The position numbers and the translations under genes were made by a program. Shown here piece after piece: positions 1-39,462 of a stretch of 39,462 nt of DNA; within the stretch, counting starts at the first letter, position 1; every line of letters starts with the position of its first letter. The notes under the pieces were generated by a model, which did no database searches, was not told the origin of the DNA, and saw nothing but the letters and a program-made list of their open reading frames with translations. Source of the stretch: Candidatus Dojkabacteria bacterium (GTDB taxonomy: Bacteria; Patescibacteriota; Dojkabacteria; SC72); assembly GCA_028704525.1 (NCBI GenBank), contig JAQWFF010000001.1, positions 1-39,462 of the forward strand. The letters run 5' to 3'.

Positions 1-127
1 AATGCCATTGCTTCTGGAGATGGATTATCACCCATCCTATACTTCACATCCTCAAACTGCTCATTAATAATTTTAGATTTCTCATTCATTGAATCATCAG
101 AAACATAGAAAATCTTGTTAATACCAT
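1..127. repeat. Terminal direct repeat, left copy (identical to 39336-39462)
   Basis: Aligning the first and last lines of the window base by base gives an exact match with an offset of 39,335. The start codon complement 'cat' at 87-89 corresponds to 39422-39424. Confidence 0.9.
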
Positions 128-3100
128 TCTCTGCAAGGATGCTAAGTAATCTGTCATGTATCTTCTTATTAGTATCTTTTCTATAATACTCTGGAAGAAT
201 TGCACCACTAAACTCATTCAAAGCTACTGCCCTTCTAGGCTTTGCTTCAAGATATGGTACTGGAGCTGAAAGAAGTCTATCAGCCCACTTCTTTGTTTTC
301 TCTACAAGGTATTCATCTGTAACTGAATCAAACTCATAACCATTGTTTCTAAATGCAGAAATGAAACTTGCCATAGTCCTACTTCCCTTTGCATAATCCC
401 CCATTGCATACTCTAAATGCTCTGAACCTCTATAATCAAATTCAAACTCTCCTTTGTAATCTTTTGTACTAAACTTGTTGTACTGCTCTAACTTCTGAGC
501 TTGTTTTGCAAAGCTATTATATTGCTTAGAGGTTATCTCATCATACTCTGCTTCACTTACCAGCCTTCCATAACTATCCCTCTTGGCTTGTGCAATTGAT
601 TTATATTGTTTAGCACCTTTTGCTTTAATTAGGTTTATACCACCAAATATACTTCCCTCCTGTCCTTTAATCCCCTTACCAAACATAGCTCTTACTTTGT
701 TCTCTGTAGTATATGGCTCTTTCTTACCACTAATCTTTATATATGGCTCACTAAACATTCCATCAAAATATCTCTCAATCCATGCTTCATACCTATCAAA
801 TGTACCATCATCAATCTCCTGCACTTTTTTCTCAATTGCTTCCTTTGTTGCATACTTATCAACCTCTTCTCCTGTCTTATTCTTCTCCAGCTCTCTCAGG
901 CTTCTGTATAATCCATATAAGAAGTGTTCTAACTGTACATCATTATCATACTGCTCCATTACACCTTCTACATACACTTGCTTCATATACTTGGTATCAA
1001 GTCTTGTATTCTTATTAGCTTCTTCTTCTACCATTTGCTGTACTATTGCCTTCTTCTGTTTCATTACCTTCTCATCACCCTCTGCAACTTCCTGCATCAA
1101 AAAGTCTTTGTTCTTTTTAAATGTTTCTGTTTCTACATACTCCTGATAAGGAATATGTAACGGCTTGTAGATAATTGGTACTTTTATTCCCCTCTCTTCT
1201 AAATATAGAGCCTTCATTGCATGGCTTCTCTTTGCTTTGTAAAACAATTCACCCTTTGCATCACCATGTTGAATAGCATCCTGAAGGTCATACATATAAT
1301 CATCAACCTTATCAAACATCTCTTGAACTGCTTTGTCATTAAAGTAGAACTCCTGCCATTGTTTCTTATTAAGGTCATATTCTGGAGCTGGTACTCTTGG
1401 AGAATATATATCATGAGAATAAAGCCTGTTATCTCTATCCACTTCTGGATCAATAATCTCTCTACCACCTACAAGAGTTATTTCACCAAACCCTCTTATT
1501 GGATTCTCTGGCTTTGTTACTGCAAGTGATGGAGCTGGGAGCTTCCCATCAAATTGAGCTAATAGCAAATTCTCAGCAGATATATTATGCAATGTAACAA
1601 GTGGCTGTAATACACCACCTACTTGTGTTCTAAACATTCTTCTCTTCTCTTGTCTATACTCTGGATTTACTCTTCCATCTGGAAGTAATTGGTCTGTCTT
1701 AGTTCCAGCACCCTGAATAGATGCAAGATACTTATTCCAATTCTTCTGTTGCTTTGCTTCTAATCTTTGCTGTCTATCAAGTAATCTTCCAGATATAAGA
1801 CTCTCATAGAAATCATCAATGTCTTTAATATGGTCAATACCTCTAAACATTCTATCTACAAATACATCTACCATTCTCTTTAACTTACCCCAGAAAGTAG
1901 TAGAGTTTCTATTGTTAATATAATCAATAATATTCTCTGCCAACCATTCCTCAGCCATTGCATCTGCACTTACTACTTGGGAATCAACACCTCTGTACAT
2001 ACCTTTTGCATTTTTAGTAATACCAAACTGATTCCTATACTCTCTCTGCTTACTTCTTTGTGAAGCATTTTTTGAATATGGTAAATCTCTTGGGTCAAAT
2101 TTGCCCTCTACAATTGTATATGGATTCTCAAAATCAGCAGGTTTAAGTGCTGTAATATGCCATGTCTTTCCATCTACTTGCTCTCCAGCAAGACCAAACT
2201 GACTTCCATCTATAAGAGATTGAGCATGTACAGCATCCATTTCACCATCTACAAGATATATAACTCTCTCTCCAGTTTTTGCATCCACATATTGAACAGA
2301 AGAACCATACAGATTCTCAGGCTTTATACCAACACTTTCTGCATAAGATAAAAGAAGATTCTCTTTACCACTCCATTCTGGACTTCTCTTTGCAATATCT
2401 TCTACTCCAACACCAGCTCTTCTAACTGATGGGAGATTCAATTCATAACTTGCTAATGCACTAGACCAGTAACTTGCCAATCTTAGCTTATCTTCTGATG
2501 TCCTTCCATTCCATTCCTTTACAAGATTCTCTTTCCCTACTCTCTTTACAACCTCTTTTATCATTGCACTCTTCTCATCTGCTGTAAGGAATATATCAAA
2601 AGCTTTATGTACTGCTTCATGATAGAAGGTACTTCCAATATGAGCTTGACCACTCTTGATCTCAATCAACCTATTAAGATACACACCAAGAGCCTTCTTG
2701 TTTCTTAGTATGTTTTTAACTAGCTCTACATTATCATCACCAAACCATACTTTACTTATCTCCTTCATAGCACCTATTGTCATTTGATCCTTCATCTTAT
2801 CCTCTAAGACTTTTAATTCATCCTGTCTGAATGGAAGATCATCATCTGTAAACACATCTTCTCCCTTATCAAATGCCAATGGAGATTCTTTTAAAACCTC
2901 CATTTCTTTTTTCATCATTGCTAATATTTCTTTTGCATATCTTTCATCTTTAGATACCCTGCCCATATCAGAATCCAATGTTGTTTTGAAAATAAACCTG
3001 TAATCATCAACAACTTTTTGCTGATCTTTGATCTCTCTCTCTAATTGTGCTACATATTTATCATATCCACCAGCAACCTTAACCTTCTTATTTACCTTCT

Positions 3101-5663
3101 CCATGTATTTATCAAGTGCATATTGTTTAGGATTCTCTTTTTTATACTGAGCTTCCTCTTCCTCTAAGAAAACAGAATCCATTAAAGAAGTTGCAATATC
3201 TTCTATAGATGTCATTCCACTATCTACTTCTTCTTGCATACCATCTCTTTTAATCATTGATTCAATCTCATTCTTTATGGAGGTTCTAACCATATTAAAC
3301 TCATTCTTCATCCCTTCAGGTATATACTTTGATGTCTTCTTATACCCTCTTAAACTATCAAACGCCAACTGAATAATTTCTGGATTGCTAGATTCTTTTG
3401 AGATATATTCTGGCAAAACACCTTTTATTTCTGGGACTTCTTTTAATACTGTACCTTTCTTCTCAATCTTTTCTGGGGTTACCTCAGGCTTCTGCATCTC
3501 TACCCCTTCTCTACTCTGACTCTCTTCTAAGATAGCTTGATATACTTGCCATGCCTTTGTACCTTCTTGTGGGATTGTGTTATTTAAGAAAGCATCATAT
3601 GCCTTCTGTACATACTTCCTACTTCTCAATGCTTCTGGAATAAACTCTGGTATTACCATTCCTTCTACTCCATAACTGTAATCCTCATTACCATAGTTAG
3701 CACTCTCTGAATCACTTACTTTTGAAACAACTTTCCTTTTTGCTCCCTGATCTAATACTGCACTTATATCTCTTAATACTTCTTGAACCTGAGCATCCTC
3801 TGAATAATCAGTTTTAACCTCACCCTCTTCTATCTTAACTTCCTGTACTGGCTCTGCTACCAACCCACTTTCTGCTTGTGCAATATCTGCCTTTAACATC
3901 TCTTCTTCCTTGTCTATTTCAACACCACCAAATACTGATTCTGGCTCTTTCATAACCTCTTCTTTAGGTACTATAATCTCTCCAGAATCAACATCATACA
4001 AATTACCCTCTTTATCTAAAGCCTTATCTTCTGCAAGACCAAACTTCTCTTTGTTGTTATTTATGTAATCAATAGATTTTTGTTTATCTTTATTCTGAAC
4101 ATAACCCTGTATCATTGCTCCAGATTGTGTAGCACCAAAGCCAAGAATCTCTATCAACATTCTCTCTCTACCTTCTTTAGTATCAATCCCTTGATATTCT
4201 GTTCTTTCTATGGCAGATTGTAATGGATTGAGTAACTCTTCCTCTAAGAACTCTCCAACTACACCATCAAACTTAGCTTGTTTCAAAAGACCATAGAGAG
4301 TACCTTGAGCCAATTTACCAGTTTTTCTCATCCAGTTAGCAAAACTACCAAACACCTTAGTTTTAATAAGACTATTCATAAACTCTTCACCACCAGTACC
4401 CAATACCTGACCCCAACTTTCTGAATATACTTCTAAGAAATTTGAAAGCTTTGCCATTTGCATTGCTTTGTTATCCTCTGAAACAACACCAAAACCTTGC
4501 TCCTCTTCTGAATACCTTGCATCCTGTAATTTCTCAAGAATAATATCACCTGTCTTATCTACAAAATATGCATATTCTGGAGTAGTAAGCTCTAAATACT
4601 TCCTATCAATTTCTGAGGTATAATGTGGAGCAAGATTCATAGCTCTTACTGCCTGAACACCTGCAACTTCTAAAGTCTTTAAAAGCCCTGTTGAAACACT
4701 TGTTGGATCTGGTACTCCACCACCTGAAAGAACTGCTGATGTTGCCATTGCACTTCCCCATCCAAGAGATGTTCCCTGTAAGCCAAATATTTTGTCCATA
4801 AGGCTTTTATCAATCTCCTTCTGCTGTTCTAGTTTATTAACAAAATCTATTAAGGCATATGACTGCTCACTTTCTGAAAGACTATCCCATCCCTCTTTCT
4901 CTAGTTTTCCTGTTGCTTCTGCACCTTTCTTTAATGTAGATGTATTAAATGTTGGAGTTGCTATTGTAGTTCCCTCTTCATTGAAAGCATTACCTTTAGC
5001 AAATCCCATATCAATATTCTTTAAGAACTCTGGAAGTATTCCCTTGCTTATATAAGTCATTCCAAGCTCTGCTTCTAACTTCTTTAAAGCAATATATTCT
5101 TGTGTTCCCTTAACCCTTTCATAATCTTTTCCTATTATTTGAGGATTTGTTCCTAACTCCTCACTCAATGTATCTACCTTCTCTTTAAGAATTTCATAAG
5201 CCCTTAGCTTAGCTAAATCTTGTACCTCTTGTAATGTATCTATTTTCTCCTGACCTGTTTTGAGATTGTCATAGTATTGTTGTAGCTCTTCTCTATTTAC
5301 TTTCCCACCCTTACTTTCAAATCCAATAAACTCTTCTTGAAATCTCTCCCAATCTGTTCTTTTATCTCCCTCTTTTCTTTTACCAAGTGTTATATCCTTA
5401 ACAAAATTGCCAACCTTCTTGAAAAAACCAACCTTCTCTTCCTCTGGCTTTACAACTTCTTCTGTAGGCTTAGTTGATTCTTCCATTTTCTCTTGATAAG
5501 AAGTATCTTCCTCAGCAGTATTTAACCAAGCATTAAAACTTTCAAATGTACCACCTTCTTGAGATTCTGTACTTTGTTCTGTAGATAAACTATTAGAAGA
5601 AGATTTCTCTTTCTCATCTTCATCATCATCTTCTAACCACTTTCTGAAGTCATTGATAGCCAT
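1..5663 (-). CDS. Giant multidomain virion or ejection-type ('polyvalent'-like) protein, N-terminal ~1,887 codons. The ORF runs off the left edge and continues at 39335
   Basis: Manual translation from the ATG at 5663-5661 (MAINDFRKWLEDDDEDEKEK...) found no stop down to position 1. It is missing from the ORF track because it has no stop codon inside the window. An HEAVH (HExxH) motif is encoded at 2607-2621. Only junk plus-strand ORFs are listed in this 5.6-kb stretch. Confidence 0.85.
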   Translation of the reverse strand, partial: MAINDFRKWLEDDDEDEKEKSSSNSLSTEQSTESQEGGTFESFNAWLNTAEEDTSYQEKMEESTKPTEEVVKPEEEKVGFFKKVGNFVKDITLGKRKEGDKRTDWERFQEEFIGFESKGGKVNREELQQYYDNLKTGQEKIDTLQEVQDLAKLRAYEILKEKVDTLSEELGTNPQIIGKDYERVKGTQEYIALKKLEAELGMTYISKGILPEFLKNIDMGFAKGNAFNEEGTTIATPTFNTSTLKKGAEATGKLEKEGWDSLSESEQSYALIDFVNKLEQQKEIDKSLMDKIFGLQGTSLGWGSAMATSAVLSGGGVPDPTSVSTGLLKTLEVAGVQAVRAMNLAPHYTSEIDRKYLELTTPEYAYFVDKTGDIILEKLQDARYSEEEQGFGVVSEDNKAMQMAKLSNFLEVYSESWGQVLGTGGEEFMNSLIKTKVFGSFANWMRKTGKLAQGTLYGLLKQAKFDGVVGEFLEEELLNPLQSAIERTEYQGIDTKEGRERMLIEILGFGATQSGAMIQGYVQNKDKQKSIDYINNNKEKFGLAEDKALDKEGNLYDVDSGEIIVPKEEVMKEPESVFGGVEIDKEEEMLKADIAQAESGLVAEPVQEVKIEEGEVKTDYSEDAQVQEVLRDISAVLDQGAKRKVVSKVSDSESANYGNEDYSYGVEGMVIPEFIPEALRSRKYVQKAYDAFLNNTIPQEGTKAWQVYQAILEESQSREGVEMQKPEVTPEKIEKKGTVLKEVPEIKGVLPEYISKESSNPEIIQLAFDSLRGYKKTSKYIPEGMKNEFNMVRTSIKNEIESMIKRDGMQEEVDSGMTSIEDIATSLMDSVFLEEEEAQYKKENPKQYALDKYMEKVNKKVKVAGGYDKYVAQLEREIKDQQKVVDDYRFIFKTTLDSDMGRVSKDERYAKEILAMMKKEMEVLKESPLAFDKGEDVFTDDDLPFRQDELKVLEDKMKDQMTIGAMKEISKVWFGDDNVELVKNILRNKKALGVYLNRLIEIKSGQAHIGSTFYHEAVHKAFDIFLTADEKSAMIKEVVKRVGKENLVKEWNGRTSEDKLRLASYWSSALASYELNLPSVRRAGVGVEDIAKRSPEWSGKENLLLSYAESVGIKPENLYGSSVQYVDAKTGERVIYLVDGEMDAVHAQSLIDGSQFGLAGEQVDGKTWHITALKPADFENPYTIVEGKFDPRDLPYSKNASQRSKQREYRNQFGITKNAKGMYRGVDSQVVSADAMAEEWLAENIIDYINNRNSTTFWGKLKRMVDVFVDRMFRGIDHIKDIDDFYESLISGRLLDRQQRLEAKQQKNWNKYLASIQGAGTKTDQLLPDGRVNPEYRQEKRRMFRTQVGGVLQPLVTLHNISAENLLLAQFDGKLPAPSLAVTKPENPIRGFGEITLVGGREIIDPEVDRDNRLYSHDIYSPRVPAPEYDLNKKQWQEFYFNDKAVQEMFDKVDDYMYDLQDAIQHGDAKGELFYKAKRSHAMKALYLEERGIKVPIIYKPLHIPYQEYVETETFKKNKDFLMQEVAEGDEKVMKQKKAIVQQMVEEEANKNTRLDTKYMKQVYVEGVMEQYDNDVQLEHFLYGLYRSLRELEKNKTGEEVDKYATKEAIEKKVQEIDDGTFDRYEAWIERYFDGMFSEPYIKISGKKEPYTTENKVRAMFGKGIKGQEGSIFGGINLIKAKGAKQYKSIAQAKRDSYGRLVSEAEYDEITSKQYNSFAKQAQKLEQYNKFSTKDYKGEFEFDYRGSEHLEYAMGDYAKGSRTMASFISAFRNNGYEFDSVTDEYLVEKTKKWADRLLSAPVPYLEAKPRRAVALNEFSGAILPEYYRKDTNKKIHDRLLSILAENGINKIFYVSDDSMNEKSKIINEQFEDVKYRMGDNPSPEAMA

Positions 5664-5686
5664 CTTGTCTTATTATTAAGTTAATT

Positions 5687-7138
5687 TTAGATTCCAAGTA
5701 TGCTTAAAGGAGCTACCTTGTTATTTTTGAAATCCCATGTCTGATAACCACCAGACTTTAAAGCATTGTACAAAAGCTCTGTACCAGCCTTACCATACTT
5801 TGCTACAAATTCACTATTTGCCTTCTTAATTTCCCAATCAGCCAACACCCTATCTCCACCAGTTTTACCTGTACCAGTTGTACCACCACTATTTACAATA
5901 TCATCTTCATATTTTTCCTCAAGAGTGTAAAGGAAGTTTAGAGATTCCTTCTGCATTGATTGCCATTGAGCAGAAGTGTACCCATAACTATTCCTTGTAG
6001 TTGTTGAACCACCACTACTTGCTACCTTTGTTTTGCCAAGTGTCTGATGTTTTACTGTTACTGCACCAGTATATGGATCTACATAGATTATATCTGCAAT
6101 TACATTTCCATATTGGTCTGTTCTATTAGTTATAGACTTGATTGTTGAACCAGCTGGAATCTTTATTCTTGAAGTAAATCCTACTGGAAGTCCAGCTTGT
6201 ACCTCAAGCTTGTGAATTGCCAACTGCTCTGCTTCACTCATATCACTCCATCTCATTTGTCCACTTGTAATCATATCTGCATACATTGATAATTGAGCTG
6301 ATGCTGTCTTTTGCTGTTCTTGTCTTAGAGCCATCTTGAAATCTCTTTCATCTCTTGCCTGTTCTACAAGTGAATCATATACTGCCATTCTCTTATTAAA
6401 CTCACTATCATATGCTTCCTTTGCAGTATTGTAGTCCATCTGTTTAAACTGCATTGTCATATTGATATATGTATATGCACTATTTGCTACATCTGTAAGA
6501 TACTGTACATTACTAGAAAGCCAACTAATCTGCTCTTGTCTATCCCTTGTAGCTTGGTCTATTCTTCCTTCAATCACTCCAAGCCTTTGTGTCTTACCTC
6601 TTTCTGTATTTCTCTGTTGCATGAGAAGATTCTCTTGCTCTCTAATCATATTCTTATACTCATTGATACTTGATTCAACACTATCCAATCCCATGTCCAA
6701 TCTCAACTTGTTAAATGTTTCTTCAAACTTAGGAGCTACTGGAGCTTCACCTTCCATCCCAAGTGCATCTCCTGTAATAAATTCACTTACAGCTTCACCA
6801 GATGTTTCTCCATCAAATGGGTCAAAGTTCTCAAGTGCTTCTAGTTCTTCCTGCTCTGTATTTAAGAACTCTGCCAACTCTTCTGAATTTGCTGGAGCAT
6901 TTTGTGGTATTGTAGGAGCTGGAGTTGGAGCTGGAGTAGATGTAGAAGTTGTTGATGTTTTACCCAGAAGAGAATCTGGTATTATCAATTTCTGTCCTGA
7001 ATAAATAGTATATTTGCTGTTAAGCTTATTAGCTTGAGCTACTGCATCCCATGAGCTTCTTGAGCCATATGTAGAAACACCCAAATTCTTGAGGATTTGA
7101 GATACACTATCCCCTGACTTTACTGTTACTGTTGCCAT
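5687..7138 (-). CDS. LysM-domain protein with Thr/Pro linker and coiled-coil-like middle region (virion-associated cell-wall binding protein?)
   Basis: The N-terminus VTVKSGDSVSQILKNLGV...YSGQKLIIP fits the LysM pattern. It is followed by a TSTTSTSTPAPTPAPT linker. The gene sits between the tail genes and the giant ORF. Confidence 0.7.
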   Translation of the reverse strand: MATVTVKSGDSVSQILKNLGVSTYGSRSSWDAVAQANKLNSKYTIYSGQKLIIPDSLLGKTSTTSTSTPAPTPAPTIPQNAPANSEELAEFLNTEQEELEALENFDPFDGETSGEAVSEFITGDALGMEGEAPVAPKFEETFNKLRLDMGLDSVESSINEYKNMIREQENLLMQQRNTERGKTQRLGVIEGRIDQATRDRQEQISWLSSNVQYLTDVANSAYTYINMTMQFKQMDYNTAKEAYDSEFNKRMAVYDSLVEQARDERDFKMALRQEQQKTASAQLSMYADMITSGQMRWSDMSEAEQLAIHKLEVQAGLPVGFTSRIKIPAGSTIKSITNRTDQYGNVIADIIYVDPYTGAVTVKHQTLGKTKVASSGGSTTTRNSYGYTSAQWQSMQKESLNFLYTLEEKYEDDIVNSGGTTGTGKTGGDRVLADWEIKKANSEFVAKYGKAGTELLYNALKSGGYQTWDFKNNKVAPLSILGI

Positions 7139-7221
7139 CTTATTAAAGTTACAAGTTATACCCCATTATCCCATTCCCTATTCTTATTATATATTATATC
7201 AACTTAGTAAATATAACAATG

Positions 7222-8118
7222 CTAAGTTAATAGGTTAAACTCTTCATCTAATGCCAACTCATATAATGTATAATCCAATGTTAATGTTCTCTCTGGGAAA
7301 TCATCTTCCCACCAAACATTTTCTCTCCACCAACTAATCTTCAGTTCTGTTTCATCTATTTGTACATATATAAGCTCATATGATTGCATATCATCATCAC
7401 TAGCAATTGTTGGGTCTGTTAAACTATTCAAATCTACAACAGAAGGTATATTTGCAAACCCATCATAAATAGTGGAAAGATTAGTAAGAGTAGGAATTTG
7501 AGGAAAGAAAAAGGGAATATATCCAAGATTATGAACATAACTAACTTCATGATAACTTCCATAACTCATTAAGTCCTCTGGAGCTGTAATACTTAGTTGT
7601 CCACTCTTTATTACTCTTGGAGTATTCCATAATGTATCTATATGCATATCTTTAGGTAAATCTAAATCACAATCTTTACCCTCTTTAGCCACCCTTATTG
7701 AAGGATAGTTAGGATATACAATGCTATTACCAGTACCATCAATCAGGGGATCAAACATGTAGAATATTTGCAGTTTCTCTGTATATGCTCTTAGATTTAT
7801 ATTGAAATTTGTATTATCAACTGTTACATATGAGAAAGTATTTGAACCATAATTAGGCTGTGCATCTCCAACATGCGACCATTTATCATAAACCTTAATC
7901 ATATGCCAGAATCTAGGAATATAACCTAAACCATGAGCTAATGTAGTTGTGTAATCAGTATCCTCATCAACCCCACTTGGTCTTGTAATAACAACACTCT
8001 TGTAAATTTTAGGAGTATTCCTTTCAGAAGAGAAGCTTTTATCCTTATCTTGTAAAGTAATATCATCTAAATCTCTTCCTTGTCTTGCTACCTCTAAAAC
8101 AGGTTTAATACCAAGCAT
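7222..8118 (-). CDS. Tail or baseplate-associated protein made of two copies of a ~145-aa domain (paralogous to 8105..8530)
   Basis: The motifs VLEVARQGRDL...NTPKIYKS...HGLGYIP and IRVAKEGKDCDL...NTPRVIKS...HNLGYIP occur twice within this ORF. It overlaps the upstream gene by 14 nt. Confidence 0.45.
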   Translation of the reverse strand: MLGIKPVLEVARQGRDLDDITLQDKDKSFSSERNTPKIYKSVVITRPSGVDEDTDYTTTLAHGLGYIPRFWHMIKVYDKWSHVGDAQPNYGSNTFSYVTVDNTNFNINLRAYTEKLQIFYMFDPLIDGTGNSIVYPNYPSIRVAKEGKDCDLDLPKDMHIDTLWNTPRVIKSGQLSITAPEDLMSYGSYHEVSYVHNLGYIPFFFPQIPTLTNLSTIYDGFANIPSVVDLNSLTDPTIASDDDMQSYELIYVQIDETELKISWWRENVWWEDDFPERTLTLDYTLYELALDEEFNLLT

Positions 8119-8530
8119 CTGTATCAGAAATCAAATTAACTATAATTATATAATCAATACTAACAGTTTCTCCAACAGCTCTCCAATCATCAGTTCTCAA
8201 TTGTACCCTGATATTATCAACATCCAAATGCTTCTTACCAACTTCTATCTTATGATATACTCCAGTAACTTCCCATCTATACATATAAGGAATTGTTCTG
8301 TAGAAGGATTCTGTACTTAACTTAAAATATCCTTCTACTAAAGGATACCAGCCAAGATTGTGATTCAAGTCCACATGGGGATTGTAATTAGAAATACCAG
8401 CTGATAATGTACCAGTAAAAGTAAGATACTCCTTTATAGTATTCTTAGTGGAATCAATATTCTTATGTATATCTTCACAAGTATTAAGGTCATACCCTTC
8501 TCTTGCTACTTCTAATATTGGTATTAACAT
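8105..8530 (-). CDS. Tail or baseplate-associated protein, single copy of the same ~140-aa domain
   Basis: ILEVAREGYDL...NTIKEY...HNLGWYP matches the domain pattern of 7222..8118. The gene lies in the structural block. Confidence 0.4.
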   Translation of the reverse strand: MLIPILEVAREGYDLNTCEDIHKNIDSTKNTIKEYLTFTGTLSAGISNYNPHVDLNHNLGWYPLVEGYFKLSTESFYRTIPYMYRWEVTGVYHKIEVGKKHLDVDNIRVQLRTDDWRAVGETVSIDYIIIVNLISDTDAWY

Positions 8531-8532
8531 AG

Positions 8533-8838
8533 TTATACATTCTTAAATCCAAGTCTGATAGATAAGTTCCCATCTTCATCATAATACTTAAATGAAACTT
8601 CCTGAGTAATATCACTTGCAGTTACTTCTATATTACCCCCCATATCAACCCTAAATGGAGCTGTTTCAAAATCACTACTACCCAGCCATATACCCCTCTC
8701 ATCCATTTTAAAAGTCTTGCTTCCAGCACCTACTTCAATTGTACTAAAATACCCTCTCTCTGGTACTTGATTTGTAGATTCACTCTCAATTGGATTTGCT
8801 GTACCATCCTCTGGAAGAACTATATTTCTAAAGCCCAT
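8533..8838 (-). CDS. Small structural protein (unknown)
   Basis: ORF of 101 aa, tightly packed, overlapping the upstream tail gene by 11 nt. No recognisable motif. Confidence 0.35.
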   Translation of the reverse strand: MGFRNIVLPEDGTANPIESESTNQVPERGYFSTIEVGAGSKTFKMDERGIWLGSSDFETAPFRVDMGGNIEVTASDITQEVSFKYYDEDGNLSIRLGFKNV

Positions 8839-11131
8839 AATTTTGATCTGCTAAAGTTATCTCATCAATAACAGGAGATTCATCTCCAATAGCTCTCAAT
8901 TCTAATTTAATCTCTAAACAGAAAGCATAATCACCCCAATCCTGAGTAATAAACTGTTTCTTATCTGTATCATGTAAAAGTGTTAGCTCTGTCCAGCTTG
9001 TAGCATAATCCTTTCTATAATAGAGCCTGAGAAGATTAACTGCTTCCACCTTCATTACAGCAGTACCAGCAGTTGCTATATTGATTGCACTACCACCTAC
9101 TGTTGCTGAAACTTGGAAACCATTTGCACTTGCATTGATTACATAATATGTAGTACCAGCTATAATTGCTACAGGAAGTGTACCAGTTGTTACTGAGAAC
9201 TTTACAGCTTCACCATCCTGAAAACCATGTGCTGTAAGCCCTACAATGTCTGTATCTGGGTCAAAATTTACTTCCCTTGCTGTATTATCTGGAACACTCA
9301 TGTAATTTACATAAGCCTTTCTATATACTGTCCTACTATTTCTATCCCTATACATAACTCTTGTTTGAATATATGTACCTGAATAGAGATTTGTTTCATC
9401 AAAAGCATCTACTCCATAAGTAGTTGTTTCACCTACAACCTTCTTCCATGCTACTAACATTCCAGTACCAAAGGTTATGATTGAACCTATCTCAACTCCA
9501 GTAGAGCCTTGTGATGTTACATACTCCAAGTCAAAGATTCTTGGAAATAGTCTTGGATTTGCTGTACCCATCCCATACACTCCTGTTTCAAGTGCATCTC
9601 CACTTACACTACTTACTCCTACAAGAGGAATACCATGTAAACTTGCTACTGCATTAGGATTTACCTTTACTGAATCTGTACTATCAAACTCTCCACCAAT
9701 CCTTCTAAGTAACTCTAGCTTCTCTCCATTGTAGAAATACACATTACTTCTTGTACCAGCTACTGCATATACAAAGTTATCTACTGGTATAAAAGCATTT
9801 ATGCTTTGCTCTTCAATATCATCTTCAATACTCCATGACACACTCCATGTATTCCATCTAAATATCATTGCACTATGTACACTATTTGCTACCTCTGTAC
9901 CTACAAGCAAGTCAATTCCAATCTTACCAAGACACTTTGCAATGTACTGAGTTGGAAGATCTAGGGAATTTAATACAAGATAATTCTCTACCTGATGAAT
10001 ATAGTTATTATCACCAATAAAGAGAATACCATTGAGAACTATCATTGGATGATAGCTACTATTACTTGCACCATAAAGCTCTAAATACATCTCTGCAAAC
10101 TCATTGGCTACACCAGTATTAACAACTCCACCTGTACCTGTTTGGTATACATGAACATGGTAACTTCCACCCTTTACATATGTAATTGGAGTATCCCAAT
10201 ATATCTCATTTACTCCAGTTGTAAGACTTGCATTTAATACTGTCTTAGAAACTATTGCTGTATCAGAAGCATCATGTAACACTACTGTAAGACTTGTAGA
10301 AGGTACTGTTGCAATATCAATTGCTACACCTATCTGTGTTTTTAATTGAGGAGTAAAGGCTGTAGAGCCATTCCCAAGTACAGTATGAATACCTGTACCA
10401 TCAGTTGTAAGATTGATTTTTGCACCACCACTTGTAAGAGATATTTCAAAATCATTTGTAGCTCTATTTATTACAAAGTATGCAGTACCAGCAGTAAGTT
10501 CTGCAGGGAGTGTATCTGTAGTTTCAAATATCACCTTATCACCATTCTGGAAAGAATGTCCTGTAAGATTGACTTTATCAGTAGCATTTGTAAATGTAAC
10601 TGTAGAATCTTCTATAAGTGCAGAATACAGATTTGCATTGTATGAATAACCACCAAGAAAGCCTGTATCACCCTGTACTGGGTCAAGATTAAGTTTACCA
10701 ACCTCTTCTACATAACTACTCCATGTAAGACCTGTATAATCAAGCTGTATTCTATATAAGTAATTCTGGGTAGCAAAGTACAGATAATTATCATATTCAC
10801 ATGCTCCAAGTATATTATCATCACCTACTGGACTATTTGCTGTATATGCAAGAGAGTATGTACCAGCACTTGGAAGGTATCTCCATATCTTCCCACTTGT
10901 TGAAGAGAAGAGATATACATATCCATCTGAACATGCAACCATTGTTTTTACAAATCCATCTACAGTAGATCCTGAATTTTTAATCAATCTCCTATTAGCC
11001 TGAAGAAGTCCTATCTTACTATGAACATCTGTACCTACCATCTTATACAAGCTCCTATCATTTTCACCCAGAATCCTACTCTCAGAAATTCCACCCATAT
11101 TCCAGTTATTTAAAACTATTGGATTACTCAT
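8828..11131 (-). CDS. Large tail protein, propeller-like, with two copies of a ~75-aa insert module (candidate receptor-binding or tail-spike protein)
   Basis: 767 aa. The module VTFTNATDKVNLTGHSFQNGDKVIF...AGTAYFVINRATNDFEISLTSGGAKINL (DNA ~10382-10600) is repeated as VNFDPDTDIVGLTAHGFQDGEAVKF...AGTTYYVINASANGFQVSATVGGSAINI (DNA ~9047-9274). Aromatic/Gly-rich repeats suggest beta-propeller blades. Confidence 0.5.
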   Translation of the reverse strand: MSNPIVLNNWNMGGISESRILGENDRSLYKMVGTDVHSKIGLLQANRRLIKNSGSTVDGFVKTMVACSDGYVYLFSSTSGKIWRYLPSAGTYSLAYTANSPVGDDNILGACEYDNYLYFATQNYLYRIQLDYTGLTWSSYVEEVGKLNLDPVQGDTGFLGGYSYNANLYSALIEDSTVTFTNATDKVNLTGHSFQNGDKVIFETTDTLPAELTAGTAYFVINRATNDFEISLTSGGAKINLTTDGTGIHTVLGNGSTAFTPQLKTQIGVAIDIATVPSTSLTVVLHDASDTAIVSKTVLNASLTTGVNEIYWDTPITYVKGGSYHVHVYQTGTGGVVNTGVANEFAEMYLELYGASNSSYHPMIVLNGILFIGDNNYIHQVENYLVLNSLDLPTQYIAKCLGKIGIDLLVGTEVANSVHSAMIFRWNTWSVSWSIEDDIEEQSINAFIPVDNFVYAVAGTRSNVYFYNGEKLELLRRIGGEFDSTDSVKVNPNAVASLHGIPLVGVSSVSGDALETGVYGMGTANPRLFPRIFDLEYVTSQGSTGVEIGSIITFGTGMLVAWKKVVGETTTYGVDAFDETNLYSGTYIQTRVMYRDRNSRTVYRKAYVNYMSVPDNTAREVNFDPDTDIVGLTAHGFQDGEAVKFSVTTGTLPVAIIAGTTYYVINASANGFQVSATVGGSAINIATAGTAVMKVEAVNLLRLYYRKDYATSWTELTLLHDTDKKQFITQDWGDYAFCLEIKLELRAIGDESPVIDEITLADQNYGL

Positions 11132-12060
11132 TATTTTTCTCCTCTTAATTTAGTCCAATCATCTTCATCCTTGCTTGTCTTGGTAAAGACCTCTTCATCC
11201 TTACTTGTCTTATCCCAATCACCAACAAGCCTTGCTACCTTACTTGTAACTACAACATCTATAGCTCTCTTAGTCCAATCTTTAACATCTATGAAACTCT
11301 TTTCCCAGTTGATAATCATTCCATTCAATTTTCTGGCAAGAGTATCTGTTAAACCAATCATACTACTTAATACTATTCTAGCACTTTTTACAAAAGAATC
11401 AGATAGAGATATGGAATCAACAAAGTTTTTAATTGGCATAATGAATCCTGAATCAACAAGCCCTATTCCTTCACTTAAAGTTGTCATTGTTTTTTTAGCA
11501 ATACTATCAATTGCAGAGATAGTATCTGTAAAAATTAAAGAAAGTGTTTGAGCAAAGGTAAGACTATCTGAAGCTTGAACTTCATCTGTAAATGTTTTAG
11601 TTGGCAATACCTTTGCAACAATCTCTGATAATGACAAGTTATCCACAAATGTGAGTAACTTATCCAACTTCTTGCCAAAAGTATCAGCCATACCAATGCC
11701 ATCAGTAAAGAGCCTTGAGAAGAATTGGAAGTAATCTGTAAAGAAGTTATCCACAACATTGATTGAATCAACAAAGACTTTGAGTAGCACCTTTGAAATA
11801 GATCCTGTATCAGCCACACCTATACCATCTGAGAAGGGAGTTTTATTTGTAAGCTTGTTAAACACTTCTGTAAGACCAACAGCATCTGCAAACACTTTCA
11901 TTGGGAAAAATACATGAGAGTCGGTAAGCCCTATCCCATCAGAAAAGCTTTCTGTATATTCCTGAGATAGAACTGGATTTCCACCCAAGTATGTTTGAGA
12001 TAAATAATTGCCACCTGTAGATCCATTACCTGCTTTTATACTCATTGTTAGTAGTATCAA
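11131..12060 (-). CDS. Fiber-like protein built from a short periodic F-x-D-x-[IV]-x-[LV]-x-D repeat
   Basis: About a dozen copies of the FSDGIGLTDS / FADAVGLTEV / FVDSINVVDN type. The track start at 12060 is TTG. An ATG five codons downstream (12045, MSIKAGNG) is the more likely start. Confidence 0.45.
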   Translation of the reverse strand: MILLTMSIKAGNGSTGGNYLSQTYLGGNPVLSQEYTESFSDGIGLTDSHVFFPMKVFADAVGLTEVFNKLTNKTPFSDGIGVADTGSISKVLLKVFVDSINVVDNFFTDYFQFFSRLFTDGIGMADTFGKKLDKLLTFVDNLSLSEIVAKVLPTKTFTDEVQASDSLTFAQTLSLIFTDTISAIDSIAKKTMTTLSEGIGLVDSGFIMPIKNFVDSISLSDSFVKSARIVLSSMIGLTDTLARKLNGMIINWEKSFIDVKDWTKRAIDVVVTSKVARLVGDWDKTSKDEEVFTKTSKDEDDWTKLRGEK

Positions 12061-12090
12061 ATTAAGACTCTACATTCCTATTTAATTCTA

Positions 12091-13221
12091 TCACGATAAT
12101 TCAAATGAAGGTAATGGATGTTTATCCCCTACACTTGAATGAAACTTAGCAGTCTTAAAATTGAGAATATCTCCATATGAAGTTCCTATGGAACTGGTAG
12201 CAAAGGCTTTAAAGTAGTACAAAGTGTTCGGAGTAAGTCCTGATAAAAATATGGAGTAAGTTCCCAATCCACTTGTACTTGTTAGTTTGGTAGTCTGACT
12301 AAACTCGTCTGTTCCATAGTAGACACCCCTCTCTGTTACAGTCTCAGTCCCTTGGTCGGTTACATTTCCCCCAAAAATAACACACTTCCTGTCTAACCTA
12401 CTTGTCGTTGTAGTACTTACCACTGGAGCATCTGCACTCTGTGTAGTTAATTGTGCAGTTATTCCATAAGAAGTCCCTACCGAATTGACTGCATAAGCCC
12501 TTACTCTGTAGTCTGTAGAAGCACTAAGTCCTGTCAATCCTTTTGTGTAAGCACCCGTTCCAAAGGTTCCGTCGTCATAAGCAGTTGAATCAGCTACTGT
12601 AGGGTCGCCAGATGTACCTGTCTTATAGCAAAAACCTCTCCTTGTTACAGAGCCACCCGTAGATGTTATATTTCCATTTCCAACTGCCGAGTTATGGGTA
12701 ACACTAGAACACGCCTGTGTAGTTACAGTAGGAGCAAAGAGCTCTCCATATACAGCAAAAGCCAAATCATGTGTTGCATACGGTGTACCTCCTATAAACT
12801 TATTCCCACTATGAGTAGGACTTGTATTATCTGTTCCAGTATATACAAGACCTGTTCCACCAGAATACCTGAACACAACAATAGTATAATAAGTACCTGA
12901 CTGCATGATATATCTTTCTGTACCTGTAAATGTAAAAGTTATTGCAGTATAAGAAGTTCCAACAGTATCTATACTCACATCCCCAGATGAAGCAATTCCA
13001 TATCCACCAGCTTCAGAACTTGTACCATATGTTCCTGAATGTTCAGCCAACATAGCATACAGATTACCAGTAGCACCAGCGTCTTTTTTAAGATAAAAAG
13101 TACAGCTATAAATAGGAAGAGTTTGAGAACAAGTAAAAGATTGCCCATGATATGTAGCATTGGAAATAGGACTATCATAACTAATATTACTGTTGCTATA
13201 GCTATCAATTAATGTTGCCAT
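12091..13221 (-). CDS. Tail-fiber-associated protein with two tandem FN3/Ig-like repeats
   Basis: The unit ...NGNITSTGGSVTRRGFCYKTG...LTGLSASTDYRVRAYAVNSVGTSYG is repeated as ...GGNVTDQGTETVTERGVYYGTD...LSGLTPNTLYYFKAFATSSIGTSYG. The CpG content is atypical for this genome. Confidence 0.5.
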   Translation of the reverse strand: MATLIDSYSNSNISYDSPISNATYHGQSFTCSQTLPIYSCTFYLKKDAGATGNLYAMLAEHSGTYGTSSEAGGYGIASSGDVSIDTVGTSYTAITFTFTGTERYIMQSGTYYTIVVFRYSGGTGLVYTGTDNTSPTHSGNKFIGGTPYATHDLAFAVYGELFAPTVTTQACSSVTHNSAVGNGNITSTGGSVTRRGFCYKTGTSGDPTVADSTAYDDGTFGTGAYTKGLTGLSASTDYRVRAYAVNSVGTSYGITAQLTTQSADAPVVSTTTTSRLDRKCVIFGGNVTDQGTETVTERGVYYGTDEFSQTTKLTSTSGLGTYSIFLSGLTPNTLYYFKAFATSSIGTSYGDILNFKTAKFHSSVGDKHPLPSFELS

Positions 13222-13353
13222 TATCCTTTAAGTTAAGTTATCTGATAAAGCCATTGTTAATCCACTCTCAAGTTAAAATCACTCATTGTTTTTGAGCAGT
13301 ATATTTCCCCCGAGATTACCCTGCTATAAATTGTTGTTTAGGTTAAAGTTAAG

Positions 13354-15174
13354 CTAAATCTCGTAATATATTTGTCCGTTTGCAGACTTATCGCCAGAGT
13401 TTACCCATGAGGCAAGTGGTCCTGAGTAAAGAGTTGCTGTTGTAGCACCACTTGTTCCAATGTTTATATTACCTATCTTTGCTACTCCATTATCAACTGC
13501 AAGTATAATTCCCCAATGAGAATGATTTGTAATAGCCCTTGCTGTTACTGGTAAAGAGATTGTATAAGTTGTTGCATTACTTGTTCCGTTTGATGAAGAA
13601 GAAAACCTAAAATAACAAACATTCCCTTTTATACTAAACCTTCCTATCATGTTTGGATTAGCAGAGAACCCTGTTATAGCAATTGTATATGCAAAAGAAG
13701 TTGGAAATCCTATTGGATTTTCCACATGACTATAGTAAGGCGAGGTAATTGCAGCATTGGCTACTGTAAAATCACTACCACCTGTAACTGTTAAAACTGT
13801 GTCTGCTACACCAACTATATAGAAATATTTAACAGTTGTTTGTGTTAGTTTAATCTTATCTCCCCTCTGATACCTACTTGCTGCTCCACTTGGTACTGTA
13901 ATCGTACTAGCAGAAGCATAAGCCCACGAGTCTGTAACTGCTATCCAACCATCCCAGCTCACATTGATTATAGGACTCGTTAAAGTCTTGCTTGTTAAAG
14001 TCTGTTCAGCAGTTGTTCCTACAATCGTACCTGTCGGAGCATGTTGCCCGTCTAGTGTATCAGCATTACCTGTTGAACCACTACTAAACTGATACATGAC
14101 AATAATAATATCTCCTGTACTAGGAGCTGTATTAAATGTGAATGTACCAGAAGCAGGAGTTGTTTCTGTCCAGTCCTCACTACTTCCTTGAGTTTGTAAT
14201 TGTCCGTTTAAGTAAACTCTTAAACTACCACTAACATAACTTCCTAAGCTAACTGTATAAACTGTGTTTGAGCTATTAACTAGTCCTGATAACACTCCAT
14301 AAGTATCAGATGTGCCACCGCTACTGTCTACTTGAATACTGTTACCACCAACACCTTCTACAAACAAATCCCATTTACCAGCCGATAAATCAGTTGCAAA
14401 TGTTCCAGATGTATGAGCTGTTACACATATATATGCACTACCATTCTCTTCAATCACATCATTAACCTGATAGGCTGTTGATGTTACCCATGCCCCTTCC
14501 CATACAAACTTAGTACCATCAATATAGGTCTTAACTGCTTTCTCTGTAGGTATGTTAGTATCAGCATCACCAGTAAGTGTTCCATCTGTACTGATCAAAA
14601 CATTACTTGTTCTAATATCCTTATTAGTAAGATTGAATACTGCCACCTCACCATCTGCAATACCTGTTTCATTGAGTGCTGTAATATTTGTTGTCTTAGG
14701 AATTTTTGTATCTGCGTAAGTCTTTACAGCCTTCTGAGTAGGTACTTTAACATCACTATCTCCTGCAAGAGTACCATCTGTATCAAGATAACCGACAGGA
14801 ATAGAAGCATCATCACCAGTATTTGTACCACTTACATTATCAAGATCACTTCTATTAGTATGAGTGGCAAGTGTTAGTAAGTCATTGAAATCTTTTGCAC
14901 TTATCTGTTGAAAAATAACATCACCAACTTGAATATCTCTAGCAGTTGTACTCTCTTGCTCTCTTACAATAGTTAAAGTATCGCCAACTACATTACTTAC
15001 AGTTACAATTTCTGAATTAGTAGAATCTGGAGAAGTATTTACAGGACAAATTACAGCAGGTTCACCAGTTGCAAACCTTGTACCATGACCAGTTGCAACA
15101 ACTAATGATGTACCAGAAGTTGTTGGACTAGGAGCTGTAGCTACTGTTGAAATTGTAAAGTTCTTTTTACTCAT
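13354..15174 (-). CDS. Tail fiber protein
   Basis: 606 aa. It has three copies of the motif D-G-T-L-x-G-D-x-D-x-x-[IV]-P-T-x-K-A-V-K-T-Y (for example PTQKAVKTYADTK and PTEKAVKTYIDG), which is typical of phage fiber repeats. It is Gly/Ser/Thr rich. The C-terminal two thirds carry CpG-containing codons. Confidence 0.65.
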   Translation of the reverse strand: MSKKNFTISTVATAPSPTTSGTSLVVATGHGTRFATGEPAVICPVNTSPDSTNSEIVTVSNVVGDTLTIVREQESTTARDIQVGDVIFQQISAKDFNDLLTLATHTNRSDLDNVSGTNTGDDASIPVGYLDTDGTLAGDSDVKVPTQKAVKTYADTKIPKTTNITALNETGIADGEVAVFNLTNKDIRTSNVLISTDGTLTGDADTNIPTEKAVKTYIDGTKFVWEGAWVTSTAYQVNDVIEENGSAYICVTAHTSGTFATDLSAGKWDLFVEGVGGNSIQVDSSGGTSDTYGVLSGLVNSSNTVYTVSLGSYVSGSLRVYLNGQLQTQGSSEDWTETTPASGTFTFNTAPSTGDIIIVMYQFSSGSTGNADTLDGQHAPTGTIVGTTAEQTLTSKTLTSPIINVSWDGWIAVTDSWAYASASTITVPSGAASRYQRGDKIKLTQTTVKYFYIVGVADTVLTVTGGSDFTVANAAITSPYYSHVENPIGFPTSFAYTIAITGFSANPNMIGRFSIKGNVCYFRFSSSSNGTSNATTYTISLPVTARAITNHSHWGIILAVDNGVAKIGNINIGTSGATTATLYSGPLASWVNSGDKSANGQIYYEI

Positions 15175-15209
15175 ACCACCCTTTTAACAAGTTATTCTGA
15201 CTGCAAGTC

Positions 15210-15761
15210 TTAGACTGCACTTAACACTATCTTATGGGTTATCTGTAAACTATCTCCACTTGCTACATTAACTGCACTAAATGTTCTATAAGCAATCAAA
15301 TCACCACCAGAAGCATTGTTAAGCAACCCCTCTTCTGTTACTGCAAATGTATCTGTGAATGTAAATGTATTTACTGCTTGAGCTGTATCACCAGCAGAAG
15401 TTGTTGTTTCACTTGTTGGAGTTACTGCAACTCTTTCACCACCACCAGTTACTATTTCACTATTCAAAGCTGTAGTGCCACCAGTACCAATACCAATTGC
15501 CATATGAGAAATAGGGTCTGCTGTTACACCACCCAAAAGCTTTGCACACTCTGAAAGCCCAGCTGTCGTTACAGTATTATAGACAACAACATTCTTTGTC
15601 CATCTTCCTGTAATAAAGGGTAATCTTAAATCAACCTTGAAAAGCTTATTTACAGCATCCCATAATTTGTTAGGCTGAAATAATGACTTTGTATTCCCAG
15701 AAGAATCTCTGAGCTGTAGCTCAACGATCCCCTTCATTCCTGTTCTGTCCATACTATTCAT
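15210..15761 (-). CDS. Structural protein (unknown; tail or neck)
   Basis: 183-aa ORF in the structural block, Thr/Gly/Ala rich. No specific motif recognised. Confidence 0.35.
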   Translation of the reverse strand: MNSMDRTGMKGIVELQLRDSSGNTKSLFQPNKLWDAVNKLFKVDLRLPFITGRWTKNVVVYNTVTTAGLSECAKLLGGVTADPISHMAIGIGTGGTTALNSEIVTGGGERVAVTPTSETTTSAGDTAQAVNTFTFTDTFAVTEEGLLNNASGGDLIAYRTFSAVNVASGDSLQITHKIVLSAV

Positions 15762-15833
15762 AGCAAGTAAAATATAAAATTATTATTTTACCCTACTATT
15801 CTAACATTCCTGTATTAGACTCTATATTATAGC

Positions 15834-16091
15834 TTATCTTATTTGCTTGTACTCTTCAACCATCTCCTTGTTAAATTTGATGACATCTTTCATATCCTTT
15901 ATTAAAATCTCCAATTGCTTAACTCTACCCTCTGCTTCTTTTACCTTTGCTTCCCTTACCTTTTTATCCTTTTCTTTTAAATATCTTGGTATAAGTGTTT
16001 CTTTATGATACCTTACATCAAGCTTTCTGGCTAATAAAGTCTGAACATTTTGCTCATATAACTCTATTGCTAATTCTTTTTCACTCTTCAT
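15834..16091 (-). CDS. Small coiled-coil protein
   Basis: 85 aa, Lys/Glu rich with a heptad-like pattern (KVREAKVKEAEGRVKQLEILIKDMK). Confidence 0.35.
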   Translation of the reverse strand: MKSEKELAIELYEQNVQTLLARKLDVRYHKETLIPRYLKEKDKKVREAKVKEAEGRVKQLEILIKDMKDVIKFNKEMVEEYKQIR

Positions 16092-16103
16092 TCCTATTAA
16101 ATA

Positions 16104-16880
16104 TTACAAATTAAATCCATTATCATACTTATCTGCTGGTCTTTCAAAGATTGTTTCTTTACTTCTATCCAATCCTTTAAGACTTTGCAATTGCTTCCCA
16201 TACAAAGCATAGAAGTTCTGCTCCTGTCCTGAGAAAGGTACTGGAACATCTTGATTGCTCTTCCACTCCATTGAGAGTGCAAGTGCAAATAACTCATGCA
16301 TTGTTTCTGGAATACCATAAGTATCAAACTCAACATCTGTTTCTCCACCTACTGTAGGGATAGAAGCTGGTAAAGCACTAAAAGAATATGTCCATATCTT
16401 TAAACCATCTGTTACTGCATTTTCAATCTCTCCTGTAAGAAGAAATAGAGATCCTCTAAATATCTCATAACCAGCTGTACCTTCATCATTAGTAAATCTC
16501 TGTAATATTCTATCTTCTTCAAAAGGAATCTTTATATCATTCAAATCATACTGTTTAAGATTAACCCAATCACTACCATTAAGCATGGCTGAAACACTCT
16601 TTAATCTTGGAATCATATCACTTGGAAGATTGTACTCTCTGGAAAGATATGTAACTCCAGTATCTTCATAAGTACCAGTAGTACCAGTTGCTCTCAAATC
16701 TCTATACTCTATAGAACCCATGTAATCTTCATTTACTTCTTCTATATCAGCTTGAAACTGAGGGAGCTTGGCTTTGATATACAAAAGCATATCAGCATCT
16801 GGGAATGTAATTGTATTAGTCTTAGACTTCTTTCTAGCAAGACTAACTATGTCTGTTATTTTCATAATATATTGTAGCAC
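16104..16880 (-). CDS. Structural protein (head-tail adaptor or connector candidate)
   Basis: 258-aa ORF downstream of the capsid genes. The real start is probably the second ATG (16865, MKITDIV), because the first five codons overlap an extended -10 element, TGCTACAAT. Confidence 0.35.
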   Translation of the reverse strand: MLQYIMKITDIVSLARKKSKTNTITFPDADMLLYIKAKLPQFQADIEEVNEDYMGSIEYRDLRATGTTGTYEDTGVTYLSREYNLPSDMIPRLKSVSAMLNGSDWVNLKQYDLNDIKIPFEEDRILQRFTNDEGTAGYEIFRGSLFLLTGEIENAVTDGLKIWTYSFSALPASIPTVGGETDVEFDTYGIPETMHELFALALSMEWKSNQDVPVPFSGQEQNFYALYGKQLQSLKGLDRSKETIFERPADKYDNGFNL

Positions 16881-16882
16881 AA
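16867..16882 (-). promoter_or_regulatory. 16-nt element TTGTGCTACAATATAT (extended -10 type, TGnTACAAT), copy 1
   Basis: It is identical to 25574-25589. The ATG at 16865 begins 6 nt after TACAAT, which would give a leaderless or near-leaderless mRNA. Confidence 0.4.
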
Positions 16883-16917
16883 AGTTAAGTAAACTTTATG
16901 CTTTTACATACCTATTC

Positions 16918-17418
16918 TTAAAGACCAAGAGCTTCTCTTGTTCTTTCATCCCTATCAGCTCTTATTCCTACTCCACCACTTTGATTAGGAATATTAAGTC
17001 CAGAATCTTTCTCAGCTTTCTGGTACTTTCTAAACATCTTGGCTACTATATCTGGAACTAATACTGCTACTCCTCTAGGTACTTGAGCTACTGCACCATT
17101 TATTTTAACCTCTTCAACATAACCACTCTTCATTCCATCTTCTACTTCCCATGTATCAACTACTTTGGGTCTAGCATTAAGCATCTCTGCAAATCTTTCA
17201 CTATCAGCTACAAGTGTTTTCCTGAAATGAATCTCTCTAATATTCCTATCTCCCATAAGTTCTTTAAGAAGCTCTCTCTTCATTGCTTCTCTCTCTTCTT
17301 GGGAAACAGGCTTACTTAACTCCTCTACTTTCTCTTCCTTTGTTACAGGTTTAGAAAGTTCTTTGACCAACTCTTCCCTATCTTTAGCTGGAGTTGTCTT
17401 ACTTATTCCTTTAGCCAT
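16918..17418 (-). CDS. Hypothetical virion-module protein with Lys/Glu-rich N-terminus
   Basis: 166-aa ORF preceded by a terminator-plus-promoter pair. Contains a tandem EELSKPV repeat. Confidence 0.3.
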   Translation of the reverse strand: MAKGISKTTPAKDREELVKELSKPVTKEEKVEELSKPVSQEEREAMKRELLKELMGDRNIREIHFRKTLVADSERFAEMLNARPKVVDTWEVEDGMKSGYVEEVKINGAVAQVPRGVAVLVPDIVAKMFRKYQKAEKDSGLNIPNQSGGVGIRADRDERTREALGL

Positions 17419-17447
17419 GTTATTTAATTGATTAAATTAACTACTAT

Positions 17448-17476
17448 AATATAAATCATATCAGGAACAATAGCAA
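17448..17476 (-). promoter_or_regulatory. Sigma70-type promoter candidate (TTGCTA, 17-nt spacer, TATATT)
   Basis: It lies immediately downstream of the 17481-17505 terminator and ~30 nt upstream of the ATG at 17418. Confidence 0.4.
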
Positions 17477-17480
17477 TATT

Positions 17481-17505
17481 AAACACAAAGAGGGCTAATG
17501 CCCTC
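17481..17505 (-). terminator. Intrinsic terminator after the capsid and decoration genes
   Basis: GAGGGC-ATTA-GCCCTC forms a 6-bp GC-rich stem and is followed by TTTGTGTTT. Confidence 0.6.
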
Positions 17506-17595
17506 AATGTGCAGGAATGTAAGAATTTTGGGTATGCAAAAACATTTCTGTCTTTACATGTTATCATCTGCTTCTTACAGCAGTTCATAACCTTA

Positions 17596-19059
17596 TTAGG
17601 CTATAGCTTCAAACACATCCAACTTATTTGTATAAGTATCTGTTATATGTGCTGAATCAAGATCATCTGTTGTTGCATTAAATATTGCATCTGCATTTAC
17701 AACAATCTTTACTTCTCCTATCTTCATACCACCAGAAGGAGTTGCAGGACATACTGCTCCTGTACCACCAGCTGTTGCTGTACCTTTGAGAATCTTAATT
17801 GTGTTAGTTGCATCTAAATAGACATTATATATAGCTCCTGTACTTATTGCTAAGTCATCTGTTGTTGCTGTAAAGTCTGTTTCTGTACTTGCTATTAAAG
17901 ATATAACTCCATCTCTCATTACACTAAATGCACTATTCTTTACTTTCTTCTTACTTGAAGAACCTATTACTAATGTTGGATTACCAAGAATCTTGTCATT
18001 GTTTACTACATTCAAGTCCTCTTCTATATCATCCAATAATGCTTTGAAGTTGGCACTATACATATAATCTTCTTGACCAAAGCTGGAAAGTGAGAAATCT
18101 GCTGTTGCTACTAAATCTGTTTTATTAGTATAAGTATCAGTTACTGTTCCTGCATCTAACAATGTTGTAGATGCATCAAACAATGCACCAGAAGTTACAA
18201 TCTTTACTTCACCAAGTTTAAGCTTCCCTGCTGGAGTTGCTGGGCATACTGCACCAGTTCCACCAGTTGTTGCTGTACCCTTTGAAAGTTTTACTGTAGA
18301 GCCATCAAGATATACTAGGAATACTGCACCTTCACCATCTGTAATGTCATGAGTTGTTGCTGTAAATGCCACCTCTCCACCTGTTATTGTTGTATAAGCT
18401 CCATTTAAAACATATGTAAATGCATCATGCTTTATCTTTGCTTTACTTGAAGTACCAATTGCAAGATTAGGATTTGAAACAAGTCTTGGTACATCTTTGT
18501 TTGCCACTATCTCTATCATATCTGTAATAACACCTTGAAGATTATCATGATACAACCAGTTCTTGTCTGAGTAATCAGTTAAAGCTATAGGAACATCTGT
18601 CTTATTAGTGTAGGTATCTGTTACATGTGCTGCATCCAAGTCATCTGTCGTTGCATTAAATATTGCTCCTGTTACTGAAATTTTTACTTCACCAATTTTT
18701 AATCCACCACTAGGAGTATCTGGACATACTGCTTCATCTGCACTTGCATCATCACCCTTCAAGAGGGTAATTGCATTGCTTCCATTCAAATATACTAAGA
18801 AGATTGCTTCTTTTCCATCTGCAATATCATGTGTAGTTGCTGTAAATGCTGTTTCTGCACTATCAATTGTGGACACTACACCATCTCTAACAACAGTAAA
18901 AGCTCCATTTAAAATCTTAGCTTTAGAACTTGATCCTATTGCTAATGCTGGAGAACCCACTATTGCTATTCCACCATGATTATTCATTTGTGTAATAACA
19001 TCATTGATAACCTGTTTAAGATTAGCATTGTGCATTACATCTTTACTTGAGTAAGACAT
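17596..19059 (-). CDS. Triplicated-domain protein immediately after the major capsid gene (capsid decoration or surface protein candidate)
   Basis: 487 aa, made of three ~160-aa tandem units. Each unit contains ...AIGSSSKAKI.N.AF....DG......E.AFTATT.D...G....F.VYL.G......KG.A......CP.TP.G.LK.GEVKI......F.A.T..LD...VTDTYTNKTD. Confidence 0.5.
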   Translation of the reverse strand: MSYSSKDVMHNANLKQVINDVITQMNNHGGIAIVGSPALAIGSSSKAKILNGAFTVVRDGVVSTIDSAETAFTATTHDIADGKEAIFLVYLNGSNAITLLKGDDASADEAVCPDTPSGGLKIGEVKISVTGAIFNATTDDLDAAHVTDTYTNKTDVPIALTDYSDKNWLYHDNLQGVITDMIEIVANKDVPRLVSNPNLAIGTSSKAKIKHDAFTYVLNGAYTTITGGEVAFTATTHDITDGEGAVFLVYLDGSTVKLSKGTATTGGTGAVCPATPAGKLKLGEVKIVTSGALFDASTTLLDAGTVTDTYTNKTDLVATADFSLSSFGQEDYMYSANFKALLDDIEEDLNVVNNDKILGNPTLVIGSSSKKKVKNSAFSVMRDGVISLIASTETDFTATTDDLAISTGAIYNVYLDATNTIKILKGTATAGGTGAVCPATPSGGMKIGEVKIVVNADAIFNATTDDLDSAHITDTYTNKLDVFEAIA

Positions 19060-19187
19060 TTGATTAGTCTTTTAAATTTAGTTTTTGGGTATTATCATAC
19101 CATTGGTAAACCTATAACCCTAAAGGTACTGCTTGTTTTCTTTTAGAGGTACAAGCAGTAAAACCTATTAAACACTAGAACTTACAA

Positions 19188-20162
19188 TTAGACTATTGCA
19201 TGTTCAATTCTTATCATCCAAGATTGATTTAGAATCTTAGTGATATGATTTGCTTTCCATCCAATTGTTCCTCTTTGCTTTAGAGGGTCTGCACTACCAG
19301 ATGAACCAAGCTCTGTAATGTACATATTCATTGCATTACCAGAAATACTTGTTACACCATATGCATCCTTACCAAAGATTAGAGTATGATACACATCTAT
19401 AGTTCCGTTACCAGCATTTTCTTCTACATATGCTTGAGTTGATTCAACAAATCTTACTCTGTCATATTTACCAATCTCATTAGGCATAACATCACCCTTA
19501 TTAGCATATTGCTCTACAGGAACAAAACCTGTGATTGCTCTTAGATTTACTACTGTATTAGGATGTACTATACCAACAAAACATGGAGCTACTGGAGATG
19601 TTAAGTAACCAGCATCTGGAGAAACAAAGTTAGTTATATACTTAGCATTTGCACTTCTCAATGTTGAGATTGCAGTATCTAATATAACCTTCTCTAATAC
19701 ATCTGTTGCAGAAACATCAGATGTCTGAGCATTTGCTTTAGGAGATGTTGCATCTGCATAAAGTACATTTGTACCCTGCACAAGAACATTTCTTGCTAAA
19801 GTATCAATGGATAATCCCGCCTGTTCACCAAGTACCTCTGTTAATTCAGTTAATACTGGATCTGGGGATTCTATAGTTACTTTATCTGTATATGTGATGT
19901 AATCACCATACCATAAAGCTGTAGCAGTTATATCTGTTACACTTGGATTTGTTCCTGCTGGAGTTTCACCTTCAGTTAGAGCTGTTGTATTTGCTGTTAA
20001 AGCACCATACTTTCTAAACTTGATTGTGCCTGTTCCACCAACTGGAATGTTTCTTACCTGTCCAAAGTTAGGATGGACTAGATAAGGCTTCTCTCTTTCA
20101 AGTAACAATCTATCATAATAGTTGTTAATTGCATGAGGAATTGTTGTTACTGATGCACTCAT
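19188..20162 (-). CDS. Major capsid protein (HK97 fold, N4-gp56-like family)
   Basis: 324 aa. The N-terminal pattern YYDRLLLEREKPYLVH..FGQ...IP..GTGTIKFRKYGAL...TTALTEGETP matches what I recall of the N4-gp56 capsid family. The gene follows a scaffold-like gene and has a consensus promoter upstream. Confidence 0.8.
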   Translation of the reverse strand: MSASVTTIPHAINNYYDRLLLEREKPYLVHPNFGQVRNIPVGGTGTIKFRKYGALTANTTALTEGETPAGTNPSVTDITATALWYGDYITYTDKVTIESPDPVLTELTEVLGEQAGLSIDTLARNVLVQGTNVLYADATSPKANAQTSDVSATDVLEKVILDTAISTLRSANAKYITNFVSPDAGYLTSPVAPCFVGIVHPNTVVNLRAITGFVPVEQYANKGDVMPNEIGKYDRVRFVESTQAYVEENAGNGTIDVYHTLIFGKDAYGVTSISGNAMNMYITELGSSGSADPLKQRGTIGWKANHITKILNQSWMIRIEHAIV

Positions 20163-20195
20163 CTTATTAAAATATAAAAAAATTAAATAACTAAG

Positions 20196-20243
20196 AAAAC
20201 AAAAAACCTAGTTGGAAAATCACAATGACTTTCAAACTAGGTT
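20196..20243 (-). terminator. Intrinsic terminator or attenuator between the capsid promoter and the capsid start codon
   Basis: A perfect 9-bp stem AACCTAGTT...AACTAGGTT (20243-20235 and 20213-20205) with a 21-nt loop is followed by TTTTGTTTTC. Confidence 0.5.
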
Positions 20244-20270
20244 ATTCCTTTGCTTTTTCAGTTGTAATTA

Positions 20271-20299
20271 AATATAGAATATATCTGCTATATTGTCAA
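20271..20299 (-). promoter_or_regulatory. Near-consensus sigma70-type promoter upstream of the major capsid gene
   Basis: The minus strand reads TTGACA (20299-20294), then the 17-nt spacer ATATAGCAGATATATTC, then TATATT (20276-20271). It starts 3 nt after the scaffold stop codon. Confidence 0.55.
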
Positions 20300-20301
20300 G
20301 C

Positions 20302-20862
20302 CTATAAGTTCTTAACACTATTTACAAATCTCTCAAAGTCCTTTGTATCCATAGAAGTGAAGTCTGGAGCTGTACTTTCACCTCTTCCCATACTTGCACC
20401 ACCTACCTTACTTCTTAAAGCTACACCAGCATCTTCTATACCACTCTTTCTACCAATCTCTATCCATTCTTGAGGACTTCTGATATTCCTGATAGCAAAT
20501 TCTACTGGCTTTGCATGACCTCTTACAATTGCCTTTGCTGTTATCTCTGCTATCTCATCAGCATAATCAGCATACATTGGATTATCTCTTACCAACTTTG
20601 CTACTTCTCTTTGAGCTTCTATACTTGCTTTAACTTCCTTTAATTCATTGCTAGTTTCAGCTACTGCTGGATCTCTCTTAACTGGAGCTTCTTCCTCTTC
20701 TTCATCATCAGAACCCTTCTTAACTAGAGCTTCTTCTACATCTTCTTTAATATCTGCAAATGGATTGAAATAATCCTCTACATTCTCTTCAGCACTATTA
20801 TCTACAGGAGCATCTGCATTTACATCCTGAGTTGTAAGTTTTTCTTTTACTTCCTCTGCCAT
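20302..20862 (-). CDS. Scaffolding protein (putative)
   Basis: 186 aa, very acidic N-terminal half (DDEEEEEAP), located between the portal and capsid genes. Confidence 0.5.
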   Translation of the reverse strand: MAEEVKEKLTTQDVNADAPVDNSAEENVEDYFNPFADIKEDVEEALVKKGSDDEEEEEAPVKRDPAVAETSNELKEVKASIEAQREVAKLVRDNPMYADYADEIAEITAKAIVRGHAKPVEFAIRNIRSPQEWIEIGRKSGIEDAGVALRSKVGGASMGRGESTAPDFTSMDTKDFERFVNSVKNL

Positions 20863-20884
20863 TGTTAGGGCAATTAAAATTTAT

Positions 20885-21193
20885 TTAATACACTTCTGAT
20901 GGTATTTCTGTATCTTCTATCTCAGATAAATCCTTGATAAATGTTTCAGGCATACCCAGCATATCTTTAATATAATATAACCTTATCCTTATCTTTTGCA
21001 ACTCATCAAAACCCATCTCCTTGTTAATATCATCCATGTCTATCTGTAAAGCATCCTTCTCCTGATTCAAATACAAACAAAGCACCTTCCAACCCTTGCT
21101 GTTCATCAGCTCCTTCAAGTCATGTATAACTTCTTTTCTACCCTTCTCATTGAGAAGAGCTTGAGTATATTCCTCTAAAGTAATTTCTTTCAT
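20885..21193 (-). CDS. Hypothetical protein
   Basis: 102-aa ORF between the portal and scaffold genes. Confidence 0.3.
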   Translation of the reverse strand: MKEITLEEYTQALLNEKGRKEVIHDLKELMNSKGWKVLCLYLNQEKDALQIDMDDINKEMGFDELQKIRIRLYYIKDMLGMPETFIKDLSEIEDTEIPSEVY

Positions 21194-21215
21194 CCCCTTA
21201 TTATACTTAAATTAT

Positions 21216-23222
21216 TTACATACCAGTAGAAATAGGCATTGGAGTTCCACCACCTTGTGGAGCTGGAGCTACTTGCCCTTCATTCATACCAAGTTCATTC
21301 TGGTCTGGATTCAATGCTGGATTTGCTTGTTCCATCTTCAAAGCCTTCATATGTAAAGTCATATGTCTATCCTTCTTAGTAGAATCTCTTGCTTCTTTAT
21401 GTATTCTAATATGTACCTGATGATTATCATTAGGTAAGAAAGGTGGAGTTTCTTCTCTATCAAGCATATCATTCTGCTCTTTAGCTATCATCTCATCCCT
21501 TGTAGGTGGAAATACATTATCAATCTCTTCCTTATCCATACCAGCAAGATACATTCCATGCTTCATACCAGCTCTCTTATCTGCTTCTGGGTCTTGTAAT
21601 ACAACCTCAAGAAGTTTAATGTACTGAGCAAACCTTCTCATCTTACTTGCTTCTGATAGTGCCTTACTTGTAATCTTTACATCAGGATCTACCTTACACA
21701 AAATATCCTTTCTACTTATCTTTCTAAAGCTTCTTGTAGAACCTGCAACCCTTATTACTTTTTCACCAAGTCCATCATTAAAGAATACCTTGTATGATAA
21801 GTACCATAAATTCCAGAAGTCCTTATCTCCAGATGCAATTGTCTTTAAAGCAAGTGAATATCTTGTCTTACTACTTTCTGCTACCATCTGTAATTCTCCA
21901 AGTGTTCTTTGCTGTTCACTTAACACACCTTGCTGTAGAGATGGAGTTGCACTTGCTGTTTGTGCTGATACATCCAAGTAGTTAAGCATGTTATCTAAAA
22001 CATTGAGATTAGGACTATCCTTATATACTGGAGCAATAGCTTGTCTTGGATCTCCATCAACTGGAATCCACTTATCAAATCCCCATTTCAAATCGTTTAC
22101 ATTCTTAATCAAATTCTTATTAAATGCATGAGAACCATATACAGATATTCTTGTAAGGTTAAGTGCATCATTGATAAGAACTGCTTTCTTTCTCTGTTTA
22201 TCTTCAAGTATATCTGGAAGAGAAACACCCTTGAACTGATGTGGCTGAGGATTGATTCTCTTTGATGCTACCCACCATGAGAGAGAGTTACCCTTCTCAT
22301 CCAATGGAAGTATCTTACCACCAAGAATTGTCTGGCAATCTGGAGTAAGTAAAAGTATTACTTTCTTACCATCCCACCATGTTCTACATTGCAGTATCTG
22401 ATATACATTGTTATCACCCATTTCATTATTATCAAAGTGTACTATATCACCACCCAATGCTTCTATTCTCAATTGCCTTGCTTCCTTCTGCTTATCTGAT
22501 TCCTTACTTGTTTCTTTCTTCAACTTCTCTAATGCATCTGGAAACATGATAGGACTATTCTCAACTTCCCTTTCACTCATGTATAAATCCCAGAAAAGAA
22601 ATCTCATACCACCCTTATTAACACTATTACCATCTATTGAAGATGATAGAGTATCATACCTAAAAGAAGTAGGGTCAATGACAGATGGAGCTGGACACTT
22701 CTTATTTACATCAAACTCAATCATATCAACAAGACCATATGAAAAAAACAATGCATCCCAAAGTACATTCATATCAAGCTCATCTTTATTCATAAGCTCT
22801 GTATCATAGTCTGCTACATTGGAAAGATTCTCTGCTGATTCAATATCACCATCTTCTCTTGGAATCCATTGCTTATCAAGTTCATCATCATATAAAGAAG
22901 ATAGCCATGTATTCATATGGGTAAAGAGCAATGGCTCTCCAACCAATTCTTCATCCCTCTTCTGATTGTTGTACAATCTTAATCTCTTTAAGTTCTTATC
23001 AATCCATGAATCCAATCCCTTAGATGCAAACTCTTCCTCAGCTTGTACCTGTTTAAGTAGCTTTTTCTCATCTTCTGCTTCTAATTTAAGGTCTAACAAG
23101 CCCTTTACACTAATACCTTTCTTCTTAGAGCCTTTAGGAGCTTCATCTTTTGTTGATATATCAAGCTTTTCTTTATCTTCCAAGATTTCACTTACATTCC
23201 CTTTTTTCTTAGTAGTTGCCAT
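21216..23222 (-). CDS. Portal protein (putative)
   Basis: 668 aa. It lies downstream of the large terminase with one small ORF between them, and upstream of the scaffold and capsid genes. The size and the charged termini are typical of portals. Confidence 0.65.
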   Translation of the reverse strand: MATTKKKGNVSEILEDKEKLDISTKDEAPKGSKKKGISVKGLLDLKLEAEDEKKLLKQVQAEEEFASKGLDSWIDKNLKRLRLYNNQKRDEELVGEPLLFTHMNTWLSSLYDDELDKQWIPREDGDIESAENLSNVADYDTELMNKDELDMNVLWDALFFSYGLVDMIEFDVNKKCPAPSVIDPTSFRYDTLSSSIDGNSVNKGGMRFLFWDLYMSEREVENSPIMFPDALEKLKKETSKESDKQKEARQLRIEALGGDIVHFDNNEMGDNNVYQILQCRTWWDGKKVILLLTPDCQTILGGKILPLDEKGNSLSWWVASKRINPQPHQFKGVSLPDILEDKQRKKAVLINDALNLTRISVYGSHAFNKNLIKNVNDLKWGFDKWIPVDGDPRQAIAPVYKDSPNLNVLDNMLNYLDVSAQTASATPSLQQGVLSEQQRTLGELQMVAESSKTRYSLALKTIASGDKDFWNLWYLSYKVFFNDGLGEKVIRVAGSTRSFRKISRKDILCKVDPDVKITSKALSEASKMRRFAQYIKLLEVVLQDPEADKRAGMKHGMYLAGMDKEEIDNVFPPTRDEMIAKEQNDMLDREETPPFLPNDNHQVHIRIHKEARDSTKKDRHMTLHMKALKMEQANPALNPDQNELGMNEGQVAPAPQGGGTPMPISTGM

Positions 23223-23487
23223 CTTCTTCTAAAGATTTTAATTTAAATGCATCTGCTACATATGTAGCACCCTCTAAATCCAAACCATCCCTTGCTTGTA
23301 GAACAGTAGAACTATTTACTTCAGTAACTTCTACTCTTACTGGCTGTCCTTCTATCTTATGTATAACAACTGTAAATCTACCATAATCTAAATCTCTAAT
23401 CTTTTTTATCAATGCACCTTCCAACTTTGTGATTCTTACTTCCAACACTCTCTCTTTTAATCCAGAACTTATCTTTGAATCTTTCAT
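23209..23487 (-). CDS. Small protein between terminase and portal (YGRFTVVIH..G.PVRVE motif, DUF2292-like?)
   Basis: 92-aa ORF. DLDYGRFTVVIHKIEGQPVRVEVTE resembles small beta-hairpin proteins of unknown function. This is a weak recollection only. Confidence 0.3.
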   Translation of the reverse strand: MKDSKISSGLKERVLEVRITKLEGALIKKIRDLDYGRFTVVIHKIEGQPVRVEVTEVNSSTVLQARDGLDLEGATYVADAFKLKSLEEDGNY

Positions 23488-23499
23488 ACTTATACTATA

Positions 23500-25026
23500 C
23501 TAATATATATCATTAACTACAAGCTTACTAGAACCTGCTTCCATTCTAATCTCTGCTTCTTTTACTGGAAGATTATCTGCCATATACTCAAAACAACTCC
23601 TATGATGTGAATATATATCATGTATTGGAGCTTGTACTGGAGTTGTTGCCTGACTTGTTTCACTTCTTTCTGGATACCTACTCTGCATCATACTCTCAAT
23701 GAAGAACTCATTATTATCTTCATCAACCTCCAGCTTCTTCATAAACAACAATGCCTTCTGTCTTAAATCATAATGACTTCTACCAGCCCACTCCTTACAT
23801 TGAACATGAATACCATGTTGAGCTAATACACCCTTTGTACTTTCCTTGTCTAATAGACTTCTCTTCCTTACATCTGGATCTCCAAAATGAGTTGCTGATT
23901 GCCAATACCTATGCCTTGCTATCATCTCCAAGTCATTATCATCATACTCATATGCCCTATCAGAAAGTATTTGCCCTGTTACAAATGGAATATAGAACTT
24001 AATATCCTTATCAGTATTAAAGTATGAATCAATTAATCTCCACCTATCCATTGATACATCCCATTGATACCATTGCATTGCAACACCATCCAACCCAAAG
24101 TCCCATGATACATACAATGGCTGTAATGGATCATACTTACTCTTCCTTACTGGTACAAGCATAAACTCAGATGCATACACCTTGCCCTCAATACTTCCTG
24201 AATAAGAAATATTCCTTTCTCTTTCAAACTCCTCTGCACTTTGCTTTGCTCTCTGCTCCTGTTCCCATTTTTCATCTCTTCTTGGATCATCCTTATAGTG
24301 GAATGTAAATATCTTTACTCTACCAGATTGCCTTAACTTATAGAAGTAAGATGCTTTACCACTCTCAGGAGGAGTAGATATTGCAAGTCTTGTTGTTGCT
24401 GATGAACCACTTGATTCCCATGAACTCTTTGCATTAGCCCAGAATCCCATCTCATCAAAGAGTGCAAGATTATATCTTCCAGCTCTTCCAAAGTTAGGAT
24501 TGCTACTTTCACCAGTAATGACATTCTCATTATCAGGTCTGCTCAATCTCATATATGTCCTATGCCTATTCATATCAAACCCATCTGGCAACATCCATTC
24601 AGGAATCCTTTGCAAGTTGTAATCAAGCTTCCAAAATAAAGCATCAGGGTCATCACTCTTATCTACCTTGTTCTCTACTCTTGAACCTATCAATGCATTG
24701 AAGTCATGAAATAACCATTGGTACAAAACAACAGCTGTAAGAGTTGTATAGGAAACACCAACATCCCTACTCTTCTCTATAAGTCCATCCTCATGATTCT
24801 TTAACAACCTTTCAACCCATCTTACATACTGTATCTGTTTATCCCAAAGAATAAATGGGAGATTCCTATTCCCTTCTCTTGGATCAAATGTATATGCAAA
24901 GTTATTACACCAGAATACAGAATCTTCAGCACATTTAATAAGTACCTCTTTTCTATACTCAAGGTCTGATTCACACATCTTCTTTATCTCAAACCTTTCT
25001 TTAAGTTTCTCTTTGTAATTCATCAA
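23500..25026 (-). CDS. terL: Terminase large subunit
   Basis: 508 aa. It has an ATPase Walker-B-like LALFDEMGF and a C-terminal nuclease-like SWDFGLDGVAM. It is adjacent to a small DNA-binding subunit and near the portal gene. The track start is TTG, and an ATG follows one codon later (25023). Confidence 0.85.
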   Translation of the reverse strand: MMNYKEKLKERFEIKKMCESDLEYRKEVLIKCAEDSVFWCNNFAYTFDPREGNRNLPFILWDKQIQYVRWVERLLKNHEDGLIEKSRDVGVSYTTLTAVVLYQWLFHDFNALIGSRVENKVDKSDDPDALFWKLDYNLQRIPEWMLPDGFDMNRHRTYMRLSRPDNENVITGESSNPNFGRAGRYNLALFDEMGFWANAKSSWESSGSSATTRLAISTPPESGKASYFYKLRQSGRVKIFTFHYKDDPRRDEKWEQEQRAKQSAEEFERERNISYSGSIEGKVYASEFMLVPVRKSKYDPLQPLYVSWDFGLDGVAMQWYQWDVSMDRWRLIDSYFNTDKDIKFYIPFVTGQILSDRAYEYDDNDLEMIARHRYWQSATHFGDPDVRKRSLLDKESTKGVLAQHGIHVQCKEWAGRSHYDLRQKALLFMKKLEVDEDNNEFFIESMMQSRYPERSETSQATTPVQAPIHDIYSHHRSCFEYMADNLPVKEAEIRMEAGSSKLVVNDIY

Positions 25027-25555
25027 TGGACTTGTTCTTTAACTCAGCTAACACACTTGAAAGATTCACACTCTCCACTTTCTCTCCAGCAGATGTAATA
25101 TCAGTTTCAACTTTATCCTTCAAATCAGTAATATTCTTGGTAAGAAATACTGCATATGTAGGATTCAGATAGTTATTTACTGATAAATATACAAGCATTT
25201 CTTTCTGTAATCCTTTTGCTCTCTCATATGCTAGAAAAAAGTCATCATACTGAGTTATCCAATTAGTCAAAGTCCTCTGGGTAATTCCAATATCTCTACA
25301 GAAACCTTCAAACAAGGGGATTCTATTAGGTACTTCCTCTTCCCATTCAACAGGAATACCCTTAATAATTTTAACTACCTTCTTTTTAACAAAATATGGA
25401 ACATCAAAATATGCAACAATATCTTTACAATATTGCTTCTTATACTTTGTAGGTCTGCCAAACTTGTAATAAATAGGAAGTTTTTTCTTAGTTTTCTTCA
25501 CCTTTTTAGATGTTTTAGCCTGTTTTTCAGTTACTTTCATATATAATACTATCAC
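25001..25555 (-). CDS. terS: Terminase small subunit (putative)
   Basis: 184 aa. The GRPTKYKKQY motif and the HTH-like FCRDIGITQRTLTNWI are typical of small terminases. It overlaps terL by 26 nt. Confidence 0.6.
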   Translation of the reverse strand: MIVLYMKVTEKQAKTSKKVKKTKKKLPIYYKFGRPTKYKKQYCKDIVAYFDVPYFVKKKVVKIIKGIPVEWEEEVPNRIPLFEGFCRDIGITQRTLTNWITQYDDFFLAYERAKGLQKEMLVYLSVNNYLNPTYAVFLTKNITDLKDKVETDITSAGEKVESVNLSSVLAELKNKSIDELQRET

Positions 25556-25573
25556 AAATTAGTAATAGCTCTT

Positions 25574-25589
25574 ATATATTGTAGCACAA
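25574..25589 (-). promoter_or_regulatory. 16-nt element TTGTGCTACAATATAT (extended -10 type), copy 2, upstream of terS
   Basis: It is identical to 16867-16882 and lies 19-34 nt upstream of the candidate terS starts. Confidence 0.4.
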
Positions 25590-25709
25590 TTAGTAATTAA
25601 AAGAATACAGGTACTCCAGAAAGAGAATTAGCACATACACACAACCAATGCCAATTGCTATTGTAAGGCTTCCAAGTAACACTAATTCCATTTTTTCTTT
25701 CTTCTCCAT
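25590..25709 (-). CDS. 39-aa single-pass membrane micro-protein (MEKKEKMELVLLGSLTIAIGIGCVYVLILFLEYLYSFNY)
   Basis: Translated manually because it is below the track cutoff. Its ATG is coupled to the upstream stop as TAATATG, and it shares the junction repeat and the MEKK start with two neighbouring genes. Confidence 0.45.
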   Translation of the reverse strand: MEKKEKMELVLLGSLTIAIGIGCVYVLILFLEYLYSFNY

Positions 25710-25719
25710 ATTACTTATT
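25696..25719 (-). repeat. Gene-junction repeat, copy 1 (24 nt shared)
   Basis: The plus strand reads tctttcttctccatattacttatt. On the coding strand this is AATAAGTAATATGGAGAAGAAAGA, spanning a stop, one nt, and ATG-GAG-AAG-AAA. Confidence 0.8.
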
Positions 25720-25884
25720 ACTAAAACTTAATATAAATAAGACCACGATTACAATTAAACTAATAACTAATGAGAAGAGAATATCATTTCTAACCCTTTT
25801 CTCTCTCTGCAAACTTTTGTACAGCTCTTCTTCTAACATTTTATTTTTCTCTTTTAAGTGAGTAACTATCTCTTTCTTCTCCAT
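25711..25884 (-). CDS. 57-aa protein with coiled-coil N-terminus and C-terminal TM helix (MEKKEIVTHLKEKNKMLEEE...LFSLVISLIVIVVLFILSFSNK)
   Basis: Translated manually. It has a TAATATG junction at both ends and shares the junction repeat. Confidence 0.45.
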   Translation of the reverse strand: MEKKEIVTHLKEKNKMLEEELYKSLQREKRVRNDILFSLVISLIVIVVLFILSFSNK

Positions 25885-25899
25885 ATTACTTATTGTCTT
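25871..25899 (-). repeat. Gene-junction repeat, copy 2 (29 nt identical to copy 3)
   Basis: The plus strand reads tctttcttctccatattacttattgtctt. Confidence 0.8.
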
Positions 25900-26221
25900 T
25901 TAGTTTAGATTTATAATGCTTCATATTCTTTGGTAATAATTCCTCAACGGAACTACCACAACCTCTTAAAATATCTCCTACCCAGTACTTCTCTCCACGA
26001 TTTTCTAAAAGCAATTCGTCCAACCCTTTTTGTATGATATTTACAGTTTTCTCTACTCCGTTATCAAACCCCTCTTCCCTTGCTTTGGATAGTTCTTCCT
26101 CTATGATTATGTCAATTCTTGGTAACAAATCTTCTATTACATCAACTGCCCTTAGGCTTCTCCTACCCATTAACCATATAATTCTATCACTTAACTCTTT
26201 TTCCCAATCTTTCTTCTCCAT
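25886..26221 (-). CDS. Hypothetical protein (MEKKDWEKE...)
   Basis: 111-aa ORF flanked by two identical 29-bp junction repeats. It contains several CpG dinucleotides, which is unusual for this genome. Confidence 0.4.
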   Translation of the reverse strand: MEKKDWEKELSDRIIWLMGRRSLRAVDVIEDLLPRIDIIIEEELSKAREEGFDNGVEKTVNIIQKGLDELLLENRGEKYWVGDILRGCGSSVEELLPKNMKHYKSKLKDNK

Positions 26222-26236
26222 ATTACTTATTGTCTT
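26208..26236 (-). repeat. Gene-junction repeat, copy 3 (29 nt identical to copy 2)
   Basis: The plus strand reads tctttcttctccatattacttattgtctt. In this copy the AATAAGTAA part is non-coding, because the upstream ORF already ends at 26240. Confidence 0.8.
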
Positions 26237-26239
26237 AAT

Positions 26240-26512
26240 TTATTTATTCTTTCTATCTTCTGCTATCTTCCAGAAGAATAATCTCAATACACCACCTCTT
26301 ACATTAGGGTAATCACTCAACCATCCTTCTACATACCTAAGATAATCCATTTTATCCTGATGCTGTTTAGCTACACTCATGATCCTTGCATACTCTTTTC
26401 TAGGTATAGAATACTTCTTACAAAAATCCAAAGCCCATACTTGCCATTCTGGAAGGCTCTTTCCTTCACTCTTTACTTCATAGCCCTTTAATATGTCTTT
26501 AAGATTTTCCAT
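26240..26512 (-). CDS. Hypothetical protein
   Basis: 90-aa ORF that overlaps the upstream gene by 14 nt. Confidence 0.35.
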   Translation of the reverse strand: MENLKDILKGYEVKSEGKSLPEWQVWALDFCKKYSIPRKEYARIMSVAKQHQDKMDYLRYVEGWLSDYPNVRGGVLRLFFWKIAEDRKNK

Positions 26513-26819
26513 TCTGTTTAATCTTCCTGAGAAGTAAGGTTACATTCCTTGCCTTATTTGATTTAAGGACTTCACTCTTAGCCCATTTAACATCATCATA
26601 TGTAATCTTTACAGGAGTTCTCATTCTTCTAGCAACATCTACAAGTCCTACTTCTATCTCTTCATCATCATAAAGTACCAATACATTCTTTAACTCTGCT
26701 CTTGGCTCTGGAAATACTCCAATCCTTGTATAATAACCAATAGCCTTCCTATCAAAATTCTTCAATCCTAATATGTTAGCCATTTCAATTACTTCTCTTT
26801 GTGTCCATTCTTTTCTCAT
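26499..26819 (-). CDS. Putative HTH DNA-binding protein (MerR/excisionase-like N-terminus)
   Basis: WTQREVIEMANILGLKNFDRKAIGYYTRIGVFPEP resembles MerR/Xis-type helix-turn-helix starts. The call rests on weak motif-level evidence. Confidence 0.35.
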   Translation of the reverse strand: MRKEWTQREVIEMANILGLKNFDRKAIGYYTRIGVFPEPRAELKNVLVLYDDEEIEVGLVDVARRMRTPVKITYDDVKWAKSEVLKSNKARNVTLLLRKIKQNGKS

Positions 26820-27007
26820 TTCTTTTTATCCTTTATTTTAATTAGTTTAGATTTAACATATCTTTTCATATTAGCCTTCTGTCTTTTAAGCTCCTTATAT
26901 ACACTAGGTGGAACTATTCTTAAATCATTCCACTCTTCCCTTGTAAATGGAACTATCTTCCCTTTAATTGGAATTACTAGACCACCCTCATTAAACAGCT
27001 TTTCCAT
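26816..27007 (-). CDS. Hypothetical small basic protein
   Basis: 63-aa ORF with an ATGA stop/start overlap to the next gene. It is the first gene after tRNA-Thr. Confidence 0.35.
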   Translation of the reverse strand: MEKLFNEGGLVIPIKGKIVPFTREEWNDLRIVPPSVYKELKRQKANMKRYVKSKLIKIKDKKK

Positions 27008-27031
27008 ATCTCTATTGTTTTAATTTTAATT

Positions 27032-27104
27032 AGCTCCAGCTAAGACTTGAACTTAGAACCTACTGTTTACAAAACAGTTGCTCTACCAGTTGAGCTACAG
27101 GAGC
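27032..27104 (-). tRNA. tRNA-Thr (anticodon UGU)
   Basis: Manual cloverleaf: GCTCCTG-TA-GCTC-AACTGGTA-GAGC-A-ACTGT-TTTGTAA-ACAGT-AGGTT-CTAAG-TTCAAGT-CTTAG-CTGGAGC-T. It has a canonical D arm, a TTCAAGT T loop, U33 and A37, and one U-U mismatch in the acceptor stem. No CCA is encoded. Confidence 0.85.
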
Positions 27105-27293
27105 ATCCTTATCCTTTCCCCCAGATAAATACTTGCAATGTACAAAAAACTCAGCAAATCAAATTGCATATCTTTTCCCTTTAAAGAGCAAACAAGTATC
27201 CATCTTGTGGATGTCCAGAGGAAGGGATAAGGATTCAAGCTTTGTGCTTCAGGAACTGCCCCATCCTGCCAACAGCCCACTTGAGTTCTAATT
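27105..27293 (-). ncRNA. Structured spacer or leader RNA abutting the 5' end of tRNA-Thr
   Basis: There is no credible ORF here (track ORF 27095..27280 overlaps the tRNA). A long-range helix pairs GAATCCTTATCCCTTCC (~27234-27218) with GGGGGAAAGGATAAGGAT (27122-27105), which includes a 10-bp perfect core ATCCTTATCC/GGATAAGGAT. Internal hairpins are ATCCA-CAAGA-TGGAT and TGCAAT...ATTGCA. Confidence 0.4.
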
Positions 27294-27453
27294 CTTAGGG
27301 GTAGGGATTTGCACCCTACAACATCCAGTGGCCTACTTTGCTACAATGCGAATCACGCAACACATTTCGGCCGAGCGGACAGGCTGCTCTGATTAGGAGA
27401 ATCACTTTGCCCCTGTGACATAAACCTGCGTCTACCTATTCCACCACCCTAAG
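27294..27453 (-). ncRNA. tRNA-like RNA of ~160 nt: class-II (Leu-like) acceptor and D arm plus T arm, separated by a ~95-nt GC/CpG-rich insertion
   Basis: The 5' CTTAGGG (27453-27447) pairs with the 3' CCCTAAG (27300-27294). TG-GTG-GAATAGGTAGA-CGC closely mirrors the bacterial tRNA-Leu D arm. A GTAGGG-TGCAAAT-CCCTAC hairpin lies directly 5' of the 3' acceptor strand. I could not fold a canonical anticodon arm by hand. Confidence 0.5.
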
Positions 27454-27463
27454 TTTTAAAGAG

Positions 27464-27763
27464 CTACTCTCCTAATTTTAATTCATCCCAAAACACATTC
27501 TTAACTTCTATCTTCAAGGCTGGAAAATAGACATCTGTAACTTCTTCCCCACTAGGAAGAACAAAACTGCCTGTAGAATATCCAATTTTATCTTTCTTAC
27601 TTAACTCATTCCAACCATTCTTATATAAAAGGCTTTCCCAAACAGTACCTTTTCCACTCAAAACTTCTGTTCTTGGTAACATTGGTACAGTACTCATTTC
27701 TTTTCCGTCTATTATTTGAATATCTTTCCTCATTACTTCACCTCCATTTGAGCATAAGCCCAT
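27464..27763 (-). CDS. Hypothetical protein
   Basis: 99-aa ORF. The likely true start is the ATG at 27733 (MRKDIQ...), which forms a TAATG overlap with the stop of the upstream gene. Confidence 0.35.
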   Translation of the reverse strand: MGLCSNGGEVMRKDIQIIDGKEMSTVPMLPRTEVLSGKGTVWESLLYKNGWNELSKKDKIGYSTGSFVLPSGEEVTDVYFPALKIEVKNVFWDELKLGE

Positions 27764-28422
27764 CTATAATTCTTTAACCAATTTGTAGTATCATGTCCTA
27801 CATATTTTCTACTCTTAGCACTATCAGTACCTATTCCAATATAGCTCTTCTGTACTCCAGTACAAATCTCTCTTGCCATTGTTTCCATATCAGGGTCATA
27901 ACTTCTGTTACCACCTTTAAACCATCCATAGAAATTTGTTTTTCTACTTGTATTCCTACCCATAGATGTTTCTGCTACTGATATTGCTACTACTGTTCTT
28001 AGAGCTTCATCAGAACAATACTTGTCAAGTAGAGTAAAATACTTATCATCTATCTTTGAACCAGAGTAGCTTTGAGTAAATCTCTTTACTGCTTGAGTAG
28101 AGCTTTCCATAAATACTTCAGCTGGAACAACCTCTACAGTACCATCAGCTTTAGTAGTTACTTTATCTCCATCAACCCACTCTTCCTTATCTTCAATCAC
28201 AATCTCTTGAGCTTGTACTTTCTCAGGAGCTGGATCTACAGATACTTTAACCTCACCCTTTCTACCTACAAATGTTAAGAGCAATAAATAGATGAGCATA
28301 CCCATTGCTACTAGAAAGAAGAATCTTCTAAAAACTACTTCTCCTCTCCTTTGACCATCCAAGAGATTGATACTCTTTAGAAAAGTCTTAAACTTATTAG
28401 ATTTTATATTTAAAATCTTCAT
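27733..28422 (-). CDS. Membrane-anchored putative peptidoglycan hydrolase (glucosaminidase/lysozyme-like)
   Basis: It has an N-terminal TM helix (FFFLVAMGMLIYLLLLTFV). The C-terminal AISVAETSMGRNTSRKTNFYGW resembles the catalytic region of FlgJ/glucosaminidase-type enzymes. This is motif-level evidence only. Confidence 0.35.
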   Translation of the reverse strand: MKILNIKSNKFKTFLKSINLLDGQRRGEVVFRRFFFLVAMGMLIYLLLLTFVGRKGEVKVSVDPAPEKVQAQEIVIEDKEEWVDGDKVTTKADGTVEVVPAEVFMESSTQAVKRFTQSYSGSKIDDKYFTLLDKYCSDEALRTVVAISVAETSMGRNTSRKTNFYGWFKGGNRSYDPDMETMAREICTGVQKSYIGIGTDSAKSRKYVGHDTTNWLKNYRWAYAQMEVK

Positions 28423-28455
28423 ATCTTACATTCCTATTAAGTTAGATATGAGTAC

Positions 28456-28492
28456 ATCTTACACCTTACTCCACCCATTGTCAATATATATT
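28456..28492 (-). promoter_or_regulatory. Sigma70-type promoter (AT-rich UP-like tract, TTGACA, 17-nt spacer, TAAGAT)
   Basis: The minus strand reads AATATATATTGACA-ATGGGTGGAGTAAGGTG-TAAGAT, with the -35 at 28484-28479 and the -10 at 28461-28456. It lies ~35 nt upstream of the ATG at 28422. The 22-bp core is repeated exactly at 31471-31492. Confidence 0.5.
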
Positions 28493-28494
28493 CA

Positions 28495-28836
28495 TTAAAA
28501 TAATGTGTTTTGTACTACAGGCTTCCATTCAAAATAACAAAGAGTGTACTTGCCTTCCCTTCCCCACTTATCTTCAAATTCTGCAAAAGCTAAAGGTATC
28601 TCATATGCATCCAATATCATATAGGGAGCAAGTACAGCACTTTTCTTTTTACTTTTAGGAGCATACTTATCAGGCTTCTGAAAAATACAAACATCTTTCT
28701 GCTCCTTCTTAGCTTCCTCAATTTTCTTTTTAGCAATAGCTACCATCTTCTTACCAGAGAATCCACTTCCAAGCTTATATCCATCAAAGGGAATTGTTTT
28801 AAATATTACATATGCACCTGTACCCATCTTATTCAT
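28495..28836 (-). CDS. Hypothetical protein
   Basis: 113-aa ORF that overlaps the upstream gene by 8 nt. Confidence 0.3.
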   Translation of the reverse strand: MNKMGTGAYVIFKTIPFDGYKLGSGFSGKKMVAIAKKKIEEAKKEQKDVCIFQKPDKYAPKSKKKSAVLAPYMILDAYEIPLAFAEFEDKWGREGKYTLCYFEWKPVVQNTLF

Positions 28837-29323
28837 CTTTATTAGAATTTAAGTCAAGGTAATCAGTAATAACATCAATAGCTTCTTGAGAAGAATAGCA
28901 AACCTCCACCCTATACCCAGCTTCTCTCAGCTGTTCAATCCACCAATCCTGTTCATCACTTGTTTTATTCTTACCAGCCTTCATTTCAATCCAAAGTCCA
29001 GCACTTACCTTTCCTATCTCATTAGTATTCTCATCCATATACATCATTGGTACAGGAAGGAATACATCTGGAACACCTTTTTTGACACCTTCATCCTTCA
29101 TTCTCTTTGCAATATTCCACCTACCACCACCACCACCATAAGATGCACCATTAGGAATTGCCATTAGAAGTTTTAATGAAGGAATCTTATTACTGTTTAA
29201 CTCAGCCCAGTAGAATAGAGCAACTTGTTCATCATGCTCAGGAGTAGCTTTCTTCTTACCACTCTTACCTTGTAAAGCCTTATACTCATCTATTGTCATT
29301 GTTTCCATCAAAGTAATCCTCAT
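28829..29323 (-). CDS. VRR-NUC / PD-(D/E)xK nuclease
   Basis: EHDEQVALFYW...GVPDVFLPV...GLWIEMKAGKNKTSDEQDWWIEQLREAGY matches the VRR-NUC pattern (G-x-P-D ... E-x-K ... Q..W). The start is ambiguous, with in-frame ATGs at 29323, 29308 and 29299. Confidence 0.6.
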   Translation of the reverse strand: MRITLMETMTIDEYKALQGKSGKKKATPEHDEQVALFYWAELNSNKIPSLKLLMAIPNGASYGGGGGRWNIAKRMKDEGVKKGVPDVFLPVPMMYMDENTNEIGKVSAGLWIEMKAGKNKTSDEQDWWIEQLREAGYRVEVCYSSQEAIDVITDYLDLNSNKDE

Positions 29324-29600
29324 AAAATTTATTTATTCTATTCCAGAATCTCTCGTTTCTTTCATCTATCTCAGGTCTATATCTTAGTAATTCCCAATCC
29401 ATAATAGCTTCATCCCTTAAATATCTCTTATCCTTTTCTTTGTACCATACTTGAATATATCTCTTAGGAACTTTAATGAATCCCTCAAAGAATACAATCT
29501 CATGATCTCCTTCTGAAAAAACAAACTTACCATCCTCATCTGCTACAAAATCTCTGAGCAGTAGAGTTCTTTTAAACTTTTCTGATTTTGTATCCATCAT
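29286..29600 (-). CDS. Hypothetical protein
   Basis: 104-aa ORF in the tightly overlapping early gene string. Confidence 0.3.
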   Translation of the reverse strand: MMDTKSEKFKRTLLLRDFVADEDGKFVFSEGDHEIVFFEGFIKVPKRYIQVWYKEKDKRYLRDEAIMDWELLRYRPEIDERNERFWNRINKFYEDYFDGNNDNR

Positions 29601-29754
29601 GTGTATCTATTTCATAAGTTATCTTATTTTGCTTGTGCTTACTTTCTGCAACACTCTTCCATGTTTCCAACAGAATGTTTAATGCACCCATCAACCAATC
29701 CTGTTGAAATTCACTACCCCAATTTACCTCTATGTTAATTGTTATCTTTTTCAT
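29572..29754 (-). CDS. Hypothetical small protein
   Basis: 60-aa ORF that overlaps both neighbours. Confidence 0.3.
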   Translation of the reverse strand: MKKITINIEVNWGSEFQQDWLMGALNILLETWKSVAESKHKQNKITYEIDTHDGYKIRKV

Positions 29755-30133
29755 TTTTTACCTCCTCTATAGCTTGTCTGACAATTTGCATAATATAATT
29801 AACTACTACATTCTCATCATGATAATACCCCTCAATTCCATCATACAATTTTGCCAATTTCCTTAACCTCCTACCAATTCTCCACTCCAAACTATCTACA
29901 CTTACACCTCTGGGAGTTCTGTTGTTTCTCTTCAACCTCTCATAATTATCTTCCACTTGCTCTACAATACTTGGTACAGACTCTACCCAAAAGGTATTAA
30001 CCTCAGCTCCACATCTAGGACACTCTGTAACATCACCCCATGTAATATAACCACCTGTCTGTTGCCTTCCTAAACCACAATGCTCACAAATAGCAACCTT
30101 AGTCTTTTCCATCAATATATCCCCCTTGCTCAA
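29735..30133 (-). CDS. Zinc-ribbon protein
   Basis: CEHCG...(17 aa)...CPRCG four-Cys motif near the N-terminus. Confidence 0.4.
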   Translation of the reverse strand: MSKGDILMEKTKVAICEHCGLGRQQTGGYITWGDVTECPRCGAEVNTFWVESVPSIVEQVEDNYERLKRNNRTPRGVSVDSLEWRIGRRLRKLAKLYDGIEGYYHDENVVVNYIMQIVRQAIEEVKNEKDNN

Positions 30134-30251
30134 TTAAAGTATCAATCTCTGCATTAAGCTTCTGATTCTCAATATAGAGAACTACCCCAGCAACCACCAG
30201 AAGGGCAGTTGCTAGGATTAAAAACCAAGTTTTAAATGTAGTTCTTCTCAT
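30099..30251 (-). CDS. 50-aa single-pass membrane micro-protein (MRRTTFKTWFLILATALLVVAGVVLYIENQKL...)
   Basis: Translated manually because it is below the track cutoff. It fills the gap between 30133 and 30256 and overlaps the next gene by 35 nt. Confidence 0.35.
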   Translation of the reverse strand: MRRTTFKTWFLILATALLVVAGVVLYIENQKLNAEIDTLIEQGGYIDGKD

Positions 30252-30255
30252 CTGA

Positions 30256-30699
30256 TTAAGCCTTTATTTTACCTTTCTCATCACATACAACACCATTCTT
30301 CCTATACCCAGCATCCCTCATTTCACACTCATCATCATCATACTCAGTTACAATCTCATCATAATCAGGCTTACAATGTTTACAGTAAGGAATCTTCTCT
30401 GAACCTCTAGCAACATACTGTACTTTCTCATCAGCTATTAAACATCCACAATCACTACACTCTGTATAATCTTCCTCTATCTTATCTTCAATATAATTAC
30501 TTAGTAATTCTGCAAACATCTTTCTGTTCTCATCCAACTCCACATCTACAAAGAAGGGAGCAAAACTAAAGAAGCCCATATCATCTATAGGGGAAGTTCT
30601 TGTCCTTCCAACCTCTTCCTTTAATCTCTGAACAAGACTTTTATTTTCTTTTCTCTTAAACATTTTTGTATATAATAAAATATAAAATAAATCACACAC
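30256..30699 (-). CDS. Cys-rich (zinc-binding) acidic protein
   Basis: CSDCGC...CKHCK motifs. The likely true start is the ATG at 30663 (MFKRKENK), because the first 12 track codons are hydrophobic junk that abuts the upstream stop. Confidence 0.35.
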   Translation of the reverse strand: MCDLFYILLYTKMFKRKENKSLVQRLKEEVGRTRTSPIDDMGFFSFAPFFVDVELDENRKMFAELLSNYIEDKIEEDYTECSDCGCLIADEKVQYVARGSEKIPYCKHCKPDYDEIVTEYDDDECEMRDAGYRKNGVVCDEKGKIKA

Positions 30700-31338
30700 T
30701 TAGAAAGGTAAATCCTCTTCCCCTATCTCTTCATCAGGCTCTAATGTTTTAATATTCTTTTTAATATCTTTAACATCATGCTCATCAATATCCATACCTT
30801 CAAAAGGATCTGATGTATCAACTGGAGTAAGTAAAGAACTTAAATCTATTTCACTAGATTCTGAAGCATCCTTTATCTCTGGAGCAAGAGCTGTAGGTGG
30901 AGATGGCATTACAAAATATTTTGTATCAATTCCACTTCCTTCTCTTTTAATGTTAATGTCATACTTCCTTAAATCTCCCCACTTAGCATCATTTACAAAC
31001 TCATACAATGACCTGAGAATAGATGCTTGTGTTATTTCCAATATCTTAATACTCTCATCCTTGTAATCCCATATCTTCATTGCCCAGAACTCCTTTGTCT
31101 GAAATTCTAATACTTCTTTAGGAAGCTTTTGTGTATATTCAATCCTGTAAGGCTTATCACCTTTCTCTCCTTTACCCTTCTCTCTTACAACTCCATCTGG
31201 ACTTACCCAGTAAAGCTTTCCTATAAGAGGTTTAGATAATATCCTAATGTTATTTGCACCTTCACCCAATTTCATAAAATCACTTGATGTTGCTGGAGTA
31301 TATCCCTTTGGTAAAAATCCATCTTCTTTATTTGACAT
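30700..31338 (-). CDS. Putative single-stranded DNA-binding protein
   Basis: 212 aa with a long acidic C-terminal tail ending EEDLPF. This recalls the C-terminal tip of bacterial SSB (DDDIPF) and the acidic, Phe-terminated tail of T7 gp2.5-type SSBs. The body is beta-rich. A dedicated promoter lies upstream. Confidence 0.5.
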   Translation of the reverse strand: MSNKEDGFLPKGYTPATSSDFMKLGEGANNIRILSKPLIGKLYWVSPDGVVREKGKGEKGDKPYRIEYTQKLPKEVLEFQTKEFWAMKIWDYKDESIKILEITQASILRSLYEFVNDAKWGDLRKYDINIKREGSGIDTKYFVMPSPPTALAPEIKDASESSEIDLSSLLTPVDTSDPFEGMDIDEHDVKDIKKNIKTLEPDEEIGEEDLPF

Positions 31339-31455
31339 GTTTATTAAAAAACTAATTTAAAAATTGTAGTGGATTGCACACCTGAAGCAGTAAATATGTA
31401 GTTACAATTTAGATATGGAATAGAAAATCAATCCTATTTCCTACATTCCTAATAT

Positions 31456-31492
31456 AGAATAGTATATACACCACCCATTGTCAATATATATT
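31456..31492 (-). promoter_or_regulatory. Sigma70-type promoter sharing the 22-bp core AATATATATTGACAATGGGTGG
   Basis: TTGACA lies at 31484-31479. With a 17-nt spacer the -10 is TATTCT (31461-31456). An alternative TATATT lies 22 nt downstream of the -35. It is upstream of the SSB-like gene. Confidence 0.45.
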
Positions 31493-31524
31493 ACTATAAG
31501 ACAACTGCCCCTGATTTTATTAAA

Positions 31525-31633
31525 CTATTTATGAATCTTTTTATGACAATCCTTGCAGACAGAAAGTAGATCTGACATCTTTTCTCTGTGAAGATTCTGT
31601 TAGCTTCTTACATGTATTACAATATCTTCTCAT
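31525..31633 (-). pseudogene. Frameshifted remnant of a small 4-Cys (HNH-like / zinc-ribbon) gene
   Basis: Frame A from the ATG at 31633 reads MRRYCNTCKKLTESSQRKD.... Frame B, shifted by one nt, from 31578 reads MSDLLSVCKDCHKKIHK*. Together these give CxxC...CxxCHxxxH, like the ends of the intact HNH gene at 32163..32438, but the central HH/GG core is missing. Confidence 0.35.
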
Positions 31634-31955
31634 CTATACATAGGTATCATATTATCTTCATCCCTGTTGTTGTAATGCCCCCCTTACCCCCCACACCATA
31701 GGGATAAGATTTCTTGCCATGTTTTACCTGTTTTCTCTCAGCATGGCTCAACACACTCTGTTAAACTAATCCATAGGTTATGTGTTTCCCTATTGTACCT
31801 ATTGTGCTATTACATACCTTTAACTCTCATCATCCCTTATTGGCTACCTTTTAGAGCTGTAGCAACCCAATCCCCTGTATTTCTCCATAACTAGGATGGT
31901 CTTTATGTTCTTTTAAGTGGTCAAATACTACCTTGCCACTATTACACCTAGTATT

Positions 31956-32075
31956 TTAAATGCAAAAAGCACCCATTTCTGAGTGCTTTAAGCAATGGAT
32001 TACTTCATTAAAAGTAACAGCAAACCTACTGGCATTTCTCTGTAGATAAGTTGTACCTTTTAATGATTGTTCCAT
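31956..32075 (-). other. Short leaderless transcription unit: a 39-codon ORF (MEQSLKGTTYLQRNASRFAVTFNEVIHCLKHSEMGAFCI) or a small RNA
   Basis: The ATG begins 7 nt after the -10 hexamer of the 32082-32110 promoter. The terminator hairpin (31968-31987) lies inside the 3' end of the ORF. Confidence 0.3.
31961..31988 (-). terminator. Intrinsic terminator candidate
   Basis: AGCACTC-AGAAAT-GGGTGCT forms a 7-bp stem with one G-U pair and is followed by TTTTGCATTT. Confidence 0.45.
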
Positions 32076-32081
32076 ATGTAT

Positions 32082-32110
32082 ATCTAACTAAAATTTCCAA
32101 AGGATGTCAA
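32082..32110 (-). promoter_or_regulatory. Sigma70-type promoter (TTGACA, 17-nt spacer, TTAGAT)
   Basis: The minus strand reads TTGACA-TCCTTTGGAAATTTTAG-TTAGAT. It lies inside the ORF-free region just downstream of the HNH gene. Confidence 0.45.
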
Positions 32111-32162
32111 GAGGGGATATTCATACTTGTAAAAAGATATATATAATACCCCCTCTTTAATC

Positions 32163-32438
32163 CTACCTTCTCCTCCTTTTCTTTTTCTTGTGTACTTTAT
32201 TAGCACTTCTGTACTCTCCAACTGGATTGCCATAATCATCTGATGTTGTTAATCCCCACTTGTTGTGATAATTTCTATGGCAATCCCTACACCAACAAAT
32301 ACAATTTTCTAATGTTCCACCTCCACCTCTTGCTTTAGGTAACTTATGATGAACTGTAAGATGATTACTACTTCCACAAATTTTACACTTACCACAATCT
32401 CTCTCATGCACATAGGACTTCCAGTTACTCTTAGACAC
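32163..32438 (-). CDS. HNH endonuclease
   Basis: CGKCKICGSSNHLTVHHKLPKARGGGGTLENCICWCRDCHRNYH contains the full HNH signature (CxxC, HH, N, CxxCH...H). Confidence 0.8.
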   Translation of the reverse strand: MSKSNWKSYVHERDCGKCKICGSSNHLTVHHKLPKARGGGGTLENCICWCRDCHRNYHNKWGLTTSDDYGNPVGEYRSANKVHKKKKRRRR

Positions 32439-32487
32439 AGCACACCTCTTTTCTAGGATCTAGTAGGACTTGTAAAAGAACACTAAA

Positions 32488-33135
32488 CTATAAGTATCTT
32501 GCAACTTCTTCAAGCATTGTATCTGTATCTGATATTCTTACCATCTTCTTATCATGATTGAGTATTAACCAATACATACCAAGTTCTGCACCAACTTGAG
32601 TTCCAAACCCACTATCTTTAGTATATTCACTCCCCAGCTGATATGTACCACTTACTACTCCATAGGTCATTCTACTGCCCCTAAACTCTCTTACAGGCTG
32701 TTCTATCTTACCTCTCTTATGTGTATGACCACAGAAGGCTATATCCAACCCCTGCACTTCCTTATGACCTCTTACAGGTGGATGCACATTGTTGTAAATA
32801 GAATTTCCCCTTAGCCTATGGCTTCCCATGAGCTTGTAATTAACATCATTAACAAACATATCTATATATGCATTGCCATAAAATACTGGAGCATTGTACT
32901 TCTCAGACAGCCCAGCATATTTACTTGTACCATACTTCCTTTCCCATTTATGGTCATGATTACCCTTCCAGAAAGCAAATATCTTATCTTCTCCAATATA
33001 ATCAAAGATGCTCATCATTGCTCTTCTCTGCTCTTCAAAGTTGAGAATACTCTCATCCTGAGCTGGATTGAAATTTGCACTATCTAATAAATCTCCAAGA
33101 AAAAACACCCCACTTACAAGGGGATGTGTTGCCAT
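32488..33135 (-). CDS. Metallophosphoesterase, C-terminal part (motifs II-V)
   Basis: Carries the calcineurin-like phosphoesterase motifs GDLLD, GNHDH and GHTH. It is in the same frame as 33151..33453 and separated from it by a single TAA. Confidence 0.75.
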   Translation of the reverse strand: MATHPLVSGVFFLGDLLDSANFNPAQDESILNFEEQRRAMMSIFDYIGEDKIFAFWKGNHDHKWERKYGTSKYAGLSEKYNAPVFYGNAYIDMFVNDVNYKLMGSHRLRGNSIYNNVHPPVRGHKEVQGLDIAFCGHTHKRGKIEQPVREFRGSRMTYGVVSGTYQLGSEYTKDSGFGTQVGAELGMYWLILNHDKKMVRISDTDTMLEEVARYL

Positions 33136-33150
33136 TATCTCTACATCTCT

Positions 33151-33453
33151 TTAAAGCATTGGCTTGTCTATCTTTGCTCCAAGATGCCAATCTCCTGAAA
33201 GCCCTATTACTGCTGGTCTATCTGTAGCTATCTCAATCTTCCCATAATCTGCTACATCTTCTATATCATCTCTAAATTGATTCCTTCTTTCTATCTCTTC
33301 AAACCATTCTTCTACAGATTTGTTTCTAGGCTTTGCAAACTCAATATTAACCCTCTGGATTTCTTCTTCCTTACTCTCCCTAATTATCTCTTCTCTACTT
33401 CTATAACTACCATCTGGATAATAAAGTCCATCTTGTTCTATATTCTGGCTCAT
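33151..33453 (-). CDS. Metallophosphoesterase, N-terminal part (motif I, GDWHLG) terminated by an in-frame TAA
   Basis: It ends ...VIGLSGDWHLGAKIDKPML*, which carries the D-x-H motif I. Five in-frame sense codons then lead to the ATG of 32488..33135. Confidence 0.7.
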   Translation of the reverse strand: MSQNIEQDGLYYPDGSYRSREEIIRESKEEEIQRVNIEFAKPRNKSVEEWFEEIERRNQFRDDIEDVADYGKIEIATDRPAVIGLSGDWHLGAKIDKPML

Positions 33454-33509
33454 AGTATAATGTATAGCTCTCTAAAGGAAGTGCATTTCCTTGTGAGGTA
33501 CTAAGTAAC

Positions 33510-33523
33510 AACTTATATAAGTT
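33510..33523. promoter_or_regulatory. Perfect 14-bp palindrome AACTTATATAAGTT (operator-like) between the terminator and the phosphoesterase operon
   Basis: Read directly from the sequence. It lies in the 109-bp intergenic region upstream of the ATG at 33453. Confidence 0.3.
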
Positions 33524-33555
33524 ACAAACAAATGAGGGGAAGCTACAACTTCCCC
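33524..33555 (-). terminator. Strong intrinsic terminator after the holin-like gene
   Basis: GGGGAAG-TTGTAG-CTTCCCC forms a perfect 7-bp stem and is followed by TCATTTGTTTGT. An A-run on the 5' side makes it potentially bidirectional. Confidence 0.6.
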
Positions 33556-33562
33556 TTTTTTA

Positions 33563-33898
33563 CTAACTAAATCTTTCTTCCAATGCTGGAATACTTTTAA
33601 TGATCAATTCATATATAGTCTGAATCATACCCTTAATAGCTACAAAGTTGATAAAGAAGAACTGTAGGAGATTCCCAACATTCTCTTCAAAGCTTTCTAC
33701 CCATTGATATTTAACAAGAACTAAAACAAGTGCAACTGCTCCTGATAGTAATGTAATTACTAATCTCTTCTCTGCTGTTGTAAGGTCTTTCTGGAATATC
33801 TTTCCAATAAACTTGAAAAGAGAAGGCAATACAAATGGAGCTAATGAACCAATTGCTCCTGAAACACCAGCACTTAAAATGAATAATTCGCTGTCCAT
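33563..33898 (-). CDS. Holin-like membrane protein (three predicted TM helices)
   Basis: 111 aa with hydrophobic segments SAGVSGAIGSLAPFVLPSLF, LVITLLSGAVALVLVLV and LLQFFFINFVAIKGMI. It lies downstream of the M23 peptidase gene and is followed by a strong terminator. Confidence 0.4.
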   Translation of the reverse strand: MDSELFILSAGVSGAIGSLAPFVLPSLFKFIGKIFQKDLTTAEKRLVITLLSGAVALVLVLVKYQWVESFEENVGNLLQFFFINFVAIKGMIQTIYELIIKSIPALEERFS

Positions 33899-34047
33899 TA
33901 TATTTTAGATAAAATAAATTTAACTAACATTGTACAAAACAGAATAATACTTGCTGAATATATTATTATGTTTAGTATGTCATTCACTTTTTTTCTTTCC
34001 TTGTTTAATCTATCTTTAATTGTACTAACAGGCTTCAATTGTTCCAA
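33898..34047 (-). CDS. Possible 49-aa membrane micro-protein with TTG start (…NDILNIIIYSASIILFCTMLVKFILSKI)
   Basis: Translated manually. Its stop overlaps the holin-like ATG as TAATG. It has no ATG start, so the call is weak. Confidence 0.25.
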   Translation of the reverse strand: MEQLKPVSTIKDRLNKERKKVNDILNIIIYSASIILFCTMLVKFILSKI

Positions 34048-34077
34048 AAAACAATCTCTAATAATTTAAGGATACTC

Positions 34078-35163
34078 CTACTTCTTCTTAGGAAATAGTT
34101 TCTCCAACAAATCTACAACCCATATAAACCTTCCATTCTTATATGCATTTAACTCTGATACTGCCTTTGTTCTATCATTTTCTGCTGTCTTTCTTTTAAT
34201 AACCTCTGTACCATACTTATCTTCTAATTCCTGATAATCAATCTTATCCTGTTCAATCTCTCCATTCTTTTCCATGATAACTTCATCCATTACTTTAATC
34301 TTATCATTAAGCTTTACTATCTCTGCTTCTAGCTCTGTTATCTTTGCACTATTATCAACTGGTACAATTACTTTACTTCCATCTACATTGGTAACAGATG
34401 CTGTACTTTTTGTTACCCAGTATTCACCACCATCCTTTTTAACAGCACACATGCCACAATCATCACCAAAACTCATGAGATACCAACTGTAGCCACCATT
34501 GGCAATTTCAATGCTCCTGACAAGCCCTACAGCTCCAGATTGAACAGTAAGACCCCTCTTGAAGTATTTATCATCAATAATAAAAGCTTCCCTAAGCTTT
34601 GTATTCTCATTAAACTTTATTTTATCTCCAATGTTAAACATAGTTGTATTTCCCTGAGAAATTATATCACCATTTAAAACTAAGTTCCTGATTTTCAATC
34701 CCCTATTACTCCATTCATCCAGATGAAGATGAGGAGCAAACCCTGTTACACTCTGAGGAGCTATCTTACATATAGGACTACCAGCCTTTACAAGACCCTT
34801 AGCCCATTGATAAGTATGCACCAGAGCTATTACATAATCACTTCCTACTGGCTGTACCTTACACCAGCTACCATCACTAGGATTTGTTGCCAATACATTT
34901 ACATCAACATTCATTGATAAAACTGCACCAGCTACAATTGAAAAGTCTATTGGATTTCTATTGGCATTACTTACATACTTTGCATGAGAGCCACCAATGT
35001 ATGTCTTATATCCAGATGGTAAAGTTGCTGTATCAAACTCTGCAAGAATTGGCTTGTAATATGTACCAGCACTATTTCTGTAATACTTGCCACTTTCATT
35101 CTGAGTTACTGGTACAGTAGCTAAGTCCTTACCACTTGCATATATTATATATTTTTTTGCCAT
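34078..35163 (-). CDS. M23-family peptidoglycan endopeptidase with C-terminal coiled coil (endolysin or virion lysin candidate)
   Basis: It has the PHLHLDEW (HxH) motif and an upstream H...NPIDF (HxxxD-like) motif of LytM/M23 peptidases. The C-terminal ~90 aa are Glu/Lys-rich heptads. Confidence 0.7.
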   Translation of the reverse strand: MAKKYIIYASGKDLATVPVTQNESGKYYRNSAGTYYKPILAEFDTATLPSGYKTYIGGSHAKYVSNANRNPIDFSIVAGAVLSMNVDVNVLATNPSDGSWCKVQPVGSDYVIALVHTYQWAKGLVKAGSPICKIAPQSVTGFAPHLHLDEWSNRGLKIRNLVLNGDIISQGNTTMFNIGDKIKFNENTKLREAFIIDDKYFKRGLTVQSGAVGLVRSIEIANGGYSWYLMSFGDDCGMCAVKKDGGEYWVTKSTASVTNVDGSKVIVPVDNSAKITELEAEIVKLNDKIKVMDEVIMEKNGEIEQDKIDYQELEDKYGTEVIKRKTAENDRTKAVSELNAYKNGRFIWVVDLLEKLFPKKK

Positions 35164-35180
35164 ATCAACTTAATGACAAA

Positions 35181-35618
35181 TTAAACATGATCAATTAAAG
35201 ACATAAACCATTCAATAATACCTTGAATAATTGGAATACTATTTACTATTGTTGTAATACCTATAAGACCTAGCAACCATCTTACATTGGTATAGAAGGT
35301 AATCATTTTACCAAGAGATTCAAGCTTTGATTCTTTCTGTCCTTTTTCACAAAGATTCATATCTTCAAACCAATCAAGTGCAGGTTCAGCTCTTTCTATT
35401 ATTTGTAGGTCTGTGTTTTTTTTAGCATAGAGATATGCAAAATTAGCTCTGGCTTTTAAGGTATCTTCTTCATTAGTACCTATTTCACCAAGCAATAATC
35501 TTTCCAATCTGGATAATGTTGATTTAACTTCAGTAAGTTCTTTTAAAACATCCTTCTGTATCTTCAATGCTTCTTCTCTAGCAATTGATCTTACTTCCCT
35601 CTCTGTTAATTCTGCCAT
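35181..35618 (-). CDS. Membrane protein with N-terminal coiled coil and C-terminal TM helix (lysis-cassette associated?)
   Basis: 145 aa. It has a C-terminal hydrophobic segment, WLLGLIGITTIVNSIPIIQGIIEWFMSLI. It is the first gene after the giant ORF and directly precedes the M23 peptidase gene. Confidence 0.35.
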   Translation of the reverse strand: MAELTEREVRSIAREEALKIQKDVLKELTEVKSTLSRLERLLLGEIGTNEEDTLKARANFAYLYAKKNTDLQIIERAEPALDWFEDMNLCEKGQKESKLESLGKMITFYTNVRWLLGLIGITTIVNSIPIIQGIIEWFMSLIDHV

Positions 35619-35695
35619 AAGTGTTCTTTGTTTATGTTAGTTCTAGCTCTAACATTCCTGTAATATAGTGTATGTTATAGAGAGCTTTAAGTCAA

Positions 35696-38600
35696 TTAAA
35701 ATAACTTTGTTTTATTGTCATCATCCTCTTTTTCACCATACCTCTTATCATAACTTGCTTGTGTTATTGCAATGTATTTCTGGAATCCAGCCTGTGTAAT
35801 CAGCCCATCCTTGAACAACTTTCTCAAAGTATCATTATCCATAGCATCTCTTTTTCTTAACTCATTAAGCAAATCATTATTACTGTCCTGACTTAAAACT
35901 GGGATAGATTCTTTAACAACCTTATATATTAAATCCTGACTTAGATTCTTATCCTTTGCATACTCTGCAAACATCTCTCCTTTAACTACTTCATATCTTA
36001 CAGCCTGAGCCATGAAGTCTTTAAACTCTTCATCACTCATCTTCTTCTTCTGACTATTGATTATCTCAAGCTTTTCATCATTATCAAGTCCAGCCTTTGC
36101 AATACTCTTATATACAGCATTACCACTATTTGCAAGAATCTCTCTCTTAAACTCACTCTTTAACCTTGTTTCTTCTGCCTTCTCTGTACCACTCCAACCC
36201 CCTTCTGGTCTTTCACCTTTGACTTCTATTACATATTTCTCCTGAAGCTCCAATAATTTCTTATTGGAAGGCTCTGCATAATAGCTCTCTATAAATCCAT
36301 CCAATGTTTTATTCTTTTCTCTCTTACCAAGTGCCTTGTCATTCTCTTCTCTCTCTTGAAGTCCATAATTTGTAAGCTCAAACATTCTTTCCAGAAGTGG
36401 AAGCTCCATTGTCTTTTCTAAAGTTGTATCAGAAGATTTGTCATATGTAGAGAAGTTAGTTAAGCCCATCTCATTGCTAGTCCATTTAAGCATCTCAGTA
36501 AATCTGGTCATACCACCTTCATTCCACTTACTTGTGTTAATTGCCAACCTTCCCCTAAAGTCATCATAAGGATTTCTACCCTGTAGGTATTGTTTCCAAT
36601 CTCTCATTATAGAAAGAAGAGGATTATCTCCAGTAGTAAATGGTACAAGTCCAGCAATTGCACTTCCAAGTTGTTCTACTTTCATACCTTCACCTTGTAG
36701 ATATGTAGCCATCTTCCATACAAGATTACCTATTACTGCACCTACTTCATCAGAAGGAGCTTTAACAAACATAAAACTTTCACTCTCTTCATCATATCCA
36801 ATTGGAAATGCCATATACATACTCTTGTAATACTCTGATAGATAATCATATGGATTTACCCACTTCTTCTTTTCTGGATCATCTGGGTCTGGAATTGGAA
36901 CTCTCAATATACTTGCACCAAGTAGCATGAGTAACTTAGGGAATACTATCTTAAACATTGTACTTACCCAATACCCACTTGCTGTTTTAGGTCTTGTTGC
37001 CAAGTCCATATCAGCTGTAATTGCTTGAATACCTACATTACTAAAGACTACCAGCTCATTTGTAAGAGGAGTAAACTTACCTTTCTGCATATAATCTGGA
37101 GTACCTACATACCTTCTTGTATAAAAGGAAGCCTTCTCATCTCCTACCTTATCTGATAAATACTGGAATCCAGCTATCTTACTATTTACCTCAAAAGTTG
37201 AACCAGCTCTCATATAGAAGTCATACATTGGTACAAGTGTATGCTTAATTACAGGAATTGTTGATCCCCAATCTCTAAGGGTTTCCAACCAGTTCACACC
37301 ACCCTTAAATACTATTCTGTTTTTAACAGGATCAAACTTAAACTTCTCATTGCCAAGATCAATATCTTCATACTTAACATTGCTAGACAGTACATACATA
37401 TCCAACATCTTCTGAGTAATAGCATCCATTTCACCACCAGCATAATTCCAGCTTCTCTTTAAGTTCTTAATCCATTCCCTTGTAAATGCTCCAAAGACTT
37501 TAGCTGTTCTACTTACTACATTACTCTTATCAAAGAGTCCTGATAATGCTGTTAGATTTGTAAGACTTCTCTGATAGTCCTTGATTGGATTGCTATAGAA
37601 CTGGAAGGATGCCTTCATTACAGTTACAGCAGGTTTAAAGATTCTATTTACCATTCTTAGTGGAGCTGTAACAAACCTCATTGTATCCCAGAACCAACCA
37701 TTAAGACTATTGTCAAACATGGCAATGATATACTTATCCATATAGTATGCACTCTTCTTTCCATCTTCCAAAAGTTCCAATTGTGCATAACCACTCCTCT
37801 CAAGCTTAGGATTCTTTTTAAATCCAACGACTCTACCTTCACCATCCTTTATTGCTTCTGCTTTTACAATCTCATCAGGGAATATTTCTGCAAGACTTTT
37901 TACTACATCCTGCTTTGCATTATTTCTTGCTGTTAATTTCATAAGACTTAAACTCTTTAGCATCTGAGTTGTAAGAGGATTCTCAACACCCTTTGTTGTA
38001 CCAACTGCTTGTATTATTCCAGCTGTAACATAGTTATCCTCAATGTAATCCACAACTGCAAATGGAGTATAAGTATTCTTATTTACTGTAGCTATCTCTT
38101 CAAAGAACTTTTCACTATATACACCAGCTTCATATCCTTTTCTTACAAGCTCAAAATTGTAATCTCTCCACCAACTCAACTTCTCTGAAAGAAGATTCCA
38201 TTGTGCTGGAGTAAGCTGTCCTTTAACAAAGTCATAAGTTTCTTTAGCATAGTCATATACAAGCCCATGAGGATTTGCTAGATCTAATCTATCACCAAGA
38301 TTCCTTTCAAGTACAAGTATCTGTCCTACTGTATCAATGTCTATTCCAGCTTCACTTACTGGAACAAAGAACTCATTTTGTACATCTTGTGCATATTTAA
38401 CTGCATCATTACCTTTAAGAGCTAAATCACCCATCAACTGTTCTGCTTCTTCCAGCTTTGAAAGTGTAATCTTCTTATCCTTCCAAGCCTTTCTCAACTT
38501 GTCCAGATATGGAGCATACTGATTCACAAAGCCCATCTTAATACCAGTAATACCTTCTTGCCACTTACTCTGTTTTCTATAGGCTTCCTTCTCTTCATCA

Positions 38601-39462
38601 ATTGTCATTCTCTTTCCTCTTGCAATCTCCTGAGCTTTCTTCATATTCTCTACTCTACTTTGTACTTCATTGCCTTCTTTTATCATATCTCTTATAGCAA
38701 AGTATTCATTCTGTACTTCCTTCTTCCTTGCCATGTACTCAATGAATCCCTGATAGAAGTTAGGAGCAACCTCTTTAACCAGAGATGGCTTGTTAAGAAA
38801 TACTGATAGAGCTTCTGCATATAATTCTTTAGCTGAGTATCTGTAGGTCTTATATTTCTTAGGTACACTTGCTTCATCAAATGGATTCCATACCTGAGTA
38901 AGAGCCTTTAATTCCTTCCTGATTTCTTTATTGTTTAGATCCATAAATTGCCCTTCTGTATAACTTCTAAGATTTGCTATCCTTCCTAGAATATTCCCTC
39001 TTTTAAGAGTCATATTCTCAGTACCACCAAACCAATCAAACAAGTGTCCTATCTCATGAGCTAGTACCTTCTCAATTGCATGTATTCTATCCATCTGTTG
39101 CTCTGATGTTTCTGGTAACTTCTCTACATTACCCTCTCCATCCATAACCTCTTCACCTTGTGGCTCAAACAACTCTCTGAGGATTCTGATTCTTGAATCA
39201 GTATTTGCACTTGGAGTAAAATCTCCAAGCTTTGCTCTACCTCTAAACTTCTTCTGGAGCTTTATATTAGCTCCAAGCTCTGTTGCCATTGTAATAAGTT
39301 CTGGGAGCTTTACTGACACAGCTGACTCTTGCTCTAATGCCATTGCTTCTGGAGATGGATTATCACCCATCCTATACTTCACATCCTCAAACTGCTCATT
39401 AATAATTTTAGATTTCTCATTCATTGAATCATCAGAAACATAGAAAATCTTGTTAATACCAT
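35696..39462 (-). CDS. Giant multidomain protein, C-terminal 1,242 codons plus upstream open frame to the window edge (same ORF as 1-5663)
   Basis: The track ORF 35696..39424 begins at an internal Met. The frame stays open upstream to 39462, and this Met (equivalent to position 89) is in frame with the ATG at 5663 (5663-89=5574=3x1858). An HEIGH zincin motif is encoded at 39044-39058 (VLAHEIGHLFDW). Confidence 0.85.
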   Translation of the reverse strand, partial: GINKIFYVSDDSMNEKSKIINEQFEDVKYRMGDNPSPEAMALEQESAVSVKLPELITMATELGANIKLQKKFRGRAKLGDFTPSANTDSRIRILRELFEPQGEEVMDGEGNVEKLPETSEQQMDRIHAIEKVLAHEIGHLFDWFGGTENMTLKRGNILGRIANLRSYTEGQFMDLNNKEIRKELKALTQVWNPFDEASVPKKYKTYRYSAKELYAEALSVFLNKPSLVKEVAPNFYQGFIEYMARKKEVQNEYFAIRDMIKEGNEVQSRVENMKKAQEIARGKRMTIDEEKEAYRKQSKWQEGITGIKMGFVNQYAPYLDKLRKAWKDKKITLSKLEEAEQLMGDLALKGNDAVKYAQDVQNEFFVPVSEAGIDIDTVGQILVLERNLGDRLDLANPHGLVYDYAKETYDFVKGQLTPAQWNLLSEKLSWWRDYNFELVRKGYEAGVYSEKFFEEIATVNKNTYTPFAVVDYIEDNYVTAGIIQAVGTTKGVENPLTTQMLKSLSLMKLTARNNAKQDVVKSLAEIFPDEIVKAEAIKDGEGRVVGFKKNPKLERSGYAQLELLEDGKKSAYYMDKYIIAMFDNSLNGWFWDTMRFVTAPLRMVNRIFKPAVTVMKASFQFYSNPIKDYQRSLTNLTALSGLFDKSNVVSRTAKVFGAFTREWIKNLKRSWNYAGGEMDAITQKMLDMYVLSSNVKYEDIDLGNEKFKFDPVKNRIVFKGGVNWLETLRDWGSTIPVIKHTLVPMYDFYMRAGSTFEVNSKIAGFQYLSDKVGDEKASFYTRRYVGTPDYMQKGKFTPLTNELVVFSNVGIQAITADMDLATRPKTASGYWVSTMFKIVFPKLLMLLGASILRVPIPDPDDPEKKKWVNPYDYLSEYYKSMYMAFPIGYDEESESFMFVKAPSDEVGAVIGNLVWKMATYLQGEGMKVEQLGSAIAGLVPFTTGDNPLLSIMRDWKQYLQGRNPYDDFRGRLAINTSKWNEGGMTRFTEMLKWTSNEMGLTNFSTYDKSSDTTLEKTMELPLLERMFELTNYGLQEREENDKALGKREKNKTLDGFIESYYAEPSNKKLLELQEKYVIEVKGERPEGGWSGTEKAEETRLKSEFKREILANSGNAVYKSIAKAGLDNDEKLEIINSQKKKMSDEEFKDFMAQAVRYEVVKGEMFAEYAKDKNLSQDLIYKVVKESIPVLSQDSNNDLLNELRKRDAMDNDTLRKLFKDGLITQAGFQKYIAITQASYDKRYGEKEDDDNKTKLF
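39336..39462. repeat. Terminal direct repeat, right copy (identical to 1-127). It indicates a circular or terminally redundant genome of 39,335 bp
   Basis: Exact 127-bp identity with 1-127. An overlap of exactly 127 nt is what a de Bruijn assembler run at k=127 leaves on circular contigs (established knowledge about assemblers). Confidence 0.9.

Follow-up and report, generated by a model that had tools for sequence, protein, structure and literature searches.

Polyvalent proteins of phages are believed to be enclosed in the capsid and to enter the host cell together with the injected DNA (Iyer et al. 2017, J Bacteriol; PMC5512222). In the sections of this article on which we draw, the domain LPD38 is restricted to phage-type polyvalent proteins, and the phage-type MPTase is characterized by an HExxH motif, a distal Glu and an Asp three residues after the HExxH, with variable inserts between the two catalytic helices. 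The same sections tie zincins of the MPTase type to polyprotein processing and describe an MPTase-type HExxH in the C-terminal region of N4 gp50, a protein divided into an N-terminal 'injection' and a C-terminal 'encapsidation' part. The protein gp47 of phage phi24B was found to be abundant in the virions by proteomics; the authors propose it to be an ejection protein and suggest peptidoglycan as the target of the zincin (bioRxiv 10.64898/2026.04.10.717836). In the Bcep22-like podovirus JC1 a 'DarB-like' giant gene makes up 22.1% of the genome (PMC9144972).

Here we analyzed a stretch of 39,462 bp, referred to as the window, which corresponds to a single contig. Its bases 1-127 were identical to those at 39336-39462. 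This exact terminal repeat of 127 bp indicates that the assembly is circular or circularly permuted, and the unique circle is therefore 39,335 bp in size; 127 is a common maximum k-mer of assemblers. On the minus strand, frame translation from the ATG at 5663 down to base 1 gave no stop codon. The preliminary description had suggested a single gene concealed by the linearisation point and proposed to rotate the contig and call the ORFs again. After rotation the frame ran from 5663 to 1 and further from 39335 to 35696 (minus strand), with no stop in the rotated consensus before the terminal one. The resulting ORF comprised 9,303 nt including the stop codon, encoded 3,100 aa and occupied 23.65% of the circle. 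Its start cannot be located further upstream since three in-frame stops are found just before the ATG (TAA TAA TAA GAC AAG ATG). The probability of 3,100 codons without a stop was approximately 1e-118 as computed from the base composition, and stop-free runs in 50 shuffles reached 233 codons at most.

In GenBank the giant gene is annotated as two partial proteins. MDD4381719.1 (1,887 aa) represents the 5' part with aa 1-1887 (1..5663, minus strand) and extends beyond the left edge of the window, while MDD4381761.1 (1,254 aa) represents the 3' part with aa 1846-3100 and the stop codon 35696-35698 (35696..39462, minus strand; 39336-39462 duplicate 1-127). The contig is part of a Candidatus Dojkabacteria MAG. 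Continuity over 39335/1 could be shown without read mapping. The Logan assembly of run SRR22315502 contained a contig of 37,999 bp that was linearised elsewhere and carried the intact giant gene internally; compared with the rotated window it had 0 mismatches over 21,303 bp, including 800 bp spanning the junction. This independent contig confirmed the junction of the circle, and a protein of 3,113 aa with at least 90% identity to the giant was present on three more contigs of up to 39.9 kb. The open rotated frame and the intact gene in a second assembly thus bear out the suggestion of a single gene.

All modules of the giant protein are encoded on the minus strand. An acidic N-terminal leader (aa 1-60; 5484..5663), common to the relatives P0002-P0004 and P0009, is followed by the N-module (aa 61-715; 3519..5483), which is mostly helical with Gly/Ala-rich stretches. 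The N-module contains a conserved G(W/F)DGxxGExxEE motif and closes with the conserved motif IPEFIPE..RSRK..PQEGTKAWQVYQ. It was located near the N-terminus in 32/247 family proteins; a profile search of the big database gave no matches to it, and its AF2 model was unusable (pLDDT 47). Comparison with relatives delimited a variable linker or cassette (aa 716-930; 2874..3518), where aa 721-840 had no counterpart in any retrieved relative and aa 841-930 were common to P0005 only. The zincin-1 module (aa 931-1320; 1704..2873) and the PBECR5 cassette (aa 1321-1880; 24..1703), the latter defined by a Pfam match and sequence comparison, lead to the C-module, the chassis that defines the family (aa 1881-3100 and stop codon 35696-35698; 35696..39358, with 39358 equal to window position 23). 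The C-module comprises zincin-2 (approximately aa 1896-2110; 38669..39313) and a large, mainly helical post-zincin domain (aa 2111-3100 and stop codon 35696-35698; 35696..38668). No LPD model of Pfam matched the N-module or the approximately 1,000 post-zincin residues. Multiple disparate activities are combined in this one polypeptide, namely two zincins, a predicted PBECR5 RNase and at least three more conserved modules. The 3,100 residues include no cysteine, compared with 0.72% Cys in the other ORFs of the phage (P=2e-10). Cys-free were also 190 of the 247 family proteins as well as T7 gp15 and gp16, N4 gp50, Carin-1 gp32, Ab9 CDS0016 and Page gp20.

The two HExxH motifs named in the preliminary description, HEAVH at aa 1015-1019 (DNA 2607-2621) and HEIGH at aa 1981-1985 (DNA 39044-39058), were recovered at the same positions and proved to be conserved zincin sites in the relatives. 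By chance approximately 0.013 such motifs are expected in the giant protein, and the probability of two or more is about 9e-5. Zincin-1 consists of the HEAVH helix and a distal helix with the invariant residues E1239 and E1243; these elements were kept in 19-21 relatives. Its two catalytic helices are separated by a variable insert (approximately aa 1050-1200), in place of which other relatives have cassettes that range from 0 to about 700 aa in length. Zincin-2 contains the motifs LPEL, HEIGHLFD (aa 1981-1988) and KELYAEA, the last with E2058 (DNA 38825-38827). Within 215 family sequences H1981, E1982, G1984, H1985 and E2058 were conserved to 100% and D1988 to 98%. In the AF2 model of the C-module, the HExxH helix of zincin-2 comes after a short N-terminal helix and after beta strands, and a later helix carries E2058; a Foldseek search for the zincin fold gave a weak match to anthrax lethal factor (E=0.15). 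With HEIGHLFD and E2058, and with the insert-split zincin-1, the giant protein fits the definition of the phage-type MPTase in the sections of PMC5512222 used here.

Pfam PBECR5 (PF18814) matched aa 1355-1564 (DNA 972-1601) with E=6e-27 and 95.5 bits at a cutoff of 25 bits. H1359 and S1379 were invariant in PBECR5 across five proteins of about 25% identity, which agrees with the configuration of His and an alcoholic residue given in those same sections of PMC5512222. The last 300 or so residues of the cassette accompany PBECR5 in P0013, P0014, Carin-1 gp32 and Ab9 CDS0016. The whole cassette is missing from the close relatives P0003-P0007.

The C-module family comprised 1,887 clusters (50% identity) at E<=1e-3. 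Nearly always the module terminates a protein of 1,400-4,600 aa whose gene closes the structural block and in many cases directly precedes the lysis genes. Of 233 complete cases, 169 had the end of the module at most 60 aa from the C-terminus, and the median number of residues after it was 11 (all 244 matched proteins). The minimal member P0210 (1,388 aa) consists essentially of the C-module and is encoded directly before the genes for a holin and a VanY endolysin. In other relatives ART-PolyVal, RadC/JAB, SNF2/helicase, N6_N4 methylase, GGDEF, ddrB-ParB, SLT, PBECR1/MuF-C and LPD1/5/38 were found upstream of the module. Sliding-window comparison revealed a mosaic architecture with near-identical flanks and swapped middles in relatives that are otherwise 70-100% identical. 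The identity of P0003 to the giant was 89% for the C-module and 71% for aa 1-1075, and the PBECR5 cassette was missing from it, while P0002 shared 91-100% per 60-aa window over aa 1021-1900 and differed at 78-510.

The AF2 model of the C-module reached a pLDDT of 80.4. In BFVD it obtained 62 Foldseek matches at <=1e-3, the best at 1e-30; these were mostly numbered fragments of phage proteins, and the named ones were LPD, LPD38, LT_GEWL, RelA/SpoT and methylase or helicase. Within the post-zincin domain an NPYDDFRGR motif and a conserved, moderately hydrophobic helix (aa 2684-2702; DNA 36893-36949) were present. In the majority of family members this helix is not hydrophobic enough for a transmembrane segment (median KD 1.43), so that membrane insertion is unsupported. 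LPD38 was not detected in the giant protein by Pfam. A three-sequence LPD38 profile gave a weak match (E=0.009, 37 columns) in the expected register, and BFVD entries named LPD38 matched the model of the C-module at approximately 1e-12 to 1e-15. In gp47, Page gp20 and P0247, LPD38 is located directly after the region homologous to the C-module.

The giant gene ends a block of terminase, portal, capsid and tail genes. PHROG matches upstream on the same strand were terminase, portal, major head and tail-fibre, with synteny kept in relatives. The order of products before the giant is 767, 101, 141, 298 and 483 aa, and HMM searches matched none of these five to a nozzle or IVPs. The last of them, a LysM-domain protein (5687..7138, minus strand), also adjoins the giant gene in the contig of P0007. 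Downstream, ORFs of 145, 361 and 111 aa (33563..35618, minus strand) are putative lysis genes by position. The 145-aa ORF has a C-terminal TM-like segment and the 111-aa ORF two TM-like windows, and relatives carry holin and endolysin genes in the same place. Synteny and small TM-bearing ORFs thus favor the lysis cassette that had been proposed here, while HMM searches of the three ORFs gave no matches.

The giant protein is real and belongs to the known class of giant polyvalent phage proteins, and by this membership it is not a new kind of thing. The opposite view would be an assembly artefact, in which separate genes of 1,858+ and 1,242 aa were wrongly fused by a chimeric 127-bp overlap. 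Its sole point is that the join rests on the terminal repeat of one contig, and the intact gene in the independently linearised contig has already refuted it. Furthermore, the full-length homologues P0002-P0005 (3,110-3,442 aa) align across the junction, and the boundary between PBECR5 cassette and C-module (aa 1880/1881), a few codons from the junction, is found in P0002 as well; the chance of an artefact is negligible. It is probable, in our opinion, that the giant is a phage-type polyvalent protein which also fills the last internal virion/ejection protein slot of a podovirus-like structural module. Judged from its homology to gp47, which was detected in phi24B virions, and from its lack of Cys, it would be packaged in the capsid and ejected. 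The N-module and above all the C-module, with its zincin, large helical domain and LPD38-position region, would act as a chassis that directs the protein into the capsid and, on infection, out again by way of the tail. Exchangeable cargo would make up the middle, here a PBECR5-type endoRNase cassette whose targets may be host or defence RNA as soon as infection begins. Both zincins may cut the polyprotein itself or another substrate met on entry, whereby parts would be released or activated. Since the zincin is kept in the cargo-less P0210, its main substrate may not be the polyprotein.

Some of the same observations would suit a mainly structural ejectosome or core protein, a functional analogue of T7 gp16 that forms a conduit through the envelope, with a zincin that attacks the cell wall and effector cassettes as secondary passengers. 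The gp16-like slot in Baldr, Carin-1 and Ab9, the SLT or glucosaminidase domains fused to the C-module in many relatives, the retention of the zincin in P0210, the lack of Cys as in T7 gp15/gp16 and the LysM protein directly upstream point in this direction, and the phi24B authors prefer such a reading for gp47 (bioRxiv 10.64898/2026.04.10.717836). However, neither homology nor a fold match connected the giant with T7 gp16/gp15, its zincin is of the MPTase type linked to polyprotein processing in the sections of PMC5512222 used here, and a structural role alone fails to account for the approximately 40% of the giant that consists of mosaic, cargo-like sequence subject to cassette exchange. We therefore regard a mainly structural protein as rather unlikely, even though it and the polyvalent protein are not exclusive. 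Far less probable is a non-packaged intracellular protein, such as an anti-defence or host-takeover factor acting late or early, that adjoins the structural genes by chance. Packaging of the giant is itself deduced, and the predicted RNase and peptidase domains could act in the producing cell. Nevertheless, even very distant relatives have the gene constantly placed where the virion module ends, a homologous gp47 domain is found in phi24B virions, cysteine is avoided as in known ejected proteins, and a host-toxic RNase would bring little benefit at a late stage of infection.

Among described systems, phi24B gp47 (vb_24B_48, 2,807 aa; Stx phage, 933W-like podoviruses) is likewise a giant polyvalent protein, encoded where the structural genes end. 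The post-zincin domain matched the C-terminal region of gp47 over 580 columns (hhalign probability 98.6%, E=1e-15), and this remote homology links it to a protein detected in virions by proteomics. Both proteins share the helical domain of approximately 600 aa, located before LPD38 in gp47, and HExxH motifs. In contrast, gp47 carries LPD5, LPD1, MuF-C and LPD38 but not PBECR5, lacks the invariant HExGHxxD zincin directly before the helical domain, contains 2 Cys and belongs to a phage of a diderm host. The post-zincin domain also matched gp20 of the Bacillus podophage Page (probability 97.5%), which combines this domain with LPD38; the capsid protein of Page is 32% identical to that of the window. 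CDS 020 of the Pelagibacter phage EXVC032P Baldr contains the whole C-module (hmmsearch E=4e-100) and is encoded after tail tubular A/B, a pair of small proteins and one of 606 aa, a position that corresponds to the slot of T7 gp16. In the same slot, Cobetia phage Carin-1 gp32 and Acinetobacter phage Ab9 CDS0016 carry PBECR5 together with LPD22 or GNAT. These four cultured podophages of about 39-40 kb have 'hypothetical' genes of 1,679-2,854 aa in the equivalent slot, for which no functional studies were found in the literature. All four giants are shorter, and in none of them is the N-module joined with a split zincin, PBECR5 and the C-module.

T7 gp16 (internal virion protein D) carries a transglycosylase. 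It occupies the same slot in the gene order of T7-like relatives, is free of Cys, and has an SLT domain, as relatives of the giant do. The giant is 2.4 times the size of gp16 and has enzymatic cargo in addition, and homology was not detected by hhalign (probability 0.3%), phmmer or Foldseek against PDB. N4 gp50 resembles the giant as a virion-packaged and ejected, Cys-free protein of about 3,500 aa. However, phmmer and BLAST revealed no similarity between the two, hhalign probability was at most 1.1% (T7 gp15/gp16 included), and Foldseek matched no structure at <=1e-3 in a PDB copy from which the new N4 structures are probably absent. The absence of an RNAP signature noted previously agrees with our search, in which no RNAP family of Pfam matched at E<=1. 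Of the analogues offered in the preliminary description, which was largely right on this protein, the polyvalent proteins are retained (PBECR5 with E=6e-27; ART-PolyVal, RadC, SNF2, LPD1/5 and ddrB-ParB in homologues), while by sequence the giant is unrelated to N4 vRNAP or crAss-like giants.

As in the present phage with its putative lysis genes, the giant gene of JC1-type phages is located in the morphogenesis module, and the lysis module follows it (PMC9144972). The Bcep22-like giants differ by a methylase-helicase dyad and by genomes of about 61 kb. For the P1 DarB-like triad (LPD36, adenine methylase, SF2 helicase), Pfam matched no methylase or helicase in the giant protein; P0011 and P0012, which are distantly related to it in the C-module, have such domains. 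The sole tested link to Bcep22-like giants is that of Ralstonia phage Alix, which matched the C-module fold (Foldseek, BFVD) at 13% identity or lower and may be related to them, as this giant is common in Ralstonia phages (PMC9144972). To call the size and genome share very unusual was an overstatement: among the 233 family proteins whose C-module is complete, 33 have at least 3,000 aa (the longest 4,608 aa), and Carin-1 gp32 and Ab9 CDS0016 occupy 21-22% of their genomes, close to the share in JC1. With phage-type polyvalent proteins, as described in the sections of PMC5512222 used here, the giant shares the single polypeptide joining unrelated activities, the HExxH-xx-D MPTase zincins, the helix-splitting inserts, the PBECR RNase, the location among virion genes of a portal/terminase phage and the strongly mosaic orthologues. 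Compared with those sections, the fixed order of N-module, cargo and C-module and the adjacency to lysis genes were worked out in the present analysis.

The first 127 bases of the window are identical to its last 127, and the unique sequence is a circle of 39,335 bp. After rotation, one minus-strand ORF was found to run from an ATG at 5663 to position 1 and on from 39335 to a stop at 35696. This giant ORF comprises 9,303 nt and 3,100 aa, corresponding to 23.65% of the genome. The frame is free of stops from 5663 to base 1, and its start is well defined because three in-frame stops lie immediately upstream of the ATG. The mechanical ORF list contained only a 1,242-aa piece (35696..39424) and was blank for 1-5663, since ORFs running off an end are not listed. 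GenBank lists the gene as a pair of hypothetical proteins, both partial (MDD4381719.1 and MDD4381761.1); this split annotation is corrected here to one 3,100-aa phage gene.

A chance origin of the frame is excluded, with a probability of about 1e-118 for the absence of stops over its length and a longest stop-free run of 233 codons in 50 shuffles. The preliminary description had proposed a single gene hidden by the linearisation point, with a chimeric join as the alternative. The single gene was borne out by the Logan assembly of SRR22315502, a 37,999-bp contig that is opened elsewhere and carries the intact frame internally between the same flanking neighbours. This contig and the rotated window are identical across 21,303 bp, junction included. 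As the second assembly crosses the junction without differences, the join holds and an assembly artefact is ruled out. Furthermore, a protein of 3,113 aa with at least 90% identity is present on three more contigs. Contig linearisation can hide the largest gene of a phage, as is probably the case in many other circular viral contigs.

The product of this one gene is modular in build, with two conserved zincin sites and a PBECR5 cassette carrying a conserved His and Ser. Six parts were delimited by comparison with 13 homologues, a sliding-window identity map and iterative searches. These are: an acidic leader (aa 1-60), the N-module (aa 61-715), a variable segment partly unique to this protein (aa 716-930), zincin-1 (aa 931-1320), the PBECR5 cassette (aa 1321-1880) and the C-module (aa 1881-3100), which combines zincin-2 with a helical domain. 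The only Pfam domain detected in the whole protein was PBECR5 at aa 1355-1564 (E=6e-27). In PHROGs, only phrog_22978 (giant proteins without assigned function) matched, at aa 1355-1875. The protein contains 20 histidines, four of them within the two HExxH motifs.

For the N-module, an AF2 model from an 11-sequence alignment was unusable (pLDDT 47). Its profile gave no matches in the big sequence database, probably because low-complexity words rich in E/K filled up the list of candidates. Searches of PDB sequences with the N-module profile and with aa 931-1881 returned nothing below E=0.05, and NCBIfam had no match in the zincin-1/PBECR region. The N-module ends in a motif of approximately 45 aa, IPEFIPE.LRSRK...KAYDAF......PQEGTKAWQVYQAILEE (aa 660-715, window 3519-3686, minus strand). 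It was also present in the homologues P0002-P0006, P0008, P0016 and P0021, even amid differing surroundings, and could be a docking or cleavage element.

In the HEAVH motif of zincin-1, H1015 was kept in 20/21 sequences and E1016 and H1019 in 21/21, while E1239 and E1243 were invariant in 19/19 relatives. The insert separating HEAVH from these two glutamates ranged from none to about 700 aa across relatives. It is the variable insert between two C-terminal helices that is described for MPTases by Iyer et al. (2017, PMC5512222). The PBECR5 cassette is a unit of about 500 aa common to the homologues P0013 and P0014, Carin-1 gp32 and Ab9 CDS0016. Here, H1359 and S1379 were invariant, which fits the His/alcoholic-residue active site given for PBECR RNases (PMC5512222).

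An exhaustive phmmer search with the C-module against 1.84 billion representatives yielded 1,887 clusters at E<=1e-3, of which 1,197 remained at E<=1e-30. We add a family of about 1,900 clusters (50% identity) with a fixed architecture, for which Pfam, NCBIfam and PHROGs hold no dedicated model. The 233 proteins with a complete module had a median length of 2,088 aa and a maximum of 4,608 aa, 33 of them reaching at least 3,000 aa. In 169 of the 233 the module ended at most 60 residues from the C-terminus. Across 215 sequences H1981, E1982, G1984, H1985, E2058 and A2061 were 100% conserved and D1988 98%, a pattern that is the phage-type MPTase signature (HExxH-xx-D) with its distal Glu. Conservation above 95% extended to many later polar residues, among them D2474, K2607 and an NPxD motif (2809-2812). 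Together with its invariant HExGHxxD…E site, the C-module is a target for testing the packaging, ejection and processing of giant cargo proteins.

The AF2 model of the C-module (50-sequence alignment) reached a mean pLDDT of 80.4 and a pTM of 0.63. Its first approximately 210 residues comprise a short helix at the N-terminus, beta strands, the HExxH-bearing helix and a later helix with E2058. As modelled, this arrangement is consistent with the zincin core described in PMC5512222. The remainder is mainly helical with few beta hairpins. Transmembrane insertion by the helix 2684-2702 was unsupported, as KD exceeded 1.6 there in only 23% of the family.

Foldseek comparison of the model with the PDB gave no match at <=1e-3; anthrax lethal factor, a zincin, appeared below threshold (E ~0.15) and was not counted as evidence. 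PDB sequence searches with the single sequence and the profile found none below E=0.05, and NCBIfam had no match to the C-module. In BFVD, 62 matches were obtained at <=1e-3 (best 1e-30; TM ~0.4-0.5 over ~1,000 columns). Most were numbered fragments (_2, _3, _4) of larger phage proteins. The named matches included 'Large polyvalent protein associated domain', 'LPD38', 'LT_GEWL', 'RelA/SpoT', methylase and helicase, and among them were proteins of E. coli phage PTXU04, Ralstonia phage Alix and Cellulophaga phage phi46:3. A direct alignment of LPD38 to the C-module was not significant (E=0.009, 37 columns).

The giant protein contains no cysteine, at about 22 expected from the 0.72% Cys of the phage's other ORFs (P=2e-10). 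Cysteine was likewise absent from 190/247 family proteins and from T7 gp15 and gp16, N4 gp50, Carin-1 gp32, Ab9 CDS0016 and Page gp20. We infer that cysteine is avoided in proteins that have to traverse the tail channel in an unfolded state and regain their fold outside the cell in which they were made. Ejection would agree with this pattern, though it is not proven by it, and a lack of Cys could be used as a simple compositional marker of ejected virion proteins.

The window is a complete circular phage genome inside a Candidatus Dojkabacteria (CPR) bin, and every recognisable gene lies on the minus strand. In transcription order, the small and large terminase, portal, major head protein and tail-fibre-like proteins come first. 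They are followed by a 767-aa protein, three small proteins and a 483-aa LysM protein, then by the giant gene and three ORFs, two with TM-like segments. Replication and recombination genes (exonuclease, HNH, SSB-like, VRR-NUC) are last. A single tRNA-Thr with anticodon TGT (27032-27104, minus strand) is located between packaging and early genes. A stretch of 825 nt between the HNH endonuclease and the SSB-like gene (31339-32162) lacks ORFs of at least 60 aa, is also gene-free in the Logan calls and contains only short, chance-level repeats; it could be an origin or regulatory region.

Two adjacent, overlapping ORFs of 298 aa (7222-8118) and 141 aa (8105-8530), both on the minus strand, share the starting motif ML.P.LEVAR.G.DL and are probably paralogous virion proteins. 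The 141-aa ORF and one of 101 aa have homologues in the same order on the contig of the family protein P0007. Directly downstream of the giant gene, a 361-aa ORF (34078-35163, minus strand) encodes a C-terminal coiled-coil-like tail and HLHLDEW, which resembles the HxH motif of M23 peptidases. The Peptidase_M23 identity was unsupported by HMM, and no match was found in Pfam, PHROGs, NCBIfam or PDB sequences (none below E=0.05). At most, it is a putative endolysin.

No nucleotide match was obtained when 20 kb of the window was compared by megablast with 50,697 phage records. The closest cultured relatives of the capsid protein (~32% identity) were Page-group Bacillus megaterium podophages, along with Streptomyces and Paenibacillus phages. 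A CPR host is possible and would be an addition to the record; the link is the binning, plus monoderm-type hints, namely the LysM protein, no obvious spanin-like gene pair and the capsid relatives in Gram-positive phages. We know of no cultured phages of Candidatus Dojkabacteria.

Close relatives keep the ends of the protein and swap the middle. P0003 shared 89% identity over the C-module and 71% over aa 1-1075, with unrelated sequence in place of aa 1076-1219 and the entire PBECR5 cassette. In P0006, ART-PolyVal was found downstream of the same zincin-1. P0002 was 91-100% identical per 60-aa window over aa 1021-1900 and unrelated over aa 78-510. More distant C-module proteins carried RadC/JAB, SNF2 and helicase, N6_N4 methylase, GGDEF, ddrB-ParB, 2'-5' RNA ligase, and SLT or glucosaminidase. 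Such swapping is the mosaicism by which polyvalent proteins are defined and which suggests an arms race (PMC5512222). At the end of podovirus structural modules, the C-module serves as the anchor for exchangeable effector cassettes, and the natural swaps are a resource for the study of anti-defence payloads.

C-module giants were also found in integrated prophages of Gemmatimonadales and Vicinamibacterales, and the family is therefore not restricted to lytic phages. On a 1.18-Mb Gemmatimonadales contig (contig_10976, 10001-16294) the giant has a GGDEF cassette, and an HTH repressor and YqaJ are encoded nearby; another lies on a 6.1-Mb Vicinamibacterales chromosome (OZ252219.1). Further members occur in MAG contigs assigned to Saccharibacteria, Elusimicrobia, Planctomycetes, Opitutales and Flavobacteriales. 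P0210 (1,388 aa; L024 6001-10167, JGI 3300062715) consists of little beyond the C-module and is directly followed 3' by Phage_holin_4_1 and VanY/M15-type endolysin genes. The 837-aa gene preceding it might be its detached N-terminal half.

As to function, the C-module, perhaps with the N-module, would direct incorporation into the capsid and exit at infection. The predicted RNase cassette would act on host or defence RNA upon entry, and the zincins may process the polyprotein. In the main rival reading the zincins would act, in addition or instead, on another substrate, for instance the cell wall. This reading is favoured by P0210, which keeps its zincin without any cargo. We consider improbable the far broader proposal that the N- and C-modules form a general, portable podovirus effector-delivery chassis, exemplified here by the complete genome of a phage infecting Candidatus Dojkabacteria, a CPR bacterium. 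It would accept any enzymatic cassette, even inside the zincin-1 core between the HExxH and Glu helices, with the peptidase as a self-cleaving release switch and the C-module as an undescribed ejection machine unrelated to T7 gp16.

Among known giants, the preliminary description had named polyvalent proteins and the N4 vRNAP as analogues. The former comparison stands, given PBECR5, the MPTase-like zincins and the mosaicism. The latter was abandoned, as Pfam detected no RNAP domain and no similarity was found. A T7 gp16 homologue was rejected for want of any sequence or fold match, and a DarB-type methylase-helicase because the giant protein has no such Pfam domains. N4 gp50, T7 gp13-16, Carin-1 gp32 and Ab9 CDS0016 gave no matches to the C- and N-modules (hmmsearch, hhalign, BLAST, phmmer); the exception was the PBECR5 cassette, matched in Carin-1 and Ab9.

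The C-terminal module and its genomic slot are constant. CDS 020 of Pelagibacter phage Baldr (2,329 aa) contains the full C-module (hmmsearch E=4e-100; hhalign probability 100%). It occupies the T7 gp16 slot, behind tail tubular proteins A and B, two small proteins and one protein of 606 aa. Carin-1 gp32 (2,854 aa; LPD22 and PBECR5) and Ab9 CDS0016 (2,839 aa; GNAT and PBECR5) share the PBECR5 cassette with the giant protein. They take up 21-22% of their genomes and lie in the same slot as in Baldr, after the nozzle, two internal virion proteins and a lysozyme-like protein. In Page, a 39.9-kb circularly permuted podophage (PMC3990757), the local order is that of the window: lytic tail protein, the 1,679-aa hypothetical gp20, then holins and endolysin.

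The post-zincin helical domain of the C-module is homologous to Page gp20 (probability 97.5%, E=5e-12) and to the virion-borne phi24B gp47 (probability 98.6%, E=1.3e-15, 580 columns). Pfam LPD38 starts just past the matched region in both and in P0247. In phi24B, gp47 was abundant in virions by proteomics and unseen in the reconstruction, and its authors proposed a capsid-packaged ejection protein (bioRxiv 10.64898/2026.04.10.717836). The C-module domain is now tied to a protein seen in virions. In Bcep22-like podoviruses, a giant 'DarB-like' gene lies ahead of the lysis module and accounts for 22.1% of the genome; podovirus giants with a genome share of about 22% are already known (PMC9144972). 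A description of giant polyvalent proteins, covering their MPTases, PBECR domains, virion context and mosaicism, dates from 2017 (PMC5512222). With that description, the ~22% giants and a virion-borne relative on record, the giant ORF joins an established kind.

Follow-up and report, generated by a model that had tools for sequence, protein, structure and literature searches.

Bacterial class-II tRNA-Leu combines a 7-bp acceptor stem, U8-G9, a 3-bp D stem around the 11-nt D loop GAAUAGGUAGA, the positions A14, R15, G18, G19, A21, G53-C61, U54-A58, C56 and A73, and an arm immediately 5' of the T arm. All of these features are shared by a set of phage RNAs that we name TLF here. Unlike tRNA-Leu, TLF has no anticodon arm, carries G55 in place of U/Psi55, and has a 6-bp T stem, so that its acceptor/T stack is 13 bp long; its "variable arms" are 31–260 nt long and unrelated to one another, and it falls below the Rfam tRNA threshold and receives no ARAGORN call. 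The canonical tRNA has a T loop with U54-U55-C56 and a 7/5 stack, whereas all TLF members have UGC and a 7/6 stack. A precedent for the use of a tRNA shape outside translation is found in staphylococcal non-proteogenic tRNA-Gly genes, in which TGC or TGT replaces TTC and whose products do not bind EF-Tu or the ribosome (PMC7826273). These cell-wall tRNAs have the UGC T loop in common with TLF, but only they are host-encoded, with a normal anticodon arm, a 7/5 stack, glycine identity and a known donor role for Fem transferases.

Other phage RNAs resemble TLF in part. tmRNA has the same order of parts, in which a large domain separates the D region from the T arm, and it too is phage-encoded and found in tRNA arrays; TLF, in contrast, has a true Leu-type D stem and a length of 83–311 nt, and it has no G3.U70, pseudoknots or tag frame. 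ROOL, GOLLD and YrlA (Y RNA-like) are, as TLF is, noncoding RNAs of phages or prophages located beside tRNA genes, and YrlA has a tRNA-like domain that is closed at the acceptor end, but they show no sequence or model similarity to TLF and differ from it in size and architecture. The C4 RNA of P1/P7 and the CI RNA of P4 are small immunity RNAs that RNase P processes from a longer transcript and in which a short variable part sets the specificity between related phages. They act as antisense RNAs on known targets and have no L-shape made of D and T arms; on the other hand, a search for antisense targets of the variable arm of the element described below found no significant one in its own genome (best match 9–13 nt, E at least 0.05).

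The DNA that we analyzed, referred to here as the window, is one whole contig of 39,462 nt with TerS, TerL, a VRR-NUC nuclease and an endolysin-like gene. It is probably a phage of a Patescibacteria (CPR) host, with binning as the only basis for the host assignment, and it has no close relative among the GenBank phages, in which megablast and blastn matched the tRNA-Thr only. The genes surrounding the block under study are all on the minus strand. Upstream lie a conserved gene for a 229-aa protein (27733-28422, minus), which NCBI lists under a 'Candidatus Dojkabacteria' MAG, and an ORF (27464-27763, minus), whose stop TAG at 27466-27464 is followed by a 10-nt spacer, CTCTTTAAAA; the original prediction had placed its tRNA-like module about 10 nt from this stop, which is exact when counted after the TAG. 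Taking the whole explanation together, we consider it likely that the block consists of two tandem minus-strand noncoding RNA genes followed by tRNA-Thr, the first being a member of TLF, a family of RNAs derived from tRNA-Leu that is widely distributed in phages, and the second a lineage-specific RNA, P2-P3.

On the minus strand, the tRNA-like RNA extends from 27453 to 27293 and comprises an acceptor stem, a D arm, a variable domain, a T arm and a discriminator. The acceptor-stem 5' strand CUUAGGG (27447..27453) forms seven Watson–Crick pairs, beginning with C1-G72, with the 3' strand CCCUAAG at 27300-27294, which had been described as its exact complement and is so. Next come U8 and G9 and a tRNA-Leu-type D arm, GUG / GAAUAGGUAGA / CGC (together 27428..27446), with a 3-bp stem and an 11-nt loop; in DNA letters, GTG-GAATAGGTAGA-CGC spans 27444-27428 after CTTAGGG (27453-27447) and TG. 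A14, A15, G18, G19 and A21 stand in their canonical positions, and the loop is identical to the TLF consensus. The T arm (27301..27319) has the 6-bp stem GUAGGG/CCCUAC and the loop UGCAAAU (U54 G55 C56 A57 A58), and the acceptor 3' strand with the discriminator A at 27293 completes the module (27293..27300). The Leu-type D-loop geometry is thus combined with A73. Pair 3-70 is U-A and not G.U, and no CCA is encoded; after the A at 27293, the sequence reads AUUAG, which agrees with the U-rich 3' trailer of TLF but has A at +1 and not the U that is usual in the family.

Between the D and T arms lies a hypervariable domain of 108 nt (27320..27427, minus), as called from the fold, in which a 6-nt linker leads into a closing stem, AUGUC-A-CAG / CUG-GAUGU, that is predicted to enclose two hairpins and to stop 1 nt short of the T arm. 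An anticodon arm (5-bp stem, 7-nt loop, U33, R37) is absent from the module. The original prediction had claimed an acceptor, U8-G9, a D arm of the Leu type, a T stem of 6 bp, G55, and an insertion replacing the anticodon and variable arms, and this anatomy was right in each part.

The block was also said to be rich in GC and CpG, and both observations hold for the module: its GC fraction is 0.51 versus 0.354 in the window, and its six CpGs lie at 27349, 27356, 27368, 27372, 27376 and 27429, five of them inside the hypervariable domain. The genome is indeed CpG-poor, with only 58 CpGs in the whole window (observed/expected 0.051; mean 0.24 per 160 nt), so that six within 160 nt stand out. The single-sequence folding energy of the block was unremarkable (z = -1.8 and -1.2, the latter being the weak score of the module); because of these weak folding statistics, the case is made by comparison with other sequences.

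The standard detectors returned little from the window. ARAGORN in intron and tmRNA modes reported the tRNA-Thr only, and its tRNA, intron, tmRNA and mitochondrial modes at relaxed thresholds yielded only low-credibility calls. Rfam 15, both at the gathering threshold and down to E ≤ 10, likewise reported the tRNA-Thr only; at E ≤ 10, there was no match of the module to RF00005 (gathering threshold 29 bits) and no match to Intron_gpI in the window, and the module matched no tmRNA model in Rfam or ARAGORN. A run of Rfam on 28 TLF loci found nothing at the elements, and ARAGORN made 0 calls on 85 TLF members, with or without introns, and found no match among them in tmRNA mode.

Could the module be no more than a tRNA pseudogene in decay, or a chance resemblance in an intergenic spacer? 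Its weak folding score, together with a truncated copy without a T arm in one related locus (L010) and no copy at all in another (L001), would fit such an origin. The 19-mer of its T arm, GTAGGGTGCAAATCCCTAC (27319-27301), has more than 120 exact matches in IMG/VR among those listed. From these matches, we assembled a TLF set of 85 unique sequences from more than 110 loci, 83–311 nt in length, with which the window shares all 11 letters of the D loop, all 19 of the T arm, U8-G9, the 7-bp acceptor and A73. In more than 100 other phage loci, both the D loop and the T arm match those of the window letter for letter, which places the resemblance far beyond chance. In the common design, a variable 7-nt acceptor strand complementary to the 3' end is followed by UG and by a 3-bp D stem that encloses GAAUAGGUAGA; after sequence that varies come (C/U)AU, a 6-bp T stem with the loop UGCAAAU, and the acceptor 3' strand. 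Among the matches listed, 93 of 111 members have A as the discriminator, mostly followed by U.

BLAST against GenBank phages added members with other T stems, among them SPP1, SPG24, phi3T-type phages, Enterococcus A2, Listeria LP-101, Leuconostoc Ln-9 and Weissella PWc; TLF is also present in many Lactobacillus phages. In the GenBank phages, the T stem covaries (GCUAGG, GUAAGG, GCAAGG, GGGAGG) and the loop is invariant. The D stem covaries as GCG/CGC, GUG/CAC, AUG/CAU, CUG/CAG and UUG/CAA, and all seven acceptor pairs covary across TLF.

We measured covariation in 27 diverse frames, which take in Bacillus SPP1, SPG24 and phi3T, Enterococcus A2, Listeria LP-101, and Leuconostoc, Weissella and Lactobacillus phages. 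Twelve of the 16 pairs had changed on both sides, and 98.6% of the cells were paired, compared with 31–55% in slid controls. The covariation score was 0.706, versus 0.171 for shuffled sequences, and none of the 500 shuffles reached 0.706. A set of 41 frames gave the same picture. Acceptor strands were located by at least six of seven pairs beside the D-arm motif, which somewhat overstates the acceptor pairing; this bias does not affect the results for the D and T stems. Furthermore, U8, A14, A15, G18, G19, A21, G53-C61, U54, C56 and A58 are invariant or nearly so, and G55 and the 6-bp T stem (acceptor/T stack 7/6) occur in every member. Judged by these substitutions, the tRNA-type fold of TLF is maintained by selection. 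A decaying or accidental tRNA likeness is scarcely credible, since it is contradicted by compensatory substitutions in all three stems, by D and T loops that are letter-identical across Bacillus, Listeria, Enterococcus, Leuconostoc, Weissella, Lactobacillus and probable Patescibacteria phages, and by the retention of six CpGs in a genome with a CpG observed/expected ratio of 0.05.

The hypervariable part of TLF is the arm. The arms fall into 42 unrelated classes of 31–260 nt, and that of the window is unrelated to all 41 others. At least 15 classes occur in an identical GUGCUUG frame in Lactobacillus plantarum-type prophages, and SPP1 and SPG24, which belong to different phage families with a common host, have the same arm. 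In most members, a 6–7-nt linker after the D stem leads to a single arm that closes 2 nt before the T arm and is located where a class-II tRNA has its variable arm. The minimal TLF is 83 nt long, with a 31-nt insert in which a 7–8-bp hairpin alone forms the arm. An anticodon arm is absent from all 85 members, this minimal form included.

These features bear on whether the locus could be a working tRNA-Leu gene that contains an intron or insertion and gives a normal adaptor after splicing, which was one of three options left open by the original prediction. The D arm is of the tRNA-Leu type, a D-arm query also matches annotated tRNA-Leu genes in cyanophages, and a 7-nt hairpin loop within the window insert, CCUAAUC, contains UAA. 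However, in no member, not even the 83-nt minimal one, would taking out an insert recreate an anticodon arm, and every member carries G55 and the 6-bp T stem. The inserts (108 nt here) are unrelated and, at 31–260 nt, neither long nor uniform enough to be group I introns; no intron or tRNA match was found with Rfam at E ≤ 10, and ARAGORN intron mode was empty for the module and the 85 members. We therefore regard an interrupted tRNA-Leu as highly improbable, and of the three options it is the tRNA-mimic noncoding RNA, or new phage RNA class, that the evidence supports.

The genomic surroundings of TLF are diverse. In phage Lenus, it lies between two tRNA-Arg genes; in Enterococcus phage A2, directly 3' of the phage tmRNA within a tRNA array; and in one locus (L085), two copies stand in tandem. 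In prophages, it is located 60–400 nt downstream of tRNAs or of ROOL RNA, as in L052, where ROOL RNA lies ~230 nt upstream. In Sha1, H1-Guo and LP-101, it is found between a late-gene regulator and HNH/terminase genes, and in SPP1 in the 360-nt gap from gene 9 to gene 11. No conserved protein partner was found, the flanking ORFs of 13 diverse loci being heterogeneous.

The position of TLF just upstream of the packaging genes in temperate siphophages raises the question of whether the conserved parts act as DNA, for instance as an attP core, a pac/cos site or a recombination hot spot. Unrelated arms in an identical frame do resemble cassette exchange through constant flanks, and in one relative of the window (L035), the P2a hairpin of the downstream RNA is exactly inverted. 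A DNA site would not account for the compensatory changes or for G.U pairs that are valid on the gene-sense strand only. TLF is also found in phages with a strictly lytic life cycle (SPP1, Herelleviridae) and within tRNA arrays, and the SPP1 copy, between genes 9 and 11, is away from the pac site in gene 1. A search for the attP link found no integrase among the ORFs scanned. On this evidence, a role as DNA is very unlikely.

The A2 copy, directly after a tmRNA, recalls another RNA of the same topology: a miniature tmRNA-like molecule, in which a tRNA-like domain is joined to an internal coding or tag region and the internal domain is closed by a helix beside the T arm. The window insert even holds a 22-codon AUG frame. 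This frame is cut to 13 codons in L010, however, and the arms are unrelated, the minimal 31-nt insert being a simple hairpin; pair 3-70 is U-A, and neither ARAGORN nor Rfam gave a tmRNA match. A miniature tmRNA has next to no probability in our assessment. The same 22-codon frame was also considered as a small ORF in its own right and rejected, because no convincing ribosome-binding site precedes it and L010 has only a truncated version.

Homologous loci of the window's own lineage were collected from IMG/VR, JGI, ENA, Logan and one GTDB MAG, with TerL, DNA patterns and the 229-aa gene as anchors. L001, with a TerL 98% identical to that of the window, retains the 3' block at 92% identity but has, in the slot of the 160-nt module, a hairpin with a 10-nt loop; L020 and L029 also have a plain hairpin in place of the module. 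In L010, the first 79 nt of the region are 100% identical, including the first 66 nt of the hypervariable domain, after which the sequence goes straight to the 3' acceptor strand, with the remainder of the domain and the T arm missing. The plain hairpins and this partial copy indicate that phages of this lineage can do without the module. L036 contains another complete module of the tRNA-like type, with the same D loop and T arm as the window, an unrelated middle, a compensated acceptor (CUUAUGGGA/UCCCAUAG) and the D stem GUG/CAC; it is accompanied by a truncated P2 and no P3. In L018 and L037, the same P1 stem encloses unrelated inserts of 66–85 nt, and L034 and L038 lack the P1 stem and have P2-like and P3 helices. 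By comparison of L001, L010, L036, L018, L037, L038 and L034, the tRNA-like module can be separated from the 3' block, and the two are units that share one slot.

The base of the P1 stem, CUUA..GGG / CCC..UAAG, is common to relatives that carry other inserts, so that another reading of the module is as an exchangeable peripheral domain within one larger RNA. In its full form, this reading holds that the whole 355 nt are one structured RNA (leader-P1-P2-P3), of which the module is a P1 elaboration that is never released separately. The leader and the P1 base are shared by the relatives, and it is the P1 interiors that differ: a 10-nt loop in L001, L020 and L029, 66–85-nt inserts in L018 and L037, others in L042-L048, and the module in the window and L036. 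There is no spacer from the module to P2, and no terminator or convincing promoter was found inside the 355-nt block. Elsewhere, however, the module stands alone, in tRNA arrays, beside tmRNA and in tandem copies, without P2-P3 and with tRNA-type ends (A73-U, no CCA). The two parts also come apart within the lineage, as the module with a truncated P2 and no P3 in L036, as P2-like and P3 helices without P1 in L034 and L038, and as the 3' block with a hairpin replacing the module in L001. A single 355-nt RNA, fused as originally proposed, is therefore unlikely, though it deserves more weight than any other alternative considered here, and we continue with the reading of two tandem RNA genes.

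The second RNA (27292-27105, minus; ~188 nt) is predicted to consist of P2, P2b, P2a and P3. Its P2 domain occupies 27235..27292, with P2 formed by 27284-27279 / 27240-27235, P2b by 27274-27271 / 27248-27245 (variants UGUU/AGCA, UGU/ACA, UACU/GGUA) and P2a by 27268-27264 / 27254-27250 (variants CAGGA/UCCUG, UCGGU/ACCGA, ACGGA/UCCGU); the P2a loop UGGGGCAGU (27263-27255) is invariant in close homologues. P3 is a long irregular helix within 27105..27234, with the 5' strand at 27234-27215 and the 3' strand at 27124-27105. The long-range helix of the original prediction can be recognized in it, AUCCUUAUCC (27234-27225) pairing with GGAUAAGGAU (27114-27105), and its 3' strand does end at 27105, one base before G1 of tRNA-Thr (27104). 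The 90-nt insert of P3 (27214-27125) holds a second leader-like sequence, GCUCUUUAAAGGG, and shrinks to 13–14 nt in L010, L018, L020 and L037.

P2-P3 is kept in L001, L010, L018, L020, L029, L035 and L037. Across seven closely related sequences, 95% of the cells were paired overall, and seven pairs showed double changes, five of them in P2a and P2b. In P3, 96% of the cells were paired, with C-G changing to U-A or U-G at 62/105 and 75/92, and the G.U pairs of P2-P3 are valid on the gene-sense strand only. The structure has modest covariation support from these aligned loci. The block of L001 folds with z = -5.3, and the divergent loci L038 and L042-L048 retain the GGCAGU loop and a UAUCCCU.../...AGGNAUA helix. 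The second RNA had no Rfam match and was found only in the probable Patescibacteria phage group of the window.

The canonical tRNA-Thr (UGU) at 27032..27104 (minus), identified by both ARAGORN and Rfam (68.9 bits), adjoins P3 directly in the window only. The original prediction had called the upstream module fused to it, but as a designed feature such a fusion is not supported: in L001, the tRNA-Thr lies at 2810-2880, ~410 nt past P3, no tRNA was found in L010, and none is visible beside the element in L018 and L020.

Upstream of the module, a conserved leader, UAG-CUCUUUAAAA (27454..27466, minus), is identical or nearly identical in the window, L001, L010, L018, L020, L029, L034-L038 and L042-L049. 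The upstream ORFs differ among these loci, and the UAG is the stop of whichever ORF lies there. The possibility that P1 stimulates readthrough or a -1 frameshift at UAG-CUC-UUU-AAA-AC was considered and rejected, because the next in-frame stop follows four codons on and the slippery-like run is placed after the stop. A promoter at the leader was also rejected; one sigma-70-like site ends at 27475, and the count of such sites is under the shuffled expectation. The description of the block as ORF-free is roughly right, with the exception of a 61-codon GTG ORF (27095-27280) that exists mechanically and whose region is mostly missing from L010.

How might such an RNA be made and used? TLF would be transcribed as part of a polycistronic transcript, RNase P would cleave its 5' end, RNase Z would cleave after A73, and CCA would then be added. 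These steps are suggested by the tRNA-array context, the A73 followed by U and the lack of an encoded CCA, the last two being read in light of the known preference of RNase Z. The product would be a stable L-shaped RNA that is unable to decode and, in view of G55, the 13-bp stack and the missing anticodon, probably does not bind EF-Tu or the ribosome. Through its constant frame, it may act by mimicry or as a decoy on a factor that recognizes elbows and acceptors of the tRNA-Leu type, and/or TLF may be a scaffold that displays the variable arm as its specificity part. In the window, the two flanking tRNA-type processing sites could free the P2-P3 RNA as a ~188-nt piece; this arrangement is not conserved, and we therefore do not take such release to be the purpose of the module.

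E. coli LeuRS charges its tRNAs without reading the anticodon. It is possible, and we propose it tentatively, that TLF is a new class of phage tRNA mimic, L-shaped, RNase P/Z-processed, CCA-tailed and perhaps leucylatable, and designed to keep off the ribosome, with the arm determining specificity in conflict as a decoy, sponge or guide. Conflict between phage and host or between phages would account for the exchange of unrelated arms in a constant frame among the phages of one host species. The TLF design keeps the folding and processing parts of a tRNA and drops the decoding parts, and a hypervariable arm in an invariant frame suggests that phages put the tRNA shape to a use other than translation.

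TLF appears to be so far undescribed. No description of it was found in the literature searched, and the SPP1 re-annotation paper does not mention it; a large catalogue of candidate phage RNAs (PMC10690425) may include it as a numbered entry. In the GenBank records of member phages (SPP1, SPG24, A2, LP-101 and others), it is unannotated. If real, TLF would be a large RNA family left unannotated though easy to find, with a reach from the textbook phages SPP1 and SPbeta-like phi3T through therapeutic-type Enterococcus and Listeria phages and dairy Lactobacillus and Leuconostoc phages to a probable Patescibacteria phage.

The TLF loci are at present blank in annotations or given spurious small ORFs, as in SPG24. 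In a plasmid collection, TLF was present only on phage-sized Lactobacillus replicons and one Bacillus replicon.

The genomic setting of the RNA block in the window was compared with that of homologous loci from related phage contigs, in which the element comprises a conserved leader followed by the RNA block. The leader, UAGCUCUUUAAAAC, opens with UAG, which is the shared stop codon of non-homologous upstream ORFs (27464–27466 in the window; also in L010, L018, L020, L029, L034–L038 and L042). The ORFs that end at this UAG include those for a 99-aa protein, 62–72-aa proteins, an HNH endonuclease and a YopX-domain protein, as well as the conserved 229-aa gene itself. Often, the UAG is overlapped by a −10-like TAnnnT.

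At the other side of the element, the motif AAATTAACAACAAAGTAATATGGAG recurs where the next gene begins (L020, 5555–5580; L037, 3595–3620; L042–L049, about 3460–3485), and L043 carries two copies, the second at 3585–3610. Because the genes downstream of the motif vary among contigs that are otherwise identical, it looks like a module-junction sequence.

Does the window itself bear signs of exchange? Its CpG avoidance is extreme: only 58 CpGs were counted in 39,462 nt, which corresponds to an observed/expected ratio of 0.051 over the whole window, compared with 1.07 for GpC. The CpGs cluster at 11922–15725, 25746–26059 and 27349–27429, and 34 of the 58 fall inside two neighbouring minus-strand ORFs (12091–13221 and 13354–15174). 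Such clustering amid extreme avoidance suggests that these segments are recent imports with normal CpG content, and that CpG is otherwise selected against in this genome.

The second RNA of the block, with its helices P2 (carrying P2a and P2b) and P3, varies among the relatives. Reverse-complementing the P2a hairpin of L001, TCGGTTGGGGCAGTACCGA (2236–2254), gives exactly that of L035, TCGGTACTGCCCCAACCGA (2265–2283); this is a small hairpin inversion, which flips a loop that is otherwise invariant. The L010 block (3581–3775) looks like a decaying copy. Its tRNA-like module lacks the 3′ 85 nt, T arm included, and its P2a and P2b combine a 5′ half from one allele with a 3′ half from another, several pairs being broken.

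In L038, a T-arm-like hairpin, CAGGG UGCAACU CCCUA, lies in a second non-coding stretch (3520–3790), together with what may be an acceptor-like stem, GCAGGG/CCUUGC. This stretch has no Leu-type D arm; possibly, it is a relative of the tRNA-like family that has diverged or degenerated. In the family member of L061 (T arm at 589–607, minus strand), the variable arm holds a canonical T-arm sequence, GUUGGUUCGAAUCCAAC, in effect a tRNA fragment nested in the tRNA-like frame.

In phage SPP1 (L173, X89721.1), the family member is closely followed, at ~1615–1665 of the locus, by a mini acceptor/T-arm hairpin, CGGAC...CGCGGGUUCAAUUCCCGGAGUCCG, and then a U run; the hairpin gives a weak local tmRNA match (E = 0.024). 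The record of Bacillus phage SPG24 (L178) lists, at 1150–1520 of the locus, a series of 21–51-codon ‘hypothetical proteins’ on both strands. This stretch covers the family member and the adjacent structured RNA, and the gene calls are probably spurious. Directly downstream of the L093 family member lies a 150-aa ORF, MRQLIIARKDLHMSPGKLAAQVAHAS..., whose product we take, from the look of its sequence, to be a candidate PTH2-type peptidyl-tRNA hydrolase.

Follow-up and report, generated by a model that had tools for sequence, protein, structure and literature searches.

Metallophosphoesterases of the calcineurin-like PF00149 (Metallophos) superfamily, such as Mre11/SbcD, PolD DP1 and LpxH, have five ordered metal-binding motifs and a predicted fold in common with the phage protein reported here, which differs from them in having its own family-specific N-terminal extension of about 75 residues. 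Its gene is also comparable with phrog_7339 and other phage metallophosphoesterases, being likewise encoded by a phage and placed at the head of a replication/recombination gene block. In contrast to Mre11/SbcD, no Rad50/SbcC-like partner was noticed among the neighbours, which are holin-like, M23 peptidase and HNH genes. The metallophosphoesterase Gp48 of mycobacteriophage A10ZJ24 has been described as the product of an early, host-dependent accessory gene which the phage can do without in one host but needs in another (PMC12287305).

Here we surveyed the window, i.e. the whole stretch of 39,462 nucleotides under analysis, and one interrupted gene within it. Positions 1-127 and 39336-39462 form an exact terminal overlap of 127 bp, and the window is therefore a phage genome closed into a circle of 39,335 bp. 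It was binned with a bacterial metagenome-assembled genome (768 kb in 92 contigs), of which it is the longest contig, and its GC content is 35.4% against about 33%. The phage genome is densely coding under translation table 11. A greedy ORF map gave 51 ORFs, and all three stop codons are in use (TAA 35, TAG 11 and TGA 5), which agrees with the preliminary description of TAA as the commonest genuine stop. The same map gave no other pair of ORFs split in one frame anywhere in the 39.3-kb genome.

On the minus strand, an ORF of 100 aa and an ORF of 215 aa lie in one frame, separated by a TAA and five sense codons (Table 1). This arrangement very probably arose by an ordinary nonsense mutation, recent and specific to one lineage, that struck a conserved metallophosphoesterase gene of the phage population in a single landfill sample. 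The first ORF contains the family-specific N-terminal extension, the first core strands and motif I (GDWH, with D88 and H90), and the second carries motifs II-V (GDLLD, GNHDH, GSH and GHTH). In the numbering of the read-through product the motif residues are D88/H90 (motif I), D121 (motif II), N165/H166, H212 and H243/H245. This layout, with motif I on one ORF, the other motifs on the next and a single in-frame TAA between them, is as first described, and the normal spacing of motifs I and II that had been put at about 30 residues with the stop ignored was measured as 33 residues. The five codons after the stop (RDVEI) are part of the ancestral gene, since they align with an RD.EI segment conserved in all homologues, and, lying between the stop and the following ATG, they are no longer translated.

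Table 1. Features of the interrupted metallophosphoesterase locus (positions in the window).
Feature	Position	Strand	Remarks
Terminator-like hairpin, 9-bp stem, T-rich tail	33535..33556	(-)	between holin-like and phosphoesterase genes
Ancestral 321-codon metallophosphoesterase gene (phrog_7339-type)	32488..33453	(-)	interrupted at codon 101
N-terminal fragment ORF, 100 aa + stop	33151..33453	(-)	ends ...GLSGDWHLGAKIDKPML-TAA
Premature TAA, codon 101	33151..33153	(-)	C>T transition relative to CAA (Gln); + strand G>A at 33153
Five in-frame sense codons AGA GAT GTA GAG ATA (RDVEI)	33136..33150	(-)	between TAA and next ATG
C-terminal fragment ORF, 215 aa	32488..33135	(-)	ATG at 33135; MATHPLVSGVFFLGDLLD...GNHDH...GHTH

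The read-through product of 321 aa was compared with the phrog_7339 ("DNA repair exonuclease") HMM and gave an E-value of 4.2e-27 and 96.1 bits, with residues 69-286 aligned on profile positions 18-240 of 263; the C-terminal half alone scored 73.8 bits. On this alignment the two ORFs are the halves of one gene, because the read-through product matches the profile across the stop and does so better than the C-terminal half. They are best annotated as one disrupted metallophosphoesterase gene (a pseudogene or nonsense allele), neither as two proteins nor as evidence of recoding. The score of the window protein against PF00149 was 18.2 bits, below the gathering cut-off of 21.5, whereas 19 of 21 aligned relatives match this family at E<=0.01, the best of them at 1.2e-6. 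The window protein carries the five metal-binding motifs of the superfamily in their usual order: GDWH at 87-90, GDLLD at 120-124, GNHD at 164-167, GSH at 210-212 and GHTH at 242-245. A search of 5.8 billion proteins found 60 homologues, nearly all uninterrupted, 308-323 aa long and colinear from end to end. D88, D121, H166, H212, H243 and H245 are invariant across the 57 aligned sequences, and H90 is nearly so.

The AF2 model, built with the alignment of these 57 sequences, has the beta-sandwich metallophosphoesterase fold (pLDDT 84.6, pTM 0.77); with a family alignment as input, AF2 would yield the family fold whatever the stability of the two fragments. The best PDB matches by Foldseek were the PolD DP1 exonuclease subunit, Mre11 and LpxH, all with probability 1.0, and these matches are generic (TM about 0.4-0.5 and 9-16% identity, with Mre11 at TM about 0.39). 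Among viral structures in BFVD the best matches were phage calcineurin-like phosphoesterases, up to E 5e-18. No PDB sequence matched at E<=1 in a profile search, and no family was found for the phosphoesterase in NCBIfam. A nucleotide search of the annotated phage collection likewise gave no match, and tblastn against it matched only Caldibacillus phage CBP1, at 26% identity.

The codon at the site of the stop was read in the relatives. The reading frame is open across the site in all 56 full-length homologues that were aligned, and across the whole gene in all seven IMG/VR loci, which were read as DNA and are thus free of ORF-calling bias. The residues in this column are K in 19 homologues, Q in 12, R in 9, E in 5 and others in the remainder, so that it is a variable polar position and not a conserved feature. 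By protein sequence the nearest relative is P0001 (96% identical), whose gene lies on three ENA contigs, each of a different sample (L002, L003 and L004); in the 131 nt centred on the site these contigs differ from the window only in the first base of the codon, CAA against TAA. Logan contigs of eight other public runs (X2-X9), which stem from at least two further studies, comprise wastewater and other metagenomes and contain the same or a closely related phage at 95-99% identity, all have G at + strand position 33153, i.e. CAA. The gene order in run X3 is unchanged over 30.7-37 kb at about 95-97% identity, with a sense codon at the site; because this surrounding region matches in order, the X3 gene is an ortholog in the same or a closely related phage and not a transferred paralogue. 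Only run X1, a landfill metagenome, has A at 33153, on a contig of 37,999 bp (k-mer depth 14.5) which is otherwise identical to the window, and this run appears to be the source sample. The comparison of orthologues proposed in the preliminary description thus returned a sense codon throughout, in 56 proteins, seven IMG/VR loci, three ENA contigs and eight runs.

The age of the mutation can be judged from the rest of the gene. The nearest relative, the X3 contig, has 13 differences in 951 nt, namely 10 synonymous changes, the two conservative changes I136L and I197V, and the stop itself. As the differences other than the stop are almost all synonymous, the mutation is taken to be recent. Compared with L002 there are 30 differences in codons 1-286, again almost all synonymous, and both halves have therefore been under purifying selection until very recently; beyond the stop there is no sign of decay elsewhere in the gene. 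The last 35 codons differ from L002 as a block, and as the same variant tail is seen in P0010 and P0012, a mosaic recombination inside the phosphoesterase gene is suggested by its sequence. L002-L004 are 95.7% identical to the window over the gene only, and their flanks could not be aligned by blastn. The phosphoesterase gene of X3 is 98.6% identical, against about 95% for the adjacent lysis genes. Conservation is thus higher in the gene than in its flanks, from which it can be argued that the gene normally matters to the phage, and the null allele may for that reason be costly and transient rather than neutral.

A single C>T transition has changed codon 101 from CAA (Gln) to TAA. Under the standard code, translation stops after 100 residues and leaves the motif I fragment detached from motifs II-V, so that the expected outcome would be a lost enzyme activity, that is, a new pseudogene or the null allele of an accessory gene dispensable in the current host. 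Loss of activity is the most likely result; what is observed directly is the substitution, that no relative has it and that a recoding apparatus is lacking, and from this we infer loss of function and its tolerability. Four candidate explanations had been left unranked in the preliminary description, and among these the recent nonsense mutation is strongly supported (the relatives have CAA, and only one sample shows the C>T change), while read-through or ochre suppression and the split enzyme are not supported, the stop being unconserved and neither a suppressor tRNA nor a split orthologue having been found. In the source sample the population may be mixed, or a wild-type allele at low frequency may complement in trans.

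It is also conceivable that the gene has become a functional split enzyme, in which translation starts again at the ATG that lies 15 nt beyond the stop and the fragments of 100 aa and 215 aa associate non-covalently into a partly active dinuclear site, and we hold this to be quite unlikely. The ATG is near the stop and in frame, the pairing of its upstream sequence with the anti-SD (-2.9 kcal/mol) is no weaker than the phage median (-1.75 kcal/mol), and both halves are otherwise undamaged. Re-initiation at the Met107 ATG is possible on the strength of this SD-like pairing, and this conserved ATG could let both fragments be made. However, an undamaged sequence is equally expected of a very young pseudogene, and the ATG is an ancestral internal methionine rather than an adaptation (of the 56 homologues, 32 have M at residue 107, 19 have I and 5 have L). 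In the AF2 model the stop falls inside the core helix 97-109, after the motif I strand 81-86, where there is no domain boundary, and residues 101-106 would be missing from both fragments. If ribosomes did re-initiate at Met107, the 215-aa product would be without motif I, the first core strands and half of helix alpha-1. Neither the homologue proteins nor the IMG/VR loci include a split orthologue; consistently split orthologues with an independently folding N-terminal protein had been named in the preliminary description as a finding that would speak against a disrupted gene.

An artefact of sequencing or assembly, or a minority variant fixed by chance in the consensus of a population that really has CAA, is very unlikely. 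The change is a single + strand G>A, which is a common type of error or damage, and only one sample shows it; the other two runs of the same study (X21 and X22) were searched and the phage was not found in them. Against this, the bin contig and the Logan contig of 37,999 bp from X1 agree, and X1 has no contig with the alternative allele. A consensus error is thus unlikely, because two assemblies agree at a k-mer depth of about 14.5; the evidence from X1 is at contig level, and the two assemblies are probably from the same reads and therefore not fully independent.

The UAA codon is read by RF1 and RF2 alike and is the least leaky bacterial stop. In the 768-kb bin ARAGORN found 44 tRNAs, none with a TTA, CTA or TCA anticodon; the only tRNA of the phage itself is tRNA-Thr(TGT), and a permissive Rfam scan (E<=1) of 26500-28000 returned this tRNA-Thr only and nothing with a UUA anticodon, so that the suppressor tRNA proposed for phage or host did not turn up in the phage or the bin. 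Production of the full-length 321-aa enzyme by programmed read-through, ochre suppression or reassignment of TAA is extremely unlikely, for although the stop aligns with the Gln of the nearest relatives, and Gln is how TAA is translated in known reassignments, the stop is absent from every relative, TAA ends 35 of the 51 ORFs with no other gene interrupted, and no suppressor tRNA was found by ARAGORN in the phage or bin, and the first reading of genome-wide recoding as unlikely was right.

The recent nonsense mutation may be compared with a second loss in a related lineage. The 200-aa homologue P0059 (L005 6001-6603, and also L006 and L007) has an in-frame deletion of about 112 residues which removes motifs I-III. 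This lineage is found in three samples and shares the gene order of the phage: amidase, small gene, metallophosphoesterase, HNH and, further on, a Rad52-like gene. Judged by its sequence, the deletion is a probable independent and persisting catalytic loss of the orthologous phosphoesterase, and as this lineage is without motifs I-III, loss of catalysis appears to be tolerated. The phosphoesterase has thus been inactivated at least twice independently and is yet highly conserved, which suggests that it is a conditionally dispensable accessory function. There is also a slim chance that the knock-out is adaptive and that the null allele has swept the landfill population as an escape mutant. An early-made phosphoesterase, likely a nuclease or nucleotide phosphodiesterase, would in that case be a trigger of host defence or a costly counter-defence, and the mutation would have a parallel in the independent deletion of motifs I-III.

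The phosphoesterase gene sits after the lysis block (M23 peptidase and holin-like genes) and before the HNH, SSB and replication genes. The hairpin listed in Table 1 is directly 3' of the holin-like gene and 80 nt ahead of the phosphoesterase start; it is terminator-like on both strands and closes the lysis/late unit. Around the phosphoesterase gene, scanning for promoters gave 8 sites against 8.0 in shuffled sequence, and as the sites are no commoner than in shuffled sequence, no promoter is claimed. Over 42 phage genes the median anti-SD duplex energy is -1.75 kcal/mol and most genes are without a strong Shine-Dalgarno sequence; many gene starts on the minus strand are preceded by A/T-rich strings such as AATAAG or TAATAA. 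A gap of ~0.8 kb (31339-32162) separates the SSB-like gene from the HNH gene; no ORF in it exceeds 51 aa, and in the X3 relative it is longer by about 300 bases, near 31594. Neither repeats nor Rfam matches of any significance were detected there, and the gap could be an origin or a regulatory region. The phage group is widespread in wastewater. For window 30700-37000, phage contigs ~96% identical were seen in X2-X5 at depth 40-180, in wastewater libraries labelled "METAGENOMIC RNA-Seq cDNA", and this signal may come from transcripts or from carried-over DNA.

The finding matters little beyond annotation. The allele resembles spontaneous ochre mutants of phages and young pseudogenes in having the same C>T change of CAA to TAA in an intact and conserved ORF, private to its lineage and with no compensating suppressor. 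In contrast to ochre mutants selected in the laboratory, it was seen in an uncultivated phage population, from a metagenome. The behaviour reported for Gp48 (PMC12287305) is in keeping with a gene whose loss through nonsense mutation or deletion is tolerated, and this functional analogy may serve as a lead rather than as demonstrated homology.
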